In this document: positions 1 through 64,000 of the stretch, one piece after another | Numbering within the stretch: position 1 is the stretch's first letter | How the letters are laid out: each line of letters opens with the position of its first letter | Virus record (IMG/VR): IMGVR_UViG_3300031993_000008 | Span: 32,001 to 96,000 of that record | Origin: a virus | Taxonomy: Duplodnaviria; Caudoviricetes | DNA length: 64,000 nucleotides | Direction: 5' to 3' (one strand) | The notes under the pieces: model-generated | Told to the model about the DNA's origin: nothing | What the model saw: the letters and a program-made list of their open reading frames with translations, nothing else | Database searches by the model: none | Translations under genes and position numbers: made by a program

Positions 1-9
1 GATTTAAAG

Positions 10-37
10 AAAAGAGAGGGTTTGACCTCTCTTTTTT
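10..37. terminator. Intrinsic terminator hairpin abutting a late promoter
   Basis: aaaagagagg-gtttga-cctctctttttt inverted repeat with A/T tracts, directly followed by CATAAATA. Confidence 0.75.
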
Positions 38-45
38 CATAAATA
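38..45 (+). promoter_or_regulatory. Putative late promoter CATAAATA
   Basis: Recurrent octamer upstream of structural genes; one base from the T4 gp55 late promoter TATAAATA. Confidence 0.7.
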
Positions 46-70
46 CAGTATAACAAAATATACATAACAA

Positions 71-1600
71 ATGAAAACATTTGACAATTTTGAACTTACA
101 AACAAGCAAAAAGATTTGTTAAAGAAGGCCAATGCAAAGAAAGCCATCAGAAAGTACATCATTGAACATGGTGTTGAACCCAGTGCTGAACTTATTGAGA
201 GTTTCCACACATACACACAGGAACAGTATGACAAATGCAAGAAGTATCTGTATGCCTGTGCAGTTGTTGATTATGTATCAGTTGTTCCTGAAAAACCGGC
301 AGAAACTGAAAACACAGCAAGCCAGGCTCAGACAGCTACCAACATTTATGATGCGATTGACGGTGGTGCCAACACCTATACAGCAGGTGAAAATGAGACT
401 ATCAACAATATGACAGTTCCTGCATCGGCACCAAAGGCAATAACTATCAATGGTTCTGTTCAGGATGGTGCAACTATCACCAATGAAAGTACAAAGGGTT
501 TGACCATCAACAACACCAATGAGGATCCTATTGACATCAATGTTGTAAATACAGGTGCATCAACCACTATGACACTTAAGGGTGGTGAATACAATGATGT
601 TTATGCAGAGACCAATAAGATTACTGTAGAAACTCTTAATGGCACCATTTCACTTGTACCTGTAAATGAGAACAGTGCTATGACAGTTGGTGCAGGATGG
701 CAGGATGGTTCAGCTCTTGTTTCTGATGCTGCCGGCACAATCACCATTTCAAACACTAATTCAGCAAATGAACCTTCTGTAAACATCAATACTCCTAATG
801 CAACAGTTGTAATGACTGGTGGTCAGTATGATGAACTTACAGTTACCTGTTCAGAGAACACCTTAAAGATCTCAGGTGCATTCCATGCAAAGAAACTTAT
901 CATAAAGAAGGGTACAATTGAGTTTGGTGCTGCTGATATTCATGACCTGGTTGATGAACTCATCACAGAGGATGAAGTTACACCTACCACTTATGAAATC
1001 TCCAACTCTTCAATTGCCGGATTCTCAAAGAATGGTGTATCTAATGTAATTGAGGATGTAACAAGTACAAGTAGAGTTGGTTTCGGTATCTTTGCAAACG
1101 GTACTTACAGATACAACTTCAATAACCACACTGTTACATTGAAGGGTGGTACATCTGCTGCTATGTATTTCAGAGGTAGTAATCCTACAATTGACATCTA
1201 TGGTCCTGGTAAGATTATTGAATCAAGTGGTACTTATGGTATCTGGACTGGTTCAGAAACTACAACAGTCAATATCTATGGATGTGATGTTGAAGCATAC
1301 ACACATACATTATATGCTTACAGTGGTACAATCAATGTATATGGTGGTTCATTCAAACTCCTTGATGAGACTCCAGAACTTGATACAAATGGTCACCACA
1401 AGTTCCTTTTGAACTGCTATGATGCAAACTATACAGCAGGCACAGCAAAGATTAATGTCTATGGTGGTAAGTTCTACAACTTCAACCCAGCAGAGGCATA
1501 CAGTGAGCCAGGTGGTCCTGTAAGTTATGTTGCAGAAGGATACCATGTTGTTGAAACTATTGAGGATGGTGTTCCAGTATTTGAAGTAGTTGCTGACTAA
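71..1600 (+). CDS. Putative virion protein, beta-helix-like (T/N/G-rich), N-terminal capsid-targeting-like motif
   Basis: 509-aa ORF, repetitive I/V-x-I-x-GG beta strands, begins MKTFDNF, late promoter upstream. Confidence 0.55.
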   Translation: MKTFDNFELTNKQKDLLKKANAKKAIRKYIIEHGVEPSAELIESFHTYTQEQYDKCKKYLYACAVVDYVSVVPEKPAETENTASQAQTATNIYDAIDGGANTYTAGENETINNMTVPASAPKAITINGSVQDGATITNESTKGLTINNTNEDPIDINVVNTGASTTMTLKGGEYNDVYAETNKITVETLNGTISLVPVNENSAMTVGAGWQDGSALVSDAAGTITISNTNSANEPSVNINTPNATVVMTGGQYDELTVTCSENTLKISGAFHAKKLIIKKGTIEFGAADIHDLVDELITEDEVTPTTYEISNSSIAGFSKNGVSNVIEDVTSTSRVGFGIFANGTYRYNFNNHTVTLKGGTSAAMYFRGSNPTIDIYGPGKIIESSGTYGIWTGSETTTVNIYGCDVEAYTHTLYAYSGTINVYGGSFKLLDETPELDTNGHHKFLLNCYDANYTAGTAKINVYGGKFYNFNPAEAYSEPGGPVSYVAEGYHVVETIEDGVPVFEVVAD

Positions 1601-1620
1601 TTCAAGACACAATAAATGAA

Positions 1621-1650
1621 AAAAGGAGAGTGAAATCACTCTCCTTTTTT
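1621..1650. terminator. Bidirectional terminator between convergent genes
   Basis: aaaaggagagtga-aa-tcactctcctttt perfect inverted repeat. Confidence 0.8.
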
Positions 1651-2092
1651 AATACATACCTTCTTTTGCTTCCAGGGCTCTATTCTGCCCTATGAAATCA
1701 TTGTAATCAAAGTGATGTGCATTGAGCCAGTTAACCTGGTGGATGTTGGGTAGATGTATTCCATTAGTGAACACTATTCCGGGAGCAATCTTCCTGTACT
1801 CATCCTTCTCTTCCTCAGTCATAGATGACATTGGTCTGAGGTATGGTAAAAAGTCATCCACTGTATAGTTATAATCAGATATTACATCATTGTATTTGTC
1901 ATCTATTGGATAAACTGTAATATCATCTCCTTCAATACCAAACAGTTCTACATCCACATCTACATCTGTATATTCAAGACATCCACTATATATATCATAT
2001 TCACCAGTTGATGCCTCTATCACCACCTGTCCCTTTAAACCATATGGATACCTTGCACAAATCTCTTTGTAAAATGAATCCCTTTCTTTCAT
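1649..2092 (-). CDS. Hypothetical phage protein (paralog of 2097..2522)
   Basis: Probable start MKERDSF; shares PYLRxMSxMTxEEK and WLNxHHFD..LEAxEGMY with its neighbour. Confidence 0.7.
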   Translation of the reverse strand: MKERDSFYKEICARYPYGLKGQVVIEASTGEYDIYSGCLEYTDVDVDVELFGIEGDDITVYPIDDKYNDVISDYNYTVDDFLPYLRPMSSMTEEEKDEYRKIAPGIVFTNGIHLPNIHQVNWLNAHHFDYNDFIGQNRALEAKEGMY

Positions 2093-2096
2093 ATAT

Positions 2097-2522
2097 TTAA
2101 ATATTATACATTCCTTCCAGTGCCTCCAAAGCCTGGCCTTTTCCAATTAAACCTCTGAAGTCAAAGTGATGTTTGTTGAGCCATTTTATCCACTCATCCA
2201 TCAACTCTATATCATAATAGATGTTTTCTCTCTCAACAGTTTCCTTGGTACTTGAAACATCTCCATATTTGTCAACCTCAAACTGATACATACTGTTGTT
2301 GAATATAGCACAACATTCATTCTTTTCCTCATCAGTCATAGTTGACATTGACCTGAGGTAAGGTTTAACCATTCCGATGGGATAGTTTATACCTCTGTCT
2401 GTTGACACAGTTCCACTATCCACACCTTTAAGAATACCTGTGTGATATTTTTCTACCTCTACATATGTATTAAATGGTATCCTCCCACAGAGGTCATATT
2501 TCAATAATTCTATATCACTCAT
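2097..2522 (-). CDS. Hypothetical phage protein (paralog of 1649..2092)
   Basis: Probable start MSDIELL; same conserved motifs. Confidence 0.7.
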   Translation of the reverse strand: MSDIELLKYDLCGRIPFNTYVEVEKYHTGILKGVDSGTVSTDRGINYPIGMVKPYLRSMSTMTDEEKNECCAIFNNSMYQFEVDKYGDVSSTKETVERENIYYDIELMDEWIKWLNKHHFDFRGLIGKGQALEALEGMYNI

Positions 2523-2523
2523 C

Positions 2524-3279
2524 TTATGCTTTCCTTTCATAAATCATTCTTGCATAATGCCTGGTATCAACAGGGAAGTCAACATTATCCATCATCCACT
2601 TGAAATAAGACTTGTCAACCTTGTCAATACTTGTACCTTTCCACTTACCGAAATCAACATAAATCTCCTTTGCACCAGATTCAAGGATCCTGTACTTGAA
2701 GTTTCCAGGTAAATCCAACCTGTCATTGAAATAATCAAGATCAGCATCCTCAAATTCCTGATTCATACCTCTCATTATCTTATATACTTCAAGTGTTGCC
2801 GTAATATCTGCATCTGCCTGGTGAGCATCCTCCAAATCCTTACCTGTGAGTCTCTTATATACATCACCAAGTTTATTGGAATTGTATTTTCTCCACAGTG
2901 TGAAGATGTCATAATTCTTCAGATTCCTGTACTCCCAAGTCAATCCTGCCCTTATGAAAGAATAATACAGGATGGGAATATCAAAGACTGAACAATAATA
3001 TCCACCAACATCACATCCCTGGAAGAAATCAAATGTTTCCTTTGCACATTCCTGGAATGTGGGATAACCAACCAAATCAGCCTCTACAATTCCATGTCTC
3101 TCTGTTGCATCTGGGTCAATCGGAACATTTCCATTATTACACTTAAAATACAACCTATCTATCACCTCCAGGGTTTCTGGATTTACCTTATGTGCTGATA
3201 TTTCAATAATTCTCACATTATCCGGATTTTGGTGTTTACCGGTTGTTTCCAGATCAAAAAATACAATTGGTTTACTCAT
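2524..3279 (-). CDS. DEDDh 3'-5' exonuclease (DnaQ/ExoX-like)
   Basis: FFDLETTG, FD, AHQADAD motifs; C-terminal FGKWKG ExoX-like domain. Confidence 0.85.
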   Translation of the reverse strand: MSKPIVFFDLETTGKHQNPDNVRIIEISAHKVNPETLEVIDRLYFKCNNGNVPIDPDATERHGIVEADLVGYPTFQECAKETFDFFQGCDVGGYYCSVFDIPILYYSFIRAGLTWEYRNLKNYDIFTLWRKYNSNKLGDVYKRLTGKDLEDAHQADADITATLEVYKIMRGMNQEFEDADLDYFNDRLDLPGNFKYRILESGAKEIYVDFGKWKGTSIDKVDKSYFKWMMDNVDFPVDTRHYARMIYERKA

Positions 3280-3285
3280 ATATAA

Positions 3286-3855
3286 CTAATCTAAATATTC
3301 AATGTTTATACGTACTATTCCCCTCCTATATTCTATATCATCTCTCATCATCTTTGACCTCATTTTTTCAAAATCAGTCATATCAACATATGGTGTACCA
3401 CAATTAAAAGTAGATGGGAACAAATCATACTTCTCTTCAAATGCCTTGACTAAATCATGGGATGCATAATCATATGCAAACCCTATCAGTTTCAAATCAT
3501 CTTTCAATTCTTTTACCACCTGTGGATCCATATCTTTCAGATATACATAATCTTTATATACACCATCATATATACCTTCAAACCGTCTGGCTGCCAGATT
3601 ATCCCCATATGGTGAATTCTTTTGAGGATTGAATACAAACAAGTGTTTCTTATCAAGTCTATACATACATTCATGTGTCCTGATATACTCTTCCTTTCCA
3701 CCAAATCTTTCATATACATCCCCATCAGGAATATCAAGCATAAATTTCTGGGCAGATTTCTTGTTTGAAAATCCAAACTCTGTCTTACCCATATATTTTC
3801 CCTTGTAGAAAGGAAATATCCTCTCTTCATTATTCTTTATCTGTTCATAGTTCAT
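3286..3855 (-). CDS. Hypothetical protein
   Basis: 189-aa ORF in the operon, preceded by a TTGTTATGTTTA motif variant at 3881-3892; ends in TAG. Confidence 0.65.
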   Translation of the reverse strand: MNYEQIKNNEERIFPFYKGKYMGKTEFGFSNKKSAQKFMLDIPDGDVYERFGGKEEYIRTHECMYRLDKKHLFVFNPQKNSPYGDNLAARRFEGIYDGVYKDYVYLKDMDPQVVKELKDDLKLIGFAYDYASHDLVKAFEEKYDLFPSTFNCGTPYVDMTDFEKMRSKMMRDDIEYRRGIVRINIEYLD

Positions 3856-3895
3856 ATCTATACAACATTAGTTATCAACATAAACATAACAAAAA

Positions 3896-3921
3896 AGAGA
3901 GAATCCCGAAAGATTCTCTCT
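3896..3921 (-). terminator. Terminator downstream of major capsid gene
   Basis: agagagaatc-ccgaaa-gattctctct hairpin with T-tract on the minus strand. Confidence 0.75.
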
Positions 3922-3947
3922 AATTTTATTTACTATCTACTTTAAGA

Positions 3948-5690
3948 TTAATAAAGGCTTACACCCTCACCAAGCTTAATATCGAATGAGTAGTAGTAAA
4001 GCTGTGGGTGATGACCTGCACGTACGATAGCGTAACGTGACTTCAATGAAGTAACAGGAGCACCTTCCATACCCTCTGCAGGATATGAGAGCTTGTCAGC
4101 CATCAAATAAGGCATGAATACAAGACCAGGCTCGTTGTCCTTACCCTTACGACCAACAACAATCTTTGTTGATGCGAATGGGAGGTTAGGATCTACATAG
4201 ATAGATACACCTGAAATTGCACCTACTGGGTAGATTGAACCAGCATTCTGGTTGATTGTATTTGAAAGAGGATAAGCTGTGAAACCAGCGCAATCCTGGA
4301 GAGCAGTTGCAATAGCAGCAGCGCATACTGCAAATGTACCAGCACCTCTACGACCTCTCTGAGCGATAAGGTTAGAAGCGGCAAGAACCTTACTCATAAT
4401 TCTCCTCTGGATTGTACCAAGGGTTTCAGCACCACCACCAACGTATGATGAAACATAACCTTCTGGTGCAGCCTCACCTGGATTTACAGTGAAGTAAGTA
4501 TTAAGGTTGATACCTTCAAATGCCTCAGCTTCAACATGGTTCTGATCACCAAGTGCAAAAATCTCATTGAGAAGTTCACGGTTGATGTGCTGTGTCAACT
4601 CATTTACAAGCTCTGCTTCTACCTGAGCAACAGCGTCGATACCATAAGCCTTGAGGTCCTGAATCTGCTCACGAGTGATAGCACCCTTAACCTGGATGGT
4701 CTTAGCCTTTACACTCAATGTAAAGGTGTTGAGTGACATCATGTTTGAAGGAGTAGATTCACCAGTCTCTCTGTCATATGACTTTGCTGACATAGGATCG
4801 CCATTCTTGAAACCATTACCTGAGAAACCAGGGATGAAGTCTTCAAGAGCCTTAACTGTGTCAATGTCAACTACATAGAACTTTGAACCATCCTTACCAG
4901 TGATAACAGGCTCGTCAACGAGAAGAGTTTCTGCAAGTGAAGCAGCAGCACCCTCACCACCGTTAACCTTACCAAGACCAGCATAGTAAGCTTTCTCCTT
5001 AACCTGGAAGATAGGACGACCGTCGATACGACCAAGGGCTACGAAGATAAGGTCATAGTCACCTACTGAAATAGGATCCATATGAGGAACAAATGCCTTC
5101 TGGAGATCCTTGAACTTAAGAGCATGGTTGATTGCATCTTCATTAACCAAAGCAGCATCTGACTTAAGAGCATTCTCGATATCACTATCTGAGTTTGCAT
5201 CACCTGCTGAAAGGGTCAACTTAACCATAAGAGGAGCAGTCTTTGACTCATCTGCACCCTCGAAACGAGGACGGAAATTGGTCTTACCACCTTCATATAC
5301 ATAGTCCATATACTGAAGGATACCAAGAGGACCCTGCATAGGAACTACAGGTACAAGGTCAAGAGCAATTGTCTGAGCTGCAACCTGAACTGCAAGAGGA
5401 AGAAGTGAGAATGGGTTATCACCTGAACCACGAACACCGTCATAACCGTTGTTAGGATTTGCACCTGGGAAGTAAGCAGCACCCATACCACCAACATTCA
5501 TATTTGGGTTGAGATGTGCATAACCGAGAGCACTCTCATTAAGACTCTGCTTCTCATTCATATCATGATAAGCACAGTACTTTGACATCCAAGTCAATTT
5601 AGCACGATCGGTAACGCCAGTTGACTCAGTAATAAAACCTGACCAAGTTTTCAAAACTTCAGCCTCGTTCAAAATAACATTCTGTAACAT
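3948..5690 (-). CDS. Major capsid protein (T4 gp23-like)
   Basis: IALDLVPVVPMQGP, TREQIQDLKAYGIDA, SNLIAQRGRRGAG, GLVFMPY, KSRYA motifs typical of gp23; next to protease and portal. Confidence 0.92.
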   Translation of the reverse strand: MLQNVILNEAEVLKTWSGFITESTGVTDRAKLTWMSKYCAYHDMNEKQSLNESALGYAHLNPNMNVGGMGAAYFPGANPNNGYDGVRGSGDNPFSLLPLAVQVAAQTIALDLVPVVPMQGPLGILQYMDYVYEGGKTNFRPRFEGADESKTAPLMVKLTLSAGDANSDSDIENALKSDAALVNEDAINHALKFKDLQKAFVPHMDPISVGDYDLIFVALGRIDGRPIFQVKEKAYYAGLGKVNGGEGAAASLAETLLVDEPVITGKDGSKFYVVDIDTVKALEDFIPGFSGNGFKNGDPMSAKSYDRETGESTPSNMMSLNTFTLSVKAKTIQVKGAITREQIQDLKAYGIDAVAQVEAELVNELTQHINRELLNEIFALGDQNHVEAEAFEGINLNTYFTVNPGEAAPEGYVSSYVGGGAETLGTIQRRIMSKVLAASNLIAQRGRRGAGTFAVCAAAIATALQDCAGFTAYPLSNTINQNAGSIYPVGAISGVSIYVDPNLPFASTKIVVGRKGKDNEPGLVFMPYLMADKLSYPAEGMEGAPVTSLKSRYAIVRAGHHPQLYYYSFDIKLGEGVSLY

Positions 5691-5800
5691 AATTTAGTTT
5701 TGATTTTTTTGTATGTTTATTTATTGAATCAACCTAAAAATAGATCTTTGCTTCTATTATCATTTTTAGATTTTTCCATATTGCTGTGTTTAACTATATA

Positions 5801-5808
5801 TATTTATG
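5801..5808 (-). promoter_or_regulatory. Putative late promoter CATAAATA (capsid)
   Basis: tatttatg on + strand about 110 nt upstream of capsid ATG. Confidence 0.65.
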
Positions 5809-5839
5809 TAAATTACTTTTTCAAAATTTCTTCAACTAA

Positions 5840-6310
5840 TTAAATGTAATCGGGATCAGGATTTTCTATTGGATTTATTGCATCTGCCGGGAAATCCATC
5901 TCACCGAATTTTCTTGGTGGACGCCTGTAAGGACAACCATTAACTTCACATCTGTACCAGTTAAGTTCAGCGATCACCATATCTTTCTTATTACATTCTG
6001 ATCTGCTGTCACTGTATCTGTCCCATGCTGCATCCTTTGATTTATAGACCTCATCAAGTTTATCTGAAAGTTTCTCTATATCTGCCTCAAGTTTCTCCTT
6101 TTCGGCAACACAATTGTGATATAGTTTTATCCATTCTTCATTGGATGAGGATAAGTTTGATATTTCTTTTGTTTTTACATCAACTTCTGCTGCTTTTACT
6201 TCAGCTGCTTTTAATCTCTTGTTGAGTCTGAAATAGAAAATACTTACCAAACCTCCTCCAGTGATAAACGTAATAAGATAGCCCAACAAGTTTGAAAGTA
6301 TTTCGGACAT
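5840..6310 (-). CDS. Membrane-anchored coiled-coil protein (holin/lysis-accessory-like)
   Basis: N-terminal hydrophobic helix LLGYLITFITGGGLVSIFYF, coiled coil, C-terminal CxxxxCxxRxPP. Confidence 0.5.
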   Translation of the reverse strand: MSEILSNLLGYLITFITGGGLVSIFYFRLNKRLKAAEVKAAEVDVKTKEISNLSSSNEEWIKLYHNCVAEKEKLEADIEKLSDKLDEVYKSKDAAWDRYSDSRSECNKKDMVIAELNWYRCEVNGCPYRRPPRKFGEMDFPADAINPIENPDPDYI

Positions 6311-6340
6311 TGTTTTCTATTGGTTTTGTTTGTATAAAAT

Positions 6341-6369
6341 CACACTGGATGAGTGTTTCATCCAGTGTG
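6341..6369 (-). terminator. Hairpin/terminator after prohead protease gene
   Basis: cacactggatga-gtgtt-tcatccagtgtg perfect 12-bp stem. Confidence 0.65.
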
Positions 6370-6379
6370 TTGATTGTTT

Positions 6380-8389
6380 TTAATATCTTCTCATCCTTCT
6401 CTGGATTACTTCAGACATTGCCTTGAGTCTTTCTTCAGAAACTACGTTTTCATTAACAGGTGTAGGTTGTGCTACTACTGCCTCATCAACTTTCTGAAGT
6501 TCAATCTGCTTGTCTCTGAAATCTCTGGTATTCCAGAAATAAACTGCACTTGCTTCATTGTTGATTACAAACATCTTTGACTCTGCAAGAATCTCCTGTT
6601 TTCTCTCATCTGAAAGTTTTGACCATCTCTCATTGAGTCTTTCAGGAAGATAGTTGATAAGTGTGAAGTTTGCTGCTTCAACATTCTTCTTTGACTCTTC
6701 AAGTGCCTTTGCCTCTGCAGCCTTTTCCTCTGCATATGCAGCCCTTGCTGTTGCAAGGATAGCATCAAGTTTCTCTGAAAGTTCTGTCTGATACTTCTTT
6801 GCATCAAACTTCTCTTCCTCAACTGTAGCAACTGGTTCAGCGGGAGTCTCTTCTGTTGTGTTGTTCTCATTGACTGGAGTTTCAACAGTTGCAGGTTCCT
6901 CAGCAGGAGTCTCTTCAGTTGTTGTATTATTCTCATTAACAGGAGTCTCAACTGTAGCAGGTTCTGTTGCTGGTTCAGCAGGAGTCTCGACAGGAGTCTC
7001 ATCCTTCTTTTCCTCAACAAGATTCAAACCACCCTTATTGAGTTCCTCAACAATGTAATCCTGATGTTCGATAATCTGGTTCATCTTCTCTGCAAGATAA
7101 TCATTATGGGCAATTGACTTATTCTGTTCCTCAGCAAGCATATTTGAATAATCAATAGACTTGTCAAGCATTTCAGCAACATAGTTCTGATATGAGATTG
7201 TGTCATTGATATTCTCTGCAAGATAATCCTGATGAGCAACCATCTGGTTCATCTTCTCTGCAAGATAATCATTGTAACCAACAATCTTGTTCATGCTCTC
7301 TGCAAGGTAGTTGTTATGTTCAATAACCTTGTTTGTCTCATCAGCGATATAATCCTGATGAATGATAGACTTATCAAGAGTCTCTGCAAGATATTTGGTA
7401 TAACTCTTAAGGTTGTTGAATGATTCTTCAGTTGCGGCAACCTTTGCCTCAAGTTCAGCCACTTTCTGATTACCTCCAACCTGTGCAGCACCATCACCAG
7501 TAATTCTGGCAACTTCCTTGGCAACAAGGTCAGCAATCTGTGAGTTATCAATTTTTGCAGGATCAAAAGTCTGGGTTGGAGTCTCACCACCCTTCTCCTT
7601 ATAACTGATCAACTCATCCTTGATATTTGAAATGGCAGACTGAAGTTCACCTACAATCTCTGACAGGTGTTCACTGTATTTCTGGAAATCAGAATACTGT
7701 ATGAATTTGTTGTCTTCCATATTTGTGTCTTTTAATGTATCCTCATTCCTTTGAGCCTGTGGTGCTGCTTGGTCAACAGTCTTGGTTACCTGGGGATCAA
7801 GGTTGGTGTTTGCATCTTCAGAGATGTCATAGATGTCAATTGAGTCATCATCACCAAATCCATAAGACTCATTAACCCTCTTGAGTTGGGCATTGGCAAA
7901 GCCAGGATCTGCAACAAGGTCATAAGTAAAAAGTTGCTGAAGCTTTACATGTCCAGATTCATCAACTGTTCCGGCAGCCCTTGATGAGATATTCAAAGGA
8001 ATACCATCCTTTACAAGTGCCTGTGCTTCCTTACCAGCAGTGGTGTTAAGGAGTCTAATCTTACCCACAATTGCATTTTGCTGTGGGTCAAATTCAAGAC
8101 TTTCAACAACATGAGAAACATTTCCAAGTGAAATCTCAAATCCATGTGGATGATCCAACTCACCAAGAAGTCTCTTACTTTCAATCTGTTCCCTCAATGC
8201 TTCTACATGTGGAAGGAAGTCAGCAGACTCATAGATTCTGCCGTTACGGTTTTTGGTATTGAAAGATGTGAAAAGTCCAGTTAATACAATAGAATCGCTG
8301 TGTTCATTATTTTCATTCAGTACCTGCTCAACTGAATAATTGAGTGTGGCATTAGAGCGTTCTACTATCAATAGTTTCTTCTCTTTCAT
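6380..8389 (-). CDS. Prohead protease (gp21-like) fused to scaffold/core domain
   Basis: NRNGRIY, LGELDHP, NVSH, ISSRAAG, YDLVADPGF motifs in first ~170 aa; long repetitive coiled-coil C-terminus. Confidence 0.88.
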   Translation of the reverse strand: MKEKKLLIVERSNATLNYSVEQVLNENNEHSDSIVLTGLFTSFNTKNRNGRIYESADFLPHVEALREQIESKRLLGELDHPHGFEISLGNVSHVVESLEFDPQQNAIVGKIRLLNTTAGKEAQALVKDGIPLNISSRAAGTVDESGHVKLQQLFTYDLVADPGFANAQLKRVNESYGFGDDDSIDIYDISEDANTNLDPQVTKTVDQAAPQAQRNEDTLKDTNMEDNKFIQYSDFQKYSEHLSEIVGELQSAISNIKDELISYKEKGGETPTQTFDPAKIDNSQIADLVAKEVARITGDGAAQVGGNQKVAELEAKVAATEESFNNLKSYTKYLAETLDKSIIHQDYIADETNKVIEHNNYLAESMNKIVGYNDYLAEKMNQMVAHQDYLAENINDTISYQNYVAEMLDKSIDYSNMLAEEQNKSIAHNDYLAEKMNQIIEHQDYIVEELNKGGLNLVEEKKDETPVETPAEPATEPATVETPVNENNTTTEETPAEEPATVETPVNENNTTEETPAEPVATVEEEKFDAKKYQTELSEKLDAILATARAAYAEEKAAEAKALEESKKNVEAANFTLINYLPERLNERWSKLSDERKQEILAESKMFVINNEASAVYFWNTRDFRDKQIELQKVDEAVVAQPTPVNENVVSEERLKAMSEVIQRRMRRY
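6821..6999 (-). repeat. Tandem PATVETPVNENNTT(T)EETPAE peptide repeats
   Basis: Two near-identical copies plus partials in the protease-scaffold linker, each containing VNE. Confidence 0.8.
7037..7393 (-). repeat. 14-residue periodic repeat (YLAExxNxxIxxQD, about 8 copies)
   Basis: Visible directly in the translation. Confidence 0.8.
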
Positions 8390-8422
8390 TTTAAATGAAT
8401 TTTCTTGTATAGTTTTATATGT

Positions 8423-8430
8423 TATTTATG
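8423..8430 (-). promoter_or_regulatory. Putative late promoter CATAAATA (protease)
   Basis: Exact octamer upstream of ATG 8389. Confidence 0.65.
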
Positions 8431-8451
8431 AAAAATAAAATTTACTATTTT

Positions 8452-10173
8452 TTAAAGACCTGACAATGGATTACCTCCACCACCATTTTCATTATTTTCT
8501 TCAGCTTCTTCGTTTTCTTTTGCCTTTTTCTTATCCGGTTCAAAATCAGATTTTGGGGCACCGTCAAGAATTTTTGCTATATCTTCCTGCTTATATCCCT
8601 CCTTCTTGAGTTTCTTCTCATCCTTGTATCTCTGGTTGAGTTGGAGTTTCTCATCACTCAATCCAAGGAACTCACGGACCATAAAGTCAAGGTCAAAATA
8701 AGGCTTGTCATTACCCTCATCATCAGTTTCTACAATAGAACCCATAATAGATGAGATGAAGTCTGCCTTCTTCTGGAGAAGTTCAATCTCCTTGTTTTCC
8801 TCAAATACTGAATCCTTATTATAATCAAGACCAAGATTGACACGGAAGTTCATATCTGTCATAATGTTCTTGTGTTTCAAGCACATCTGGAGATATGTAG
8901 GTTTGATGAGGATTTCAGCAAAGATTGCTCTCAATCTTCCGATAAACTTACTGAACCTGATTTCCTCACGGGCAATACCTTCAGCACTCATTGTATACTG
9001 ACCTTCACCCTGTTCCTTCTCAAACCTGGTAAAAGGAATCTTTGATGCCTGACGGAGTTTATCCCTGAAGTATCTCAAGGTCTCTGTATCTGAAATTTCA
9101 GGACCGTCACCACCGAGGTTCTGGATTTGTGGAGTCTCACCACCTTCAGATGCCATAAAGATGTCCTTATAGAACTGAAGCATTGGCCTACCATTAGTCT
9201 TAATCTCACCTGAATCCCAATCGAAGTCCACAAGTTCCTTATAGTTTGCCATTGCCTGGGCCAGAGTCTGCCTACCTCTTGGTGACTGCACTGAACCGAC
9301 AGGAATGATATACTGTGTCTTATATGAAGCATTGGTGACAGCCCATATGATACGGGTTGCCTCCATTGTCCTCAGGATATTAAATGACCTGATAAGTCTT
9401 TCAACATAAGAAATTCTGGAAACTGTATCTGCCTTTGCATAAGAAAGGTAGATAATCTGGGAATCATAAAGAATCCTGTCCTGTGTGGTCTGACCGTTTA
9501 TACCAACCCTCTGGTTGACAAACCAGATTTTTTCATTGGTGGCTGGGTCAATACCTGGGGTAAGACAGGCAGGATCCAATTCAACAAAACCAATAATCTC
9601 TGTTTGGTCTGTGTTGTAAACAATTTCAAAAGCAAGGAAACCGTCAATCAACCATTTTCTGAAATAGTCAGTTGCCTGGACGGTATCATAGAATCCAAAA
9701 TAGTTATATAACTTATTGTATTCCTCTGAAAATTCATCAAGGATTGCCTGGTCTGCCTTGTAGTTGAGTTTGATGTTTGCGAATTTGTTCGCACCATCAA
9801 ACACAATACTCTCCTCACATATAATGTCAAGGATTTCCTCAACCTCATCCTGGAGAGCAAACCTTCTCAACTGTTCCTTTTTCTTCTGGTAATTCTCTTC
9901 TGAAAGATGAAAATATCCTTTTGACAAAGATGGATCTGTTGCAGACATCCTTGCAAAAAGGACTTGAATGTTTTCATCATTAAGAGAACCAACCTGTCCG
10001 GTTGTAGGATTGACCTGCAGGTTCTGTGTCTGCAATTCCATATCCATAGAACGGACATTCTTGATAACATCATCCTTGTAGTTCATTCCGAAACTGGACA
10101 AACTACGAAGCATCCTTGTTACAGGATTAGGGTTACTTGATGAATTTCTATTTGTATTAGTAAAACCAGCCAT
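8452..10173 (-). CDS. Portal protein (T4 gp20-like)
   Basis: EVEEILDIICEE, FRKWLIDG, ISYVERLIRSFNILRTME, YFRDKLRQASKIPFTR, IAREEIRFSKFI. Confidence 0.92.
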   Translation of the reverse strand: MAGFTNTNRNSSSNPNPVTRMLRSLSSFGMNYKDDVIKNVRSMDMELQTQNLQVNPTTGQVGSLNDENIQVLFARMSATDPSLSKGYFHLSEENYQKKKEQLRRFALQDEVEEILDIICEESIVFDGANKFANIKLNYKADQAILDEFSEEYNKLYNYFGFYDTVQATDYFRKWLIDGFLAFEIVYNTDQTEIIGFVELDPACLTPGIDPATNEKIWFVNQRVGINGQTTQDRILYDSQIIYLSYAKADTVSRISYVERLIRSFNILRTMEATRIIWAVTNASYKTQYIIPVGSVQSPRGRQTLAQAMANYKELVDFDWDSGEIKTNGRPMLQFYKDIFMASEGGETPQIQNLGGDGPEISDTETLRYFRDKLRQASKIPFTRFEKEQGEGQYTMSAEGIAREEIRFSKFIGRLRAIFAEILIKPTYLQMCLKHKNIMTDMNFRVNLGLDYNKDSVFEENKEIELLQKKADFISSIMGSIVETDDEGNDKPYFDLDFMVREFLGLSDEKLQLNQRYKDEKKLKKEGYKQEDIAKILDGAPKSDFEPDKKKAKENEEAEENNENGGGGNPLSGL

Positions 10174-10213
10174 AAAAGTCTGTATTTAAATAATTAAACA
10201 ATTCTATACTATA

Positions 10214-10221
10214 TATTTATG
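10214..10221 (-). promoter_or_regulatory. Putative late promoter CATAAATA (portal)
   Basis: Exact octamer, preceded on the minus strand by hairpin 10231-10257. Confidence 0.65.
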
Positions 10222-10255
10222 TGAAAAAGAAAATGAGAGGTTTTAAACCCCTCAT

Positions 10256-12691
10256 TTATGATTCTGTATATACACTATATGAATCTGTTCTAAGCCATGC
10301 ATATTGAGAACCAGATCCAGAATAATTTGGTAATTCTATTGCTATAAGTCTCATACATTGAAATGTTCCAACACCACTATTAGTATTACCTCCAACATAA
10401 CCATTATCATTATTGGCTGGACGTATTACCATTGCATTTGTTGGGGGGGTTCCAGTAGTATAATAATCAACCCCATTATGTCCTACACTTATTGTTTTTT
10501 TGGGAATAAAATTCAAAACATTTAATTCCATTCCTACCATATCTGCGGTTATACTTGGAGTTCTAACATCAAATATAAGACCCACACCAGAAGGTACAGG
10601 TGGTATATATGTTATTTCTACATTTTTTTTAATTTTATTAAGATCTATTACATAATATGGTTCTCCATTTCTTTCACCAATTTGAGTTGCATATTCCTGC
10701 CAATTACTTGATGTTATTTTAAAATATCTATTAATAACTCCAGATACATTTGCTTTTTCAGCATAAAATGTACCATCCTCATATACCCTGAATGGAGCAG
10801 ATGCTGTATCAGCACTTCCGGCGAAGAATCTCAAATCATTTCCACTTGTGGAACCACCCATCATACCGGCAGTAACATTATTACTTGAATCAGCAGCAAA
10901 TACATTTCCTGTCAAAACAAGACCCCCACTTATAGCAGTTTTACCAAATGCCCTGGTCAACCATCCATCTGAATATGATGCAACACTTGAAAGGTCTGAT
11001 TTTGTAGCATAATTACTTAAAGCATATCCCAAAGCAGTTGATGTGGTATAATTACTCAATGCAGTAGTTAATGTTGAGGTATTAATATAACCAGCAACAC
11101 TACCAGCACTTTGAACAAGACTATTAAATTGTGATGTAGCAGAAGAGTTGGGTGCGATTGTCAATGATGTCGCTTCAATTGTACCTGTAATATGAGCATT
11201 TGTAGCATAAAAAGAACCATCCTCATATACTCTGAATGGTGCAGAACCTCTACTACTTAAATTACTACTTCCAGCAAAAATCCTCAAATCATTTCCACTT
11301 GTGTTTCCACCCATTATACCGGCAGTAATATAACTACTTGCATCAGCCACAAATACATTTCCTGTCAAAACAAGACCACTATTCATATTTACCTTACTCA
11401 ATGCACTTGTCAACCATGTATCATCATATTCATCCGGAACTTCTGATTTTTTTGCATAAGTACTCAATGTATTGTTTAAAGTGGATGTTGTAGTATAATT
11501 ACTCAATGCAGAATTGGTAATAAAACCTGTATCATTGGAAAGGTCACTTATTTTTTCAGGTATTTCTGATTTTTCTGCCCAGGTGGTACCACCTGCTGAC
11601 AATACAAGACTATTAAATGTTGATTCTGCTGATGAATTTGGTGCAATTGTCAATGATGTTGCTGTAATGGCACCATTGATGGAAACATTACCATTTGAAT
11701 CAATATTGAAGTTTGATGATGTTATTTCAAACTTTCCACCACTTTTTATCTTCAAATCACCACCACTTTCAATATTAAAACCACCACCACTCTTGATGTT
11801 TACATTTCCACCACTATTAATACTCAAATCATGATTGGCAGATATATTGATATGATCAGCATTGAGTTTGACTTCAGAACCTTCTGAATTTGCTTGAGCA
11901 ATTATAGCAGCAGAAATTTTCTTTCCTTCATCATTTGTAACTTGTGTCACAATATCCAACTGTGCCATATCTTCAGCAACCTTTGTTGAAAATCCAACAA
12001 GTTCTGTTGAAACAGTTTTGAATACAGACTCACATAATGTCATAAATCCTTTCAAAACATTGGGGTCTGACAAACCTGCACCATTTGGATCAAATTGAGA
12101 TTTTTCAAAAGGAGTCAAAGAATTGTAATATTCCTTCAAATTCTTATATTCTGACCTTTCTCCATTTACATAAACAAAATATTCATTTCCAGAATATTCT
12201 ACAGTATAAAACTTGCTGTTTGCTGTAATTATGTTTGATTCTGCCTGATTTTCTTGAGCATTTGATTTATAATCATTAAATGTTGTAGATACTACATATC
12301 CCTCTAATTTCTCATTAACAGCAGATGTTTTGGCATAGTCATTCATTGCTGCACCAAACTCCTGTCCAGCCAATGCCCTGATTGCAAGACCAACCTCACT
12401 GTCTAAATTAGAAATGGCATTTGCAATCTGCCCCTGGATATTATCCATATTTGGTAAATTATCAAACTTATCATCAACACTTTCAATAGCCCTTCTCATT
12501 TCAATACCATCCAATTGAAACAGATTTTGGATGGCATCTATTTTATCTTCTATCTGTTTAGTATATCTCTGCCACCTAAGATCATTCTGTTCATCAACTT
12601 CAGAAAGTGTATTGAAATTGTGATTGATTTTAGACATTGATTCAGAAATAAGGTCTGAACCTTTTATTTCAATGATTGAGTCTTTAGCCAT
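10256..12691 (-). CDS. Putative tail fibre/structural protein with internal duplication
   Basis: Coiled-coil N-terminus, beta-rich I-x-S-G-G repeats, two copies of a ~150-aa unit ending APFRVYEDG. Confidence 0.6.
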   Translation of the reverse strand: MAKDSIIEIKGSDLISESMSKINHNFNTLSEVDEQNDLRWQRYTKQIEDKIDAIQNLFQLDGIEMRRAIESVDDKFDNLPNMDNIQGQIANAISNLDSEVGLAIRALAGQEFGAAMNDYAKTSAVNEKLEGYVVSTTFNDYKSNAQENQAESNIITANSKFYTVEYSGNEYFVYVNGERSEYKNLKEYYNSLTPFEKSQFDPNGAGLSDPNVLKGFMTLCESVFKTVSTELVGFSTKVAEDMAQLDIVTQVTNDEGKKISAAIIAQANSEGSEVKLNADHINISANHDLSINSGGNVNIKSGGGFNIESGGDLKIKSGGKFEITSSNFNIDSNGNVSINGAITATSLTIAPNSSAESTFNSLVLSAGGTTWAEKSEIPEKISDLSNDTGFITNSALSNYTTTSTLNNTLSTYAKKSEVPDEYDDTWLTSALSKVNMNSGLVLTGNVFVADASSYITAGIMGGNTSGNDLRIFAGSSNLSSRGSAPFRVYEDGSFYATNAHITGTIEATSLTIAPNSSATSQFNSLVQSAGSVAGYINTSTLTTALSNYTTSTALGYALSNYATKSDLSSVASYSDGWLTRAFGKTAISGGLVLTGNVFAADSSNNVTAGMMGGSTSGNDLRFFAGSADTASAPFRVYEDGTFYAEKANVSGVINRYFKITSSNWQEYATQIGERNGEPYYVIDLNKIKKNVEITYIPPVPSGVGLIFDVRTPSITADMVGMELNVLNFIPKKTISVGHNGVDYYTTGTPPTNAMVIRPANNDNGYVGGNTNSGVGTFQCMRLIAIELPNYSGSGSQYAWLRTDSYSVYTES
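10740..11671 (-). repeat. Internal tandem duplication (about 11671-11185 and 11183-10740)
   Basis: ATSLTIAPNSSA...GLVLTGNVF...TSGNDLR.FAGS...APFRVYEDG.FYA occurs twice and is conserved at DNA level; boundaries approximate. Confidence 0.8.
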
Positions 12692-12710
12692 AATCAGTCA
12701 GTTGGTTTTG

Positions 12711-12926
12711 TTATTTATTGAGTTGGTCAAACATTTGTGTATATTCTGCTCTCAAAGCATTAAGTGCTAACCTGAAATCTTCTTTTATTTTTCTAATTTC
12801 TGCATCTTTTTTAGAAATGGCAGTCTCTAACTCACCAATTTTTTTGATAAGTTCATCAATATTACCATTATATATATCTGGAAAATCCTTTATATTGGTA
12901 TCATTTTCAATCTTTGTAAATGCCAT
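12711..12926 (-). CDS. Small coiled-coil protein
   Basis: 71-aa ORF in late operon. Confidence 0.65.
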   Translation of the reverse strand: MAFTKIENDTNIKDFPDIYNGNIDELIKKIGELETAISKKDAEIRKIKEDFRLALNALRAEYTQMFDQLNK

Positions 12927-12938
12927 AACCTTTCAATT

Positions 12939-13232
12939 TTAGTTCTTATATCCTATATATGCTGCCACAGCAGTTGTGAACAACCTACTGTTGAACAAGT
13001 CATAGAGAAGACCACTGGTAATACCCAATGCCTTACATATTGCCCTTCCAATTATGGGACCAACTGCTGCACCGGTGATACCACCTACAACAGATCCGAG
13101 GATTCCTTCATCAACCTCCTCACCATTCTTTATCTTTTCAGCAATTGTTTCAACCGCCTCATTTATCATCTGTTCCTCTGATTCATTCAACTGGACATCT
13201 CCATTGAAATAATCTTCATATTTCTTAATCAT
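12939..13232 (-). CDS. Small putative internal virion protein with hydrophobic glycine-zipper C-terminus
   Basis: MIKKYEDYF leader, LNE/INE/VDE sites, then GILGSVVGGITGAAVGPIIG. Confidence 0.6.
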   Translation of the reverse strand: MIKKYEDYFNGDVQLNESEEQMINEAVETIAEKIKNGEEVDEGILGSVVGGITGAAVGPIIGRAICKALGITSGLLYDLFNSRLFTTAVAAYIGYKN

Positions 13233-13257
13233 ATAACCTTATAGATATAATATATAG

Positions 13258-13265
13258 TATTTATG
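13258..13265 (-). promoter_or_regulatory. Putative late promoter CATAAATA
   Basis: Exact octamer just after sheath terminator. Confidence 0.65.
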
Positions 13266-13271
13266 ACAAAT

Positions 13272-13304
13272 AAAAAGAGAGGGTAGTTTCCTACTCTCTC
13301 TTTT
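13272..13304 (-). terminator. Terminator after tail sheath
   Basis: aaaagagagggtag-tttc-ctactctctctttt. Confidence 0.75.
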
Positions 13305-13323
13305 CCTGTATATTAGGTTTTGA

Positions 13324-16185
13324 TTACTCATCAAATCCACCAGCTGCAATAGCACCAGTCTTGAGGATTGTGAGTCTCTGAGCGATAATCTCAAGACCAC
13401 GAACGATTTCAACATAAATGTCAATGACACCCATATTGTGGTCGATAACCTCAGGAGTATTGTTTGATGTATCCATTACAGTTCTGAAGTCATAGAGACC
13501 TCCATTGTCCTTCATTGTTTTGAGGAAGTCATCAACAAGAGTCTTGATTTCAAGTCTTGTCTCTGGAGTATTGAACTCAAATACATACTTCTTCAAGATA
13601 CTCTCAACACCATCCTGGATGTAGATAGCAGCCTCACGTACATGTGCTGATGAAAGTGCTGAAACAGGAGTCTGTTTTGCAGTCTTGTTTGCATATACCT
13701 CAACACCAATACCTGGTTCCCAAATAATTGAGTTGATACCCATTGGTTCAAGCCAATCTCTGTTGTCAGAGATAAGTGTTGCCTCAACACCTACAACCTG
13801 GTTACCAGAAATGACACCTCTCTTCTGACCGGCAACAATTGACCATGCAAATCCTCTGTTGTACTTCTGCATATAGAGGTTAGAAACATATGCTGCTGGT
13901 GGTACAGACTTGGCTGCACTGAGATCTGTGATTCTCAAATATGGGTAGTAGTAAGCACCCCAAGAAGCACCATTCTCAATCTTTGGAAGAGTGAACAGGA
14001 ATGAAGGATTCTTTGAAAGGTCACCACCCTTTGCTATGAACTCAACTTCTACACCACCTGTCTTATTGGTGAATGAAGGATCAAGACTCTTCTTGAAATC
14101 AAGCTGTGAAGGACAGTTGATGATAGCAAAAGCACTCTTTCTTGCCTTACACAACTGGGTATAAACCTTCTTACACTCCTCTTCAATACCAAGACCAAAT
14201 GTATCAACAAGGTATCTGAACTGGATGTAATCACGGTCAATAAGTGCCTTGAACAGATGTGATGTGGTTGATGGGAATTCAGGATTCTCACGGAGCATAT
14301 CAAGAATCTCATTCTGTCTCTTGTTTGAACCATCAGGCATTGCATCCTTTCTTACCTGGAAACCTCCAAGTGATATCCACTGGAATCTGTCAGCAATCTT
14401 ATCAATAGGAGTAACCTTGATGATTACCTTATCTTCAGTTGATCCTGCAGTCTTGTGAATCTTATCAGCACAAACTACAAGGATACCAGATTTCTTACCA
14501 TTGCTATAAACATTCTTTACTTCAACAACCTTTGTTATTCTTGAATGTCTGTCTTGATTATCATCCTCATCTGTGTCTGAAAGAAGGTAATCACCAACAA
14601 CTACATTAGCAGTCTTATCAAGGATAACTTCATTATCCCTTTCAATGTATGCATTTTCAGAATTTGCATCCAAATAATATGGACCATCATTTTCTGACTT
14701 AAATGCATATTCTGATATCAAAGGTTTAACATCCTTTACAATTTCAGTTACTGTTCCTGTTCCAATAGTTGAACCAACAGTAAGATATGTAGAATCTGTA
14801 TAAACAATGTCTTCATTTGTAGGATCTTCAGGTACTTCACCATTTGCATCCAATTTTACCCAAGCAAATGGGGTACTTGATTCTACAGAATCACCTTCAG
14901 CATATCTTTCATATACATAAGAATCAGTTTCAACCTTTACTTTTACCTGCTGATTTTCTTCCTCATATTCAAATACATAACTCAAGAAATCAAATGTCTT
15001 TGATTTAGGAATATTTACCTCACTGTCAGAACCAATAACATCATCACATATACTGTGACCAACAAGGTCAATCTTCTCATCAATAAAATTATCATCATAA
15101 TCTACTTTTTCAAGAAGTTCAACATTCTCTGTACAAAGAAGACCTACTGTATCAACATCATCATTGATGAGTTTCTGGATCCAGATATTCTTACCAAGTT
15201 TGTCAACAAAGTTAGGAATCAATGAACCAACATACTTTGCACGAACATCAACTGATGGGAGGTTCAGGAACTTAACAAGATTTGCATCATTCTCACCTCT
15301 GATGAAACCATTCTCATCAAAGTATGACTGATAAACAATATCTGATGAGAATCTCTTATATGGGTTAGTTGCAACAGTGTACATTTTAATCTCATCAAGA
15401 TTTCCATTAAAGTTGTCATCATCCAAATCAAGACCTGAAACAACAGTGTCATATGGTTCATTTCCATCTGCTGATGAAAGTGCTGGACCGAAGTCACCAC
15501 CTACAACATAAACCTCAACAAGGTAATCACTTACATATGAAGTACCATTGAGATATTCAGGTACATTACCTTCACCATACCATTCATTAAGAGTAAGGTT
15601 GTAATTCTTTGAATAGTAATCACTTGCCTTCTTAATCAATACTGAAACAGGTTTCTTACCAACATTGGTAATGTGAAGGACACCTGCATTCCAATCTACA
15701 TCCTCACTAGTACCAACATTAGCACCACCAAGAATCTTCTCAACAGCATCAAGATATGCCTCATCACTTGTATACCAGAACTTATCTGTGTTGTAAAGTG
15801 ACTGTAATGGAAGAGTTACAGATTTCTTGTTAACCTCACCTGAACTAATTGAGAATGATTTCTCAACAACTTGATCCAGGTCTGGATCAAGATTCAAGAG
15901 ATTCAAACAAAGAATTGGACCGGCACTCAAAGCAACCAATGCACTTCTGTGGAAAAATGAACCCTTCTTTTCAAGAGAGCGATCAATATTTCCATACAGC
16001 TTGATGAACTGGGCTGGAGAAGTCACCAATTTAACTGTATTGAATGGACCTGTCTTGCTAAAACCTACAACCAATCTAACATTAGAAATAGCTGTAATAC
16101 TGTTATTTGAAAGTTCAGACTTATCTCTCTCAAAACGATAAGCACCTGCTGATTTCAAATTAATCAATTCTGCATCTAAAGCCAT
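13324..16185 (-). CDS. Contractile tail sheath (T4 gp18-like)
   Basis: SAGAYRFERD, VVGFSKTGPFN, YYYPYL, PPAAYV, AGQKRG, FEFNTPETR, MDTSNNTPEVID. Confidence 0.92.
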   Translation of the reverse strand: MALDAELINLKSAGAYRFERDKSELSNNSITAISNVRLVVGFSKTGPFNTVKLVTSPAQFIKLYGNIDRSLEKKGSFFHRSALVALSAGPILCLNLLNLDPDLDQVVEKSFSISSGEVNKKSVTLPLQSLYNTDKFWYTSDEAYLDAVEKILGGANVGTSEDVDWNAGVLHITNVGKKPVSVLIKKASDYYSKNYNLTLNEWYGEGNVPEYLNGTSYVSDYLVEVYVVGGDFGPALSSADGNEPYDTVVSGLDLDDDNFNGNLDEIKMYTVATNPYKRFSSDIVYQSYFDENGFIRGENDANLVKFLNLPSVDVRAKYVGSLIPNFVDKLGKNIWIQKLINDDVDTVGLLCTENVELLEKVDYDDNFIDEKIDLVGHSICDDVIGSDSEVNIPKSKTFDFLSYVFEYEEENQQVKVKVETDSYVYERYAEGDSVESSTPFAWVKLDANGEVPEDPTNEDIVYTDSTYLTVGSTIGTGTVTEIVKDVKPLISEYAFKSENDGPYYLDANSENAYIERDNEVILDKTANVVVGDYLLSDTDEDDNQDRHSRITKVVEVKNVYSNGKKSGILVVCADKIHKTAGSTEDKVIIKVTPIDKIADRFQWISLGGFQVRKDAMPDGSNKRQNEILDMLRENPEFPSTTSHLFKALIDRDYIQFRYLVDTFGLGIEEECKKVYTQLCKARKSAFAIINCPSQLDFKKSLDPSFTNKTGGVEVEFIAKGGDLSKNPSFLFTLPKIENGASWGAYYYPYLRITDLSAAKSVPPAAYVSNLYMQKYNRGFAWSIVAGQKRGVISGNQVVGVEATLISDNRDWLEPMGINSIIWEPGIGVEVYANKTAKQTPVSALSSAHVREAAIYIQDGVESILKKYVFEFNTPETRLEIKTLVDDFLKTMKDNGGLYDFRTVMDTSNNTPEVIDHNMGVIDIYVEIVRGLEIIAQRLTILKTGAIAAGGFDE

Positions 16186-16213
16186 AATATTTACTTTTTA
16201 TTGTATTATAAGT

Positions 16214-16276
16214 TATTTATGTAAAAACATTTTTGGTCTTGGGTATCCCAATTCCACATTTATACTTTCATAAATA
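16214..16276. promoter_or_regulatory. Back-to-back late promoters for sheath (-, 16214-16221) and tube (+, 16269-16276)
   Basis: Two CATAAATA octamers in opposite orientation. Confidence 0.7.
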
Positions 16277-16329
16277 ATGTATGTGGAGGCGGAGTCTCCA
16301 CTACATAAAAATAAAATAACAACAAGAAT

Positions 16330-16914
16330 ATGGCACTTAGTCACTTTAACAATTCACATGCCGCAAGGAATAAGTGGGAAGTTGTAAACCCAGCGTTGTT
16401 TGAAGCTTCATTTATGCTTCCAGACCTTGATGGTGAAACAGACAATCTGACAACCACATTCCTTCTTGAACACATACGTTCAATTTCAGGTCTTGATGGT
16501 GTAACACCTCCAATGGGTACTGTGATCCAGAAGTACAAACAGGCTGAAAGAGTTTATCTCGGAACTCCTGAACAGACACACCTTGAATTACAGGTAGTAT
16601 TCTCTTTGAACTTAAATGATGCAAATGAGAACTACATCTACACAACTCTCCGTAAGTGGTACAACAAGTCATTCAACCCTGCAAATGGACAGTATGGTCT
16701 CAAGAAAGATTATTCAGGTTCAATGGTTGTTGTTGAATACAACCGTGATGGTTCAATCTGGAGAAAAATCAATTGTCTGGATGTAATTCCTACCCAACCA
16801 ACAGGTCTTAATGATGACAACTACGACAATGGTAATGAAGCAAAGGAAATTTCCATAACATTCTTTGTGGATAACTGGAAGGAAGAAACTGTTGGACTTC
16901 CTGTTTACGAGTAA
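16330..16914 (+). CDS. Tail tube protein (gp19-like)
   Basis: IYTTLRKWYN..NPANG..GLKKDY...VEYNRDG and ITFFVDNW motifs; adjacent to sheath. Confidence 0.75.
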   Translation: MALSHFNNSHAARNKWEVVNPALFEASFMLPDLDGETDNLTTTFLLEHIRSISGLDGVTPPMGTVIQKYKQAERVYLGTPEQTHLELQVVFSLNLNDANENYIYTTLRKWYNKSFNPANGQYGLKKDYSGSMVVVEYNRDGSIWRKINCLDVIPTQPTGLNDDNYDNGNEAKEISITFFVDNWKEETVGLPVYE

Positions 16915-16919
16915 ATCTG

Positions 16920-16949
16920 AAAGAGTGGGAGTTCTTTCCCACTCTTTTT
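16920..16949 (+). terminator. Terminator after tail tube
   Basis: aaagagtggga-gttctt-tcccactcttttt. Confidence 0.8.
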
Positions 16950-16979
16950 GTTTATTCCTATATATAATATTTTGTTTGT

Positions 16980-17705
16980 ATGGCAAAAAAGAAGAAAATT
17001 GAAGATCCCCAAATACCAGAACTGGTTATAGACAAGAATCCGATAACTCTTCTACCTCTCAAATGTAGAAATTCAAAACAAAAACATTTTTTAAGTGAAA
17101 TCAGAAATCACGATATTACAATATGTGATGGAATAGCAGGTTCAGGAAAAACATACATCGCCCTCTATGAAGGTTTGATGGGAGTTATCTCCAAGAAATA
17201 TGACAAACTGATTTTATGCAAGTCTGTAATTTCAACTCCAAATGAAGATATAGGATTCATTCCCGGAACAATCGCCGAAAAGATGGAACCTCATATAATG
17301 TCCTACAAGGGAAATATGAAGAAGATGATAAAGAATGAATCAGATGTCGAGAGACTCTTCAAGGAAAAGAAAGTGGAAGTTCTGCCACTTGCATATATAA
17401 GAGGTGTGACACTGGACAATTCATTCATCATAATAGATGAGTCACAAAACATCACAATGAATCTTTTCAAATCAATAATCACAAGAATAGGTGATGACAG
17501 CAAGATGGTGTTCCTGGGTGATATAGAACAGGTTGACTTTGACCAGGAAAAGAAAAGGAAACAATCAGCACTTCAACATATCATTGAAATTTTCCAGGAT
17601 GAGGATTATATGGGACACTGCCACTTCAATGATGATGAGGTTGTCAGGAATCCGATAATACCGAAAGTCATCAAGAAATTAAGAGATTGGAATGAAGGTA
17701 AATAA
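16980..17705 (+). CDS. phoH: PhoH-family ATPase
   Basis: GIAGSGKT, IGFIPG, PLAYIRGVTLDNSFIIIDESQN, GDIEQVD, VVRNP. Confidence 0.93.
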   Translation: MAKKKKIEDPQIPELVIDKNPITLLPLKCRNSKQKHFLSEIRNHDITICDGIAGSGKTYIALYEGLMGVISKKYDKLILCKSVISTPNEDIGFIPGTIAEKMEPHIMSYKGNMKKMIKNESDVERLFKEKKVEVLPLAYIRGVTLDNSFIIIDESQNITMNLFKSIITRIGDDSKMVFLGDIEQVDFDQEKKRKQSALQHIIEIFQDEDYMGHCHFNDDEVVRNPIIPKVIKKLRDWNEGK

Positions 17706-17734
17706 AAAAGAGGAAGGTTTGACCTTCCTCTTTT
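17705..17734. terminator. Bidirectional terminator
   Basis: aaaagaggaagg-tttga-ccttcctctttt between convergent genes. Confidence 0.8.
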
Positions 17735-17735
17735 G

Positions 17736-19502
17736 TTATCTTATACTTTCCGCTTTTGTCGTGATTATGTGTTCCAATCCTACTATTTCTCTCAAATAAG
17801 CAATCTCTCCGGCAAACATACCTTCACCATTACCCATATAGTATGTCAATACACATATATCATTAAGTACCTTTGCACCACAAACCTCCTTCAAGTAAAT
17901 AGGTTTATGAGGGTTACCATAACAACTCCATATGGCATCACCGAATATAAGGAATACGGAATCCTTATCCTTTCTCCTGATTTCATTGATTGTATGGGCA
18001 ACATCTTCAAAGTTCTCGGAACCACCACCAGGATTCTGACTATTGATATAATCCCAGGTCTGTGAAAGAACAACATCCTTACCCTTTGCCCTGAGCATCT
18101 TTCCGTTTATCTTTCTTGGGAGGACAATCTGGTCACCAAAACCATATACAATTACATCTGTATAAGAGAGTTCCTGACACAAGTCAATGACCTTTCCAAG
18201 GAAGGTATAAACCAAATCCTGATTTACAGAACCAGAGAAGTCAATAAAGCAATATATCTTCTGGATTACACCATGACCATATGTCCTGGTAGGAAGTACT
18301 GCATCTCTCCATAAGTGGTTCTTATGACCATATACAGTCTTATTCTTTGCCTTTGTGGTATCTCCCTTCATCACTGATTTACCTTTAAGGAAGATCTTCA
18401 ACATTTCCTTCCATTCCTCATTGTCTATCTTTGCTCTCATTGCATTTTTCACAACAGTCCTGGACAATGCTGAACCACCTCTCTTTTCACATTTCTTTTC
18501 AAGACCATCAACAACATCTTTCTTCAACTTCTCCATTTCCTCTTCAGATATGTCTTCTGATGTATTCTTGTTTTTGGTGTCTGTCATTTCATCAATATCC
18601 TCATCAGATATACCTGCCCTCTCCATATCACTTCTGAATTCTTCATCAGATACACTGTCTCTATGTTCACCGGCAAGTTTTCCTGAACCATCATCACCAT
18701 CCTTGAGTTTGTCCATAGCACTGTCAAAACCACCCTCATCACCATTCTCAAGTGCATCTTTCAGTTCAGACAATTTCTTATCTTTTGCTGATGTGTATTT
18801 TCCAGACTTTGAACCTGAACTACTTGATGAACCACTTGATTCATCTGATGATGAACTACCAGATTCTGAACCAGATTCACCACCTGATTCTCCTTCTGAC
18901 TGACTACCGCTTGACTTACTTCCAGAATCACCTCCAGTTTCCTTATCTTGTTTCAGTTTATCAATGGCATTGTCAATGGCATCCTTAAGTCTGTCCTTCT
19001 CTGATTTGTCAGAATCATCACCACTTCCACTTCCACCGGATGGATCCATATCTGATGTATCCAAATCTGATGTATCACCGCTGTCACCAAACTCATTATC
19101 CTTATAATCAAAGTCATCAAAACCATCAGAATCACCTGCCAGATCAAGTTCAATCTCTTTCTTAAGTTTCTCCAGGTCATTCTCATCCCAAAGAACCTTA
19201 TTCTTCTTAAATTCCTTATCCTGGGGTTTTCCTGACATCTTACCTTTAAGAATAGGGTCAATGAAATCATCTGGAATATCCATCTCATCAGTTGATGTCT
19301 GCTCATCATCCCCACCTTCTGACCTCAACTTATAGAAATACTTGGCAAACTTTTCCCATGCCTTTGCAAGACCCTGTTCTGTAGTCTCCATTTCTGGATT
19401 GATAGGTATAGACTTGACAACCTTTTCTGCCTTTTCTTCAACAGATTCCTCTGATTCATTGATATTCAATATGGCATCCAATTGTTCTAATATGCTTATC
19501 AT
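17736..19502 (-). CDS. VWA (MIDAS) domain protein with acidic/Ser-Gly low-complexity N-half
   Basis: IYCFIDFSGS, GGGS-E-NF, LIFGDA. Confidence 0.75.
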   Translation of the reverse strand: MISILEQLDAILNINESEESVEEKAEKVVKSIPINPEMETTEQGLAKAWEKFAKYFYKLRSEGGDDEQTSTDEMDIPDDFIDPILKGKMSGKPQDKEFKKNKVLWDENDLEKLKKEIELDLAGDSDGFDDFDYKDNEFGDSGDTSDLDTSDMDPSGGSGSGDDSDKSEKDRLKDAIDNAIDKLKQDKETGGDSGSKSSGSQSEGESGGESGSESGSSSSDESSGSSSSSGSKSGKYTSAKDKKLSELKDALENGDEGGFDSAMDKLKDGDDGSGKLAGEHRDSVSDEEFRSDMERAGISDEDIDEMTDTKNKNTSEDISEEEMEKLKKDVVDGLEKKCEKRGGSALSRTVVKNAMRAKIDNEEWKEMLKIFLKGKSVMKGDTTKAKNKTVYGHKNHLWRDAVLPTRTYGHGVIQKIYCFIDFSGSVNQDLVYTFLGKVIDLCQELSYTDVIVYGFGDQIVLPRKINGKMLRAKGKDVVLSQTWDYINSQNPGGGSENFEDVAHTINEIRRKDKDSVFLIFGDAIWSCYGNPHKPIYLKEVCGAKVLNDICVLTYYMGNGEGMFAGEIAYLREIVGLEHIITTKAESIR

Positions 19503-19521
19503 AATATATGTTCAGTTTATT

Positions 19522-21807
19522 TTATTCTTCATCCATTCCTGATTCCCAATCACCCAATTCATAATCCGGATGTTTTTCAAGTTTTTCAATCAATTCATCA
19601 AGATCCACAAAGTCAAATGTATCCACATAACAGACTTCAAAAACAGATTCCATAAGTTCTGATACACGGTATTCTGGGAAATCCTTCTCAAACTTCAAAG
19701 CAAATCTCTCATAATTACTGTCTTCCAGTCCATCTGAAATATCTGAAAGTTCAAGTATTGTTTCAGAATTCTCATCAATCCAGGCACTGTAATAAAGTTT
19801 TCCTTCATATGGTTTAGGATCAATACCTTCATCTTCATATTCACTGTCTGCACCAGTAAAATCATCTGTAAATCTTGTGGGTTTACTCTTAAGAATATCA
19901 TCAAGGTCTTCTGGACTAAGTGGTTTAACATCATCAGAATCTTCACTCATACCTCCCATTATCTTGAAGTATATCTTTCTGCTTTCCTCATCAAGATACA
20001 TTGGGTTGATGGTGCCCTTATCTATCAGGTACTTCATCACTTCTTCCTTACCCTCTTTCTTGAGCATCTCTGTGAGTTTCTTCATTTCATCAATATAAGC
20101 AGTCTTGAAGTCTTCTCCAGTCCTCCATACCTTCTGGGTCTTGAGAATCTTACCTATAACTCTCATCTTCTCGGCTGCCATTCTTATTACAGAACCTTTC
20201 TCATCTTCATTGAGTTCAGTATTAAGAATATTATTAAATGCATTAAACACTGTTTCAAATACAGTATCAAGAAGATTCTGCATATCTTCCTCTGTTTTGT
20301 TGAGAATTGTCTCATTGTCTATCAACTTAATCAGGTCAGGAAGGAAAGACTCCTTCAGATCATTCAACATTTTAATGAGAGAATCAACATCATCTTTACT
20401 CATTTCAGAGAAATGGAGTTCTGTCAATGATTCAAACTTGTCAATACCACTCTGTAATATTTCAACAGTCTTTCCGGATACAAGTTCAAACTGTTGGAGA
20501 TCAATGAAATTGTTAAACAAAATAATCCACTTCCTGAAAGGATGTTGTCTCTTGAATTTCTCTTTCCTTTCTTCAGCCTTCTTTGCATCCCTTTCCTCTC
20601 TCTTCTTTTTCAGTTTCTCCTTTTCAATATCATCTGAAATGATGTCTTCCAAATCATCCTTTGCTTTATCAATCAAGTCCTGTTTCTCCTCCCTTGAAAG
20701 ACCACCTTCCTTCATTTTCTCCATTGCTTCCTTCAATGATTCCCTGGCCTTTTCAGCATCACTCATAACATCATCACTTGATTTTCCAAACTGATCAGCA
20801 ACCTCATCAGCATTTTCATTAATATCATCCATCAACTTGTCAATGTCTTTCAAAGTCTTATCCATTTCTTCTTCAGACATTCCTTTTGGACTCTTATACA
20901 AATCCTCAACAAGATCTTCAATGTCCATCTTCAATCCACCTATATCACCAAGTTTTGAATCACCAAGTTCCTCAAGTTCATCCTGGATGGTCTTGTCACC
21001 ACGAGACTCCTTACCAAGAATGTCATCAAGTGTCTTCTGGAGTTCCTTTCTTGCATATCTCTTTTCCTCATCCTCTGCATCCGGATTCATCAGAACCTTT
21101 GATGCCTTTTCAATTGCATCAAGAATTTTAAGTTCAATGTCATCAAGTGAGAAACCATTTCTGTCAAGCCACTCCTTATATTCCTTATCACCATACTTAT
21201 CCATGATTTCCTCCCAGGTCATACCTGCATATTCCTTATTATAAAGCATATTCATCTTCTTGAAGAAACTGTCATCAACAATACCATCCTCAACCATTGA
21301 TGAATTAACCTCATAGTCCATACAGATGTTGGCCTTCATGTTGGCCTTCTTTCTTGCACCCTTCAAACCGTCAGCAAACATCTCTTCAGGATACATATCA
21401 TTGAATCTCATAAGATGATCAAAGAAGACATGGAACATTTCATGGAACAGGACACCGAATACCCTATCACTGTTCATCTTACAAGTATTATAGACATAAC
21501 CCATATTTATCCAGAGATTGTTGAAATTATCAACCATCATTGTATCACAGAACTCACTTGGATAAACAGGAATATACATAGGTTTACACTTTGACATAAA
21601 ATTATAGAGATATGGATAATCTCTCATCATTTTATATATGGCATCTGAACAAACCTTAAGAATATCATCAGCTTTAACCTTCACATATCCTTTTTTGGTT
21701 ATGTCATATATGTCTATTTCTCCCATCTTTTCAATGATGTCTTCATTACCAGTTATGACATCATAATAAGATGATTCATTTAAACTTCTATACATCTGAT
21801 TATACAT
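19522..21807 (-). CDS. Putative HEXXH metallopeptidase (DUF2201 N-terminal-like) with long acidic helical region
   Basis: VLFHEMFHVFFDH and ANICMDYEVN; start moved to MYNQ because the promoter at 21833 lies downstream of the track start. Confidence 0.75.
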   Translation of the reverse strand: MYNQMYRSLNESSYYDVITGNEDIIEKMGEIDIYDITKKGYVKVKADDILKVCSDAIYKMMRDYPYLYNFMSKCKPMYIPVYPSEFCDTMMVDNFNNLWINMGYVYNTCKMNSDRVFGVLFHEMFHVFFDHLMRFNDMYPEEMFADGLKGARKKANMKANICMDYEVNSSMVEDGIVDDSFFKKMNMLYNKEYAGMTWEEIMDKYGDKEYKEWLDRNGFSLDDIELKILDAIEKASKVLMNPDAEDEEKRYARKELQKTLDDILGKESRGDKTIQDELEELGDSKLGDIGGLKMDIEDLVEDLYKSPKGMSEEEMDKTLKDIDKLMDDINENADEVADQFGKSSDDVMSDAEKARESLKEAMEKMKEGGLSREEKQDLIDKAKDDLEDIISDDIEKEKLKKKREERDAKKAEERKEKFKRQHPFRKWIILFNNFIDLQQFELVSGKTVEILQSGIDKFESLTELHFSEMSKDDVDSLIKMLNDLKESFLPDLIKLIDNETILNKTEEDMQNLLDTVFETVFNAFNNILNTELNEDEKGSVIRMAAEKMRVIGKILKTQKVWRTGEDFKTAYIDEMKKLTEMLKKEGKEEVMKYLIDKGTINPMYLDEESRKIYFKIMGGMSEDSDDVKPLSPEDLDDILKSKPTRFTDDFTGADSEYEDEGIDPKPYEGKLYYSAWIDENSETILELSDISDGLEDSNYERFALKFEKDFPEYRVSELMESVFEVCYVDTFDFVDLDELIEKLEKHPDYELGDWESGMDEE

Positions 21808-21832
21808 AAAATTGTGGATAAATAATATATTG

Positions 21833-21873
21833 TATTTATGAAATAAAAAAGGAAGTGGGTGTCCACTTCCTTT
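21833..21873 (-). promoter_or_regulatory. Terminator hairpin plus late promoter CATAAATA (21833-21840)
   Basis: aaaggaagtgg-gtgt-ccacttccttt followed on the minus strand by CATAAATA. Confidence 0.65.
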
Positions 21874-21893
21874 CATTCATATGCCTATTTTTA

Positions 21894-24701
21894 TTAAGCA
21901 AAATCACTCTTGTCATACTTGTATCTTTCAGCAGTTGCATCAAGATATTCCTTCAATTCCTTCAATGTCTCCTTATTCTTCATAACATCAAGGAACTTGA
22001 TGATATTGATGTGCATAATCTTTACAAAGTTGTCCTTTGAACCAGAGAAGGTCTTATTAAGATTGTTGAATACATTCATAAGAATATCAACACTTGGGAC
22101 ATTGTCAGGTGAATAAACAACCTTTATGTAATTCTCAATTCTCTTACATACTTCTGCACATTTTGCAGTTGAAGGAATCTCATAATCAGGATCCTCCAAA
22201 ATCTTCTGTACATTGATAGATGTCTTTGCGTGTTCTGTGAGGAATCTTACATATTTCTTTGCCATCTCAGCACCGATAATTGAAGAAGCCTTCAAAAGTA
22301 TTTCATCTGCCGGAATTTCTGAAATCTCTGCATATCCATGATTCTTCTTGTAAAGATGTAACTCATTCATAAGAGCTGACCAGGTACGAGGTGTTGGCCA
22401 ACCTGATTTACCCTTTTCATACTCTTCAGGTCTGATAGTATGCCAGTTGGTATATTCACCTTCCTCATTCTTTTCAAACATAAGGAACTCAAGAGTTACA
22501 TCATCAAAATGGCCCTTTGTTACAGCCCACTTTTTCCAGTCATCAAATGATGGGATGAAATTGTACTGACCACCAAGGAAACGTGTACCTACAACAGCAC
22601 CTGTTGAACCATAACCCCTCTCAACTTCAGCGTCATCAGCTGGACGGTTAGAACAGCAGATGATTGCCCATTTGTCACCAAGCAGGAACTCATCATTGTA
22701 TGTTCTTGTAAGAAGAAGCTGCATCAAAATCTTGAATATCATCTCATCAGCACGGAAGAACTCATCAAAGAGAAGGATACCTCCTTCTGTTGTTTCTGTG
22801 ATAACAAGACGACCTTTCTTCATACTCTTGTCAACATGACCATTGGCAATATTGTTAAGAATGTCATTCTCTTCCTGACTTGCTGATATACGATAACAAG
22901 GCAACCAGGTCTTTGGAGCTTCTGTTGAAACCTTGTGCATATTACCCTTAATCTTCTCAATGGTGTCTGTTGAAACACCTGATGTCTGGATGAGTTCCTT
23001 TACCTTTGGTCTTTCATTAAGGTAATCATCAACTTTCTTATCCATAGGAATAGGAAGTGTAAAACCATCAACTGTAAGGTCACCACACTCAACAACCATC
23101 AATGCTTTCTGATGGAATGCATCCTGATTTGAGTTCCATTCCTTTATTATACTCTTTGGAATACTTGACTTACCAATACCGGGAGCACCCCAGATAAGAA
23201 CTGAACCACCACCTTCTTCCTCACCTTCCTGATAGGCAGGTACATTCTTGATGGCATCTTCAAGTATCATTCCAAGCTGCTTTGAATTGATGTCTGGAAT
23301 ATCCCTAAGACCACCAGCCTCTGCACTGAAACCTACTCTCTTGAAGTTTTCCTCATTAATCATCTGGAGATAACCAGTATTACCATACTTCTCATAGTGT
23401 TCATTGATCATACCTTTGAAAGTCTCATAGTTCTTGTACTCAATACTGTCCTTGTCAATGATTCCATAATATTCAGGACTCTCAACAATGTCAGCATGTT
23501 TCTCAACACCCTCAAGGAAATCATTATCAACACCACAGAAACCATGAACACCAGGTATTGCATCAGAGGCAATCACATTCAATGATGTATAAGGACTCAT
23601 TACAGGATACATTTCTCCATTTTCTGCAAAGAAGGTGATAAATTTATCAAACTTCAAAGCAATTGATTTAAAAAATCCCCTGATTTTATCAACACCTTTA
23701 TTGATGAAATCCTTTACCTTTCCCTCATTCACAAAGGTATCGAAATCAACTACATGATTCAATTTATTATCCATATCTGTTATATTTTTATTTTCAGTAA
23801 CACCTTCTTCTCCTTCTTCATCAGTCACTGACTTGAAGAAATCTCTTCTATATTTCTTGTTCATTGACTTTGTCTCATCCTCTGTACCACCAATGATAGG
23901 AAGATCAGCCCTTACTGTCTTGGTCTCAAGTGTACCATCAGGATTTCTGAATTTCTTCTCAATCCACTTTGGAGTCCATTTCTTCAATGACTGTGAGAAT
24001 GAACTGAACAGGAACATATTCTTGAAATCAGCACAAGATGAAACATCCCAACTACAAATAGTGTCATTGTTGAATGTTGATTTGTAGAACATACCTTCCA
24101 TAGTCTTTACCCTACCGGTATCCCAACTACTCAAATCAATGTTTGGAAGATCTGTAAAAGCAAACAATGCTGCCATATTGGTGATTGAAGAAACATCCAG
24201 TCTTCTCAAGATACCCTTATGAGTCATCTCATTGGTGTGTTCCTCTTCTACCATATCATAGAAGTCATTGATAAAACCAAAGATGTTGTATTTTGATACC
24301 TTGTTGTCAGTAAGTTTGACAGCACCAGTGATTGTTCTCTTTTCTTCTGGTTCATCAGGATCAGTCTTTTCACCACTACCTTCACCACCTTCATCCTCAA
24401 CATCACCAGTAATAGGTTCATCCTCATCTTTCTTAATGTCATCATCTGACAAAAAGTCATCATCCCAGAATGCCTCATTGAGTCTTGAGAACTTCAATCT
24501 GTTTCTCTCAATTGTCTCATTGATATGTTCAATGTTGTCTTCTACAGATTTATTGATAAGTTCCTCATTTTCAACAAGCCACTTGTCAAACTCATCTGCA
24601 ATCTCATCATCAGACATTGTAATATTACTCTCATTTAGTTTCTTCCTAAACTCAGCTTCCCACCTGATAACAGCAGGACACAGTAATTGTTCTATTGTCA
24701 T
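21894..24701 (-). CDS. MoxR-like AAA+ ATPase with N-terminal DUF285/BspA-like repeats
   Basis: WGAPGIGKS, LLFDEFFRA, CSNR, PTPRTW; repeats LDVSSITNMAALF / WDTGRVKTMEGMF / WDVSSCADFKNMF. Confidence 0.8.
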   Translation of the reverse strand: MTIEQLLCPAVIRWEAEFRKKLNESNITMSDDEIADEFDKWLVENEELINKSVEDNIEHINETIERNRLKFSRLNEAFWDDDFLSDDDIKKDEDEPITGDVEDEGGEGSGEKTDPDEPEEKRTITGAVKLTDNKVSKYNIFGFINDFYDMVEEEHTNEMTHKGILRRLDVSSITNMAALFAFTDLPNIDLSSWDTGRVKTMEGMFYKSTFNNDTICSWDVSSCADFKNMFLFSSFSQSLKKWTPKWIEKKFRNPDGTLETKTVRADLPIIGGTEDETKSMNKKYRRDFFKSVTDEEGEEGVTENKNITDMDNKLNHVVDFDTFVNEGKVKDFINKGVDKIRGFFKSIALKFDKFITFFAENGEMYPVMSPYTSLNVIASDAIPGVHGFCGVDNDFLEGVEKHADIVESPEYYGIIDKDSIEYKNYETFKGMINEHYEKYGNTGYLQMINEENFKRVGFSAEAGGLRDIPDINSKQLGMILEDAIKNVPAYQEGEEEGGGSVLIWGAPGIGKSSIPKSIIKEWNSNQDAFHQKALMVVECGDLTVDGFTLPIPMDKKVDDYLNERPKVKELIQTSGVSTDTIEKIKGNMHKVSTEAPKTWLPCYRISASQEENDILNNIANGHVDKSMKKGRLVITETTEGGILLFDEFFRADEMIFKILMQLLLTRTYNDEFLLGDKWAIICCSNRPADDAEVERGYGSTGAVVGTRFLGGQYNFIPSFDDWKKWAVTKGHFDDVTLEFLMFEKNEEGEYTNWHTIRPEEYEKGKSGWPTPRTWSALMNELHLYKKNHGYAEISEIPADEILLKASSIIGAEMAKKYVRFLTEHAKTSINVQKILEDPDYEIPSTAKCAEVCKRIENYIKVVYSPDNVPSVDILMNVFNNLNKTFSGSKDNFVKIMHINIIKFLDVMKNKETLKELKEYLDATAERYKYDKSDFA

Positions 24702-24713
24702 AATCTATATAGT

Positions 24714-26696
24714 TTATTTTCTTGATAATTCTCTCTTAAGTTTCTTCTTCCAGAACTCACGACCTTCCTTACCGTTCAATACATCATGGAACATACTCAA
24801 TGTACGCCAGTTGATTGACTGGTAATTTGGATCAGCCAGGAGTTTCTCAACTTCCTCAATGAACTCCTCAACCATATCCCTTGGAATTGCACATCTGTCA
24901 TCAGGAATAGTCTTATCTGCATATTCTGTAAGAATCTTCTTCTTCATAACTGTCCAGATTGATTCAGCAAGAGGTGCAATATCATAGTTCTCAAAACGAG
25001 ATGAGATAGCATCCCAGTTACCCTTACCTACTTCATTGATAAATACATCTCTTTCAGAGTTGGAGATGATAACAACAAGACCTCTGAAGATGAACTCATT
25101 AGGCATTGCAGGTTGGGTATTTGCTTCCTCATCCTTCCATGCATCATCAATTTTTGTCATATAGAGGTCAATCATTTCCTGATCGGCATCTTCCTTACTT
25201 GCAACACCACCAGGTGCAGTACCACTATAGTAAAGACTGTATTTCTTCATCTCCTTCTTATAAAAATCTGTCTTATCATCAGCTGACTTACGACCGATTT
25301 CTGTATAATACATCTTCTGTCTGTCACCCTTAAGTCTTCTTACATTATAAACCTTCAGTTTTGACTCCTTACCAGGATAACCTATCAAACAGTCTTCAAT
25401 ATCTGTCTGGAGAGCATTCTTCCACATAGAAACACGGTAGTCACCATCAAAAAGGTTTGGTGAATCATCAAATACCAGCATCTTACCATTGTATTCATAC
25501 ATAAGCTGATAAACAGAGTCTGCTGTTGAGCAACCTGAACCTGCCCATACATAGTCTCTGTTCAATACCATATTCTTTTCCTTGAGGATCTTCTTGAGGG
25601 TATGTGTCTTACCGATACCACCCTTACCAGTGAGAAGGACACCACGTCTTGACATAATAGACTTGTCATTACTATCAAGGTCACCATTCTGATGTACATA
25701 GTTACACATAGCACTTATAACCAACTCCAACTCTGTGATGGTTGATTCATAGTTCTCTGTGTCCTCTTCAATCCTGGCCTTCAGAAGGTCTTCTCTTGCT
25801 TTCATCTTCTTTTCAAGAGAATCTTCCTCATCAGTAACTTCATATGCAATACCAGCAGATGTGGAAATTGCAGGACCCTCACCCTTATATGACTTTACAA
25901 GATTGTCAAATACACCGGCATCAACTGCCTTCTGTACTGAACCAGCAACTCTACCACCTGTTGCAAGCAACATTACATTGTTGGCACAGTCCATCATATA
26001 TCTTGTCTGACCATCCCTGGTAGCCAATGGACCACCAACAAATATCTTAAGAATTCTTGTTGCCACTGGATCATTATCCTGAATCAATAAGAAATACTGT
26101 TCAACTGCATTCTTTACACCATAATCACGGATAAAACCATATACATACTGTTTGTCATCCTCTGACATCTTCTCGAAGTTCTTTACATTCTTCTCAACAT
26201 AACCGGCACCAATTCTTCCGGCAAATGACTCATCAACTGGTTCAGGATTCTGCAAGTCATAAACCAACTGATCAAGCATATCCTTGAAACCAAGTTTCTT
26301 TGTTGAATAGGTAACCAATGCAACATTTTCCTTACCCATCTCAAATGTGTCAAATATTGAAATGAATTTCTCATTCTGGTCACGGCAGCAGACAATCTGC
26401 TTACCTCCATCCCTGTCAAAGAACCTTACACCAGGGACACCATTCAGATAAACAACATTGTATCCAACAGCAAAATCACCAATATTCTGCAGCCTCTTTG
26501 CTACAATATTGGAGATTTTTGAAAGATATTTATCCTCATAAACAGTTGTACCTATGATAATGTCATTTTCAGATATTCCCAAATCATCAGTATCTGGGAT
26601 TTCCAAAGTCTTATCCTCATTATCAACTGCTTCTTTCAATGCCTTTTTATTTGAAACAAATTCTTCGGCATCAAAATTTTTGAAATGTCTTATCAT
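24714..26696 (-). CDS. P-loop/AAA ATPase
   Basis: LLTGKGGIGKT Walker A, LVFDD Walker B, IISN sensor. Confidence 0.75.
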   Translation of the reverse strand: MIRHFKNFDAEEFVSNKKALKEAVDNEDKTLEIPDTDDLGISENDIIIGTTVYEDKYLSKISNIVAKRLQNIGDFAVGYNVVYLNGVPGVRFFDRDGGKQIVCCRDQNEKFISIFDTFEMGKENVALVTYSTKKLGFKDMLDQLVYDLQNPEPVDESFAGRIGAGYVEKNVKNFEKMSEDDKQYVYGFIRDYGVKNAVEQYFLLIQDNDPVATRILKIFVGGPLATRDGQTRYMMDCANNVMLLATGGRVAGSVQKAVDAGVFDNLVKSYKGEGPAISTSAGIAYEVTDEEDSLEKKMKAREDLLKARIEEDTENYESTITELELVISAMCNYVHQNGDLDSNDKSIMSRRGVLLTGKGGIGKTHTLKKILKEKNMVLNRDYVWAGSGCSTADSVYQLMYEYNGKMLVFDDSPNLFDGDYRVSMWKNALQTDIEDCLIGYPGKESKLKVYNVRRLKGDRQKMYYTEIGRKSADDKTDFYKKEMKKYSLYYSGTAPGGVASKEDADQEMIDLYMTKIDDAWKDEEANTQPAMPNEFIFRGLVVIISNSERDVFINEVGKGNWDAISSRFENYDIAPLAESIWTVMKKKILTEYADKTIPDDRCAIPRDMVEEFIEEVEKLLADPNYQSINWRTLSMFHDVLNGKEGREFWKKKLKRELSRK

Positions 26697-26727
26697 ATCT
26701 TATTTCTTATGATTATATAATATAAGT

Positions 26728-26735
26728 TATTTATG
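26728..26735 (-). promoter_or_regulatory. Putative late promoter CATAAATA
   Basis: Exact octamer upstream of ATG 26696. Confidence 0.65.
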
Positions 26736-26740
26736 AAATA

Positions 26741-27580
26741 TCAATTGACATACAATTTCTCATAAACATTACTATTGTCCATCCTTTGTGTTATCTGCCT
26801 GTATCCCCAATTCCTTGTATTGATGTCAACACAGTTCTCATAACAGTCACCAGGAACAACCAGATTCTCATCTGTGGAATCAAAACTCAGGGCATATTTT
26901 ATACCCCTCTCATTCATCATTGCTATCCTGTCAAAGAGGTCAAGGTAATCTATCTTTCCGAAATACTTTCCTGTACTCCTGGTCATCTCATATGGGGGAT
27001 CCAGGTAAGTGAAATCATCAAGGTTCATTGCTTCCAGCATCACCCTATAGTCACACCTCTTGAATAATACATTGTGTTCATTGAGAAGTTTACTCCATTC
27101 ATCAATGATCTTCTTCAACCTCTTTGGTTTTATACCCTCCCTGGTAAGATGGAAGGTATTGTTGAAGTTACCATATTTGTTGTATCTGGGGATTCCATTG
27201 GTGCATGTCCTCATCAGGAAAAAGAAACAATAAGGACTCCTGGTCTGGTTGAACTCCTCCCTGACCATTTCAAAATATCTCTTTCTGTCCTGTATGTTAT
27301 CAAGAGAATGCATCTCTTCCCACATCCTGGAGTACTCACTGAAAAGACCATCTGGGTCTCTCTTGATGGTATTCCACAAATCTATCAAATCACCATTGAT
27401 ATCAGAACAGACACACCTGTTCACATAATGGTCAGGTGACTTGAGTAACTGGAAGAGGACTGAACATCCCCCACAGAAAGGTTCATAATATGTATCAATG
27501 AAATTAGGAAAATATTGAATGATGTCTTCACTCTGGACTCTTTTAGATCCTATCCATTTTACGACACAAGGAACATCCAT
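26741..27580 (-). CDS. dam: Dam-family (D12 class) DNA adenine methyltransferase
   Basis: KWIGSK, YEPFCGGCSV, SDIN, YLDPPY; target specificity not inferable. Confidence 0.88.
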   Translation of the reverse strand: MDVPCVVKWIGSKRVQSEDIIQYFPNFIDTYYEPFCGGCSVLFQLLKSPDHYVNRCVCSDINGDLIDLWNTIKRDPDGLFSEYSRMWEEMHSLDNIQDRKRYFEMVREEFNQTRSPYCFFFLMRTCTNGIPRYNKYGNFNNTFHLTREGIKPKRLKKIIDEWSKLLNEHNVLFKRCDYRVMLEAMNLDDFTYLDPPYEMTRSTGKYFGKIDYLDLFDRIAMMNERGIKYALSFDSTDENLVVPGDCYENCVDINTRNWGYRQITQRMDNSNVYEKLYVN

Positions 27581-27602
27581 AAATTACACATTTCTTATAA
27601 AT

Positions 27603-27614
27603 TAAATATAACAA
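27603..27614 (-). promoter_or_regulatory. Putative middle promoter TTGTTATATTTA
   Basis: Exact 12-mer recurring upstream of replication genes. Confidence 0.65.
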
Positions 27615-27621
27615 ACAAAAA

Positions 27622-27659
27622 AACCTCCCACCTATTTATTTATAGATGGGAGGAAAAAA
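27622..27659. terminator. Terminator-like hairpin
   Basis: cctccca(c)ctat...atag(a)tgggagg flanked by A tracts. Confidence 0.55.
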
Positions 27660-27680
27660 CAATAAAAATATGAACAACAA

Positions 27681-28475
27681 TTACTTCATATTACGGAATG
27701 AAGTCTTTTTATCAAATCCATGTGACTCCAGGTGCTGAACATCAGTCCTGTTGTCTATTATGGGTGGTTCCTTCATTGAGAGAAGATAATCTGTTATATT
27801 ATTCCACACCTCTTCTGCCGGTATCACTGAAGGTATCCATGTACCCATCATTATAGGGTTCTCATCATATTCACCATATCTGTTGGGTCTTATGTATCCA
27901 ACCCTGGAGAGCATATCATAAAAGTCCTTATCTCTCTTCCATGCTATATTCCAAGGTATGTCATGATGATTATAAGAGAGTCCACCTATTATTATCGGTG
28001 CCTTACAATCAACCTTTGACCTGTCGAATGTAAACTTCTTTCTCAATTTGGGAACAAGTTTAACCTCTGTGTCTGTCTCATTCTGGAGAACCCTATAAAC
28101 ATCAAACATATATGAAACATTACCTATGACTATATTGAAATCATATGAGTTTACATTATATACACCAGGGAACTTATCTGACTTATTGGGATGATAACCT
28201 GGACCACTCTGTCTGTATGCCCAGCCCTGGTTCTTATTCCCTTTATCCCAATCTTCTGCATATGTGGGATTTGCTATGTTTTTAGGGTTAACACCATTCT
28301 TCCATGTACAGAAACATTGTGCATAACCCATAGGGTATCTGTCATACATTAAATCTGATGATGTATTATTGACCAACCGGCGTGAGTTTCTTCTGTCAAA
28401 AGTTATGTGTCCATCTATACCAAACACACCCGCCAGATAATCATAATAATCCTTCTTGTTGTCTATTATTCTCAT
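27681..28475 (-). CDS. Hypothetical phage protein (early)
   Basis: Starts MRIIDNKKDYYDY, ends SHGFDKKTSFR; follows a host-type promoter. Confidence 0.7.
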   Translation of the reverse strand: MRIIDNKKDYYDYLAGVFGIDGHITFDRRNSRRLVNNTSSDLMYDRYPMGYAQCFCTWKNGVNPKNIANPTYAEDWDKGNKNQGWAYRQSGPGYHPNKSDKFPGVYNVNSYDFNIVIGNVSYMFDVYRVLQNETDTEVKLVPKLRKKFTFDRSKVDCKAPIIIGGLSYNHHDIPWNIAWKRDKDFYDMLSRVGYIRPNRYGEYDENPIMMGTWIPSVIPAEEVWNNITDYLLSMKEPPIIDNRTDVQHLESHGFDKKTSFRNMK

Positions 28476-28493
28476 AACTTCACATTTACAATA

Positions 28494-28525
28494 CAAAGAT
28501 AACAGATTTATCTGACATTACCAAA
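28494..28525 (-). promoter_or_regulatory. Bacteroidota sigma-A promoter (TTTG-N20-TATCTTTG)
   Basis: Exact -33/-7 consensus TTTG-N19-21-TAnnTTTG. Confidence 0.75.
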
Positions 28526-28531
28526 TTTTTT

Positions 28532-29674
28532 TTATCTGAATCCAAGCTTCTTTTTCTTCTTGTTGTCCTTGAACTCAATTTCAGGATTGAAGAGTTCAGC
28601 CAATGAAACATCATCATCAACCTTTGCAAGACCAAACCTTTCAGCAACCTTGTTTGCCCTATCCTTGTCAAGAAGTTCAAACTCATACTTACATCTACAT
28701 CTTCCTGGTCTCAAGAGTGCCTCATCAATCTTTTCATATTCAGTATTGAAGGTACATATGATTTTGATGTTGAGTGCATCTGCAAGAAGACCATCAGTCA
28801 TATTGAGCAAGTCTGCGATACCCTCACTTCTTCCGCCACCGTCAACAGTGACAAGACTTTCACAGTCCTCAATGATGAATACACATCCCTTGTGTCTCAA
28901 AAGGAAAGGAAGAATACCTGGATCCGTGAAATCACCAAACAGACTACTTGGAACATAGACAAACTTCATCTTCTCTGTACCACACTCCTTTATTATATGT
29001 CTGATATATGTACTCTTTCCGGTACCAGGCTTTCCATAAAGGAGATAAAGACCATTCTCATCCTCCCTGAGGGATTTTACAATACTGTTATGTACCTCAT
29101 CAAAACCTTCATTGTACATATCAAAATCCAGTTCACCCTTGAGTTTGATATCAAAGTTTTCAAGATAAAGGTCAGGATCCTTCACCATTATGTAACACTT
29201 GGCATTGTCATCATCCTGGTTGTATCCGGACAGATACTTCTTGACCACTTCCTCTATCTTTTCAGGACCAAGATGTGAAACCACATTGAGGGTATCATAG
29301 TCATAATAAATCATAACCGGTTCATTCTTCATTATAACATAGAACCTGTCAGTATAGATTTCTTCACTTATTGATTTCTTTTCATCATCCCCCGGAAGGA
29401 TAGGTCTGACCCTGTCACCCTTTGTCTTCTGCTTGTTATATTCATAGATGAGGGTTTCAAAGTCACCGGTCTTAATCAGATCATTGTAGATGACATTGTA
29501 TATGTCAAACTCCTCCTCATCATCAACCCTGTTGATATCAATATAGTACCTGTATGTGTACATATGACCATACAATTCACCATACCAGTATCCTGGGTCA
29601 ATTGCATATGTTGAAGACTTTACAAACAAACTGTTTGAAATCTGCTTTGTCTCATTTCCTACTTTAATATCCAT
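28532..29674 (-). CDS. AAA+ ATPase
   Basis: LLYGKPGTGKS, FIIEDCE, LLNMTDG, IDEALLRPGR. Confidence 0.88.
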   Translation of the reverse strand: MDIKVGNETKQISNSLFVKSSTYAIDPGYWYGELYGHMYTYRYYIDINRVDDEEEFDIYNVIYNDLIKTGDFETLIYEYNKQKTKGDRVRPILPGDDEKKSISEEIYTDRFYVIMKNEPVMIYYDYDTLNVVSHLGPEKIEEVVKKYLSGYNQDDDNAKCYIMVKDPDLYLENFDIKLKGELDFDMYNEGFDEVHNSIVKSLREDENGLYLLYGKPGTGKSTYIRHIIKECGTEKMKFVYVPSSLFGDFTDPGILPFLLRHKGCVFIIEDCESLVTVDGGGRSEGIADLLNMTDGLLADALNIKIICTFNTEYEKIDEALLRPGRCRCKYEFELLDKDRANKVAERFGLAKVDDDVSLAELFNPEIEFKDNKKKKKLGFR

Positions 29675-29679
29675 ATCTT

Positions 29680-31017
29680 TTATGCTAAATGTTCATTAGT
29701 ATCTATGCAGTCCGTTCTCTCGATAAGTTTCATCTTTCCATAGTTGATGTCAACTCTGAACTTGTGTCCTTTTCCTTCACCTTCCCTGATTTTCAGAATC
29801 TTGAACCAATAGTAAGGTGTTGCCACACCCTCAATGAGTTCACCTATTCTCATCTCCTCTGTCTGGATAATACCTATACAATTATCAACAGTGTGCATAA
29901 GACCCATTGACTCTGATACATCAGTAATACTGATGTCTGAACTGTCAAGAGCACCTCTACCAATCTGGGATGCTGTTATCATAAGTAGATCATACTTTAC
30001 TGCAAGACCTCTCAAATCTTCAGCCAAAGACTTGAGTTTCAGATAAGTATTCTCTGAATTAGGCTGACGGTAATTACACATAATGTTGATATAGTCAATA
30101 ATTACAATATCAACCTTGTACTTCTGTGTTTCCTCAACCTCTTTGATATATCTCTCAACATCCAGGACTGTACCCTGACCCGTAGGAAGTTCCTTCACAC
30201 GGAGTTTACCAGGTTCAAAGAAACTTGAATTCCTGAAATTCTTAATCTTCTTCTTGACATTGGCAGGATTCTCAACCAGTTTGTCATATTCCTCCAATGT
30301 CATATCAAACATATTGGCAGAAATTCTCCTGGTCACTTTCTCCTTTGCCATCTCACAGGTAATGAACAGTACATTCTTACCCTGTCTTACATAACTGGCA
30401 GCATCATTACAAAGGACTATTGACTTACCAACATTGGTTCCACCTATGTAACAGGTGAGAGTCTTCCTGTCAAGACCACCATGAGAAACCTTGTTCCAAT
30501 ATTCCCAGGTTGATGGTACCTTGTCACCCTTTATGTTGTGGTGACTGTCAGGATCCCAGAAGTCATCACCTAAATCCCTGTCAAATGAAATAAGGTTGGT
30601 GTCTCCAACCAATGCAGCAGCCCTCTGAACAATGTCTGCAACATTATCCAGGGTTATATCAGATGTCTTTACAAGTGCAGCTGCCTCAAACAGGTTATGG
30701 TTGAGTGCCCTGAACTTTATCCAGTTTTCCGTAATGTTCGCAAGCCATTCATTATCATAAGCAGTGATTTCAACATTGTATATTGCATCAACTGTTTCAG
30801 ATGAAATTTCATTCTTATCACCCTTTATGATGGCCTTCATCTGTTCACAGGATGGTGATTCCTTATACTCCTGAAAGAACAGTTTGGCGTTGTTTGCCAG
30901 ATACTGTATATCAGGGTTTGAAAAGAAATCTCCACCCATATCCGGAAGATACTGGGGTTTCTTCAGTGCATATGCAAAGATGATCTTCTCCTGATCAATT
31001 GTGGTCTTCATTCCCAT
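29680..31017 (-). CDS. Replicative helicase (T4 gp41/DnaB-like)
   Basis: GGTNVGKS, FITCEM, IIDYINI, LRGLA, TASQ, VSESMG. Confidence 0.9.
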   Translation of the reverse strand: MGMKTTIDQEKIIFAYALKKPQYLPDMGGDFFSNPDIQYLANNAKLFFQEYKESPSCEQMKAIIKGDKNEISSETVDAIYNVEITAYDNEWLANITENWIKFRALNHNLFEAAALVKTSDITLDNVADIVQRAAALVGDTNLISFDRDLGDDFWDPDSHHNIKGDKVPSTWEYWNKVSHGGLDRKTLTCYIGGTNVGKSIVLCNDAASYVRQGKNVLFITCEMAKEKVTRRISANMFDMTLEEYDKLVENPANVKKKIKNFRNSSFFEPGKLRVKELPTGQGTVLDVERYIKEVEETQKYKVDIVIIDYINIMCNYRQPNSENTYLKLKSLAEDLRGLAVKYDLLMITASQIGRGALDSSDISITDVSESMGLMHTVDNCIGIIQTEEMRIGELIEGVATPYYWFKILKIREGEGKGHKFRVDINYGKMKLIERTDCIDTNEHLA

Positions 31018-31029
31018 AATTCACACGGT

Positions 31030-31296
31030 TTAATCCCAAGGTGTTTTAACAATCTTATATCTTGTGTTGTTCTTCTGTATATATCCATTTGAGGTGAGTT
31101 CATCAATGATTTTTGACACACCCTCCTCATCCAGGTTATATTTGTTCTGAAGTTTTGCATCAGAGAACAAATTAGTATCCGGACTCTCCACACAACTGTC
31201 ATACAGAACATCCAATGGTGTTGGATAATCCGGCAGGCATTTGTTGATACCTGTTATATATCTTACCTCTACTTTTTCCTTGTTTATACTTATCAT
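31030..31296 (-). CDS. Small hypothetical protein (winged-helix-like)
   Basis: Probable start MISINKE; IIDELTSNGYI pattern; upstream of helicase. Confidence 0.55.
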   Translation of the reverse strand: MISINKEKVEVRYITGINKCLPDYPTPLDVLYDSCVESPDTNLFSDAKLQNKYNLDEEGVSKIIDELTSNGYIQKNNTRYKIVKTPWD

Positions 31297-31346
31297 ATTA
31301 TAAACACTTCTTATCACCATAAAAAATAACAAAAAACATGTAAATC

Positions 31347-31354
31347 CATAAATA
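31347..31354 (+). promoter_or_regulatory. Putative late promoter CATAAATA
   Basis: Exact octamer 26 nt before ATG 31381. Confidence 0.65.
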
Positions 31355-31380
31355 ATTTATACCTTATAAATAAAAAAACT

Positions 31381-34300
31381 ATGATTTTAACTTTTAGAGA
31401 CTACCAATCTTGTAGTGTTGATTTCAACACATTGGGACAGATAAATGAGTCACATCAGTATTCTGATGCAATCAGTTCTGTCATGGATAAGTTCACTTTC
31501 TACATAAAGAGAAATGTCGCTCTTCAGAACAGTACCCTCAATGAGGCAGCAAAGAGAGCATACAGTAAGGATATCAAGTTCAACAGAGATGAAAGAGTCG
31601 CTGCCATCTGCATATTCAATGAAATGCTCAAACAGTATGAAGAGAATATGAAAGAGGAACTTGCTGTATGTGAAGCAATCATCAATAATGAGTCAGTCCT
31701 TGAAGAAGGTGTTGAATATGATGAGGAAACTCTTTCAAACATCCTTTCACTTAATGAGGAAATCAAGATATTCAAGAAATTGAAGAATGTCACAAAGACT
31801 GTCCTTGATGGTGCAAAAGACCTTTCTGTAAAAGGTATTGAGGTTGTAAAAGCAAAGAAGGAAGACCTTATTACCTGGGCCAAGGAAGCAAAGAAAGAAT
31901 TTGAGGAAAAATACAATGCCCTCAAAGAACTCATCAGTGATATTGTAGAGAAAGGTATTGACAGTATTGAGAAATTCATAAACAAGATTCTTGAAGTATT
32001 CACATCAATAGGTGAAAACCTTGTTGATGCAGTAAAGAAACTTGGTGGTCTCAAGATGGATAAAGATGAGAAAGCCGCAACAATTGACATTGAAGATTCT
32101 GAAGGTATCTATGCAGGTGCAAAAACTGAAGAAGAAAAATCATTTATCAATAACATCATATTGAGAGTTCAGGCAATCCTTTCAAAGGATGAGGACAATG
32201 CTGCAAAACTGATGACAGAATCATATGTTGCAGAATCTATAGTTGACAACAAGTTCATTGCCTGGTTGGCTGGTTACAAACCAGATGGTACCAAGATGAG
32301 TTGGTGGAAGTGTATACTTATTGGTCTCTGCGCATCACTTATTGTATGGATGCTTCCAAAGGTTCTGGTTCTTGCAGGTCTTGGTGGTGCTCTTACAGCA
32401 TTTATTGCAGCTCTTGTGGGTCTGACCTGGAACGGTATAGGTATGTTGAGACTTGTATATAGAAGAAACAAGGAAAGAAAACCTGGTGAAAAGTTCTTTG
32501 ATAGGAAGACCAGTATCTTCTTCGGACTTTCGCTTATTGCAAACATATTCAGTGCAGCCACATTTGTCAAGACTATTGGTCCTCTTATGAGAGAGATTTG
32601 TAACACAATGGGATGGACCGGTGGTGATGATATGAGTAAATTTGGTGAAGCAGTATATGAGATCACAAAGAAGATAAGTCCAAAGAATGCATTTTCAGAA
32701 GGTGGATTCAATGAGGTATCAGAAGAGATCCAGAATCTTGGTGGTGATTTCAGAGGAGATGACCTCTTTAAGTCAAAGGATGATGTTCTCAATGCAGTAA
32801 AAGAAATGCCTGGTTCAACCGATGCACAGGTAGATGCACTTGACAAGTTCCTTTCAGCACCTCTTGATGCAAAGGGTTCATCTGCTGTTTATGATGCGCT
32901 TGAATCATTCAAGGATAATGCAGACCTTCCTTTCACTGCTGTATTTGATACTTCAAAGTGGGGAGGTACTGGTCCTATCAGACAGGCCATTGAAGTATTG
33001 AAGGATCAACTTCCTGAATCAGCAGTCCTTGGTACTATAGGATCTGCTGCAACCCAGGAAGCATCAAAGGGTATGTATGGTTTTGCCAATTTCCTCACAG
33101 GTGTAAACCAGGAACAGGCAAATATGATTTTCCAGAAGGCTGCTGAAATTGCCGGTAAGGATATGGACTTACTCCAGTTACACACATATGGTACAGGTGA
33201 GATTGCAAATGTCATCACAACAGTTGAACCTATCAAGGGACTGTTTGATGTACTTACACCGGATGTTCCATTCCTTCCTATGGTTATGCCATTCTTTGAT
33301 GACAAGAAATGGGGTGAATATAAGATAAGGTTTGCATCAGCAACAAGAGGTGCAGCAGCTTATGTGGTTGACAGGGTTGAAATGTTACCTGCTGACAAGA
33401 TTGAAGGTTCAAGTAAAGCATTTGACACCTTGAAGACTCTCCATAACAATGCATGGGAAGAGTTCAAATCACTTGACATTGAAGACATCAAGGTAAATGA
33501 GGCAAAGGAAAAGGAAGAGAAGAAGGAAATCGAGGAACCACAGTTCATAGCATTCTATATAAAGGTAGAGGAAAAGACTGGAAAGGATGGAGATGAACCA
33601 AAGGAAGGTGAAGAGGAAAAGAAAGAAACAACCGGAGTGGGTGTTGTAATTGATACTCTTACTATGATGTGTGCTGATGTCTGCGATTTCAACGAATCAG
33701 TGGAAATCAGAAGAAGACCACAACCTTACTTTATGAAAGGTCTCCTTTCAAGACTTTCATTCAGACCATTGAAAGATAATGACAATGAAACAAAGGACTA
33801 TATCAGGACAACTCTTGGTCAGACAATGAAGACTCTTGCTTCACAGAATGTTCTTTATGGTATGGGTAAGAAATACATTGACTCAACAGTTGATGGTAAA
33901 AAAGCAAACTTCACAATAAGAAAGGAGATTTTGGGTAGTGACAAGAAAATATCTCCAAATAAGACCACATTTGAACTTGGTAACTTCTCACCTGAAGAAC
34001 TCATCAAGATTCTTACAGATGAAAGCAAGAACAACAAGGTTGCCTATGAATTCCTTGGTGGTGAATATGCATCAAAGGTTTCCGTCAAGACAAATGAGGA
34101 TGGTTCAATCAAGTCAAAATCAGTAATGAAGGATGAATCAACCATTGAGAATGTAAGATATTACAGAGTTTCAAAAGACACATATAATGAATCTATTGAA
34201 AAGTGGAAGAAAGAAGTTAAGAAGTGGGAAAAGGATGGTAAAGAAGGAAAGAAACCTACCAAACCTACATTCATCAAGGGTGATGACAAGGAATATTACA

Positions 34301-34905
34301 AGAGGGCATCCAAGAAATTTATGAGTGATCCTGCAAACAAGAGAAAGAGAACATATGATTTTGTTGACATCAGAATCATACCTCTCCTCAAGAAAGGTGA
34401 ACTTTACAAGAAACTCATTGATAATGAGAAGTTCAAGAATATGCTCTACAAGGAAGATGAAGTGAATAATGTAAAACTCAACAAGGAAGTCATCAAGGTT
34501 CTCAAACCATTCCTTTTCAGACCAGAAAAGACATTTGCCAAGGATGATGAATACCAACTTTCACAACTTCTGAAAGACCAGGGTGTAGAAGGTGAGAAAC
34601 TCGGATGGTTCAAGAATCTCTTCAAGGATGAGGAACAGCTTCATGACACATTCAAAGACCTTGTGGAAACAATCTGGGATTACCTGTCAGACAACAGAAG
34701 AAAGGTGTTCAAAGATAAAGACCTCATACCTAATCATGGTAAGAAAGTTGAGGAGGATACTGAATACACACTGTTTGATGAATTGATTGAGGAGTTCTTC
34801 AATGATGAATATGATGAGGAAACAGAATATGAATATGATGTTGACATCATCAGTGAACAGAAAGATGTTCTTTCATTTGAAGATTTCCTGATTGAGAAAT
34901 ATTAA
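31381..34905 (+). CDS. Large putative internal/ejection virion protein with central transmembrane segments
   Basis: 1174 aa, several xNE/xxE sites, hydrophobic block at about 32302-32570, F-x-x-[FY] motifs at both termini. Confidence 0.55.
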   Translation: MILTFRDYQSCSVDFNTLGQINESHQYSDAISSVMDKFTFYIKRNVALQNSTLNEAAKRAYSKDIKFNRDERVAAICIFNEMLKQYEENMKEELAVCEAIINNESVLEEGVEYDEETLSNILSLNEEIKIFKKLKNVTKTVLDGAKDLSVKGIEVVKAKKEDLITWAKEAKKEFEEKYNALKELISDIVEKGIDSIEKFINKILEVFTSIGENLVDAVKKLGGLKMDKDEKAATIDIEDSEGIYAGAKTEEEKSFINNIILRVQAILSKDEDNAAKLMTESYVAESIVDNKFIAWLAGYKPDGTKMSWWKCILIGLCASLIVWMLPKVLVLAGLGGALTAFIAALVGLTWNGIGMLRLVYRRNKERKPGEKFFDRKTSIFFGLSLIANIFSAATFVKTIGPLMREICNTMGWTGGDDMSKFGEAVYEITKKISPKNAFSEGGFNEVSEEIQNLGGDFRGDDLFKSKDDVLNAVKEMPGSTDAQVDALDKFLSAPLDAKGSSAVYDALESFKDNADLPFTAVFDTSKWGGTGPIRQAIEVLKDQLPESAVLGTIGSAATQEASKGMYGFANFLTGVNQEQANMIFQKAAEIAGKDMDLLQLHTYGTGEIANVITTVEPIKGLFDVLTPDVPFLPMVMPFFDDKKWGEYKIRFASATRGAAAYVVDRVEMLPADKIEGSSKAFDTLKTLHNNAWEEFKSLDIEDIKVNEAKEKEEKKEIEEPQFIAFYIKVEEKTGKDGDEPKEGEEEKKETTGVGVVIDTLTMMCADVCDFNESVEIRRRPQPYFMKGLLSRLSFRPLKDNDNETKDYIRTTLGQTMKTLASQNVLYGMGKKYIDSTVDGKKANFTIRKEILGSDKKISPNKTTFELGNFSPEELIKILTDESKNNKVAYEFLGGEYASKVSVKTNEDGSIKSKSVMKDESTIENVRYYRVSKDTYNESIEKWKKEVKKWEKDGKEGKKPTKPTFIKGDDKEYYKRASKKFMSDPANKRKRTYDFVDIRIIPLLKKGELYKKLIDNEKFKNMLYKEDEVNNVKLNKEVIKVLKPFLFRPEKTFAKDDEYQLSQLLKDQGVEGEKLGWFKNLFKDEEQLHDTFKDLVETIWDYLSDNRRKVFKDKDLIPNHGKKVEEDTEYTLFDELIEEFFNDEYDEETEYEYDVDIISEQKDVLSFEDFLIEKY

Positions 34906-34908
34906 AAG

Positions 34909-34939
34909 AAAGGGTGAGAATCAAATCTCACCCTTTTTT
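34909..34939. terminator. Bidirectional terminator
   Basis: aaagggtgaga-atcaaa-tctcacccttt. Confidence 0.75.
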
Positions 34940-35064
34940 ATATTCATAATAAGATATTTCTTTTTGAACATCCAATACTTTCGCCATTCTTTTGATCTGG
35001 CATAATGTATCAGTTCCCACCGCTGCCACCAACAAAGTAATGACCACTGACCTTTAAGATTCAT
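34921..35064 (-). CDS. Possible small Trp/Lys-rich protein (47 aa)
   Basis: ATG 2 nt after the upstream stop (MNLKGQWSLLCWW...), but runs into the terminator. Confidence 0.3.
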   Translation of the reverse strand: MNLKGQWSLLCWWQRWELIHYARSKEWRKYWMFKKKYLIMNIKKGEI

Positions 35065-35066
35065 AA

Positions 35067-35270
35067 TTACTCCCTGTAATCATCATATATCTCTATAGAT
35101 CCATATTTTATAGAAACAATCAATTTATCACCGCCAGCCTCTTCCAACTTCTTCAAGTCATCAAGACTGTCAATATTGATCTTGTATCTATAACCATACT
35201 GCTTATCAATCTCTGTAATACCAGGATAATCAATCTCCTTACCTGATGTGCGATGTAATGTAAATTCCAT
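35067..35270 (-). CDS. Small hypothetical phage protein
   Basis: 67 aa ending IEIYDDYRE; tightly packed in an early operon. Confidence 0.65.
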   Translation of the reverse strand: MEFTLHRTSGKEIDYPGITEIDKQYGYRYKINIDSLDDLKKLEEAGGDKLIVSIKYGSIEIYDDYRE

Positions 35271-35271
35271 T

Positions 35272-35436
35272 TTAATATGCTTCTAATCTTATTGAATAAA
35301 GTTTGTTCTGCATCTTAAGAAGAGCAAGTTTATAACCAATTGCCTGATCATCATTGTCTAAATGAAGATTCTCATCCAACAACTTCTGGATCTCATCAAT
35401 TGCCAAATTGAGAGTATTTCTGTCGGGTTTTGCCAT
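35272..35436 (-). CDS. Small hypothetical protein (54 aa, missing from ORF track)
   Basis: MAKPDRNTLNLAIDEIQ...LEAY; first gene behind host-type promoter, stop 1 nt from next ATG. Confidence 0.65.
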   Translation of the reverse strand: MAKPDRNTLNLAIDEIQKLLDENLHLDNDDQAIGYKLALLKMQNKLYSIRLEAY

Positions 35437-35460
35437 ATTAAGTATGTTTTAATTTCAATA

Positions 35461-35492
35461 CAAAGATAATGGATTTTTCTGATATATCCAAA
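35461..35492 (-). promoter_or_regulatory. Bacteroidota sigma-A promoter (TTTG-N20-TATCTTTG)
   Basis: Second exact match with identical spacing. Confidence 0.75.
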
Positions 35493-35493
35493 T

Positions 35494-35531
35494 AAAAACC
35501 CAGGATTTTTTTATCCTGGGTTCATTTTTTT
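35494..35531 (-). terminator. Terminator after uvsX
   Basis: aacccaggat-ttttt(t)-atcctgggtt. Confidence 0.65.
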
Positions 35532-36730
35532 TAATCATCCATATCTCCATCATCCGGAATATCATCCTCTTCAAAAACCTTCTCAATATTGTTTCCACTA
35601 TCAGCATACCTGAACTCAGACTTGATATATTCATCAAGTTTCTGGAGTCTTTCCTTTGTAAATGCCTTTGCTGTGAATAACTGGTTAAGAGGAATGGTTG
35701 TACCATCATCCAGACAGAATCCTCTTGCTGTTTCAGAAGGAACAAAGTACTGGACTGTACCATTTGCATCACATTTGATATATTCAGGTTTAGGATCCTT
35801 CTCATATTCCTTCTCTGTAATGAACTTACCTCTCTGGATACCACATCTCTCAAATGAGATATAATCCTGCAAACCAACATAAGGATTCATACCATTTATA
35901 TAAGAGATATAGAACTTAACCTCAACAGGTTTACAGAACCTGTTCTTATCAGGTTTGGCAGTAACAATGATACCTGTCTGTGTATTATCTGAACCTTCCT
36001 TAAGTTTGGCCTTTGAAAGATTCAAGACTATACTTGCACCATAGACAAGACCCTTACCACCAGATTGTATCTTGGTAGGAACATATGAATCAGTGGCATC
36101 ATACACATGGTTGGAGAAAGCGAATGTACCTCCTATCACTCCCATCTTCTGCATCAGGATTCTGAATATTGACCTAATCTGTTTTGCCTTGGTCATATCT
36201 GATTTGTCATTACCTGCCTTGGCATCATCAATCTCCTTCTGGGTTGCAAGGTTACCAACTGAATCCAGGATGAAAAGAACCTTTGGGATGTTCATACCTG
36301 CCTCCTTCTTTTCAATAAGAAGTTCAACAGTCTGTGTAATATTGGTCTTGAATTCCTGAACAGTACCAACAGGTTCATAACGGAATTTTGAGGGGTCTAC
36401 ACCAAACTGTACTATTTGTGATTTTTCAATTGCATTCTCTGAATCATACCAGATAACAAAAATGTCCTTCTTTTGTGCCTCTCTTGCAATATTGAGAAGA
36501 AGATATGTCTTACCAGTGCCAGGATCTCCACTCAAACATATTGACCTGTTGTTGGGAACACCTCCGAAAAGACTACCAGTGAGACATGCATTACAGGCAT
36601 AGTTACCTACGGGTATATATTCGGTGATTGCCGAAACACCAGCACCATCAGACATAAGTCCTCCCCACTTGGAGTTCTTACTCATTTCCTTATTTAAATC
36701 TGCAAAACTAAAATCTCCACCTTTTGCCAT
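35531..36730 (-). CDS. uvsX: RecA/UvsX recombinase
   Basis: SGDPGTGKT, YDSENA, ILDSVGNL, SGGKGLVYGAS, KNRF; start MAKGG. Confidence 0.9.
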   Translation of the reverse strand: MAKGGDFSFADLNKEMSKNSKWGGLMSDGAGVSAITEYIPVGNYACNACLTGSLFGGVPNNRSICLSGDPGTGKTYLLLNIAREAQKKDIFVIWYDSENAIEKSQIVQFGVDPSKFRYEPVGTVQEFKTNITQTVELLIEKKEAGMNIPKVLFILDSVGNLATQKEIDDAKAGNDKSDMTKAKQIRSIFRILMQKMGVIGGTFAFSNHVYDATDSYVPTKIQSGGKGLVYGASIVLNLSKAKLKEGSDNTQTGIIVTAKPDKNRFCKPVEVKFYISYINGMNPYVGLQDYISFERCGIQRGKFITEKEYEKDPKPEYIKCDANGTVQYFVPSETARGFCLDDGTTIPLNQLFTAKAFTKERLQKLDEYIKSEFRYADSGNNIEKVFEEDDIPDDGDMDD

Positions 36731-36757
36731 AAACTTAACTATTAAAATATTATATAC

Positions 36758-36769
36758 TAAATATAACAA
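36758..36769 (-). promoter_or_regulatory. Putative middle promoter TTGTTATATTTA
   Basis: Exact 12-mer upstream of uvsX. Confidence 0.65.
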
Positions 36770-36783
36770 AAAAAGAGGATGAA

Positions 36784-37338
36784 TTACTCACCCTCCTTCT
36801 TTGCTTTTTTCTTTTTCTTCTTTTTAATCTCTTTCTTGTCTGTAAGTTTGAACTCCTTACTCGGGTCAACCACAACCTTGGCCCTGGACATAAAGTCCTT
36901 ACAGAGTAGCATCCTACTCCTGTAGGTCTTAGTTCCTGACAAATCAGAAATCTTCAGGTCAACCAGTTCATCCTTGTATTCCTTTCCATTGAACTTGATG
37001 TCAACCTTTATGACCGGTCTTTCAGTTGCCTTTCCATGATGCCAAATTTTGATATGTTTCACAATATCATACTCTTTCTTCTCATCATTGAAATCAAATG
37101 AAACCTTACCATCCTTCTCTTCAAAGTCCTGGACTATGATAGCATTGTAAGCAGTGTTACCGGTATCAAGTTTTGCCTTCATCTTTCCAAGACCGATAAC
37201 CTCAATTACCTCCTTGAATCCGGAAACCTCCTTGCCATCATGTGTTTCCTTTGATGTAGGATGAACAGGAGTTTCAGGTATAAAGGATTCCACCTTCACA
37301 CCTCTACTCTTTATATATTCATCAAATTTCTTTAACAT
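36784..37338 (-). CDS. RimK-associated retropepsin-like protease (RimB / 'ATP-dependent Zn protease' family)
   Basis: KAKLDTGN, ERPVI, MLLCKDFM..VVVDP; downstream of rimK; poly-Lys tail. Confidence 0.75.
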   Translation of the reverse strand: MLKKFDEYIKSRGVKVESFIPETPVHPTSKETHDGKEVSGFKEVIEVIGLGKMKAKLDTGNTAYNAIIVQDFEEKDGKVSFDFNDEKKEYDIVKHIKIWHHGKATERPVIKVDIKFNGKEYKDELVDLKISDLSGTKTYRSRMLLCKDFMSRAKVVVDPSKEFKLTDKKEIKKKKKKKAKKEGE

Positions 37339-37351
37339 AATATTATTGAAT

Positions 37352-37507
37352 TTATTTAAATCCTAATTGGTCTTTATTGGATGTGATTTTACCATTACCA
37401 CTTTCCTGCCAAAGTTTTTTCACCTCAGCAACCTTCTGCTTGAATTCTCTTCTCAACTTCTGTTTCAAAGAAAGCGGTGTTGAATCATTATGACAATTAC
37501 ATCCCAT
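37352..37507 (-). CDS. Small protein MGCNCH... (51 aa, missing from ORF track)
   Basis: ATG immediately after the rimK stop; open to TAA at 37352. Confidence 0.6.
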   Translation of the reverse strand: MGCNCHNDSTPLSLKQKLRREFKQKVAEVKKLWQESGNGKITSNKDQLGFK

Positions 37508-39277
37508 TTAATCTACCTTATTATATGGTGCCAGGTCAACCTCATGACCATAGAAGGCTTCTATCACACCAGCAACCTTACATGCATTCTCAAATGAGAT
37601 TGTATCATTGTTGAAGTAAGCATAATTCTCTTTACACTCAATGAGTTCATTTCCCTTGTAACTCAATGTCCAGTTATCCTTACTTTCATTTACACTCTCA
37701 ATCTTCCAGTTGTCATTCTCATATACTGACTGTTTACCCTGGATGAATCTTGTGATGAGTTTCCTCAATCCACCAAGTCTGATGTTCTCACCTTCTTCTA
37801 TTATCTTACTTTCATTTAACATAACACTTTCATCAAGTTTCTCAACAGGTACATCAAATCCTGTGGTGTTGTCTGTGAGGATGAATGAGTTCTCTACTAC
37901 AACAGCCTTGTCTGAAATTCTGTGAAGCAGCTTACTACCACCTATTGCAATATTGATATTGATATTGTCATTTACAGTCTTCAAGACAACAAGTTCATTC
38001 TTGTATATGGTACCATTGAACCTGATGTTCATCTCAACCATAGGATCTCCCTTTCTCATACCTGAAAGTTCCATCTTGTAAGTGACACCATTGAATACGA
38101 ATGTCACGTCATCGTCCTTCGCATTTACTGAACTACACTGGAGTTCTGTGAATGTCTTGTTGTCATCAAACTTCATAGCAGCATCAACACCATCACCCAA
38201 ATCCTTGAAAGTGACAGTTTCATACTTACCAATCTGATCTGAATCATACTTGGTGTACTTGAAGTCCTTGAACATATCCATCAATGTACCTACAACATCA
38301 TCACCGGCAGCAGTTGTAATACCCTTGGTACCAGGAGATGAGTTCACCTCAATCACATATGACTGCTTTGTCCTGGAATCCATAATAAGGTCAACACCGG
38401 CCCAACGACAACCTGTTGCCTTGGCTGCCATCTTTGCAATCTTCTCCTGTTCTGATGTAAGATGACCCTTCTCTGCTGTTGAACCCAGTGAGTAGTTACT
38501 TCTGAAATCGCCGGCAAGCTGGTTTCTCTGCATACATCCGATAATCTCAAAATTGTCAATACCTGGGGTCATCCTTTCAAATCCCCTATAGAGTACATGG
38601 ATACGGAGGTCATAATCTGAATTGATTTTCTCCTGGAGAAGAATATCTGCCTTTGGTACAAGTGCAAATATTGCCTGAAGGACAGATTTAAGTGAAATCA
38701 TTGAATCTATCTGGGCAACACCAATACCCTGTGTTCCCTTTGTAATCTTGATGATAAGAGGAAAACCACCACCTACAGCAGCAACCTTATCTTCAAGTTT
38801 GTTCATTGAAGAGTTGGTAACAACAGCGGTCTTTGGTGTAGGAACACCGGCAGCTTTAAGTTTCTTGTATGTGATGAACTTATCCTCACAGTTGTCAATT
38901 GCATCAAGAGTATTCAATACAAAGAATCCGTCATTCTGGAGTTCAGTAAGGAAATCCCTTGACTCGATATTCTTCAAAACTGTTCTTCTTGGAACAATGA
39001 TGGTGTTGTTTGGATTGAGGGTGAAAGTCTTTTTTGTTTCACCATTCTCAACTACATTGTAATCATCATCACTACCCTTTGAGATTGTAGATGAAGAAGG
39101 ATCAATTGTGACCAATTTCAATCCTGCCTTTTTGGCTGCCTCCTCAAAGAAAAACATTGAATTGGAACTCTTTGTGGTCTTTTCTGCCCTACTTGACAAG
39201 AAAACAACCTGGATGTTCTTTGCTTTCTTACTTTCATTAAGAGGAGCATATCCTTTACTTGAATATTTCATAGTCAT
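37508..39277 (-). CDS. rimK: RimK-family ATP-grasp glutamate ligase with degenerate protease-like and extra C-terminal domains
   Basis: DKFITY..L..AGVPTPKT, FPLIIK..GTQGIGV, LLQEKI, DLRIHV, FRSNYSLG, AGVDLI, EVNSSPG. Confidence 0.85.
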   Translation of the reverse strand: MTMKYSSKGYAPLNESKKAKNIQVVFLSSRAEKTTKSSNSMFFFEEAAKKAGLKLVTIDPSSSTISKGSDDDYNVVENGETKKTFTLNPNNTIIVPRRTVLKNIESRDFLTELQNDGFFVLNTLDAIDNCEDKFITYKKLKAAGVPTPKTAVVTNSSMNKLEDKVAAVGGGFPLIIKITKGTQGIGVAQIDSMISLKSVLQAIFALVPKADILLQEKINSDYDLRIHVLYRGFERMTPGIDNFEIIGCMQRNQLAGDFRSNYSLGSTAEKGHLTSEQEKIAKMAAKATGCRWAGVDLIMDSRTKQSYVIEVNSSPGTKGITTAAGDDVVGTLMDMFKDFKYTKYDSDQIGKYETVTFKDLGDGVDAAMKFDDNKTFTELQCSSVNAKDDDVTFVFNGVTYKMELSGMRKGDPMVEMNIRFNGTIYKNELVVLKTVNDNININIAIGGSKLLHRISDKAVVVENSFILTDNTTGFDVPVEKLDESVMLNESKIIEEGENIRLGGLRKLITRFIQGKQSVYENDNWKIESVNESKDNWTLSYKGNELIECKENYAYFNNDTISFENACKVAGVIEAFYGHEVDLAPYNKVD

Positions 39278-39300
39278 AAATGTATATAATTTCAATATAG

Positions 39301-39340
39301 TATTTATGAAAAAGAGTGAGAATCAATCTCACTCCCTTTA
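39301..39340 (-). promoter_or_regulatory. Terminator hairpin plus late promoter CATAAATA (39301-39308)
   Basis: gagtgaga-atcaa-tctcactc followed on the minus strand by CATAAATA. Confidence 0.65.
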
Positions 39341-41269
39341 TCTTCTATCCATCTGGTTGTATGTCCTGTCAACATACTCTCTGAAATCATCCACATAGTC
39401 ATAAACCTTTGCATTTGGTGAATGTACACAAGGTTCATCTTCCTTCCTGAATTTCTTTGATTTCTTCTTTTTCTTCTTTATCTGTTTAAGGAACATTGTA
39501 TATGGTGCAACCTGGTGGTAAACTATTCCTGTTGGTGATGGAAGGTCTCCTGATCCAGGCTCACCATTTGGACCTGGAAAATAAGCAGCACCCATTCCAC
39601 CCACACTGGCAGGTGTGGCACCACCCGGAACACCCTCACATTCATTTGTGATATTTTTTTGTCTTTCTGCCTCTTCCATTTCAACATATCCTGAAAGTCT
39701 GTCTGACAATTCATCAGCCCAATAGTTCCTGACATAATTCAATATACCTTCAATGTTGGCATCCTGTGACACAACACCCTCTCTGTCATTACTTTCAATA
39801 TAATCACAAAGACCATCAAGTGAAAACTCATAATCATCATATACTATCCTAGTAGCATAAAAAACAAGGAACTGTTCAAGATTATCCATATCTTCAAATG
39901 ATAACTCATCCTCCTTCTTTATTTTCTCACCACTACCCCTGTCCAATATACCTTTCCAGACTGATTCATTTGTAGGATGCCATGCAACATATTCTGTCAT
40001 CTTTTCCTCCCATGTGAGGTCACCCCACATATCACTTGGATTGACATAGTTGTCTTCACATCCTCTGGAGTATAATACATCCATTCTATCACTTTCATCC
40101 AATGAATCTGCCCACCAAGTATCAAGTGTATCATCTATGGTCTTACCTGGTTGCTTCTCAAAACCTATTTTCTTTATTTTCTCATTTTCTGAATTAATCT
40201 CCTCATCTATGACTTTTTTAACTTTTCCCCAACATCTCTTGGCAAAATCAACCTTCCTCACTACATATTCCTTTGCTTTATTGTCAATGATGTTCCATCT
40301 TTCCTTGCAGAACCTTTCAAAGTCATAGAGGATGTTTTTGTACTGTTCATAATACACTATCCTTTCCACAAATGACCTGATGTCATATTTAATGTCATCA
40401 ACAGTAAGGTCATCCTCCTTTCTTACACTGTCTCCTGAACCCCTGTCAAGCATACCACCCCAGGTTGATTCATTCACATATTGACTGTTCAGGGAATCGA
40501 CAACATCATCAATTTGCTTATTTAAATTATCAATCGCATCTTCTATGGCAGGAAGTACAGTATCATCCCAGTGTTCTTTGGTGTAGTCCAGGAGATCATC
40601 CATATTGTAATCAATTGATGACACCCTTGGTTTATCCTTATAATCTTTTATAAAGGCTTTGAATTCAGAATAACTACCCACAGTATAATCATGTGTGTAT
40701 TCTATTGCTGCAAATATTTCTATATATGCAGAAAGGGCGTTCAGAAGATTTTCTGATATTTTGTCTTCTTTCCTTTTGTCATCTCCTCTACCTCTGTCAA
40801 GTATTCCACCCCAGGCGGATTCATTGACAAGCATATTATCTTTATTATTCAAAAAGAATTCAATTACATCTATGTATGTCTTATTGGTACAAGTACCATC
40901 TTCTTCTTTTATAACTCTTCTACATGTACCTATATTTTCTACATTAAACTTTTCTGATAAAGCCCACAAAAATGAGTGTCTTATTTTTACACCTACACCA
41001 GACCAAGACAACACAATATGATCCATTTCACCATCCTCATTATAAATGGTCTTTAATGATATATTACCTATTATATCAACACAAATTTCCCATGAATTGA
41101 ATTTACCTGTATACTTATCTAAATAAAATATCCTTTTCTCATATTTGGACTTGATATAATCATAAAGACCATCAACATCAAGGAGATTGATATCATCCTC
41201 CTTTCTGATAGTCTCTCCTGTACCCCTATCAAGGACATCACCCCAGACTGATTCACTGATTTTCTTCAT
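39338..41269 (-). CDS. Tag-delimited polyprotein (4 WGGILDRG tags) with capsid N-arm-like C-terminal module
   Basis: Four ES.W..[IMV]LDRG.G...KED motifs; VGGMGAAYFPG identical to capsid; basic tail. Confidence 0.75.
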   Translation of the reverse strand: MKKISESVWGDVLDRGTGETIRKEDDINLLDVDGLYDYIKSKYEKRIFYLDKYTGKFNSWEICVDIIGNISLKTIYNEDGEMDHIVLSWSGVGVKIRHSFLWALSEKFNVENIGTCRRVIKEEDGTCTNKTYIDVIEFFLNNKDNMLVNESAWGGILDRGRGDDKRKEDKISENLLNALSAYIEIFAAIEYTHDYTVGSYSEFKAFIKDYKDKPRVSSIDYNMDDLLDYTKEHWDDTVLPAIEDAIDNLNKQIDDVVDSLNSQYVNESTWGGMLDRGSGDSVRKEDDLTVDDIKYDIRSFVERIVYYEQYKNILYDFERFCKERWNIIDNKAKEYVVRKVDFAKRCWGKVKKVIDEEINSENEKIKKIGFEKQPGKTIDDTLDTWWADSLDESDRMDVLYSRGCEDNYVNPSDMWGDLTWEEKMTEYVAWHPTNESVWKGILDRGSGEKIKKEDELSFEDMDNLEQFLVFYATRIVYDDYEFSLDGLCDYIESNDREGVVSQDANIEGILNYVRNYWADELSDRLSGYVEMEEAERQKNITNECEGVPGGATPASVGGMGAAYFPGPNGEPGSGDLPSPTGIVYHQVAPYTMFLKQIKKKKKKSKKFRKEDEPCVHSPNAKVYDYVDDFREYVDRTYNQMDRR

Positions 41270-41274
41270 AATAA

Positions 41275-41312
41275 TATTTATGAAAAAAGGTGAGAATCAC
41301 TTCTCACCTTTC
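41275..41312 (-). promoter_or_regulatory. Terminator hairpin plus late promoter CATAAATA (41275-41282)
   Basis: aaaggtgagaa-tcac-ttctcaccttt followed on the minus strand by CATAAATA. Confidence 0.6.
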
Positions 41313-42163
41313 AGTATCTTATCCAGTACATTGTCTGGAATCTTGTCTATATAAATCCTCTCATATGTTCCGTCATCCTTCAACCATATCAGTACCCTGT
41401 CAATAATCTTGATTCCTATTGATTCAAGGAGTCTCTGATATATATTGAACTGGAGTATGTAATGTGAAAGAGGTTCATCAACATACTTTGACACACACCC
41501 CTTCATCATAATCCCATTCTGTCTGTTATAATCCTTAATGAGAGACTTGTTGGTCTTCCAGTCCATAATGACATATGCATCATTGTCACTGTCATAAAAC
41601 AGAAGGTCACATGTACCGCAAATTCTCCTCACATCTTTTATATATTCTGTTGACAGTTTGAACTCCGCACCTACAGGATGATAGTTGGATTCCAGTTCAT
41701 CATAGAATTTCTTTATTGCTTCCTCCTTTGGATAAGTTGGAACCATTGTGTTGAATTCCTCAATATACTGTGACTTGTTTTCCTCACATATAAGTTCAGG
41801 ATGACCACACAGGACATTGGTATATGATTCACCGAAACAGTGTGTCCTGGTACCGGAGATTGTGGATTTCAGGTTGTTGAGTTTCCATTCCTTCTGTACT
41901 TCAGACTTCACCTTTTTCCACTTAAGCGCATAATCAGTTGCCTTCTGATCCCAATCAACTTCCGGTTCATATTCCTTGATTATATTACTTACAGGTGTAT
42001 ATTCCTCTTCCCCTATGAAGTACCTGTGACTATCCTCAAAGAACTCTATATCACCAAACTTGTCAAGTATGAGATCTCTGCATGCACTTACAACAGAATC
42101 AATCTTATTCTTATCCTGCACCTTCTTTTCAAAGGTGTTATTGAAAATATCATCAAAATCCAT
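41297..42163 (-). CDS. PD-(D/E)XK exonuclease-like protein
   Basis: HRY, GTRTH, GAEF, CGTCDLL, IMDWKTN, YILQFNIY. Confidence 0.8.
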   Translation of the reverse strand: MDFDDIFNNTFEKKVQDKNKIDSVVSACRDLILDKFGDIEFFEDSHRYFIGEEEYTPVSNIIKEYEPEVDWDQKATDYALKWKKVKSEVQKEWKLNNLKSTISGTRTHCFGESYTNVLCGHPELICEENKSQYIEEFNTMVPTYPKEEAIKKFYDELESNYHPVGAEFKLSTEYIKDVRRICGTCDLLFYDSDNDAYVIMDWKTNKSLIKDYNRQNGIMMKGCVSKYVDEPLSHYILQFNIYQRLLESIGIKIIDRVLIWLKDDGTYERIYIDKIPDNVLDKILKGEK

Positions 42164-42166
42164 AAT

Positions 42167-42436
42167 CTACAATTTACCTATTATCATATCTGGAGTAATG
42201 ACAACATACTCCACATCCTCAACCTTAATATATATTCCTCCCATATCAGCAAAGGCAATATGGTCTCCCTTCTTCCACTCATTCTCAAGACCCACACTGT
42301 CAATCACTCCGGTATATGGTTCAGGTATCTCATACATATTCTGGGGTTGTCTGTCTGGAAGAATCAGGGGTGAATTGTTCACACTCTTATCCTTCACCAA
42401 TATTATAGTATCATTTATTGCCTGAAACTTCATCAT
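42167..42436 (-). CDS. groES: GroES/Cpn10-like co-chaperonin
   Basis: AINDTIIL, LILPD, TGVIDSVG, KKGDHI, IIGKL pattern. Confidence 0.75.
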   Translation of the reverse strand: MMKFQAINDTIILVKDKSVNNSPLILPDRQPQNMYEIPEPYTGVIDSVGLENEWKKGDHIAFADMGGIYIKVEDVEYVVITPDMIIGKL

Positions 42437-43494
42437 AACCTATCCCTATATTCCGTCATCTTATCCTGAACACCCTTCATCATCTCTTCAGTCAGATCCT
42501 GCTTAAGAAGAAAATCCTCCACATATTCATCACTGCTCTTTGCATCATTGAAGTTGAACTCACCTGTTGTTTCCAATTCCTGCATCACATTATCACCAAC
42601 AGGAACAAAACTTCTGTATGATGATTTCAATTGTGAACAGAAGTCATCAAAATTACACTTGGTGATGTCACTGCTCTTCACATGGAGTTCAATCCTGTTA
42701 TTCTTCCACCTTTCCATCAGTTCACCCACTGTTGTATAGATGAGATCATAAATGTTCTCTTTCATATATTTAGGTGAAACAGTGTTCTCAATGAAACTGG
42801 TTTTTCCGGTCTTGATTTCCAGGACTGTTATACCTTTTATATTATCCCTATCACCTCTGTCCTTATGATAAGGATTACCTACATAATGGATATTCTTATT
42901 GTCCTGTCTGATGTGAATGTGTCCGGCATATACCTGGGATTTCTTGAAGTCTCCACCCTGGACACCACCAGAAACATTGATTTTCACACCTGACCTGTTG
43001 GCAACCTGTGAACCATTTATTTCAAGATGACCGAAGATGTAATCAACATTGACACCAGAAAGAACCTGTTTCTCCTTTTCAGGATCCTCAATCCAAGGAT
43101 TGAAAAGACAGGACTTTCCGTCAATGACATCAACAATCGGTGTGTAATACACTTTCACACCAGGTATATGTTTCAGCATATTGATTGATGTGATGTCATT
43201 GGTTGACTTCTTCAGAATATCATGGTTACCAACAGTTATCCTGATGTCCTTAAAGATTTCAGAGAACTGCTCAAAAAGTTTGATAACTCTGTGTATGGTG
43301 TTCAGACCAATGGTTGAACGATTGTCAAAGACATCTCCAAGATGAATGAGTATATCTCCCTCCTTCACTTCCTTCCTCATCAATGGTATGACAACATCTT
43401 CAAAGTAACTGATATAATCTTCAAGCCACTCCTCATCATCACCTTTATAACCAAAGTGAGTGTCTGCTAAAAGCCAAATCTTTCTATTTTCCAT
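42433..43494 (-). CDS. Mre11/SbcD-like nuclease (T4 gp47-like)
   Basis: ADTHFG, LGDVFD, VGNHD, FGHLE, AGHIH. Confidence 0.88.
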   Translation of the reverse strand: MENRKIWLLADTHFGYKGDDEEWLEDYISYFEDVVIPLMRKEVKEGDILIHLGDVFDNRSTIGLNTIHRVIKLFEQFSEIFKDIRITVGNHDILKKSTNDITSINMLKHIPGVKVYYTPIVDVIDGKSCLFNPWIEDPEKEKQVLSGVNVDYIFGHLEINGSQVANRSGVKINVSGGVQGGDFKKSQVYAGHIHIRQDNKNIHYVGNPYHKDRGDRDNIKGITVLEIKTGKTSFIENTVSPKYMKENIYDLIYTTVGELMERWKNNRIELHVKSSDITKCNFDDFCSQLKSSYRSFVPVGDNVMQELETTGEFNFNDAKSSDEYVEDFLLKQDLTEEMMKGVQDKMTEYRDRL

Positions 43495-43498
43495 ACAT

Positions 43499-43510
43499 TA
43501 AATATAACAA
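43499..43510 (-). promoter_or_regulatory. Putative middle promoter TTGTTATATTTA
   Basis: Exact 12-mer just 5' of ATG 43494. Confidence 0.6.
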
Positions 43511-43557
43511 TAAAGGAGGTATTTGTAACCCCCTTCATTTAATGGTCTGAAAATGAA

Positions 43558-44367
43558 TTAGATAAGACCCCACTCTGCCAGGGCTTCAAATCCACCGATA
43601 GAGTCAATATATGCCTTTGCTTCCTCTACAATCTTACTGTAAGGGATACCATTCACCTCTGTATCACCAATGGCACAGAAGAATGTCTGTGTTCTACCAG
43701 TTCTTTGGGCTTCCAGGAAAGCATAGATGTTAACAGACACATCTGCCTTTGATATATCCTTTCCATTGATACCACCACCAGTAACACCACGACCCATATC
43801 TGAACCAAGCTTGCGGTTGACAGCACCAGTATCAACATTTGTTCCACCAGTCCAGTCACCCAGAGGATTGACAGTTATGGTATATTCCGGATAGTTATAC
43901 TGGAGTTCTGCCTTGAGTTCTTCTGAATTTGCACAACTCTGACATACAATCAAAGTCTTTGTCTTGTCATCAATGACATACTTTCCATCTGTGGGATACT
44001 TCTCATATATCTTCTGTACAATATCCCTCAACTCCATCTCTTCCGGAAGTATAGGTTCACCCTTGAAGATACCATTGTCGCCACAACGGATCTCACCATC
44101 CTGGTTGTGTGCCAGGTGTTCATCCTGGGGAACATTGATGAGTTTGAGTTTTACATCATCACCTGCTATCCTCTTGACAACCGGTAACACATTCTCATCA
44201 TTGAAATTGAAACTTGACTCTGCAATAATGGTACAAAGTCCATGACCAAGGAGTACCTCTATTGCAACCTTGGGATTTTGTTGATTAGCATATGCAAGGT
44301 CAACCAATGCACCAGCAATGCGATCTGCCACCTTATCAGGATGGCTGGGGTTTACTTTCTCAAACAT
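43558..44367 (-). CDS. metK: S-adenosylmethionine synthetase, compact form
   Basis: EKVNPSHPDKVADRI, CGDNG, DGK, NPLGDWTGG..VDTGAVNRK, GGGINGKDISKAD. Confidence 0.88.
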   Translation of the reverse strand: MFEKVNPSHPDKVADRIAGALVDLAYANQQNPKVAIEVLLGHGLCTIIAESSFNFNDENVLPVVKRIAGDDVKLKLINVPQDEHLAHNQDGEIRCGDNGIFKGEPILPEEMELRDIVQKIYEKYPTDGKYVIDDKTKTLIVCQSCANSEELKAELQYNYPEYTITVNPLGDWTGGTNVDTGAVNRKLGSDMGRGVTGGGINGKDISKADVSVNIYAFLEAQRTGRTQTFFCAIGDTEVNGIPYSKIVEEAKAYIDSIGGFEALAEWGLI

Positions 44368-44403
44368 ACTATATACTTAAAAATTAATATTTTTTCAACA
44401 CTT

Positions 44404-44427
44404 TAAATATAACAAACCTCATAAATA
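44404..44427. promoter_or_regulatory. Divergent promoters: middle motif (-, 44404-44415) for metK and late CATAAATA (+, 44420-44427) for the tag array
   Basis: Both motifs are exact. Confidence 0.65.
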
Positions 44428-44450
44428 TTATATCACATTTCTAAAATAAA

Positions 44451-45221
44451 ATGAAGAAATTAAGTAAAATAGATGAATCAGTCTGGGGTGGTATCCTTGA
44501 CAGAGGAACAGGTGAAATCAATAGAAAGGAGTATGGTAAAAAAGTCCATACCTGTATAGATATTGACATTTACATTAAAGATTCATCCTGTCAGTATGAC
44601 AAATACATAAAACACATCCTGGATTATGATAACTATAAATTACCTTGCAGAATTTGTATAGGTTTTGAACGAATCAGTAATCCAACATATACTCCTGAGG
44701 ATTTGGCAAAAATGAAAAACTTTGAAATGCCATATGATTATGTACTTGATGAATACACCAAACCTAAAAATGAATTTGACTATCTTGTTGCATGGTTTTG
44801 GAAATATAATGAATTTATGGACCACAATACCAATGCTGACATCACTGAAGATGATTATATGTCAATATGTAGAGGTATAGCAATCAAACTAAAAGAGATA
44901 GGTAATCGTATTGAACATATGCCTGGAAACAAAACCAATATTATTGGTCAGGATGGTGTATCCAGTAAGTATTCCAATTTTGCCTTGAAATTGATGGATG
45001 AAAAAAATACTTTCCACTGGAAACATGCACATAATGGCAAATCCTTACTTGATTACAAAGAAGATATGATTCATGAATTTCCGGAATTGAAAGATGTTGA
45101 TTTCTTAATGTGGCCATTCAATCAATTCCCTTATGTAAACATTGGTCTTCCAATCACATCAGTAACTGTCAAAGACTTCAAAAAATATGAAGAATATACT
45201 CATAATTGGTTTACAGTATAA
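44451..45221 (+). CDS. WGGILDRG-tag family protein 1
   Basis: MKKLSKIDESVWGGILDRGTGE leader; full-length paralog of next gene. Confidence 0.8.
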   Translation: MKKLSKIDESVWGGILDRGTGEINRKEYGKKVHTCIDIDIYIKDSSCQYDKYIKHILDYDNYKLPCRICIGFERISNPTYTPEDLAKMKNFEMPYDYVLDEYTKPKNEFDYLVAWFWKYNEFMDHNTNADITEDDYMSICRGIAIKLKEIGNRIEHMPGNKTNIIGQDGVSSKYSNFALKLMDEKNTFHWKHAHNGKSLLDYKEDMIHEFPELKDVDFLMWPFNQFPYVNIGLPITSVTVKDFKKYEEYTHNWFTV

Positions 45222-46003
45222 TGAAGAAATTAAGTAAAATAGATGAATCTACCTGGGGTAATATGTTGGATAGAGGTACTGGTGGTGTAATCAAAAAAGA
45301 AGATGGTAAACTTGTACACACATGTCTTGATGTAGATATAGCCATCAAAGACCAGAAATGTGATTATAATACACTCATTAAAGAAATATTGAATGATGAT
45401 TTTATTAGTGGATTTTACCAAGGGGTGGTAATACTAAATACACAACAGAAATCATATTCACCAGAAGAGATGGCAAACATAAGAAAATTTGAAGCACCAT
45501 ATGCATATCTCATTTATGATGGTAAACATGGTACAAGTCTTGTTGCTGAATTCTGGGCATATTCTGAATTCCAGGATTCTGACCTTACTACTGATTTTAT
45601 TGAAAGTGTATCGGAAGAGGATTACATATCCATCTGTAAAGGTATTGCCACAAAACTGAAAGAAGTCGGAGGAGACATTGCACAACTTCCAAGAAGACAT
45701 TCCACAATTTCTAACACAAAAGACCGTGATTTCAATGATGAATATGTGTTTAAACTCATTGATGAATCAGATATTGCATGGTGGGGAGACTATCCTGATC
45801 CAGAAGGAAGGACTCTTACTGATTTTGAAACGGATATGTTCACAGAGTATCCGGAATTAGCAGATGTTGATTTCTTCACTTGGACATTTTATAGCGGATG
45901 TAATATAGGTATCCCTATCAATTATGACACACTTGTTAATTTCAAGAAATATAAAGAATTTACTAAAAACTGGTTTAAAGTAACAGATGAAGAAACTGAG
46001 TAA
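45221..46003 (+). CDS. WGGILDRG-tag family protein 2
   Basis: MKKLSKIDESTWGNMLDRGTG; TAATG coupling to previous gene. Confidence 0.8.
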   Translation: MKKLSKIDESTWGNMLDRGTGGVIKKEDGKLVHTCLDVDIAIKDQKCDYNTLIKEILNDDFISGFYQGVVILNTQQKSYSPEEMANIRKFEAPYAYLIYDGKHGTSLVAEFWAYSEFQDSDLTTDFIESVSEEDYISICKGIATKLKEVGGDIAQLPRRHSTISNTKDRDFNDEYVFKLIDESDIAWWGDYPDPEGRTLTDFETDMFTEYPELADVDFFTWTFYSGCNIGIPINYDTLVNFKKYKEFTKNWFKVTDEETE

Positions 46004-46982
46004 AATAGATGAATCAACCTGGGGTGATATACTTGACAGAGGTTCAGGAGATACTGTGAGAAAAGAGGATGATGTGAATCATTTTGAGTTCTATGATTTT
46101 GTTCATTATCTTGAAGAGAAATATCCTTCCAAAAACAGAGGTACTGGAATTGTATCTGGGCAATCAATTAAAAACAAAAATATTCTCTATTTATCTATAC
46201 CAATTAAAAGATTTGATAATAAAACTCAATGGTTAAGAATTGAGGTTGATAAAGAAACATTAAAGTATACAGGAAACATAGAGGTTAGCAAATCCTTACA
46301 TACCGAATATGAATATACTTTGTTTTCTAAAAAGATATTGGGTAAAAAGTATAAGATTCTGTATAATTTTAGATTTGAAGACTATATATTGAGACCTATT
46401 GATGGTGAGATAACAAACAGTAGCATTGTGGAATTGATTGACATGTTTTTGCATAATGTTGATAACCCATTATTGAATATAGATGTCAATGAATCCACCT
46501 GGGGTGGTATCCTTGACAGGGGTGCTGGTGATGCCATAAGAAAGGAAGACTTACCGGAACAAAATAAGGAACACTGGTGGAGAAACATTGAATTACCAAA
46601 TGTTCCAAAGTATAAAAAAGATGAGCTCAAGGCATTGGATCTGATGTATGATTTTGCTGTGGATAAGATTAGAAAAAGATTCAATGTTTCCTGGCCATAC
46701 CAGATAGTGTTTCACTTTGATGGTGAACCATATTGGGATTTAAATATTGAACACATAACCCCACGAGGTTATGATACTTTTGCTATGTATGCTCATGGAC
46801 CCAGAGCGCCCTGGCAGATTTATTTTTCAGATATGTCAATGGGTGAAAAGAGAAGTATAAGATACAGACTTGAAAAGAAGAAGTTCTATGTATATCCATA
46901 TAAATATGGAGATGGAAGAGTAGAGTATCATTTAAGGGAACAAAGTACCTATAATAATGAAAAAGGAATTGAATTGAAATGA
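45987..46982 (+). CDS. WGGILDRG-tag family protein 3 (two-module polyprotein)
   Basis: N-terminal tag plus internal VNESTWGGILDRGAGD at about 46485-46550. Confidence 0.8.
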   Translation: MKKLSKIDESTWGDILDRGSGDTVRKEDDVNHFEFYDFVHYLEEKYPSKNRGTGIVSGQSIKNKNILYLSIPIKRFDNKTQWLRIEVDKETLKYTGNIEVSKSLHTEYEYTLFSKKILGKKYKILYNFRFEDYILRPIDGEITNSSIVELIDMFLHNVDNPLLNIDVNESTWGGILDRGAGDAIRKEDLPEQNKEHWWRNIELPNVPKYKKDELKALDLMYDFAVDKIRKRFNVSWPYQIVFHFDGEPYWDLNIEHITPRGYDTFAMYAHGPRAPWQIYFSDMSMGEKRSIRYRLEKKKFYVYPYKYGDGRVEYHLREQSTYNNEKGIELK

Positions 46983-47611
46983 TAAAAATAGGCTTGGATT
47001 TCTCACTTGTATCCCCGGCAATATGTGTTTACAAGAATGGAGAGTATTCTTTCATCTCCTTCTTTGATGATTATGGAAAGGACTGGAAAGGAGGAAAGAT
47101 AAAGGCATTCAACTACCATAGGGATCTGTCAAAGTTTATGGAGATGAATCCCTACACAAGACATATTGAAAAGAAGGATTACAGGGAGGAACAGAGGACA
47201 AAGATGAGGGCTGCGAAGATGATCGCAAATAAGATCTCCAACAGACTTGTTGAGATTGTTGGTGGTGAGGAGGTCATCATAGGTCTTGAAGGATTCTCAT
47301 ATGGCAGTATTTCATCATCCACCCTGGACCTGGCACTCTTCAACTCATTTCTCAGGATAAAACTCCTTGAGGATTTCGGTGAGGATTGTCTTGTAATCAT
47401 CTCCCCTACAGAAGGTAAGAAAAACCTTTCAGGTAAGGGAAATGCAAAGAAGGAGGATATGATCCAGGCCTTCATTGAGAACAGGACAAATGACCCGGAT
47501 ATTGAGAGATGTCCATTCTGGAAGTTCTGTAAGGAGAATGAACTTGATTATAAGAACATAAAACCTATTGATGACCTTGTGGATTCATATGGTATATTGA
47601 TAAGTATATGA
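46979..47611 (+). CDS. RuvC-like Holliday junction resolvase
   Basis: IGLDFSL, IGLEGFSY, SPTEGKK..SGKGNAKKEDM, DDLVDSY. Confidence 0.78.
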   Translation: MIKIGLDFSLVSPAICVYKNGEYSFISFFDDYGKDWKGGKIKAFNYHRDLSKFMEMNPYTRHIEKKDYREEQRTKMRAAKMIANKISNRLVEIVGGEEVIIGLEGFSYGSISSSTLDLALFNSFLRIKLLEDFGEDCLVIISPTEGKKNLSGKGNAKKEDMIQAFIENRTNDPDIERCPFWKFCKENELDYKNIKPIDDLVDSYGILISI

Positions 47612-48183
47612 AAAAGTTAAGTAAAATAGATGAGTCAACCTGGGGCAATCTCCTGGACAAAGGTGCCGGAGAAAAAGAAGCAAAGGAAGATACATTCAAT
47701 TTCAACTTCTATCAAATAAAACCGGTTGATTTGGGTCCAGAATTTCCATTCCTTTGGGCAGATACTGACCTGATTGCCAATGATGAAATATACTTTGATT
47801 GGGACACATTACAGAGAATGCTTCCCCAAATTAAGAAAACAGGATGGAGACTTCCCTATTCACCAAACCAAATGAGAGATGTTATTAAACTCATAAACAC
47901 ATCACCTAATCTGAAAACAGTATGGCACCGCAGGGCATTTGGAATGATAGAGAATACAGACACTGGTGAATATGTATCATTTCCTACAGGTAGTCAATTT
48001 GGAGAAACCTATTGGTGTGAAGATGATTATCATTCAACCAATCCAGGAAGACAAATTGAAAATGAAAGGGTATTTGAAATAGGTGAAAACTATTATCAAG
48101 ATGGTAAAAAGATGGTTTTACTTTCAACTAATAATATGGAAAAAACAAGAACAGCAAGAATAAGACTCGTAAAGGACAAATGA
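47608..48183 (+). CDS. WGGILDRG-tag family protein 4 with DUF1566/Fib_succ_major-like domain
   Basis: Tag then VDLG..LWADTDL..YFDW..GWRLP..YW..IRLVKD. Confidence 0.7.
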   Translation: MKKLSKIDESTWGNLLDKGAGEKEAKEDTFNFNFYQIKPVDLGPEFPFLWADTDLIANDEIYFDWDTLQRMLPQIKKTGWRLPYSPNQMRDVIKLINTSPNLKTVWHRRAFGMIENTDTGEYVSFPTGSQFGETYWCEDDYHSTNPGRQIENERVFEIGENYYQDGKKMVLLSTNNMEKTRTARIRLVKDK

Positions 48184-49010
48184 AGAAGTTAAGTAAGTTA
48201 TTGAATGAATCTACCTGGGGTGGTATGTTAGACAGAGGTAGGGAAGATTCTGTAAGTAAACAGGATTTTGGTGCTGAACTGGAAATTGATGGTACAAAAT
48301 ATATATTTGCCAAAGATTTCTGGAATATGGGTGATATATATGAAAAGGAAAATGAAAGTGAATGGACATGTTTTGCCTTCAATAAAATGCCAAATGGAAG
48401 TAAAATCATAACCGGTGACACTGATGCTGCCGGAGTTTTCGGTAGAGACAAATGGGATATTGGTGAAAATGAATATGAGGTATATGTATTGAGGAATTAC
48501 TTTGATAAAACAAAACAGCAATTGGTAGAGAGTTCAATAAATTGGGGTGACATTGATGAAATAGGAATTCCTGAAATCAAAAATATTCTTGTAAAGTATA
48601 TAGAAGAAGTATACACAAAACATATGTCTGATTTTGCATATCACTGGATTCAGGAATTAGAATCAAAAGATTGGTCTCAGGATTTAATAATATGTTGCAA
48701 TATCTACAATGAAGATGATATTCAAAATGGTGAAGATTCTAATATAGATACCATTCAAGATGAATTTAATCACAATGTCATTGAAAAAATACATATCATT
48801 TCATTTTCATCATTGGAACACACAGATTGGGATGAAAGACTTGAAAAGGCATTGACAGATGAATATACAAAGATAGGATATGTCAAGTCAGAGGAATTTG
48901 ACCTGGATCCATTTAATGACCCAGGAAATACAATATGTCTTACATTTGTCCTTTTAGGTGAAGAAAAAGAGGATGATGAAGAAGATGATGAAAACCATAG
49001 AGATTATTGA
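48180..49010 (+). CDS. WGGILDRG-tag family protein 5 (acidic)
   Basis: MKKLSKLLNESTWGGMLDRG. Confidence 0.75.
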   Translation: MKKLSKLLNESTWGGMLDRGREDSVSKQDFGAELEIDGTKYIFAKDFWNMGDIYEKENESEWTCFAFNKMPNGSKIITGDTDAAGVFGRDKWDIGENEYEVYVLRNYFDKTKQQLVESSINWGDIDEIGIPEIKNILVKYIEEVYTKHMSDFAYHWIQELESKDWSQDLIICCNIYNEDDIQNGEDSNIDTIQDEFNHNVIEKIHIISFSSLEHTDWDERLEKALTDEYTKIGYVKSEEFDLDPFNDPGNTICLTFVLLGEEKEDDEEDDENHRDY

Positions 49011-49012
49011 TT

Positions 49013-49552
49013 ATGAAGAAATTAAGTAAAATAGATGAGTCAGTCTGGGGTGGTATCCTTGATAGGGGAACCGGTGAAAAGGTAAAGAAAGAGGATAACT
49101 TGGGCAATATCTTATCACTCAAACCTATTGATATGGGTGGTTCTGTCCTCTGGGCAGACCAGAACCTGATATATGATGGAGAAGAGATATTCACATATGA
49201 TGAGGCAAATGACCTCATATCCCATTCAGAATGGAGACTTCCAACATTAAAGGAGGTTGCTGAACTATATGGACATAACTTATACTATGATTCAAAATAT
49301 ATATACCTTGATGATCCCAAAAAAATATCATTCAAGAAATGTGGTTGTGGATATCCTAAAGATATTATAATTGATAATGGTAAATGTTTTTATGGATGGA
49401 CATCTGAACCATATGTAAAAAATCCAAGAAATATCAATGTATTTGTCATAGACCATTATACAGTAGATTATACAGGAATTGAACCAGCAAGTATCCCTGT
49501 TACCCAAGATAGAGACACCAGATGTTGTATAAGACTGGTCAGAGACAAATAA
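49013..49552 (+). CDS. WGGILDRG-tag family protein 6 with DUF1566/Fib_succ_major-like domain
   Basis: Tag then IDMG..LWADQNL..WRLPTLKE..GWTS..IRLVRD. Confidence 0.7.
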   Translation: MKKLSKIDESVWGGILDRGTGEKVKKEDNLGNILSLKPIDMGGSVLWADQNLIYDGEEIFTYDEANDLISHSEWRLPTLKEVAELYGHNLYYDSKYIYLDDPKKISFKKCGCGYPKDIIIDNGKCFYGWTSEPYVKNPRNINVFVIDHYTVDYTGIEPASIPVTQDRDTRCCIRLVRDK

Positions 49553-49580
49553 AAAAGAGAGGACAAAATCCTCTCTTTTT
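49551..49580. terminator. Bidirectional terminator
   Basis: aaaaagagagga-caaaa-tcctctcttttt. Confidence 0.8.
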
Positions 49581-49609
49581 CCTTTCAAATGTTTAATCTA
49601 AATATTTTT

Positions 49610-50467
49610 TTATGCAAAACGAACAGGAGTCAGAACTACATAAGTCTTGGTACCCTTTGCATCCACAGAGATGAACTTAATCTTGTTGCTGTGGAACTCA
49701 ATGTCATAATGTTCATCTGAATCAATCCAGACAAAGTATGACTTGTTGAAACAGTGGAGATAAGGTTCATCAGTCTTATTTTCACCATCTTCATAAGAAA
49801 GCTTCTTAGTGTAGAGTTTGTCAAATGCATTGAACTCCTCAATAAGACCATCCTCCAGGAATTTATTGACTGTCTCACGGACATTCTCATCAGTACTCTC
49901 AATCTCTGATACCAGTACAGTCTCACCACTGATTGAGAAGAATACTCTGCAAGACTCCTTGTTAAGAGCAAAGAGTTGAGACAGATACTTAAACTCATTC
50001 TCTGAAATACCAACCTTATATTCAAGAGTTGAATTATCCTCAAAGATACTCTGACGGGCATGGTCAGGAATTTCAAGGAATGCAAGTGCTTCCTTATCAG
50101 CAGCAGGGACAGTGAGGTTTACCTCATCATTAGCAACAATGACCTTCTTTGCATAACCATTGTCCTCAATAAAGAAGGTAACATCCACACCCTCTGTACC
50201 AACAAGACCAAGTACAGAAACCAACTTACCGGCATTACTGAACTGAATCTTTACAAGATCATCCCCACACTCATTGGTGAAACTCTCACAGTAGTTGTTG
50301 AGGTCAGCGGTGATAGACTTCAATGCAGACTTGTTCTTATTATAAGCAGTTGACTCGAACCTGTCTCCCTGGACATTTATAAAAATCATATTGTCCAATG
50401 AGGCACTTCTCTTGATGAGAGTATTAAACTCCTTTACATCACAATTCTTTAAAACGATTTTCTTCAT
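49610..50467 (-). CDS. Probable DNA polymerase sliding clamp (gp45/PCNA-like)
   Basis: Size, acidic alpha/beta pattern, C-terminal TYVVLTP, middle promoter, near the polymerase; no diagnostic motif. Confidence 0.55.
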   Translation of the reverse strand: MKKIVLKNCDVKEFNTLIKRSASLDNMIFINVQGDRFESTAYNKNKSALKSITADLNNYCESFTNECGDDLVKIQFSNAGKLVSVLGLVGTEGVDVTFFIEDNGYAKKVIVANDEVNLTVPAADKEALAFLEIPDHARQSIFEDNSTLEYKVGISENEFKYLSQLFALNKESCRVFFSISGETVLVSEIESTDENVRETVNKFLEDGLIEEFNAFDKLYTKKLSYEDGENKTDEPYLHCFNKSYFVWIDSDEHYDIEFHSNKIKFISVDAKGTKTYVVLTPVRFA

Positions 50468-50502
50468 ACTATTGTTTAACTATTAGAATATTTTCTGTAC
50501 AT

Positions 50503-50514
50503 TAAATATAACAA
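50503..50514 (-). promoter_or_regulatory. Putative middle promoter TTGTTATATTTA
   Basis: Exact 12-mer. Confidence 0.65.
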
Positions 50515-50521
50515 ATAATTC

Positions 50522-51292
50522 TCAAAACAGAGCAATTTCTTCAGGTTGTCCATCAAATCTTTCTGTTTCACCCTTATCCCAATCCATCACCTTTGCCGGA
50601 ATCTCTGAATATGGGATACACATTGTAACACCATCCATCTGATATATGTTATAGGAAATCACATTGGCAATCTCTTTTATCATATCAAAAGGAATCTCTC
50701 CCTTGAACTTGTCTTCATACCAGTCAATAACATCATACAATATGTTCTCCCTGGCAAGCAGAAGTGAATCACCCTGCCACTCATACCCATATGTTGACTT
50801 GATTGCCTCATACATCTGTTCAGTCCAGAAGTATCTGTCATCTAAATCTTTGAGACCTTCATTGATTCTCCTCATCTTCCTGTCAAGAAGTCCCTGTCTT
50901 TCAGAGAGGGAAATCATCTTTCCTGTTGATACATCATACCTGGATACCAGATATGGTGCCTCACCACAGGTCACCTCAAGAACCTTCCTTCTTATATATG
51001 CCCTGTTGTTTCCTTCAAACCTGTCATCCACAGAATCATTCATCTTCTTGATGATTTCAATTGGAGTATAAACCTCAGCCTTGGAATCAGTCCTGGACTT
51101 CTGGTCATCCAATGACTTCAGGACTCTAGGTTTGATGACATCACCTGATATTATCTGTTCTACCTGGATGGAAGACTTTGGATCATATCCATACTGGTCA
51201 GTACCCCAGAGAATGTTGTTCCCTGTTGTCCTGTCCATAAGGAGTATCTCCAGAATCTCCCTCGGTATTTCAAACTCTTTGATATCTATCAT
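50522..51292 (-). CDS. N6-adenine methyltransferase-like protein (SAM-binding half; no NPPY)
   Basis: AEVYTP, LEVTCGEAPYL, YGYEWQGDSLLLAR, NIYQMDG. Confidence 0.7.
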   Translation of the reverse strand: MIDIKEFEIPREILEILLMDRTTGNNILWGTDQYGYDPKSSIQVEQIISGDVIKPRVLKSLDDQKSRTDSKAEVYTPIEIIKKMNDSVDDRFEGNNRAYIRRKVLEVTCGEAPYLVSRYDVSTGKMISLSERQGLLDRKMRRINEGLKDLDDRYFWTEQMYEAIKSTYGYEWQGDSLLLARENILYDVIDWYEDKFKGEIPFDMIKEIANVISYNIYQMDGVTMCIPYSEIPAKVMDWDKGETERFDGQPEEIALF

Positions 51293-51313
51293 TTTACCAA
51301 AAATAACAAATTA

Positions 51314-54247
51314 TTACCACAATCCCTTGGCATATGTCATAGAAATGTCTATTGGCTGGAATCCCATAGCTTCAACAATTCTGTTGACCGGACTCAGAAT
51401 AAGGAGGTCAAACATCTTGTTTTTGTCAATCTCCAGGTTGGCGGCCATATCCATTGGGTACATACCTGCTGGATAACTGAATGCTTCACATCTGTTGAGA
51501 CTCATAATGTCTGTATAGACCTCAATATTACCCTTTCTTGTTTCCTTTGCATTACTTACAAGTTTGTATGCTTCAGGGTTCTTTGCATAATCTGATACAG
51601 GAATCTGCATCTCCTTCTTCCAGTACATATACCTCTGTGAAGGTTTCACATAAAGAACACAAAGTTTATCAGCATCAAAGAGTGTGCTGTATCTCTTCTT
51701 GAACTTCTCATTGTTGTTGAGAATGTAGTTGTAGAGTGCTGCACCCTGGACTGTAATCATACTCTTTGGCTGGAGTTCAATTTCACCAGTATCACTCAAT
51801 ACATACTCACTGTACTTATTCATAGCCTTGTTGACACTGATGGTTTCAGGACTCTGAAGCATAAACTGTTTCTTCAATGGTTCCAGTTTCTTGTCAATGA
51901 AGTTTTCAAGTACGAAATTCTCCTGCTGGAATATCCACTTAACCAGGTCTGTAAGCTGATCCTTAACCCACTGTGATGAACTGGTCTGTGCAATCTCAAC
52001 ACCAGTTGCCTTAATTTTGGCACAAGAATCATAATAAACATTAGGTTCTGCCCATGTCATATTCTTGATGTACTTCTTCTTTGCCAACCAGATACATGCC
52101 TCATTGTATGCTTCAAGCTCAAAGTCAAGGAGTGCAGGAGTACCATTCTTGGCAGCATAGTCCTCATGTATCTTCTTCAGATAGTTGGACATAAACACTC
52201 TGTTGATTGTCAGACAGAACTCTCTACCTGACGGTTCAATGGTGTCAATGTGCCAGTCATACTTGTTTGTGTCAATCGAATCAACATCAAAGTATTTCTT
52301 TGCATCATCCTCTGTTGGATAACCACCTGTTGACACATACATAAACTCCTTCTGGTCATTCTGTTTGTTTATCTTGGTCAGTCTCCATACATCATGCTGG
52401 AACCAGTCTGTAACATTGATGATGTCCTCATAGCAGGTATAGATTGAGTCAGTGTCAATATACCTGGTGATAGGTTTGATATCCTTGTTTGGATCCAGGA
52501 TCTTGATACCCATAGCAAGGTGTGTCTTGGTATCCTTCTGCCAAATCTTGTTTGCCCAGAGGTTGATAAGTCTCTCTGCATTAAGGATGGCATTCTTACC
52601 CTGCTTTGTAACAGCCTCCGCAATTGTAGGATTGTAGAAGTAGAATCCGGAGAATCCGAATGCACCATAGATACCATTGATGACCACCTTTGTACCAAGC
52701 TGGAAGTTGTTGTAGATGTCTGCCTGTACCTGGCAGTATGCCATAATCTCATCAACCTCACTTGCCTTTCTACCGGCAAAGTCATTCTTATTCAGATAAT
52801 CCTCTATCTCCTCTGCTGATGCATTGTCATGTTTGAGGTCTTTCAGGTCATAATAAATCTGTGTGAACTTGAAAGATGTCTTCTTATATGCCTTTCTCTT
52901 GAAGTAAAGGTCTGTGATAATCTTCTTGAGGTGACCATCCTCTTTCTGGAAGACAGCACCTGATGCACACACAATATAACCCTTGTCTCTCCACTGCTGT
53001 TTGAGTACCTCATCATTTTCAGGAAGAAGTGTAACAAGTGTTTCAGGACCTATGTTGAACTGTCTCATCAATGTAGGATACAGTGATGCATAGTCATTAC
53101 AGGTACAATATCTCCAAAGACCTGGGATAGGCTGCTTTACGAATGCACCCTCATACTTCTCACCCTCTGTCTTTTTCTTGAATGGGTCGATACCCAATAC
53201 CTTTCCATCATTATGGAATGAAGATCTCAACAGATTCTCCGGAATATAAGTAGTTGAGAAACAATCCATTGCCTTAATCCTACCCAACCAAGCAGTTGTC
53301 AGACCACAGGTCAAAGCATTACATGCCTCATGGATAAGTTTTACCAGGCAGCAGTCAATGGCATTATAATACACATACTTCTCAAAGTTATTATGAAGCA
53401 TGTCATCCAATGATTCAGCATGCTGAACCTTCTTGATTTTACACAACTTTTCTCCAATTGTGTCCAACCTATAATTCTCATTGGAGTTCCATGTCCATTT
53501 CTTATATGCCTTGAGATAGTCAATGATACCGACATGTGCAGGTCTATCAACCGGACCTGTAAGTATTCTGCCGGGGGAAGCAAGTGATGGATCAATACCC
53601 AACATCTTTGCTCTATTATAAAGGTATCTCCAGTCATAATCCTCAAAGTTCCATCCTGTCATCATTGCCATCTTTGGGATGAATGATGAGAAGAAGAAAT
53701 ACAACAAGTCATATTCAGTGGCAAAATACTTGAACACAAACTTGAAGTGTCTGTTCACCTGCTTGAAGTGTTCATCAATTCTCTCCTGAATATTACTCTG
53801 TTCTTTTTCTGTAAGATTATGACCTCCAGACAGTACCATCACAGTGTCATTAGGACAACATACACCTATGACCGTAACTGGCTTGTCCGGTTTTTCAGGA
53901 TTGGGTTTACCCTCCTGCAATTCATTTTCAATATCAATAAAGAATAAATCTGGGAGATTGTAAGAGAAGATTCTCTCTTTCAACTCTTCAGGCTGTGCAT
54001 CCAGGATTTCATACTGCCTGTACCTGTTGAGTTTTTCCTTCTGTGGATCCACCCTGTGTTTGTAAACTGGTCTTCCGTTCCAGTTATGGGTGTTCTTGAC
54101 TTTTAAGTCTGTCTTGTCTTTTGGATTTGTGAGCCATACATACTGCTCATCATCAGGAATTTTAATGATCTCAATGTGAGTCTTTCCATCCGCTCCCCAG
54201 TAAGACACCTGGAGATTGTTTCTGTCTTGTAATATGTCCAATAACAT
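51314..54247 (-). CDS. Family B DNA polymerase (gp43-like)
   Basis: FIDIE, TGWN..YD, YNAID exonuclease motifs; DYASLYP, K..INGIYG, YIDTDS, KKKY. Confidence 0.95.
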   Translation of the reverse strand: MLLDILQDRNNLQVSYWGADGKTHIEIIKIPDDEQYVWLTNPKDKTDLKVKNTHNWNGRPVYKHRVDPQKEKLNRYRQYEILDAQPEELKERIFSYNLPDLFFIDIENELQEGKPNPEKPDKPVTVIGVCCPNDTVMVLSGGHNLTEKEQSNIQERIDEHFKQVNRHFKFVFKYFATEYDLLYFFFSSFIPKMAMMTGWNFEDYDWRYLYNRAKMLGIDPSLASPGRILTGPVDRPAHVGIIDYLKAYKKWTWNSNENYRLDTIGEKLCKIKKVQHAESLDDMLHNNFEKYVYYNAIDCCLVKLIHEACNALTCGLTTAWLGRIKAMDCFSTTYIPENLLRSSFHNDGKVLGIDPFKKKTEGEKYEGAFVKQPIPGLWRYCTCNDYASLYPTLMRQFNIGPETLVTLLPENDEVLKQQWRDKGYIVCASGAVFQKEDGHLKKIITDLYFKRKAYKKTSFKFTQIYYDLKDLKHDNASAEEIEDYLNKNDFAGRKASEVDEIMAYCQVQADIYNNFQLGTKVVINGIYGAFGFSGFYFYNPTIAEAVTKQGKNAILNAERLINLWANKIWQKDTKTHLAMGIKILDPNKDIKPITRYIDTDSIYTCYEDIINVTDWFQHDVWRLTKINKQNDQKEFMYVSTGGYPTEDDAKKYFDVDSIDTNKYDWHIDTIEPSGREFCLTINRVFMSNYLKKIHEDYAAKNGTPALLDFELEAYNEACIWLAKKKYIKNMTWAEPNVYYDSCAKIKATGVEIAQTSSSQWVKDQLTDLVKWIFQQENFVLENFIDKKLEPLKKQFMLQSPETISVNKAMNKYSEYVLSDTGEIELQPKSMITVQGAALYNYILNNNEKFKKRYSTLFDADKLCVLYVKPSQRYMYWKKEMQIPVSDYAKNPEAYKLVSNAKETRKGNIEVYTDIMSLNRCEAFSYPAGMYPMDMAANLEIDKNKMFDLLILSPVNRIVEAMGFQPIDISMTYAKGLW

Positions 54248-54299
54248 TGTTAAACTAAATTTTAATTGATTACTTTAGAAGGTAACCTTCATCCAAGAC

Positions 54300-54311
54300 T
54301 AAATATAACAA
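54300..54311 (-). promoter_or_regulatory. Putative middle promoter TTGTTATATTTA (polymerase)
   Basis: Exact 12-mer. Confidence 0.65.
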
Positions 54312-54326
54312 AAATGAGATGAAGAC

Positions 54327-55262
54327 TTAACCCATCTCATTCAATTTATTTTTAATTGTGTTTATTGTATCTTTCAAATCATTTGAAAATATCTCTAAAT
54401 AATTTAGATTGTTTTCTTTTGCAGTTAACCTTTTATGAACATCTCTGTTTGTCCAAATGTCTATTGCCATTTTATAGAACTTACTTATTTTGGATTTTTC
54501 ACTCCATAATTCTAACTTATTTATATCATCAACATTTGTTTCATCAAAAGGATGTTTACCATGTGTCCAGGTACCTTGAATTTCAATATATAAATCATAA
54601 TCAGGTAAATAAAAGTCACATTTAAATGGATATTGTTCAGACATATATTGATATATATACTTATATCCTTGTTCTTCTAACCAATTTGAAACTTCAATCT
54701 CTATTCTTGATGTATGAAATGTATTGTTTCTTCTTTTTGTTTCACATTCTCTATGTTTCCATTCTTTTGTTTGAGAATAACTAATCCTCCCAAACCTGTC
54801 TAAACAGGTTTGCTCTTTTTTATTTCTCCACTCTTCTGTTTGTGAATAACTAACTTTACCATATCTATCCAAACAAGTTTGTGTATGTTTTTCTTTACAT
54901 AACTCACTTTGTGATGGATATTTTGTACCAAATCTTCTAAAAGAAGTTGATATAAACTTATTCATTACAGTATCATCTGAATGTGTACATTTTTGAGAAC
55001 AATGTTTTTGATACCCAAATGAAAATGAACGAAATGTACATCTATTTCCACATTCACATTTTCCAAGGTTTAACTCTCTATCATTATTAAAATAGTGATA
55101 AAGTTTTTGTGACCAAGAAAATCCTTCTGGAAAAGACCATTTTAGAATATCATTATAAATGTAAGGAAAATGAATTTTGAACTTTGGTTCTTGAATATAT
55201 GCCAGTGGTTTACTTTTAAGAATAGCATATACTTCATCTTTTGAAAAGATATATGTTTCCAT
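54327..55262 (-). CDS. Free-standing endonuclease (Zn-ribbon + repeats + PD-(D/E)XK/Vsr-like), probable homing endonuclease
   Basis: CECG..HCSQKC, three T[CS]xxR[YF]G..Y.SQ repeats, CDFYL..LYIEIQG.WTHG; visibly more AT-rich. Confidence 0.65.
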   Translation of the reverse strand: METYIFSKDEVYAILKSKPLAYIQEPKFKIHFPYIYNDILKWSFPEGFSWSQKLYHYFNNDRELNLGKCECGNRCTFRSFSFGYQKHCSQKCTHSDDTVMNKFISTSFRRFGTKYPSQSELCKEKHTQTCLDRYGKVSYSQTEEWRNKKEQTCLDRFGRISYSQTKEWKHRECETKRRNNTFHTSRIEIEVSNWLEEQGYKYIYQYMSEQYPFKCDFYLPDYDLYIEIQGTWTHGKHPFDETNVDDINKLELWSEKSKISKFYKMAIDIWTNRDVHKRLTAKENNLNYLEIFSNDLKDTINTIKNKLNEMG

Positions 55263-55285
55263 AAATATTATTGAGTTTATATTCA

Positions 55286-55344
55286 AAAGAGGATTTCTGT
55301 AGTTTACCAGACTACATTAAAGAAGTCCTCTTTATATATTTATG
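55286..55344 (-). promoter_or_regulatory. Late promoter (55337-55344) followed by a bulged leader hairpin
   Basis: Minus strand: aaagaggacttct-ttaa-tgtagt-ctggtaa-actaca-gaaatcctcttt. Confidence 0.5.
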
Positions 55345-55397
55345 GTTTTTTAAATATTTTGTTATTTTTATTGTATAAAAAATGAACTCTAACTAAA

Positions 55398-55982
55398 ATG
55401 ATCAATAAGAATGATGATGTAGATTTTGATGATTATCCAATTGATGATGAAGAAGACATCGCAGTAGATAAAAGAGACTTCCTTGATGAGAATGGAGTAA
55501 ACATCTTCACAAAGAAATCCGGTGAGAAGACGGTGGAGGAAAGAATCAAAACATCCAGGACACTAAAGATCAAGAACAACAAGTGGAACCAGGTTGATTA
55601 CACAGATGAATACTCTACTGAAAAAATCACAATTGACCCCCAGAGTTGTCAATACACCTCTTCATATGAGGATGTTGAGTTTGAAAAGGCATTCCACAAA
55701 ATAATTGAGGACTCCAAATACAAGGAACTCCTCCTTGGTGAAGACAATGTCTCTATAAACTACCAGACAGTAAATGACATAATAATTTACTGTTACCCCA
55801 AGATGAAGCAGGATTATACAATGGCACAACTCTTTGTACTTGTATGTGAATATTGCGGTATAGGTCTTCAGGCAATGTGGAAAAGATTGAGTACTTATCT
55901 CCAGATACAGATTCTGGAAGACCTGAAAGAGGTGAGTAAGTTACCAAATGAGATTCTTAATAATAATGTAAAACTATTTTAA
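55398..55982 (+). CDS. Hypothetical protein
   Basis: 194-aa ORF preceded by TTGTTATTTTTA variant at 55359-55370. Confidence 0.7.
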   Translation: MINKNDDVDFDDYPIDDEEDIAVDKRDFLDENGVNIFTKKSGEKTVEERIKTSRTLKIKNNKWNQVDYTDEYSTEKITIDPQSCQYTSSYEDVEFEKAFHKIIEDSKYKELLLGEDNVSINYQTVNDIIIYCYPKMKQDYTMAQLFVLVCEYCGIGLQAMWKRLSTYLQIQILEDLKEVSKLPNEILNNNVKLF

Positions 55983-55985
55983 ATT

Positions 55986-56219
55986 ATGGCAAACGACGTA
56001 GAAGTTAATTATTTTGAGGTTACAGTAAAACTTCAGAAAGAGACTGATAAGACTGACAGGGCAGGAAATCCAAAGATCAAGAAATGGAATGAGAAGTGGT
56101 TGGTACATGCAAAGACCACAGAGGAAGCCAACAGAATTATCAAGGAAGAATATGATGGTTCTATGGAAGAGTGGAGAATAGCAAATGTAAAGGAGACCCA
56201 AATCATAGGTGTTAAATAA
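55986..56219 (+). CDS. DUF4494-like small protein
   Basis: YFEVTV...G..KIKK..EKWLV.A..TEEA...I.EE pattern of a Bacteroidota family. Confidence 0.55.
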   Translation: MANDVEVNYFEVTVKLQKETDKTDRAGNPKIKKWNEKWLVHAKTTEEANRIIKEEYDGSMEEWRIANVKETQIIGVK

Positions 56220-56246
56220 ATTGTTATTGTTTTTGTTTGTTTTTTG

Positions 56247-56286
56247 AAGGTGAGGTTGTTTCAACCCCACCTTTTTTTCATAAATA
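56247..56286 (+). promoter_or_regulatory. Terminator plus late promoter CATAAATA (56279-56286)
   Basis: aaggtgaggttg-ttt-caaccccacctt-ttttt-CATAAATA. Confidence 0.65.
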
Positions 56287-56314
56287 CCTTATATTATGTA
56301 CATATATAGACAGT

Positions 56315-56797
56315 ATGAACAATATAAAGACTTTCACAGAATTTCTCCTTGAAGTAAAATCTGATAAGGACATTGTAAAGGATTTGGCAAGACACCTTTC
56401 ATTTGATAAGGATATTATCAAATATCTTAACACATCCAGATCTAAACGTGAGATAGGTTGGAGAGAAATGCTGGATACCAAACTTCATGGTAAGAATAAG
56501 TTCTACATCAACTATATCACAAAGAATATGGTTGCTGACTATAACCCACAAATTACAGGTTATATCCACATCAATGATGATCCTGATGAGGAAGACTTTG
56601 ATGATAAGGAACATGATGAAAGAGGATTTGCAGATATGAGTCCGGAGGAACAGATTGCAGACCTCAATGACAGAGTTACTGATGTTGAAGGACTTCTCGG
56701 TATTGACCCAGATGATGACAAGAGTCTTGACAGGGTTGAGAAGGCACTTGATGATGCAGGTTATGAAAGACCTGATATTGAAGGAGAGGAAGAATAA
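56315..56797 (+). CDS. Putative internal head protein with T4-like capsid-targeting sequence
   Basis: Start MNNIKTFTEFLLE; acidic C-terminus EGEEE. Confidence 0.65.
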   Translation: MNNIKTFTEFLLEVKSDKDIVKDLARHLSFDKDIIKYLNTSRSKREIGWREMLDTKLHGKNKFYINYITKNMVADYNPQITGYIHINDDPDEEDFDDKEHDERGFADMSPEEQIADLNDRVTDVEGLLGIDPDDDKSLDRVEKALDDAGYERPDIEGEEE

Positions 56798-57705
56798 TGA
56801 GTGAGTATAATCAGAAATACAACAAGGATGATGTTTTCATCAGGAGTATGATAGTATGTCTTCTTGCAGAAATGAATAAGAAGATGTACATCTATAACCG
56901 TCTTGATGATGGAAAGGTCCAGAAAGTCAATGTTCCTTGTTTATACTCCATAACCGGTCAGGAAAGATTCCTCAAAGATGAGTTTTATTATGATGCCCTG
57001 GAAGAGGGTAAGGCATATGGTGACTATGAGAAAGTCCCAAGATGTATGGTCAATCTCACATCATTTGGTGTAAACACAGCAGAACAGACCAACAAGTATA
57101 ACAGGACAAAGATTGTAAGGGAGAGTCAGGGTGTATTGAGAACCCTTTATCTCAATGTTGAATGGATTCCTGTCACACTTTCCTTTGATTGTAAAGTCAT
57201 ATGTGCAAACAACATTGAACTCTTCAAAATCACAGAGATGATTGTATCCAAGATTTACAAGAACCCCAACTACTTCAAGGTTGATTATGGTATGTTCAAT
57301 GTGGATGCATGTCTTTCTGTTCCCGCAGATTATAACCATGAACTCCCCCAGGAATTCGGATTGAATGAAAAGAAGGAATTTTCAACATCATTCAGTGTTG
57401 AAATGAAGACCTTCATTCCTGCATTTGAACATGGTCTTCTCCTTTGTGAGATAGATGAACTTCTCCTTGAAGTACCAAAGGATGCAAAGGGTATCCTCGA
57501 ATACAGACCTGATGAATTCGGTACATTCGGATTGAGGGCAGGAGGTGTTATGGAAGAGATTGCAGAGTCAGTTTATGTCCATCATACAGAAGAACCGACA
57601 CTCAAATCAAACACACATCAGGTACCAATGAAAGTAAGATCATTGGATGATTTGCAGAAAAAGGATTTGAATGAGGATTTAATCCAACGTAAGATTGTCA
57701 AATAA
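56797..57705 (+). CDS. Tail terminator/sheath stabiliser (T4 gp15-like)
   Basis: VNVPCLY...ERFL, VPRCMVNLTS, PVTLSFD..I..ELFKITEMI pattern. Confidence 0.65.
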   Translation: MSEYNQKYNKDDVFIRSMIVCLLAEMNKKMYIYNRLDDGKVQKVNVPCLYSITGQERFLKDEFYYDALEEGKAYGDYEKVPRCMVNLTSFGVNTAEQTNKYNRTKIVRESQGVLRTLYLNVEWIPVTLSFDCKVICANNIELFKITEMIVSKIYKNPNYFKVDYGMFNVDACLSVPADYNHELPQEFGLNEKKEFSTSFSVEMKTFIPAFEHGLLLCEIDELLLEVPKDAKGILEYRPDEFGTFGLRAGGVMEEIAESVYVHHTEEPTLKSNTHQVPMKVRSLDDLQKKDLNEDLIQRKIVK

Positions 57706-57706
57706 C

Positions 57707-57714
57707 CATAAATA
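57707..57714 (+). promoter_or_regulatory. Putative late promoter CATAAATA
   Basis: Exact octamer. Confidence 0.65.
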
Positions 57715-57744
57715 TAGAGTATTATAATCTTAATTTGAAGTAGA

Positions 57745-59436
57745 ATGGTAAGTTTACAAAACATACTTAATTCAGAAGGTCAGGAATTTTTGGATAATCT
57801 TCTTAACAAGGAGGTTGTGGTAAATGAGAAACTCAATGCCGCAACACTCTCATTTCAGAAGAAGGTCACATCAGAAACAGACCTCAACAGAAAGTTGACC
57901 TTCTATAAGGGTTCAGGTGTCAATAAGAGAGAAATCACAGTTGCTGATAGGGTTATGACCAACTTCTATTCAAGTGGCATGACTTATTTGAGTAACCTGA
58001 GTAAAATCATAATAGACAAGATTCCTAACAACTGGACTTTTGTCTGTAAGTATTTTCCTAACCACCAACCAAGTTTCATCAATTATTCAGTTCTTCCAAA
58101 GAACAACTTGGTTCTTTCTTGTATAATTACATCAGGTGGTACAAAGATTGAGGATGTTGAAGACCTGAGGTCCTGGGCCGAGATGTTTGACATCGCTTAC
58201 CAGGAACCGGTATTCAGAGGATACCTCTCACAATATCAGAAAGAAAGATTGAATGACTATCTCAAGAGTGGATCCACCAAGGATTCATTTGCAAGATTCA
58301 TTATAACATTGTTGAATCCTAACCTCACACATTCATTATATCAGAATGACGGTTTTGATTCACCTATTGACGGATTCATATTCAAGTTCATATCAGATGA
58401 CGGAATAACCAAACCTGTATCTGCCAAACTCATTGACCCTTATATGACAAACATCATTCTGAAGAATAAGTCAAACAAGGGATTCAAAGACAATACAGAT
58501 GTTCTGTTGTCTGATTTTGCTGTCTTTATGACAGGTCAGGATATGGATTCCATTCTCCTTAAGGGTGATGATGAGAACAACAGGTATCTTGAACTCTTCT
58601 ACAGACTGTTCAATAGATACATCAAATACAAGAAATCACAATTGGAAGACTTTGATGTCGACACCAATGACATTGTAAAGGAATCAATCAATGTTGATTT
58701 TGATGTTGACCTGGATGCAATAACCAATGAGACAACAAAGAAACTCCTGAAGGAAAACCCTGAATACAAGTCAATCTTCAAGACACTTCTGGGTTCATTC
58801 AAGACAAAGAAACCGGAAGATTACAAGTCACTTGTCATGTCTCCGGGTATCGTAAGAATCTTCAATGAAATCATTGACAAGATAAATGACAAAATCAAGA
58901 CCCAGGATCAGAGTACCAATCTCTCATTTACATCCTATCTTAATTCCATTCATCACAAGACAATCAATGACCTTGACATAAACAATGCTCCGGAGGATGT
59001 TCAGGCAGCCAACCTGAAGACAAACAAGGAAGATAAACCTAGTATTGCCGCACTTTCATTCGCAGACTTCAAGAAAAAGGATGAGAAAGAAAAGGATGAT
59101 AAGGAGGAGAAGAAACAAATCAAGTCCATTGAGGATATGATTAAGGATCTCCAGAAGGATGTTAAATCCCTCAAGGGTGACATCAGTGATGTTGAAAAGA
59201 CTGTTGAGGATTCATCTGAAAAGAAGGAAGATGAGGGTGAAAAGAAAGAACCTGAAAAGAAGGAGGAGGATAAGAAAGAGGAAAAACCGGAAAAGAAGGG
59301 TGACACTCCAAAGGACACCGGTGAATCTGAAGAAGAGGAAAAGAATGAGGAATCATCAGATGACAATGAAGATGAGGATAAAGACAAGAAGGATAAGGAA
59401 GAGAAAACAAATGACAATCCTCTTGCCCAACTTTAA
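57745..59436 (+). CDS. Ligase-fold (Rnl2-like nucleotidyltransferase) protein with charged tail
   Basis: VVNEKLNA (motif I-like), DGFIFKF (motif IV-like), SAKLID (motif V-like); degenerate. Confidence 0.45.
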   Translation: MVSLQNILNSEGQEFLDNLLNKEVVVNEKLNAATLSFQKKVTSETDLNRKLTFYKGSGVNKREITVADRVMTNFYSSGMTYLSNLSKIIIDKIPNNWTFVCKYFPNHQPSFINYSVLPKNNLVLSCIITSGGTKIEDVEDLRSWAEMFDIAYQEPVFRGYLSQYQKERLNDYLKSGSTKDSFARFIITLLNPNLTHSLYQNDGFDSPIDGFIFKFISDDGITKPVSAKLIDPYMTNIILKNKSNKGFKDNTDVLLSDFAVFMTGQDMDSILLKGDDENNRYLELFYRLFNRYIKYKKSQLEDFDVDTNDIVKESINVDFDVDLDAITNETTKKLLKENPEYKSIFKTLLGSFKTKKPEDYKSLVMSPGIVRIFNEIIDKINDKIKTQDQSTNLSFTSYLNSIHHKTINDLDINNAPEDVQAANLKTNKEDKPSIAALSFADFKKKDEKEKDDKEEKKQIKSIEDMIKDLQKDVKSLKGDISDVEKTVEDSSEKKEDEGEKKEPEKKEEDKKEEKPEKKGDTPKDTGESEEEEKNEESSDDNEDEDKDKKDKEEKTNDNPLAQL

Positions 59437-59441
59437 TTTTG

Positions 59442-59449
59442 CATAAATA
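59442..59449 (+). promoter_or_regulatory. Putative late promoter CATAAATA
   Basis: Exact octamer. Confidence 0.65.
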
Positions 59450-59472
59450 ATAATATAATAGATATCTGAATT

Positions 59473-61053
59473 ATGGATAATTTGAATACAAACTTAATCA
59501 ACTTGATTGCTTCTTTCAAGAAAACAGGTCAGTCTGATGATGTCATCAAGCAGTCAATGTGGCAGTTGGGTATGATTCCAGAGGTTGTGGAAGCACACCT
59601 TGATTATTATAACAAGCATACAGCTCAGATTAATAAGGACATAAACATAGTAAAAGAAACTAAAGATATGAAATTAACACTTGAAAAATTGCACACACAG
59701 TCTGAAAAGACTATTGCAGCACTTGAAGAAATGAAGTCTGACAACAGTCTCGGTTTCTCTGCAACAAGCGCAAAGGGAATCATTGAGAGTGCTATGGCAC
59801 AGCTTCAGATTTCAAATGATGACAAGACTGTTATGGAAGAGAAGATCAAGGCTGGTTACAAGATTGATGATACACTTGTAAATCCTGTTTTGAAATACAC
59901 TGTAACTGAAAATCTTTATACTGCTCTTACACAGTATGACTGGATTCAGCCTGTTGCTGATTTCAGAAAGATGATTGAAGAGTCATTTGTAGCAGACAAA
60001 TGGAGTTATGTTACAGCAAAGTTTGCCAACAGTCTTGCTGGACAGTCTTCAAATCCTTCATATGCACATCTTTATGAAGGTCTTGTTGATGCTCTCATTG
60101 ATGAGGAGAATGTAAGACTTGCTCTTAAGGATGTTCTTCTTGAGAACTCATGGAACAAAGATGCAAAGGCAATCCTTTCATCAATCGTTGCAGAGGAAAA
60201 GGCAGAACAGGGTGAAATCAACACCAGCATATATGAGAACTCTTCTTGCTCTGTAAGAAAGACCATCTCTCCTCTTATCATAGATGAAAACAAGAAGGTA
60301 TTCTTCCTTAATGGTAAGAACTACATCTTTGATGGTCAGACTCTTGAAGAGGCAACTGTTACTGACAGAAAATACCTCAATGTACTTGAAGGTCTTTCAA
60401 TCCTGAAGTATGAGGCAGACAAGGACAGACTTGTTTATTATGGCAAGAACAATATGGTTCTCGAATACAACTGCCAGACTGATGAGATTTCTCTCACAGG
60501 TGTTGAGGGTGTAAACGATATGTCAATCATTGACCTCAATGAGACATTGAAGAGATGTGGTATCTTTGACAGAGAGACAATCGGTAACTGTGAGAAACTT
60601 GTTAAGTTCTTTGAATCAAAGGACATCCTTGTTGAACTTGATTCACCTATCACCACTGTTCAGAGTGATAAGTTTGCTGGCTTATTCATAACTGTTATCA
60701 ATGTACAGGAGGGTGTATATGTAAATAAGGTAAACGCTGCTCTTGGTATCAATGAGATGACTTATTACAAGACTGCAAAGGAGGCTTGTGATGCAATCAG
60801 AGACTTTATGAAGTATGATGCAACTGCTATCCTTTCAGAGAAACTCCAGGCAGAGGGTATCCAGAATGCTGTCATTGAAGCAAAGAGAAATGAAATCAAT
60901 GAAACCCTTTCATTCCTTTCAGAGAAGAGAGCTCAGCTTATTGCCGGTCTCCAGGAAACCAACAACAACCAGCAGGTAAAGGAAGCACTTGAACTTGTTG
61001 AGGGTGAAATCAGAAAGTTTGAGAAGGAACTTCAGGAAACATACGAAGAGTAA
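59473..61053 (+). CDS. Hypothetical late protein, possibly head core component
   Basis: 526 aa, late promoter, many [ILV]xE sites, C-terminal coiled coil. Confidence 0.55.
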   Translation: MDNLNTNLINLIASFKKTGQSDDVIKQSMWQLGMIPEVVEAHLDYYNKHTAQINKDINIVKETKDMKLTLEKLHTQSEKTIAALEEMKSDNSLGFSATSAKGIIESAMAQLQISNDDKTVMEEKIKAGYKIDDTLVNPVLKYTVTENLYTALTQYDWIQPVADFRKMIEESFVADKWSYVTAKFANSLAGQSSNPSYAHLYEGLVDALIDEENVRLALKDVLLENSWNKDAKAILSSIVAEEKAEQGEINTSIYENSSCSVRKTISPLIIDENKKVFFLNGKNYIFDGQTLEEATVTDRKYLNVLEGLSILKYEADKDRLVYYGKNNMVLEYNCQTDEISLTGVEGVNDMSIIDLNETLKRCGIFDRETIGNCEKLVKFFESKDILVELDSPITTVQSDKFAGLFITVINVQEGVYVNKVNAALGINEMTYYKTAKEACDAIRDFMKYDATAILSEKLQAEGIQNAVIEAKRNEINETLSFLSEKRAQLIAGLQETNNNQQVKEALELVEGEIRKFEKELQETYEE

Positions 61054-61059
61054 TTGGTT

Positions 61060-61335
61060 ATGGAAAAGGTCAAGAGTTTCAATGAGTTCATCAATGAAAC
61101 CTACCTTGAAAAACCTGCTGATGCAGACCTTCTGAAACATGACAAGAAAAAGATGCAGAAGAATGGTTATGCTGAAGTGACAGTGATTGAAACTGTAGAT
61201 GGTCTTAAAGAAGGTGATAAGGTTTTGGTTTCAGCGACTGAATTTGGTCAGTTAGATGACGAATCATTTGTTACCTGTTACAAGGATGATGAAGAATACT
61301 TCATCCAGAAAAAGAACCTACAGGCAAATTCATAA
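61060..61335 (+). CDS. Small putative internal head protein with capsid-targeting sequence
   Basis: MEKVKSFNEFINE. Confidence 0.65.
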   Translation: MEKVKSFNEFINETYLEKPADADLLKHDKKKMQKNGYAEVTVIETVDGLKEGDKVLVSATEFGQLDDESFVTCYKDDEEYFIQKKNLQANS

Positions 61336-61339
61336 TATG

Positions 61340-61382
61340 AAAAATGTGGGAAACACCCACATTTTTCTTTTTGTTATATTTA
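61340..61382 (+). promoter_or_regulatory. Terminator plus middle promoter TTGTTATATTTA (61371-61382)
   Basis: aaaaatgtggg-aaaca-cccacattttt then exact 12-mer. Confidence 0.65.
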
Positions 61383-61410
61383 TTATATACAATATATCCA
61401 TTATATTGAA

Positions 61411-62082
61411 ATGGCCAAAAAGAAAAACTATTTAAGTAATGTAGAATTAAGGGATGAGATTCTTAAATGTATAACAGATGGATATGAGAAGGCCATATCA
61501 TATGGATTTGATCCTACACTTCCACCTTATGGATCAGACAGTTCAGAATCTGAACCGGATATACCTGATGATGACAAGACAATAAAAATCGGTTATCTTT
61601 TTGAAAGTGAGGATAAGGAAGTGAAAGAAAAGTATGAACTTGCAATCAGTAATGGTTACATGCCTGAAAGGTCATACTGGATAAGGGAAGTAAAGGAATA
61701 TGACAAGGCAGAATCTGAAGGTAAGGTTAAACTTGATGATGATCTCAAGTATCAAATGGCAAAACCTGTAGTCAGTGACAAACTTGCATACATGTTCCAA
61801 CTCATAGTGGATAATATCGCAAAGAGTTTCTACTGGGCAAATCCTGATGATGGTGAGGATTGTAAGGCCAATGCGATCCTGGATCTGTGTTCCAATTTCT
61901 GGAAGTATGAACCTGTTGATGTGAATGGAAGACCATACAGTGCCTTTGCATTTTGTTCACAGATTGCATATTTCGGTATTGCCGGAGCCCACAGAATACT
62001 TCACCCAAAGAAGTACAATGGAACAATATCCATTTCCTGTTTGGATGAAAACGGAAAACCATTTGAATTATACAATCTCTAA
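61411..62082 (+). CDS. Late-transcription sigma factor (T4 gp55-like)
   Basis: NYLSNVELRDEI, LAYMFQLIVDNIA, DCKANAILD..FWKY, AFAFCSQIAYF align with gp55 motifs. Confidence 0.75.
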   Translation: MAKKKNYLSNVELRDEILKCITDGYEKAISYGFDPTLPPYGSDSSESEPDIPDDDKTIKIGYLFESEDKEVKEKYELAISNGYMPERSYWIREVKEYDKAESEGKVKLDDDLKYQMAKPVVSDKLAYMFQLIVDNIAKSFYWANPDDGEDCKANAILDLCSNFWKYEPVDVNGRPYSAFAFCSQIAYFGIAGAHRILHPKKYNGTISISCLDENGKPFELYNL

Positions 62083-62087
62083 TCTAC

Positions 62088-62125
62088 AAAGGAGTGACCA
62101 TAGGTTACTCCTTTTTTCATAAATA
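62088..62125 (+). promoter_or_regulatory. Terminator plus late promoter CATAAATA (62118-62125)
   Basis: aaaggagtgacc-ata-ggttactcctttttt-CATAAATA. Confidence 0.7.
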
Positions 62126-62145
62126 CCTTATAATAGTGTATACTT

Positions 62146-63432
62146 ATGGATAAAGATTTATTTCAGAATGACCATATAACCGGTAACTCATTGATTGGAT
62201 TTGAGTTCAAAGGACAGTTCAAGGATGATGAGAATGTACTTCTCACCAAATTGAAAGATATACTCAACAGGGAAGTATCATTTTCAAACATCAAATATAA
62301 ACTCCTTGAACCAACAGACCACCAGGCAGTAATGTCACTTGATGGTAGATATTGTGAAGTAAAGACACCTCAATACAGTTACTTTGAGGCACTCTTCATT
62401 CTTCCCAAGATTCTTGAACTTCTCAAGACTCTGAAGGATGACAAAGGTTCATACCTTTATTTCAGGATAGGTTTCAACAAGGAGTTCTGTGACATCACCA
62501 ACATCAATGTGATGAAGTTCATACTTGAGTTTAAGGAAGAATATATCCTGAAACATATCACAGACCTTACTCTTGATGGTAGTTTTGAAAAACTCACAGA
62601 CATTAAACCCACAGACATTGAAGCATGTATCGATGACACAAAGAAGAGAATGGATGGTCTGAAATACACTGATTATGAAGACATCTATGGTATTGACTTC
62701 AGTACAATCAAACTGGGTTACATCACATTCACATATGCCAGGGAGATTAACTTCAGAAACAAATGGGAAGAACTTCTCAAATGTCTGAACCATACAATCA
62801 TCACACTCTACAACACAAGTTCATCTTATGACTTCTCTGATGATGAGAAGAATAAGATTGATGAGATTGAAAAGAAATATAAAGAGACATCCCAGGCATT
62901 TGGTTGTTATGAACTCTTCAAGGAAAAATACAAGGGTATCAAACTCACTAAAGACCTCAACAATGACAATATGGATATTGATATCATCTTCCCTGCAATC
63001 AAGGATAAACTCTTTGACATTGTAGTAAGATGTGGTATCAAGGAAGCAGAAATCAATTATGATTCAGATATTTCCAGAATTCAACTCAAGAATATTGAAA
63101 CCAAGAAATGCTATCACCTCAATGGTGTTGACATAGTTGACAGCGAACTCACCAACTGTACATTGAGAGACTGTGACCTTTATGACACAAAGGTTGAAAA
63201 GTCATCAATCATCAAATGTAATCTCTTCGGATATGCTGACTGCAAAGACTGTAAGATTAAGGATACTTTTGTAAGCAGAAACATCAAACTGAAGGATTGT
63301 AGGGTTACCGGTGCCCTTGGTAAGATGGGTGGTATTATGAAAGGTGGATCCCTCAAAGACACAACAGTTATTACATCAATGGCAGATATTGCCGATGATG
63401 TTGATAAGAACAATGTAAATGAAATCCAGTAA
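62146..63432 (+). CDS. Hypothetical late protein (amidoligase-like N-terminus, beta-helix C-terminus)
   Basis: IGFEF..EVKTP pattern (weak); short I-x-x-[CS] repeats at C-terminus. Confidence 0.45.
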   Translation: MDKDLFQNDHITGNSLIGFEFKGQFKDDENVLLTKLKDILNREVSFSNIKYKLLEPTDHQAVMSLDGRYCEVKTPQYSYFEALFILPKILELLKTLKDDKGSYLYFRIGFNKEFCDITNINVMKFILEFKEEYILKHITDLTLDGSFEKLTDIKPTDIEACIDDTKKRMDGLKYTDYEDIYGIDFSTIKLGYITFTYAREINFRNKWEELLKCLNHTIITLYNTSSSYDFSDDEKNKIDEIEKKYKETSQAFGCYELFKEKYKGIKLTKDLNNDNMDIDIIFPAIKDKLFDIVVRCGIKEAEINYDSDISRIQLKNIETKKCYHLNGVDIVDSELTNCTLRDCDLYDTKVEKSSIIKCNLFGYADCKDCKIKDTFVSRNIKLKDCRVTGALGKMGGIMKGGSLKDTTVITSMADIADDVDKNNVNEIQ

Positions 63433-63791
63433 TGTTAAAAGACATTTATGCAATTCCTGAAGAGGAACCAAGATATAAGAATGATGTACTTGAAATCACC
63501 AGTGAATTGGATGAAATCATACAACAGGTTGATATGATTCTCTTCACCAATAAGGGTGATGTCCTGGGTATGCCTGATTTTGGATGTAACCTCAGTAGGT
63601 ATTTGTTTGACACATCATATGATGAAAACCTCATCAAACAGATAATAATGTCACAAATAAGAAGTTTCATTTACCTTGATGGGTCATATACAGTGGATGT
63701 TGATGTGAGTTTTGTCAAGTGGGACTACAATGTGGCAATGGTGGTGGATTTGAATATAAACAATAAAAAGGTTGCCTCATACCTGGTTTAA
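63432..63791 (+). CDS. Baseplate wedge protein (gp25-like)
   Basis: ILFTNKGDVLGMPDFGCNLSRYLF. Confidence 0.82.
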   Translation: MLKDIYAIPEEEPRYKNDVLEITSELDEIIQQVDMILFTNKGDVLGMPDFGCNLSRYLFDTSYDENLIKQIIMSQIRSFIYLDGSYTVDVDVSFVKWDYNVAMVVDLNINNKKVASYLV

Positions 63792-63795
63792 ACAC

Positions 63796-63833
63796 AAGAG
63801 ATGATGTTCTATCATCTCTTTTTTTCATAAATA
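63796..63833 (+). promoter_or_regulatory. Terminator plus late promoter CATAAATA (63826-63833)
   Basis: aagagatgat-gttct-atcatctcttttttt-CATAAATA. Confidence 0.7.
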
Positions 63834-63861
63834 CTTATATAATATACAGATACCAGTTATA

Positions 63862-64000
63862 ATGGGATTTTTATCTAAAACAAGACTTAAAGCCAGTGAA
63901 TTGATGGAACAGGCTGTAGTATTCCTTCATAAGAAATACAACCAGGCAGCACATGTGTTCACAGCAGCATCTCCATTCGGACAGTTACTGACAGTCATAG
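63862..64000 (+). CDS. 5' part of probable baseplate wedge subunit (gp6-like), truncated by window end
   Basis: MGFLSKTRL...FTAASPFGQLLTVI open to the edge, follows gp25. Confidence 0.5.
   Translation, partial: MGFLSKTRLKASELMEQAVVFLHKKYNQAAHVFTAASPFGQLLTVI

Follow-up and report, generated by a model that had tools for sequence, protein, structure and literature searches.

A short tag on many unrelated proteins of T4-like gut jumbo phages, spelled differently in each genome, points to a possible lock-and-key docking system

Two late loci of tagged genes

The window analysed here, a stretch of 64,000 nucleotides, lies on a 155-kb contig from cattle gut, which makes up half of a T4-like, Bacteroidota-type jumbo phage genome of ~350-400 kb; capsid relatives and cargo types suggest a host among the Bacteroidota. 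Coordinates are window positions unless marked "genome". At two loci, genes encode copies of a common peptide tag of ~19 residues, within which WGGILDRG is one spelling. As originally predicted, both loci lie behind the T4-type late promoter motif, CATAAATA. The first encodes a polyprotein in the order tag and domain A, three modules of tag and helical domain B, and an untagged C-terminal module:

41275..41282, minus strand: late promoter motif CATAAATA, 13 nt before the polyprotein gene start at 41269
39338..41269, minus strand: 643-aa polyprotein, with a 6-residue leader followed by the tagged modules and the untagged C-terminal module
41195..41251, minus strand: tag copy 1, after I-S-E
40763..40819, minus strand: tag copy 2, internal, after V-N-E
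40412..40468, minus strand: tag copy 3, internal, after V-N-E
39908..39964, minus strand: tag copy 4, internal, W-K-G variant after T-N-E (Glu at 39967)
39338..39640, minus strand: untagged C-terminal module, starting after T-N-E↓C

The C-terminal module contains an 11-residue copy of the N-arm of the mature capsid protein (39572-39604), together with a poly-Lys stretch and a second R-K-E-D, and has been found as a stand-alone late gene in a sister clade. The second locus is an array on the opposite strand, interrupted by an untagged resolvase gene:

44420..44427, plus strand: late promoter motif CATAAATA, 31 nt before gene 44451
44451..45221, plus strand: leader, tag (44478-44534) and family F domain, the latter without database match
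45221..46003, plus strand: leader, tag (45248-45304) and family F domain; paralogue of 44451
45987..46982, plus strand, first part: leader, tag (46014-46070) and domain A
45987..46982, plus strand, second part: V-N-E, tag (46494-46550) and a further domain without match
46979..47611, plus strand: RuvC-like resolvase, untagged
47608..48183, plus strand: leader, tag (47635-47691) and C-type-lectin-like (Lcl_C-like) domain
48180..49010, plus strand: leader, tag (48210-48266) and family E domain, strongly acidic (-16 per 100 aa)
49013..49552, plus strand: leader, tag (49040-49096) and C-type-lectin-like (Lcl_C-like) domain

The tag and its cargo domains

A six-frame motif search of the window has placed 11 tag copies where they had been predicted, seven N-terminal and four internal after V-N-E or T-N-E (Trp codons at 44484, 45254, 46020, 46500, 47641, 48216 and 49046 on the plus strand and at 41245, 40813 and 40462 on the minus strand, the eleventh copy being the W-K-G variant of the polyprotein). 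An HMM search of the genome and of databases, as suggested with the original prediction, has then recovered 13 copies on the whole contig, the two beyond the window at genome 1915-2496 and genome 117816-119117, and 373 copies in 150 proteins database-wide, with 27-42 copies per near-complete genome. On the contig these 13 places score 28-55 bits and the next best place 3.7 bits; since 12 of the 13 copies had been used to build the profile that scored them, it is this gap to the background taken together with the independent database matches that argues against a chance motif. The tag consists of Ser-(Val/Ile/Thr)-Trp, a short genome-specific amphipathic stretch, Gly and Arg/Lys-Lys-Glu-Asp, the Trp being invariant across all 373 copies, which is partly by construction, as copies have been anchored on it. 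Contrary to the proposed ending K-(E/Q)-D, the tag of gene 44451 ends in K-E-Y. The tag had not been recognised as part of any named family, and indeed no Pfam, PHROG, NCBIfam or PDB family covers it in profile searches. The best match to PDB sequences reaches E 0.74, and no match has been obtained among 50,697 phage records, in one scan of viral contigs with a DNA pattern, or in GTDB genomes with a single spelling pattern. No description of the tag has been found in the literature searched, largely that available without subscription.

Cargo families have been grouped by BLAST comparison. The expectation of at least four unrelated domains behind the tag has held with regard to their unrelatedness, the count in the window being six families rather than four; altogether, eight or more unrelated families have been found behind the tag, among them lectin-like, leucine-rich, WYL_2 and helical domains. 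Cargo is moreover common to several genomes, and its predicted modular and swappable nature is supported. A single fold family accounts for about 220 of 376 modules, and the last tag residues continue into its first helix, so that the motif could be regarded as the first strand or helix of a folded domain, or as the repeat unit of one family. However, this reading is already largely refuted by the unrelated families that have the tag in common and by AlphaFold models, in which the tag remains unfolded (pLDDT <50) on two different cargo folds, and we consider it extremely unlikely.

For domain A, the best structural match is the C-terminal double-wing fold of MotA (Z 8.1, rmsd 2.8 over 97 residues), which is borderline on the tool's own scale, is followed by matches at Z 7.6 and 7.3, and reaches E 0.16 in Foldseek. 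Viral and Atlas fold searches with this domain have returned weak rows only and a feature search no usable match, and its net charge of -3.4 per 100 aa equals the genome mean. The fold search with helical domain B has yielded nothing above Z 5.8, and Ocr, which this domain had been considered to resemble, is absent from the matches. Weak matches to PF07603 have been obtained for 29 of the 35 proteins in the Lcl_C-like family (domain C), with a best E of 5e-6; the window member reaches 22.9, below the curated cut-off of 34.9. The DUF285 leucine-rich repeat (domain D) has been seen in relatives only, by a PF03382 match on the tagged polyprotein P0004. The tagged protein at genome 117816-119117 is very acidic (-21 per 100 aa) and has no Pfam or PDB match, with ArdA only as a lead at 0.75. 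No catalytic family has been matched in the cargo of class I genes, in which the tag follows a leader; the cargo may serve in anti-defence.

Leaders, predicted cleavage and leaderless copies

Glu precedes the Ser of the tag in 99% of the 373 copies. Every N-terminal class I tag follows a leader of 6-13 residues ending in Glu, and many of these leaders are canonical T4-like (K-T-F/Y-x-E-F/Y-I); the 9-residue leader has hydrophobic positions 4 and 7 (Leu4, Ile7), which the 6-residue leaders do not. The window also encodes the likely protease and a model for the cleavage site:

6380..8389, minus strand: gp21-type head maturation protease (PHROG 207), with a V-N-E↓S site of its own and a putative role in processing
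3948..5690, minus strand: gp23-type major capsid protein (PHROG 138), with L-N-E↓S at residues 50-53 as the model site

Sites of the type I/L/V-N-E-S/A occur 21 times versus 5.6 in shuffles, and in polyproteins, which contain as many as seven tags, every repeat keeps the same precise spacing to the predicted cut. In four records, 72 of 95 tags follow Glu (one with an extra Ser) and the remaining 23 the start Met. The proposal that processing after Glu creates a common new N-terminus is supported by the near-constant Glu, by the L/V-N-E↓S sites common to capsid protein and protease, and by the leaderless genes, which start Met-Ser. The proposed function as a capsid-loading signal is not supported in that form: T4 loading signals, with targeting positions 4 and 7, lie ahead of the cut and are removed (PMC9026906), whereas the tag sits after the cut and in many copies already has a canonical T4-like leader ahead of it. 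Since both the Glu route and the Met route should give a free N-terminal Ser, the tag is probably not a removable loading signal of the T4 type; it is the leader that fits the definition of a targeting signal removed at the cut.

The operons that contain class I genes begin with the late motif, which is 12-90 nt ahead of their first gene. By contrast, 20 of the 23 leaderless (class II) genes are 3.5-26 kb from any late motif, the exception being three WYL_2-type orthologues 19-34 nt behind one. For 21 of the 23 there is no alternative in-frame upstream start, and in ten an ATGA overlap of Met-Ser provides translational coupling. Several of their products measure 55-90 aa and are not conserved in their tails, a hydrophobic segment of membrane type is present in one product, and one cluster adjoins RNA-ligase, ATP-grasp and nucleotidyltransferase genes. 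The sister clade has a related motif at the corresponding position, confined to late genes that lack a leader and encode the same cargo families; it has not been accepted as the same tag, as hhalign aligns the second half only (E 0.0011, probability 20%).

These observations bear on the main alternative, possible though doubtful, in which the tag would act inside the virion as an uncleaved second targeting helix for loading, retention or ordered ejection. The helix would bind a rapidly evolving core, scaffold or ejection protein and provide retention during DNA packaging, and leaderless copies would be packaged via the tag alone, like T4 internal proteins. Leaderless tags have Trp4 and Ile/Met7, matching the T4 targeting positions, late operons hold 72 of the 95 copies, and the late leaderless genes of the sister clade, the capsid N-arm copy at the polyprotein end and the strong divergence of candidate core and ejection proteins between lineages all speak in the same direction. 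However, the tag would be redundant where class I genes have a canonical leader, and up to seven tags per polyprotein in exact cut register are not what this alternative would favour. The leaderless genes, several small and one membrane-like, lie mostly in non-structural operons, and the capsid protein is almost invariant across spellings outside one insertion region. T4 internal proteins are products of early genes and are nonetheless packaged; a non-late position therefore does not exclude packaging.

Genome-specific spellings and a putative partner

The signal had been called universal, which is not supported, as each genome uses one spelling on all its copies and nine residues of the tag suffice to place all of 101 copies (101/101) in the right genome. 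Cargo finds its best match in another genome in 70 of 79 cases, yet tags are 0.34 identical to the tag of the cargo orthologue versus 0.74 to those of their own genome. Of three genomes, for example, one has Leu at residue 7 in all copies (26/26), another Arg (27/27) and the third His (42/42). One might attribute this to a generic linker or start cassette homogenised by gene conversion, the spelling being that of the last conversion sweep. Synonymous identity in the variable tag columns, which within genomes exceeds the expected 0.47 (0.57-0.73) and in most between-genome comparisons equals background, would agree with such sweeps, and the ATGA coupling with a start cassette, but residues remain fixed while codons vary (the Leu is written with five codons), the first Ser is retained in both TCN and AGY codon families, and the Trp is invariant, so that we regard conversion as a very unlikely cause. 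One spelling per genome on cargo common to genomes, combined with varying synonymous sites, implies instead a co-evolving partner that reads the tag.

Of the candidates for this partner, the capsid protein is disfavoured, its variation among four spellings being confined mainly to the insertion region. In five genomes, the gene for a RimK-type ATP-grasp ligase, itself with an L-N-E↓S site, is no more than ~6 kb away from the polyprotein locus, and one leaderless cluster has an R2K ATP-grasp gene in its vicinity. Such enzymes, together with the strict need for a small N-terminal residue, would suit a substrate signal, i.e., an N-terminal degron or a site of acylation or peptide ligation by a phage enzyme, the modification timing or activating the tagged proteins. 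The RimK domain, however, retains 89-96% identity among genomes with four very different spellings, which disfavours it as a partner, and R2K, present in G001 and G003, has not been found in G002 with its last 53 residues as query; a substrate signal thus appears quite unlikely. Genome subtraction against the sister-clade genome G010 has left too many candidates, and G010 itself has the related motif.

The reading we favour, giving it about as much credence as doubt, is that of a docking tag that acts inside the cell at an early stage of infection and is masked in packaged copies until cleavage, a lock-and-key system of a kind so far undescribed. As a short linear docking motif, the tag would require a free N-terminus to function and would be recognised by a single putative partner, differing between phage lineages. 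Class I proteins would be synthesised late, either with a short T4-like propeptide in front or as linked modules of a polyprotein, and loaded into the prohead, where the gp21-type protease would cut after Glu and unmask the tag prior to injection. Class II proteins, leaderless and mostly from non-late operons, would expose the same Ser upon Met removal. Both classes would then present the tag early in the newly infected cell and gather varied binding-type domains at a shared hub, host takeover or counter-defence being the most likely purpose. Against early action in the cell would count the Trp and Ile/Met of leaderless tags at the T4 targeting positions, the WYL_2-type orthologues close behind a late motif, and the late leaderless genes of the sister clade.

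Short constant motifs joined to many variable domains and served by one reader are familiar from F-box proteins and RiPP leader peptides; the tag resembles these in layout only, and no sequence or structural relationship is claimed. A more elaborate F-box-like version of the docking scheme, in which 27-42 proteins would use a lineage-specific key on one hub, a phage-made or hijacked enzyme, seems unlikely to us. Lectin-like, leucine-rich, double-wing and capsid-mimic domains would pick host targets, with a first wave pre-loaded as protease-masked polyproteins and a second made early and unmasked.

Shared leaders on phage head cargo are already known, but these are removed by cleavage. A tag that would survive the cut, occurs on leaderless copies and is re-spelled on 27-42 scattered copies in each lineage implies a reader under strong lineage-specific selection. 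If its role is in the cell, phages would have a new means of assembling many counter-defence proteins at a single hub; if it is in the virion, the tag would amount to a retention or ejection signal defined by sequence, for which T4-like heads offer no known example. In both cases, it provides a list of candidate effectors from uncultured phages that are abundant in the gut, and a pull-down of the partner could use the natural spellings as built-in specificity controls. The closest precedent, T4 IPI-III and Alt (PMC9026906, PMC9958956), likewise has a short N-terminal propeptide ending in Glu and diverse mature cargo behind a common leader, IPI being the precedent for injection and counter-defence, and gp21-type protease and gp23-type capsid protein are encoded in the same genome as the tag. 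In the present case, however, a second conserved motif is predicted to stay on the mature protein, is repeated in polyproteins, also occurs leaderless and is genome-specific, and the cargo is neutral to acidic rather than basic. Among SPN3US/phiKZ-like phages, a different lineage, many head proteins are protease-processed and delivered to the cell (PMC5694885, PMC7411985), and in the accessible part of that literature no mention has been found of an N-terminal tag that is retained, specific to a lineage and common to leaderless genes. Polyvalent proteins are also multi-domain, variable and thought to enter with the DNA (PMC7824862); unlike these, the modules described here are split by protease-type sites and have a common tag instead of being permanently fused, and, as noted, their class I cargo has matched no catalytic family. 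With jumbo-phage head systems (PMC7824862), this genome has in common a MoxR-vWA-peptidase set. A vWA domain is encoded at window positions 17739-18470.

The tag family and its processing

All 11 tag copies placed in the window by the original prediction have been confirmed, both loci being preceded by a late motif as it had said, and two further copies have been found on the contig beyond the window, each immediately after a canonical T4-like targeting sequence. Tag copies on the contig score 28-55 bits with the profile against a background maximum of 3.7 bits; the feature is genuine and extends beyond what was first noticed. The profile search that had been called for, built from the 11 copies and run against 1.84 billion representatives, has matched 226 proteins at E up to 0.001. 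The best 150 of these contain 373 tag copies, in 99% of which a Glu precedes the tag Ser. The consensus reads hydrophobic-x-Glu↓Ser-[Val/Ile]-Trp-[Ser/Gly]-Asp-[Ile/Met]-x-x-Arg-[Ser/Gly]-x-Gly-x-x-x-[Arg/Lys]-Lys-Glu-Asp (arrow, putative cut), WGGILDRG being a minority spelling. Up to seven copies occur in one polyprotein, the median length of a tagged module is 154 residues, and nothing in Pfam, PHROG, NCBIfam, PDB or the GenBank phages matches the tag itself. The cargo has been catalogued as follows.

Cargo domains behind the tag
Family A: alpha/beta, about 220 modules
Family B: helical, 78 modules
Family C: lectin-like, 35 modules
Family D: DUF285 leucine-rich, 14 modules
Remaining cargo: several small acidic families

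AlphaFold predicts domains A and B with confidence (mean pLDDT 86 and 89) but gives the tag less than 50 in both models. The predicted model of domain A shows a borderline likeness to the MotA double-wing fold (Z 8.1); the fold search with domain B gave no clear match, and no catalytic family has been matched among the cargo. A two-module protein at L002:5817-7118 (-) (genome 117816-119117) contains, besides a tag, a targeting-type sequence at an internal position and a very acidic domain reminiscent of ArdA at its end; its modules are two separate genes in the sister clade.

The contig (155,538 bases) carries T4-type capsid, head protease, portal and sheath genes, and its capsid protein shares 27-45% identity with the counterparts in Lak, Tenacibaculum and other phages, mostly of Bacteroidota. 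Relatives whose capsid proteins are 92-94% identical have lengths of 345 and 412 kb, so the contig represents roughly half a genome. The complementary gene set, with an identical spelling, is carried by a second record (G001, 154 kb), whose leaderless cluster has been found without any difference in a bovine gut run containing 99% of the tagged-array words; the two have therefore been pooled and are likely one molecule.

Residues 50-53 of the capsid protein read L-N-E↓S, the head protease has a V-N-E↓S site, and I/L/V-N-E-S/A occurs 21 times in the contig's proteins versus 5.6 in shuffles. Cleavage after Glu is predicted from sequence. In T4, the first ten residues are a targeting propeptide removed by gp21 (PMC9026906; PMC9958956), so that by this precedent the leader would be the loading signal and the tag would be retained on the mature protein, which speaks against the original view of the tag as capsid-loading signal. 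The framework of loading and processing is that already known from T4; for a retained, lineage-specific tag, no description has been found in the literature. The window polyprotein is linked to the head by its end, where a further T-N-E site is followed by 11 residues copied from the N-arm of the mature capsid protein.

Genome-specific spellings

Spelling differs between phages on orthologous, syntenic cargo, already in a phage with 97% capsid identity, and all copies within one phage agree. Nine tag residues place 101 of 101 copies in the correct genome, the cargo's best match lies in another genome for 70 of 79, and tags share an identity of 0.34 with the tag of the cargo orthologue versus 0.74 with the tags of their own genome. 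Residue 7 is Leu in 26/26, Arg in 27/27 and His in 42/42 copies of three genomes, each encoded by several codons. Synonymous identity within genomes (0.57-0.73 versus 0.47 expected) suggests that gene conversion probably helps to spread a spelling; as it is too incomplete, selection would be needed for the fixed residues. We infer either a partner that would vary from lineage to lineage or, with a fixed partner, intramolecular epistasis.

Leaderless copies and the sister clade

Whole-record searches have given 42, 27 and 14 tag matches in three relatives. Re-analysis of four records has yielded 95 copies, 72 after Glu and 23 directly after the start Met; 21 of these 23 genes lack an alternative in-frame start, the upstream stop being 1-14 codons away. 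Every ORF starting Met-small-[Ile/Val/Thr]-Trp in the four tagged records is tagged, and this start is absent from all 469 ORFs of a sister-clade genome. Removal of the start Met, as is established for Met before Ser, would leave the leaderless proteins with an N-terminus equal to the protease-cut one. The late motif lies 3.5-26 kb away from 20 of the 23 genes and 19-34 nt upstream of three WYL_2-type orthologues. Leaderless cargo includes short unconserved tails, a WYL_2 domain, a protein with a membrane-type segment and a capsid-protein fragment (Gp23 10-39, E 0.005). The last is the tail of a 65-aa protein at L076:9257-9454 (+), a possible decoy; the matched positions are the region of the T4 gol peptide.

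Leaders as short as six residues, the exact polyprotein register and the leaderless, non-late copies make it the simplest account, which we rate at about an even chance, that the tag needs a free N-terminus: it would stay masked until head maturation exposes that terminus, and would then act early in the next infected cell. The main rival, a virion-internal role, is less likely and is kept alive by a motif in the sister clade (about 76% capsid identity). In some of these phages a distant but recognisable spelling follows Glu. In others the same cargo families bear a leaderless late motif, whose Gly, Arg, Glu and Asp are in register with those of the tag. Since the second half alone aligns with the tag, and Glu is invariant at residue 10 as in the T4 signal, this motif may be an ordinary targeting sequence plus a shared linker. 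A 363-kb phage has it on 16 late genes, most of them coding for DUF285 repeats (L182:5490-8470, with the related loci L208-L219).

Partner candidates and neighbouring genes

Window 17736-26696 (-): four-gene set of vWA protein, DUF2201 metallopeptidase, MoxR AAA+ with inserted DUF285 repeat, and second AAA+
Window 36784-39308 (-): RimK-type ATP-grasp ligase, then RimK-associated protease
Window 31381-34905 (+): 1174-aa protein; three N-E↓S/A sites, hydrophobic stretch spanning residues 310-350

Comparison of the capsid protein, RimK and the MoxR-vWA-peptidase set has not revealed the tag partner. Across spellings, differences in the capsid protein are concentrated in one insertion region and the RimK domain keeps 89-96% identity; the MoxR-vWA-peptidase set is more variable (61-80% for the vWA domain). 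Sets of the MoxR-vWA-peptidase type have been proposed to aid virion assembly (PMC7824862), and the set is a candidate partner only.

Proteins of three of its four genes have x-N-E↓S sites, and another pair, peptidase-vWA plus MoxR, is located at genome 130210-134686. In the AAA+ protein at window 24714-26696 (-), a helix from E-S-I-W (residues about 578-590) is similar to the tag's first half in four genomes, out of step with the spellings; the likeness may be chance. The RimK-type ligase has its own late motif and L-N-E↓S sites, the associated protease a T4-like leader, and at locus L062 a tag follows a poly-Lys stretch resembling the end of this protease. The 1174-aa protein, for which no family has been matched, is a candidate ejected membrane-pore protein. 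Outside the window, a phage DnaK-like gene (genome 115216-117081) shows non-clock identities of 65, 83 and 63% to three relatives, a pattern suggesting exchange.

Follow-up and report, generated by a model that had tools for sequence, protein, structure and literature searches.

A tagged modular protein of a cattle-gut jumbo phage as a candidate multi-cargo precursor for the prohead protease

The internal proteins of phage T4, IPI–III and Alt, are a diverse and fast-changing cargo with a shared N-terminal element, and are processed in a head of the gp23/gp20/gp21 type at leaders that end in I/L-x-E (PMC9026906, PMC3012670, PMC9958956). The protease gp21 cuts after L/I-x-E (PMC9026906); cleavage after Glu within the prohead is established for T4, the signal is a leader of about 10 residues that is removed, and each cargo is a separate gene. 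Cutting of head-core proteins at several sites has been described for T4 gp22, gp67 and gp68, as well as for the ejection proteins of phiKZ and SPN3US (PMC9026906, PMC10052503). The phiKZ-like giant phages, which are myoviruses, have many head-internal proteins grouped in paralogous families; a protease related to gp21 cleaves these behind x-x-E, in some of them at multiple sites (PMC10052503, PMC5694885). The motif is A/S/G-x-E, and the cuts (in SPN3US gp53 and gp54 and in the substrates of phiKZ gp175) remove N-terminal propeptides and do not separate several mature modules. Finally, the multi-domain ‘polyvalent proteins’, known from phages and conjugative elements, combine two to fifteen distinct domains per chain, GNAT included, in highly variable architectures; packaging and injection have been predicted for them, and processing to individual products proposed. 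They are mostly enzymatic, are delivered through MuF/portal or T4SS, and have their own peptidase domain where processed (PMC5512222).

Here we compare these systems with a 643-aa ORF (39,338–41,269, minus strand) of a jumbo phage from the cattle gut (contig 155.5 kb); ‘the window’ denotes the whole 64-kb stretch of DNA that was analysed. The ORF matched no family in Pfam or PHROG, and tblastn against 50,697 phage records gave zero matches; no relative in culture is known. It has 148 homologues at E ≤ 0.001, and for comparison we used 120 homologues encoded by uncultured jumbo phages of the ruminant gut. The sequence-only reading had described the ORF as four modules split by four tags, and the tags are indeed there: the triplets that precede them start at 41,254 (I-S-E), 40,828 (V-N-E), 40,477 (V-N-E) and 39,973 (T-N-E). 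As the full make-up of the protein, however, the four tag-module units are incomplete, as a fifth site (T-N-E, followed by C) and a conserved C-terminal region, the anchor, had been overlooked. On the minus strand the chain opens with a 6-residue leader ending in I-S-E (putative cleavage site 1; 41,252–41,269), tag 1 (aa 7–26; 41,192–41,251) and module 1 (family B, α/β, aa 27–147; 40,829–41,191). Putative site 2 (V-N-E, aa 148–150; 40,820–40,828), tag 2 (aa 151–170; 40,760–40,819) and the helical module 2 (family E, aa 171–264; 40,478–40,759) are followed by putative site 3 (V-N-E, aa 265–267; 40,469–40,477), tag 3 (aa 268–287; 40,409–40,468) and module 3 (family D, two helical units, aa 288–432; 39,974–40,408). 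The last unit comprises putative site 4 (T-N-E, aa 433–435; 39,965–39,973), tag 4 (aa 436–455; 39,905–39,964) and the helical module 4 (family F, aa 456–540; 39,650–39,904), and putative site 5 (T-N-E, aa 541–543; 39,641–39,649) precedes the anchor.

AlphaFold returns the modules as confident separate domains (pLDDT 80–95; 72–94 for module 1) linked by low-confidence tags (mostly <50): pLDDT is about 45–51 in tag 1, which contains a short helix, and <50 for residues 149–169 and 262–285, at tags 2 and 3. The tags are, by this model, predicted flexible linkers joining confident domains. The proposed resemblance of module 1 to the first module of ORF 45987 (45,987–46,982, plus strand), a two-module relative that consists of leader, tag, family-B module, V-N-E, tag and second domain and has no anchor, was borne out: BLASTP gives E=8e-18 with the tags included, and a tag-free family B profile matches ORF 45987 full length with E=1e-10. 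Modules 2–4 had likewise been said to resemble each other. While plain BLASTP between them is not significant (E 0.17–5), profile-profile comparison is, with families C, D, E and F mutually related at a probability of 95–97% (E 1e-8 to 1e-11). Fold searches were less informative: Foldseek with the whole ORF model found nothing in PDB or BFVD at E ≤ 0.001, the single helical unit and module 4 gave no fold match (best Z 4.8; TM <0.5 against Atlas), and the candidates for module 1 from a whole-model VIA-wide search, 1yb3 and the C-terminal double-wing domain of T4 MotA, were rejected because their Z scores (7.1–7.6) are at background level. No module function is recognisable by Pfam, PHROG or fold searches. 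If cut at the putative sites, the 75-kDa chain would yield modules 1–4 as acidic products of 16.8, 13.5, 20.1 and 12.7 kDa (pI 4.2–4.8) and a basic anchor of 11.1 kDa (pI 9.1).

The sites themselves can be judged from the homologues. Of 225 non-redundant internal junctions, 223 have Glu at P1 and 219 have V/T/M/I/L at P3, and P2, P4, P5 and P6 are variable. All 53 non-redundant N-terminal leaders, 4–13 aa in length, end in Glu, with I/L/T/M/V at P3 in 52, and the 59 non-redundant anchor junctions have Glu at P1 in 53 and I/L/M/V/T at P3 in 52. At the sequence level, what the junctions conserve is precisely the pair of positions recognised by T4-type proteases: a hydrophobic or β-branched P3 and Glu at P1 (PMC9026906). 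The internal tag copies have no leader; the observation that they lack M-K-K-L-S-K yet keep x-N-E followed by S holds in the ORF and extends to the 225 junctions of the relatives. A count over 47.7 k residues gave 28 occurrences of [TVMIL]-N-E-[SNC], and the genes richest in it are the protease-scaffold gene (5 occurrences, P=6e-5) and the 643-aa ORF (4 occurrences, P=6e-4). Internal translation starts at P3 cannot account for the pattern in general, since 14 of 22 P3 codons are not start codons. Nor does the protein contain a self-cleaving motif of the 2A or intein type. The residues before the tag might also simply belong to the tag motif, which would count against reading them as protease sites: the conserved block runs continuously from P3 to about P20′, and site and tag are thus inseparable by conservation alone.

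The same x-N-E recurs in the head proteins of the phage. The window encodes a prohead protease of the S77/S80 gp21 family fused to the scaffold, together with counterparts of the T4 capsid protein gp23 and portal gp20 (head-protein matches: Pfam PF03420 (S77) 2.3e-8, PF07068 9e-35 and PF07230 9e-70; PHROG 207 1e-39 for the protease). The protease domain, identified by Pfam S77 and PHROG 207, makes up aa 1–174 of the fusion (ORF 6380–8389; domain at 7,868–8,389, minus strand) and is flanked by L-N-E (24–26) and V-N-E (172–174). Both are conserved, and the C-terminal one is still L-N-E in relatives at 31% identity. The scaffold part contains nine 14-residue repeats, every one of which ends in a T4-type site. 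The major capsid protein has L-N-E at aa 50–52 (5,535–5,543, minus strand), the likely propeptide cleavage site: [L/I/M]-N-E followed by S/N is found in 120/120 capsid homologues, with variable P4, 14 residues upstream of a conserved G-G-M-G. The junctions of the 643-aa ORF share x-N-E with the place where the capsid propeptide ends and with either end of the protease domain.

The anchor, about 100 C-terminal residues following T-N-E, connects the ORF with the capsid protein. It is C-terminal in 117 of 120 homologues. Its first half (aa 544–596; 39,482–39,640, minus strand) is predicted to be disordered yet is near-invariant, and is homologous to the N-terminus of the mature capsid protein (BLASTP E=2e-8; hhalign probability 96.9%, E=2e-10), resembling the mature N-terminal arm (aa 53–110; 5,361–5,534, minus strand). 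The second half (aa 597–643; 39,341–39,481, minus strand) contains a poly-Lys run, an F-R-K-E-D-E-P-C motif and a terminal helix. Stand-alone anchor genes of about 110 aa also exist, in which a leader of 6–10 residues ending in x-N-E is followed by C. Within a genome, the anchor’s G-G-M-G-x-x-x-F-P-G variant shows no co-variation with that of the capsid protein.

The number and order of modules vary among the relatives (2–8 units per protein), with 77 architectures in the 120 proteins and about 440 modules in total, and the capsid proteins of the phages showing those 77 architectures are 76–98% identical. Family B alone is present in 110 copies in 81 proteins. In contigs from other samples the homology to the region of the 643-aa ORF stops and resumes inside tags, and relatives fuse or split genes at tags: in the relative G001 a single fused gene corresponds to two distinct genes of the window, and the fusion has lost M-K-K-L-S-K and retained I-D-E (then S). 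Some relatives have an N-terminal GNAT acetyltransferase module, untagged, in front, and some have DUF285/LRR; since no tag precedes the GNAT module, it could enter the head only as part of the precursor. All predictions of a protease-matured polyprotein that can be tested in silico hold, namely those concerning the protease, the junctions, the matching motif in capsid protein and protease, the linkers and the reshuffling. The accompanying statement that such a strategy is unusual for dsDNA phages was overstated, as both multi-site cutting of head-core proteins and polyvalent proteins had been described.

Read as a protease-cut precursor, the ORF would be a variation on both the T4-type internal-protein systems and the polyvalent proteins. 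It shares the T4-type head module with T4, where cleavage after Glu is established and here is proposed. While the T4 leader is removed, the conserved 20-residue tag of the ORF is C-terminal to the putative cut (P′ side) and would thus remain on each product; a tag so retained would differ from the T4 targeting leaders, which are cleaved off. Furthermore, the T4 cargoes are separate genes, whereas the ORF family carries up to seven tagged modules per ORF, and T4 has neither a counterpart of the capsid-arm-like anchor nor sequence similarity to the ORF. With polyvalent proteins the family shares many unrelated domains in one chain and highly variable architectures (PMC5512222), but differs from them in its small non-enzymatic modules, its repeated tag with prohead-protease-type sites and its capsid-mimicking anchor. 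Pfam and PHROG found no conflict enzyme or inhibitor domains (MPTase, ART, GNAT, ParB-like) in the ORF, GNAT or DUF285 being present only in some relatives, and its neighbourhood holds no MuF/portal or T4SS fusion or neighbour; delivery would depend on the anchor instead. The phiKZ-like ejection proteins likewise belong to giant phages, but have no repeated tag or anchor. The mature N-terminus of SPN3US gp54 resembles the start of the tag over 7 residues (3.4 bits), which we attribute to chance. Finally, RNA virus and retrovirus polyproteins follow the same principle, one product cut by a viral protease at defined inter-domain sites, with no evolutionary relation; unlike in those viruses, the cutting enzyme has a gene of its own and would work within the assembled prohead.

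We consider it fairly probable that the ORF encodes a prohead-targeted precursor of several cargoes that is cut by the head protease, both cleavage and packaging being read from sequence comparisons. As each unit is preceded by a site fitting the phage’s own head protease, cutting into separate small proteins is most likely. The precursor gene would be expressed late, together with the head genes. A C-A-T-A-A-A-T-A motif is located 6 nt upstream of the start codon (41,275–41,282, minus strand); it is present in 20 copies (4.5 expected), also upstream of the protease, portal, sheath and ATP-grasp genes and of the tag-gene cluster (44420). The precursor would then be built into the prohead core, with the anchor probably directing its entry and the tags possibly contributing: the first half of the anchor would copy the capsid segment that forms the N-fist/N-arm in T4 and is disordered and interior in the T4 prohead. 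Cutting after each Glu would release four modules starting with the S-x-W tag and an anchor starting with Cys. The modules would serve as internal or ejection proteins, a fast-changing repertoire by analogy with T4 IPI–III and Alt, and the anchor would stay with the shell or the DNA. The location of the ORF counts against this reading: it lies outside the head-gene block, among replication, recombination and chaperonin genes, with ATP-grasp, PD-(D/E)XK-like, Cpn10, Mre11-like and RecA-like genes as neighbours. Further points against it are the position of the conserved tag behind the putative cut, the modules having no function that Pfam, PHROG or fold searches recognise, the uncoupled G-G-M-G variants of anchor and capsid protein, and the near-constancy of the head proteins among phages with different tags.

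Could the chain remain whole? An uncut 75-kDa head-internal or scaffold-like protein, in which the tags serve as flexible linkers or as binding peptides in several copies and the tag motif simply begins with [T/V/M/I/L]-N-E, would account for the unbroken conservation from P3 to about P20′. Scaffolding proteins, too, are acidic and helical as these modules are, and the C-terminus is basic. We nevertheless hold it unlikely: x-N-E occurs without the tag at the capsid propeptide boundary, the anchor and the ends of the protease domain, N-terminal copies never begin at the tag and always have a Glu-ending leader of 4–13 residues, and 77 architectures are unexpected of an assembly protein when the capsid proteins are 76–98% identical. 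Cutting might, on the other hand, deliver no cargo at all, the anchor being the only component of the mature virion and the array an expanded propeptide for assembly or core filling, chopped and expelled like T4 gp22, gp67 and gp68 or the SPN3US propeptides. The minimal members of the family consist of a short leader and the anchor, which places the modules in the propeptide position; the long SPN3US propeptides have several cut sites and are largely lost from the capsid (PMC10052503), and the adjoining scaffold has its nine repeats ending in T4-type sites. Enzyme modules in relatives (GNAT, DUF285/LRR), separate tag-cargo genes without an anchor and a rapid module turnover as in arms-race proteins make this quite improbable, as does the conserved tag on each piece, which is hard to explain as waste.

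A never-packaged, cytoplasmic multi-effector is the last alternative to the cut and packaged precursor. The tags would bind a host or phage factor, and the capsid-like segment would recruit the chaperone of the capsid protein, for instance one of the GroEL/GroES type: the N-terminus of the T4 capsid protein reportedly directs proteins to GroEL, a Cpn10 gene lies 900 bp away, and genome-specific tags alongside conserved head proteins would fit a host-side partner. Against this, the P3/P1 pattern is the rule of the prohead protease, the putative late-gene motif is common to structural genes, and what the anchor has in common with the capsid protein is the arm of the mature form and not the propeptide; we regard a cytoplasmic role as very improbable. 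If the precursor is indeed cut and packaged, a whole clade of jumbo phages abundant in the ruminant gut would fill its capsids from one modular chain: the conserved anchor would bring the chain in, the conserved protease sites would release its parts, and recombination at tags would swap cassettes. Candidates for injected proteins could then be listed from sequence alone for phages that are not yet culturable (~440 modules, 120 proteins, 77 architectures). The precursor would also offer a ready-made model for loading multiple foreign proteins together, where T4 engineering packages one fusion at a time.

The tag motif, W-[GK]-x-x-L-D-R-G-x-G, is present in 10 copies across the window. Four are inside the 643-aa ORF (Trp at aa 9, 153, 270 and 438), and the remaining six are at the N-termini of ORFs 44451, 45218, 45987, 47608 and 49013 and at one internal position of ORF 45987; two further copies are located elsewhere on the contig. 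Each phage has its own version of the tag, common to all its tagged genes: the peptide is uniform over a dozen genes of one phage, yet different between phages with near-identical heads. At the variable positions of the tag, differences exist even between phages with 92–97% identical capsid proteins, approximately identical protease domains and almost unchanged scaffold repeats. As these proteins are near-invariant while the tags differ, none is an obvious co-evolving partner, and we rejected the idea that the tag version tracks any of them. Since a single genome-specific version sits on all tagged genes of a phage, it is most likely that the tag binds one common partner. A more speculative proposal, which we rate as doubtful, is that the tag is a genome-specific address label activated when the head protease exposes it, and that the anchor inserts in the lattice by mimicking the N-fist/N-arm, the two jointly forming a programmable sorting code for interchangeable cassettes. 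The released modules would bear a free S-x-W peptide to be read by one co-evolving partner, for example in ordered ejection through the tail or in capture by a phage or host factor; we know of no protein sorting code of this kind described for any phage. Recent gene conversion is unlikely as the sole cause of the within-genome uniformity of the tag, as identical tag residues use the same codon in only 56–74% of comparisons.

Scanning all six frames of the window for the motif W-[GK]-x-x-L-D-R-G-x-G, the core of a repeated tag, returned ten copies: four inside ORF 39338-41269 (-), which encodes the 643-residue protein P0001, five at the N-termini of other ORFs (44451, 45218, 45987, 47608 and 49013) and one internal to ORF 45987. 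Two further copies lie outside the window, elsewhere on the 155.5-kb contig. The sequence-only reading had placed the tags of P0001 at 41269, 40828, 40477 and 39973, and correctly so, since the first of these is the first base of the ORF and the others are the first bases of the triplets V-N-E, V-N-E and T-N-E, which directly precede tags 2, 3 and 4, respectively. It had overlooked a fifth triplet, T-N-E at residues 541-543, as well as the 100-residue C-terminal piece behind it (the anchor), the most conserved part of P0001. The ORF has no tblastn match among 50,697 deposited phage genomes and matches no Pfam or PHROG family.

A protein search yielded 148 homologues of P0001 (360-1111 residues, many on 230-416 kb contigs), and a tag profile search located 463 tags in 120 of them. 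After removal of redundant junctions, the position just before the putative cut (P1) is Glu at 223 of 225 internal tag junctions, at all 53 N-terminal leaders (4-13 residues) and at 53 of the 59 junctions before the C-terminal piece, while P3 is V/T/M/I/L at 219/225, I/L/T/M/V at 52/53 and I/L/M/V/T at 52/59, respectively. At the internal junctions P2 is Asn in 177/225 cases (also Y, K, S, T, D, F or G), and P4-P6 are unconstrained. T4 gp21, whose cuts follow L/I-x-E (PMC9026906), recognises these same two positions; gp21 relatives of giant phages cut after A/S/G-x-E (PMC10052503).

Similar sites (↓, putative cut) are found in the head proteins of the phage itself. The capsid protein carries L-N-E↓S at residues 50-52, 14 residues before the conserved G-G-M-G-x-x-x-F-P-G, and [L/I/M]-N-E↓[S/N] is kept in 120/120 capsid homologues while P4 varies. 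The protease domain is bounded by L-N-E (24-26) and V-N-E (172-174); five related genomes keep its C-terminal site unchanged, and relatives at only 31% identity still have L-N-E there. Cutting by such proteases is known both in the capsid protein and at the boundaries of the protease domain. Across the 47.7 k residues of the whole contig, [TVMIL]-N-E-[SNC] was counted 28 times, most often in the protease-scaffold gene (5 copies, Poisson P=6e-5) and the P0001 ORF (4 copies, P=6e-4). The protease-scaffold fusion also contains nine repeats spaced exactly 14 residues apart (window 7034-7402 (-), aa 330-452), followed by two acidic T-P-V-N-E-N-N repeats. Each of the nine holds Y/M-[L/I/V]-[A/V]-E/D (aa 333, 347, 361 ... 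445), a site of the T4 L-x-E type, so cutting at all of them could reduce the scaffold to 14-residue peptides.

An AlphaFold model of P0001, for which 45 co-linear relatives were aligned, has four confident domains: an alpha/beta module 1 (aa 27-148, pLDDT ~72-94) and helical modules 2-4 (~75-96). The linkers (residues 149-169, 262-285 and 433-449) have pLDDT <50 with one short helix in each, and the C-terminal piece is predicted to be disordered from 543 to 617 and to end in a helix (621-642). A separate model of tag 4 plus module 4 agrees with that of the whole protein. The products predicted from the sequence are of 16.8, 13.5, 20.1 and 12.7 kDa, all acidic (pI 4.2-4.8), plus a basic tail piece of 11.1 kDa. 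Structure searches gave no convincing match to known folds for any module.

All homologues were split at their tags, and clustering of the resulting segments gave family B (module 1, alpha/beta; 110 copies), E (module 2, helical; 68), D (module 3; 101), F (module 4, helical; 50), C (not in P0001, usually directly before the tail piece; 102) and the anchor (117 copies, always last). By profile-profile comparison, families C, D, E and F form one superfamily with an ~80-residue helical unit (95-97% probability), of which D contains two, and B is unrelated to them. The proposed resemblance among modules 2-4 is thereby confirmed, although plain BLASTP gave it no support, and the likeness of module 1 to the first module of ORF 45987 is borne out by a family B profile free of tags (E=1e-10) and by BLASTP with tags included (E=8e-18).

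The modules occur in 77 different orders among 120 proteins, with the anchor C-terminal in 117; some relatives start with a GNAT acetyltransferase, with no tag before it, and some contain DUF285/LRR domains. In one related genome (G001), a single 434-residue ORF (L001:3149-4450 (-)) matches two separate tagged window genes (window 44451-48183), combining a module of the 44451/45218 type with an apparent 47608-type module, the second match being judged by eye, without a score. At the joint the M-K-K-L-S-K leader is gone and I-D-E↓S is retained: this is a natural gene fusion or fission at a tag. We also compared contigs from other ruminant samples along the P0001 gene. In one, tag 1 runs straight into tag 2, and the 444 nt left out correspond precisely to module 1; in others, what lies between tag 3, tag 4 and the anchor is replaced or reordered. 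The loose ends of homology cluster at 39940-39970, 40410-40474, 40781-40798 and 41237-41243, all inside tags, so the tags are the seams for cassette exchange in nature.

Three related IMG/VR genomes encode capsid proteins 92-97% identical to that of the window and almost identical protease domains, yet each has its own version of the tag, shared within the genome by separate tag-cargo genes and every polyprotein unit. As the codons of identical tag residues agree in only 56-74% of comparisons, this uniformity appears to be maintained at the protein level rather than merely reflecting recent DNA copying. Tags that are genome-specific and yet uniform point to a common partner that reads them and differs between phages; the capsid protein, protease and scaffold are no obvious candidates for it. 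The invariant Trp is always preceded by a codon with C in third position (GTC, ACC, GCC; some relatives have ATC) in the window and two of the three related genomes, which gives a conserved C-T-G-G-G-G (for example at 41245, 40813, 40462, 39958 and 44484) in a 36% G+C genome. In the fourth genome (L004) this codon mostly ends in A/T.

The last 100 residues of P0001 have a mean column identity of 79% with 52 invariant positions among 20 diverse members, far above the rest of the protein. The first half of the anchor shares homology with the N-terminal arm of the mature capsid protein (BLASTP E=2e-8; hhalign 96.9% probability, E=2e-10), and the x-N-E site precedes the motif common to both by 12 residues in the anchor and by 13 in the capsid protein. 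An exhaustive profile search of 1.84 billion representatives found only 59 anchor-bearing clusters. Among these, more distant phages contribute stand-alone genes (P0141, P0146, P0139, P0134 and P0138; 110-117 residues), in which a leader of 6-10 residues ending in x-N-E↓C precedes the anchor; several carry the capsid protein's own insertion N-P-N-N-G-Y-D-G-x-R-G-S-G-D. One family member consists of leader, tag and anchor and nothing else. The stand-alone anchors make up a small, uncharacterised family of head proteins that derives from the capsid N-terminus, and the simplest history would be that such a protease-processed protein gained cargo modules in the propeptide position. The corresponding segment of the T4 capsid protein has no ordered structure within the prohead; once cleavage and expansion have taken place, it forms the N-fist and N-arm, binding four neighbouring subunits (PMC9958956), so imitation of the capsid arm is a plausible route by which the anchor could dock to the shell or core.

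The window derives from a T4-like jumbo myovirus and encodes a gp23-like major capsid protein (3948-5690), an S77/S80-type prohead protease fused to scaffold (6380-8389) and T4-type portal and sheath. The nearest deposited capsid proteins are those of an uncultured 462-kb phage (44% identity), Prevotella Lak megaphages (33%) and Flavobacteriia phages; parts of the P0001 gene were found in public runs from bovine, goat and sheep gut metagenomes. The 8-mer C-A-T-A-A-A-T-A, a candidate late-promoter element of this phage clade, occurs 20 times in the window against 4.5 expected (for example at 8423, 10214, 16214, 26728, 31347, 39301, 41275 and 44420), 6-110 nt upstream of structural genes (protease, portal, sheath and others) and tag genes. 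Copies precede P0001 (41275-41282) and the tag-gene cluster (44420), which fits, short of proof, co-regulation of P0001 with late genes.

We consider it probable that P0001 is a precursor that would be expressed late and taken up into the prohead, where the head protease would cleave it after the Glu of every site to give four tagged small proteins and the anchor. Internal translation starts are ruled out as a general alternative, because 14/22 P3 codons are not start codons. That P0001 stays uncut as a multi-domain internal protein we regard as rather unlikely, and a propeptide-like assembly array that is cut but expelled, leaving the anchor as the only retained part, as distinctly unlikely; an unpackaged cytoplasmic multi-effector is highly improbable.

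As a precursor cut in the prohead, P0001 would resemble the T4 internal proteins, which combine diverse cargo with a common N-terminal element and gp21 cutting (PMC3012670, PMC9026906; for P0001, cutting is predicted), and also the 'polyvalent proteins' that Iyer et al. described (PMC5512222). What sets it apart from both is that several cargoes are strung in one ORF, that the conserved tag sits after the putative cut and would therefore stay on each product, that delivery would not rely on a MuF/portal fusion or a peptidase domain of its own, and that it has a capsid-arm-like anchor. The strategy had been called unusual for dsDNA phages, which holds only in part, since multi-site processing of head-core proteins is well known.

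Both tagged genes outside the window (contig 1918-2499 (-) and 117819-119138 (-)) lie behind C-A-T-A-A-A-T-A; one has a 13-residue leader ending in L-E-E↓S; in the other, I-E-E↓S, the tag and a long acidic domain come after an untagged N-terminal domain of 120 residues. Window 42167-42436 (-), 900 bp from the polyprotein gene, encodes a co-chaperonin of the Cpn10/GroES type (Pfam 1.8e-7), likely an analogue of T4 gp31. Adjoining the polyprotein gene is the gene for a RimK-like ATP-grasp protein (Pfam 1e-28; window 37508-39295 (-)), with its own 8-mer at 39301, and after it that for a RimB-like 'Zn_protease' domain protein (36784-37338 (-)) with a poly-Lys run at its end. The ATP-grasp protein has three [L/V]-N-E↓S motifs, one of them 21 residues from the N-terminus, and may be another protease substrate.

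Follow-up and report, generated by a model that had tools for sequence, protein, structure and literature searches.

The DNA analysed here is a 64,000-nucleotide window of a 155-kb contig from a T4-like jumbo phage. The contig is approximately 56% complete, and its near relatives have genomes of up to about 410 kb. The capsid protein of the contig is 44% identical to that of the huge phage LR756500, 33% identical to those of Lak phages, and 26-33% identical to those of PTm1, pT24, PAU, MA9V, and MaF61. These identities suggest a Bacteroidota host.

Features of the 643-amino-acid protein and the capsid gene

A gene for a 643-amino-acid protein is located between an exonuclease-like gene and rimK (Table 1). 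The protein has no match among Pfam and PHROG families at E 0.001. Its N-terminal part consists of variable cargo, in which each of the four Glu-Ser sites is followed by a WGxxLDRG tag and may be a site of processing. Tags of this type after Glu-Ser head 12 modules in 8 genes (window positions 39965-41254 and 44451-49552; G000:C1:1918-2496), and relatives have their own variants of the tag.

The late-promoter-like box of the gene lies 13 nucleotides 5' of the start codon, and boxes of the CATAAATA type are also found ahead of the capsid, portal, protease, sheath, and tube genes. C/TATAAATA sites lie no more than 160 nucleotides from an ORF start in 45 of 60 cases, versus about 8% expected. The 643-amino-acid protein may be expressed late.

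Several other genes of the window were also noted. An ATP-grasp gene of the RimK type (37508-39295), which has a late promoter box, adjoins a gene for a small LDTG-motif protein that, by eye, looks like a RimK-associated aspartic protease (36784-37338). The gene at 43558-44367 looks by eye like a phage-borne S-adenosylmethionine synthetase, with an HPDK motif. Four large clustered genes at 17736-26696 have late promoter boxes and NE sites, and contain AAA/MoxR-like, VWA-like, and metallopeptidase-like motifs (all by eye).

The C-terminal 100 amino acids of the protein form a module that contains a copy of the capsid N-arm. Column conservation among homologues is 30-68% upstream of E543, 95% for the Glu itself, and 88-100% for most columns downstream. 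The copied segment extends from the predicted protease site to the end of the arm and stops before the first helix. Of the 23 arm-copy proteins, 21 have a basic tract downstream of GSGD, versus 5% in the background. A motif resembling the T4 capsid-targeting sequence, defined here by a post-hoc pattern, is present at either end of 10 of the 23 proteins versus 7% in the background. This motif is C-terminal in the module of the window and N-terminal in some relatives. Matches to gp23 (HK97-fold domains) were confined to the capsid gene, and none was found in the module. A search of the ESM Atlas returned no match at or above 0.9, and a sequence search of the PDB returned only weak matches to gp24.

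A single gp23-family gene per genome was found in the contig and in complete relatives. The model of the capsid protein has an HK97 fold with T4-type topology and matches T4 gp23* best, which together with the PF07068 profile places the protein in the gp23 family. Because no gp24-like paralogue or separate vertex gene was detected with PF07068 in G000, G003, G005, Lak-A2, or PTm1, gp23 probably forms pentamers too. The earlier note had read the copied segment as the equivalent of the T4 N-arm. The positional alignment with T4 gp23 and the best structural match agree with this reading, as does the capsid arm itself, which lies between the predicted E52 cut and the first helix and is disordered in the monomer model.

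Table 1. Positions in the window of the 643-amino-acid protein, the capsid protein, and related head genes.
Feature	Position	Strand	Remarks
643-aa protein	39338..41269	-	four tag-headed cargo cassettes and conserved C-terminal arm-copy module
CATAAATA late-promoter-like box, 643-aa gene	41275..41282	-
Variable cargo, aa 1-542	39644..41269	-	Glu-Ser sites E6, E150, E267, E435
E543, predicted prohead-protease site	39641..39643	-	homologue conservation begins here
Arm-copy module, aa 544-643	39341..39640	-	free-standing gene in relatives
Copied arm, 11-mer through GSGD	39545..39604	-	11-mer 39572-39604, GSGD 39545-39556
Lys/Arg-rich tract	39443..39478	-	counterpart in other arm-copy proteins
C-terminal motif like T4 capsid-targeting sequence	39365..39403	-	post-hoc pattern
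Major capsid protein, T4 gp23 type, 580 aa	3948..5690	-	PF07068 E 9e-35, phrog_138
Capsid N-arm/N-fist equivalent, aa 53-91	5418..5534	-	downstream of predicted E52 cut; positional alignment with T4 gp23 66-93
Capsid 11-mer, aa 66-76	5463-5495	-	inside N-arm equivalent
Capsid GSGD	5418-5429	-	end of N-arm equivalent
CATAAATA late-promoter-like box, capsid gene	5801..5808	-
Prohead protease/scaffold, gp21 type, predicted cutter	6380..8389	-	PF03420, phrog_207
Portal protein, gp20 type	8452..10173	-	PF07230

Match between the copied arm and the capsid arm

An identical 11-residue sequence is present in the capsid protein and at residues 556-566 of the 643-amino-acid protein, as first reported in the earlier note, and both copies are encoded on the minus strand. 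The two coding sequences are identical at 29 of 33 nucleotides, and the four differences are silent third-position changes. Between the Glu and the 11-mer there are 13 residues in the capsid protein (E52) and 12 in the polyprotein (E543). GSGD is found downstream in both proteins, and a Lys run comes after it in the polyprotein.

The number of shared exact 11-mers expected by chance is about 5e-5 in a whole proteome of 50,000 amino acids. When the six frames of the 155-kb contig were scanned with the capsid arm, the module scored 79, the next frame scored 39, and shuffled sequences did not exceed 52. No further arm copies beyond the capsid protein and the module were found in the about 56% complete contig.

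GMG, FP, and GSGD of the capsid arm are invariant across 42 capsids, and modules and capsids alike keep a fixed frame, GMG-x3-FP-loop-GSGD. The three middle residues of the 11-mer are variable in both. They are PAY in 72 and AAY in 27 of 120 close homologues, and differ in six of the eight same-genome capsid/module pairs of the clade. The exact 11/11 identity can therefore be put down in part to coincidence, with only the GMG/FP/GSGD frame fixed.

Silent sites agree at 6 of 10 codons in this genome (5.2 +/- 1.5 expected) and at 24 of 57 over seven same-genome pairs. Since this agreement is at the level of chance, the match is kept by selection on the protein and not by recent copying of DNA. 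Recent DNA conversion was rejected on the same grounds.

Distribution of arm copies and relation to the capsid

The copy is kept in orthologous polyproteins. The last 100 residues are retained in 129 homologues at about 70-97% identity, and many module columns are invariant. The homologues range from 361 to 1159 amino acids in total length, with a variable upstream part and the module retained. A free-standing module gene of 57-117 amino acids is found across many relatives. Copies of 102-117 amino acids occupy the same locus near rimK/uvsX, and a 62-amino-acid copy is present in a complete 413-kb genome. The module is best described as a clade-wide gene, and its fusion to tagged cargo as a lineage-specific addition. 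The modules of P0136, P0141, and P0144, which belong to the rumen clade, contain longer exact capsid loops (the whole capsid loop), a sign that the capsid gene may now and then be re-copied.

Relatives have GNAT acetyltransferase, DUF285, and leucine-rich-repeat domains among the cargo joined to the module (P0006, P0050, P0071). The uvsX gene of some relatives has an apparent intein-like insertion and an early end (L032:212-1177; L043:1887-2849; L003:9607-11526), and uvsX of the window is intact (both by eye).

A DNA pattern scan for the frame returned mostly capsid genes, plus a set of proteins other than capsids that have this frame; DUF3008 is fused to some of them. An arm copy is located behind a DUF3008-type domain in several other lineages (L097:5233-5589, PF11450 tested; L193; L233), including LR756500; these fusions hint that DUF3008 is a head protein. 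With a 43-position profile, matches were obtained to the capsid protein and to one or two small ORFs outside the capsid gene in Lak-A2 (weak module match, E 2.8), in four huge phages, and in PTm1; none of 24 IMG/VR records gave more than two matches. Phages of 600-735 kb have two arm copies apiece (L195/L198; L196/L200; L199), and in one copy of LR756501 (L199, LR756501:230502-230552) the second half of the arm is missing. In the cultured phage PTm1, the module gene lies between the portal and protease genes, which is the slot of T4 genes 67/68.

A second arm copy was not found in the whole PAU genome, nor in pT24, MA9V-2, or MaF61 (HMM over whole records; local scan over 40-60 kb each). No significant second copy was found in P-SSM2, whose orthologue has drifted from its own arm. 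The absence from PAU and the drift in P-SSM2 indicate that the arm-copy gene is not universal.

Modules and capsids share words within a genome, such as GVGDPVP in Lak-A2 and GATIGTNWSS in LR756502, and the modules of PTm1 and LR756500 contain a long loop that matches their own capsid. In a 16-genome score matrix evaluated by permutation, where the module-finding HMM for the named genomes included those genomes' capsid arms and the longer match was used for genomes with two modules, the own capsid was the best match of the module for 9 of the 16 genomes and the second-best for 3 (permutation p<1e-5). The ranking also holds for nine deep lineages (permutation p<1e-5). The co-variation that the earlier note proposed as a check thus stands across deep lineages; at short range, changes in the middle residues do not follow those of the capsid. 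After one ancient duplication, modules would be equidistant from all capsids. The tracking of the own capsid speaks against one old duplication without co-evolution, so that either co-evolution or repeated re-copying is needed.

An arm copy was also identified in T4. The protein gp61.1 (NP_049649.1, a hypothetical protein of 54 amino acids; phrog_1823/2086) is composed of a targeting-type leader, a Glu site, an arm copy, and a Lys run. The T4 N-fist and gp61.1 align with a score of 70, against a shuffled maximum of 41. The module likewise has a Glu site, a copy of the arm of its own capsid, a basic tail, and a capsid-targeting-like motif. It differs in that gp61.1 has no sequence similarity to it, has its targeting motif at the N-terminus, is encoded beside primase, and has no cargo fusion. 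The module gene, unlike the gp61.1 family, is not positioned upstream of primase, and the module gave no match to the family profile (phrog_1823/2086) at E up to 1.

The capsid arm of cyanophages is unrelated in sequence to that of the clade. A scan for the cyanophage arm returned 113 capsids and seven non-capsid proteins (frames of 71-201 codons), which copy the cyanophage arm and end in a basic tract. Arm-copy genes lie upstream of primase in many cultured cyanophages. The S-SM1 protein SSM1_197 (T4-GC426; phrog_696, phrog_3286) begins with the arm copy. Purified S-SM1 virions yielded 17 peptide counts for it, which could derive from its extra C-terminal domain, and the T4-GC426 analogue was not detected in Syn9 virions (PMC3037559 Table S8). 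Published virion peptides exist for this cyanophage analogue only. T4-GC426 resembles the module in having a copy of the own-capsid arm followed by a basic tract, and differs in that the arm is another one, a 140-amino-acid C-terminal domain is often present, and the protein may start at Met without a propeptide. The module had no match to the phrog_696/3286 profiles. It is best regarded as an architectural analogue of the gp61.1 and cyanophage proteins, or as too diverged to match; because neither the gp61.1 nor the cyanophage profiles matched, it is treated here as an analogue and not as a demonstrated family member.

Cyanophage proteins of 180 amino acids are labelled 'major head protein' in RefSeq and phrog_696 (L407:1306-1854; L397:2501-3055), a label that probably reflects nothing more than the arm copy. 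A literature search that left subscription journals mostly uncovered found no account of capsid-arm copying and none of what gp61.1 does. The case in the window is one of a widespread and apparently unpublished class of capsid-arm copies.

Proposed role of the module

In T4, the gp23* arm is internal before expansion and makes contacts between capsomers afterwards; at expansion, its N-terminus moves from the inside to the surface, where it touches four subunits and makes up the Soc site (PMC9546572). This arm, or N-fist (residues 66-91), is the positional counterpart of the copied segment and is exposed by a cut after Glu. It is part of an HK97-fold subunit, whereas the module lacks a capsid fold. 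The core proteins of T4 undergo cleavage by gp21 (PMC9958956). IPI-III and Alt, which have a capsid-targeting sequence, are late, head-loaded, and gp21-cut (PMC9958956), and the cargo cassettes look alike; the T4 proteins differ in lacking a capsid-arm copy, and the targeting-like motif of the module is C-terminal. Minor proteins bound inside the capsid are also known from P1 (DarA/Hdf) and Patience (gp4), and P1 DarA is protease-cut and contacts DNA in complex with Hdf (PMC12810830, PMC11965321). Compared by description, these proteins differ in that copying of the capsid arm has not been reported for them.

With a probability of roughly 0.55, we read the module as a protease-matured minor head protein that provides a spare N-arm for vacant arm-binding sites and has its basic tail inside. 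Docking to the shell and binding of DNA are candidate functions proposed in the earlier note. In favor of this reading are the extent of the copy from the predicted protease site to the arm end, its tracking of the own capsid, silent sites at chance level, the detection of the cyanophage analogue in S-SM1 virions, the gene position in PTm1, and the finding that T4 gp61.1 and cyanophage proteins are built alike around arms of unrelated sequence. The Syn9 result, the missing second copy in PAU, the drift in P-SSM2, and the independent middle residues at short range count against it. The module would be made late, as the promoter box suggests, and would enter the prohead core by way of its capsid-targeting-like motif. 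A gp21-type protease would then cut after E543 as after E52 of the capsid protein, as expected from the sequence and from T4 biology, and leave an N-terminus that is free and matches the register of the capsid arm. Upon expansion, the copy would occupy capsid-arm sites left empty or exposed by the lattice, most simply five around the portal vertex, or would bind a partner that reads the arm. The basic tail would remain inside, against the DNA. In this lineage, the module would also serve as a carrier, with variable tagged cassettes attached upstream that would be loaded along with it and released by cleavage. A T4 portal-vertex structure report describes a symmetry break for the arm at this vertex, with five N-fists disordered (PMC7136217). 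A word search of two such reports returned no mention of an extra peptide, which also counts against this reading.

Less probably, the module is an assembly regulator absent from the virion, whose copy competes for a reader of the capsid N-terminus (protease, scaffold, chaperone, or decoration protein) and tunes the timing of maturation or head size. Such a regulator would predict co-evolution equally well, and fits with a copy that comprises the cut site plus the downstream arm, with T4 capsid-length mutations that map to the arm region, and with the Soc site formed by the N-fist (PMC9546572). It fits poorly with SSM1_197, which is present in virions and has its arm at the initiator Met with no propeptide ahead, so that the cut site is dispensable there.

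Defences that sense the capsid exist (Lit/Gol, CapRel), and the variable cargo fusions (GNAT, DUF285 domains) suggest conflict. A decoy for a host immune sensor of the capsid N-terminus is nevertheless unlikely, as the arm copy ends before what we take to be the equivalent of the T4 Gol peptide region, and both the late promoter box and the virion-detected analogue speak against it. Phages with hosts among enterobacteria, cyanobacteria, and Bacteroidota also retain the copy; the arms of these phages have no common sequence, so no single sensor fits.

The earlier note had further proposed that the module tethers tagged cargo to the shell. Despite the in-frame fusion in more than 120 homologues, this is more doubtful still for the mature head. 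The cargo precedes the predicted E543 cut, where the conserved Glu site separates it from the arm, and would block the free N-terminus that the arm requires; free-standing forms of the module are also common in many relatives. A functionless capsid fragment, vestigial or recently gene-converted, as the re-copied loops of P0136, P0141, and P0144 might suggest, is highly improbable, being largely refuted by silent sites at chance with fixed amino acids and also opposed by the many invariant columns and by retention across the T4 superfamily.

The reading as a spare arm can tentatively be extended to a dedicated protein kept across the T4 superfamily (T4, cyanophages, Lak, and 700-kb phages), which would evolve together with the capsid and fill out the network of arms at the symmetry break of the portal vertex. 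The rumen-type lineage may have made this protein into a carrier of effector cassettes for head loading and release by the protease.

If true, the spare-arm reading would give a function to an overlooked and widely kept gene of T4-like phages, including gene 61.1 of T4 itself, and would add a missing part to the textbook pathway of head assembly. Arm copying would also account for the 'major head protein' labels on cyanophage proteins of about 180 amino acids in RefSeq/PHROG. The fusion to cargo suggests how gut jumbo phages may load interchangeable cargo into their heads.
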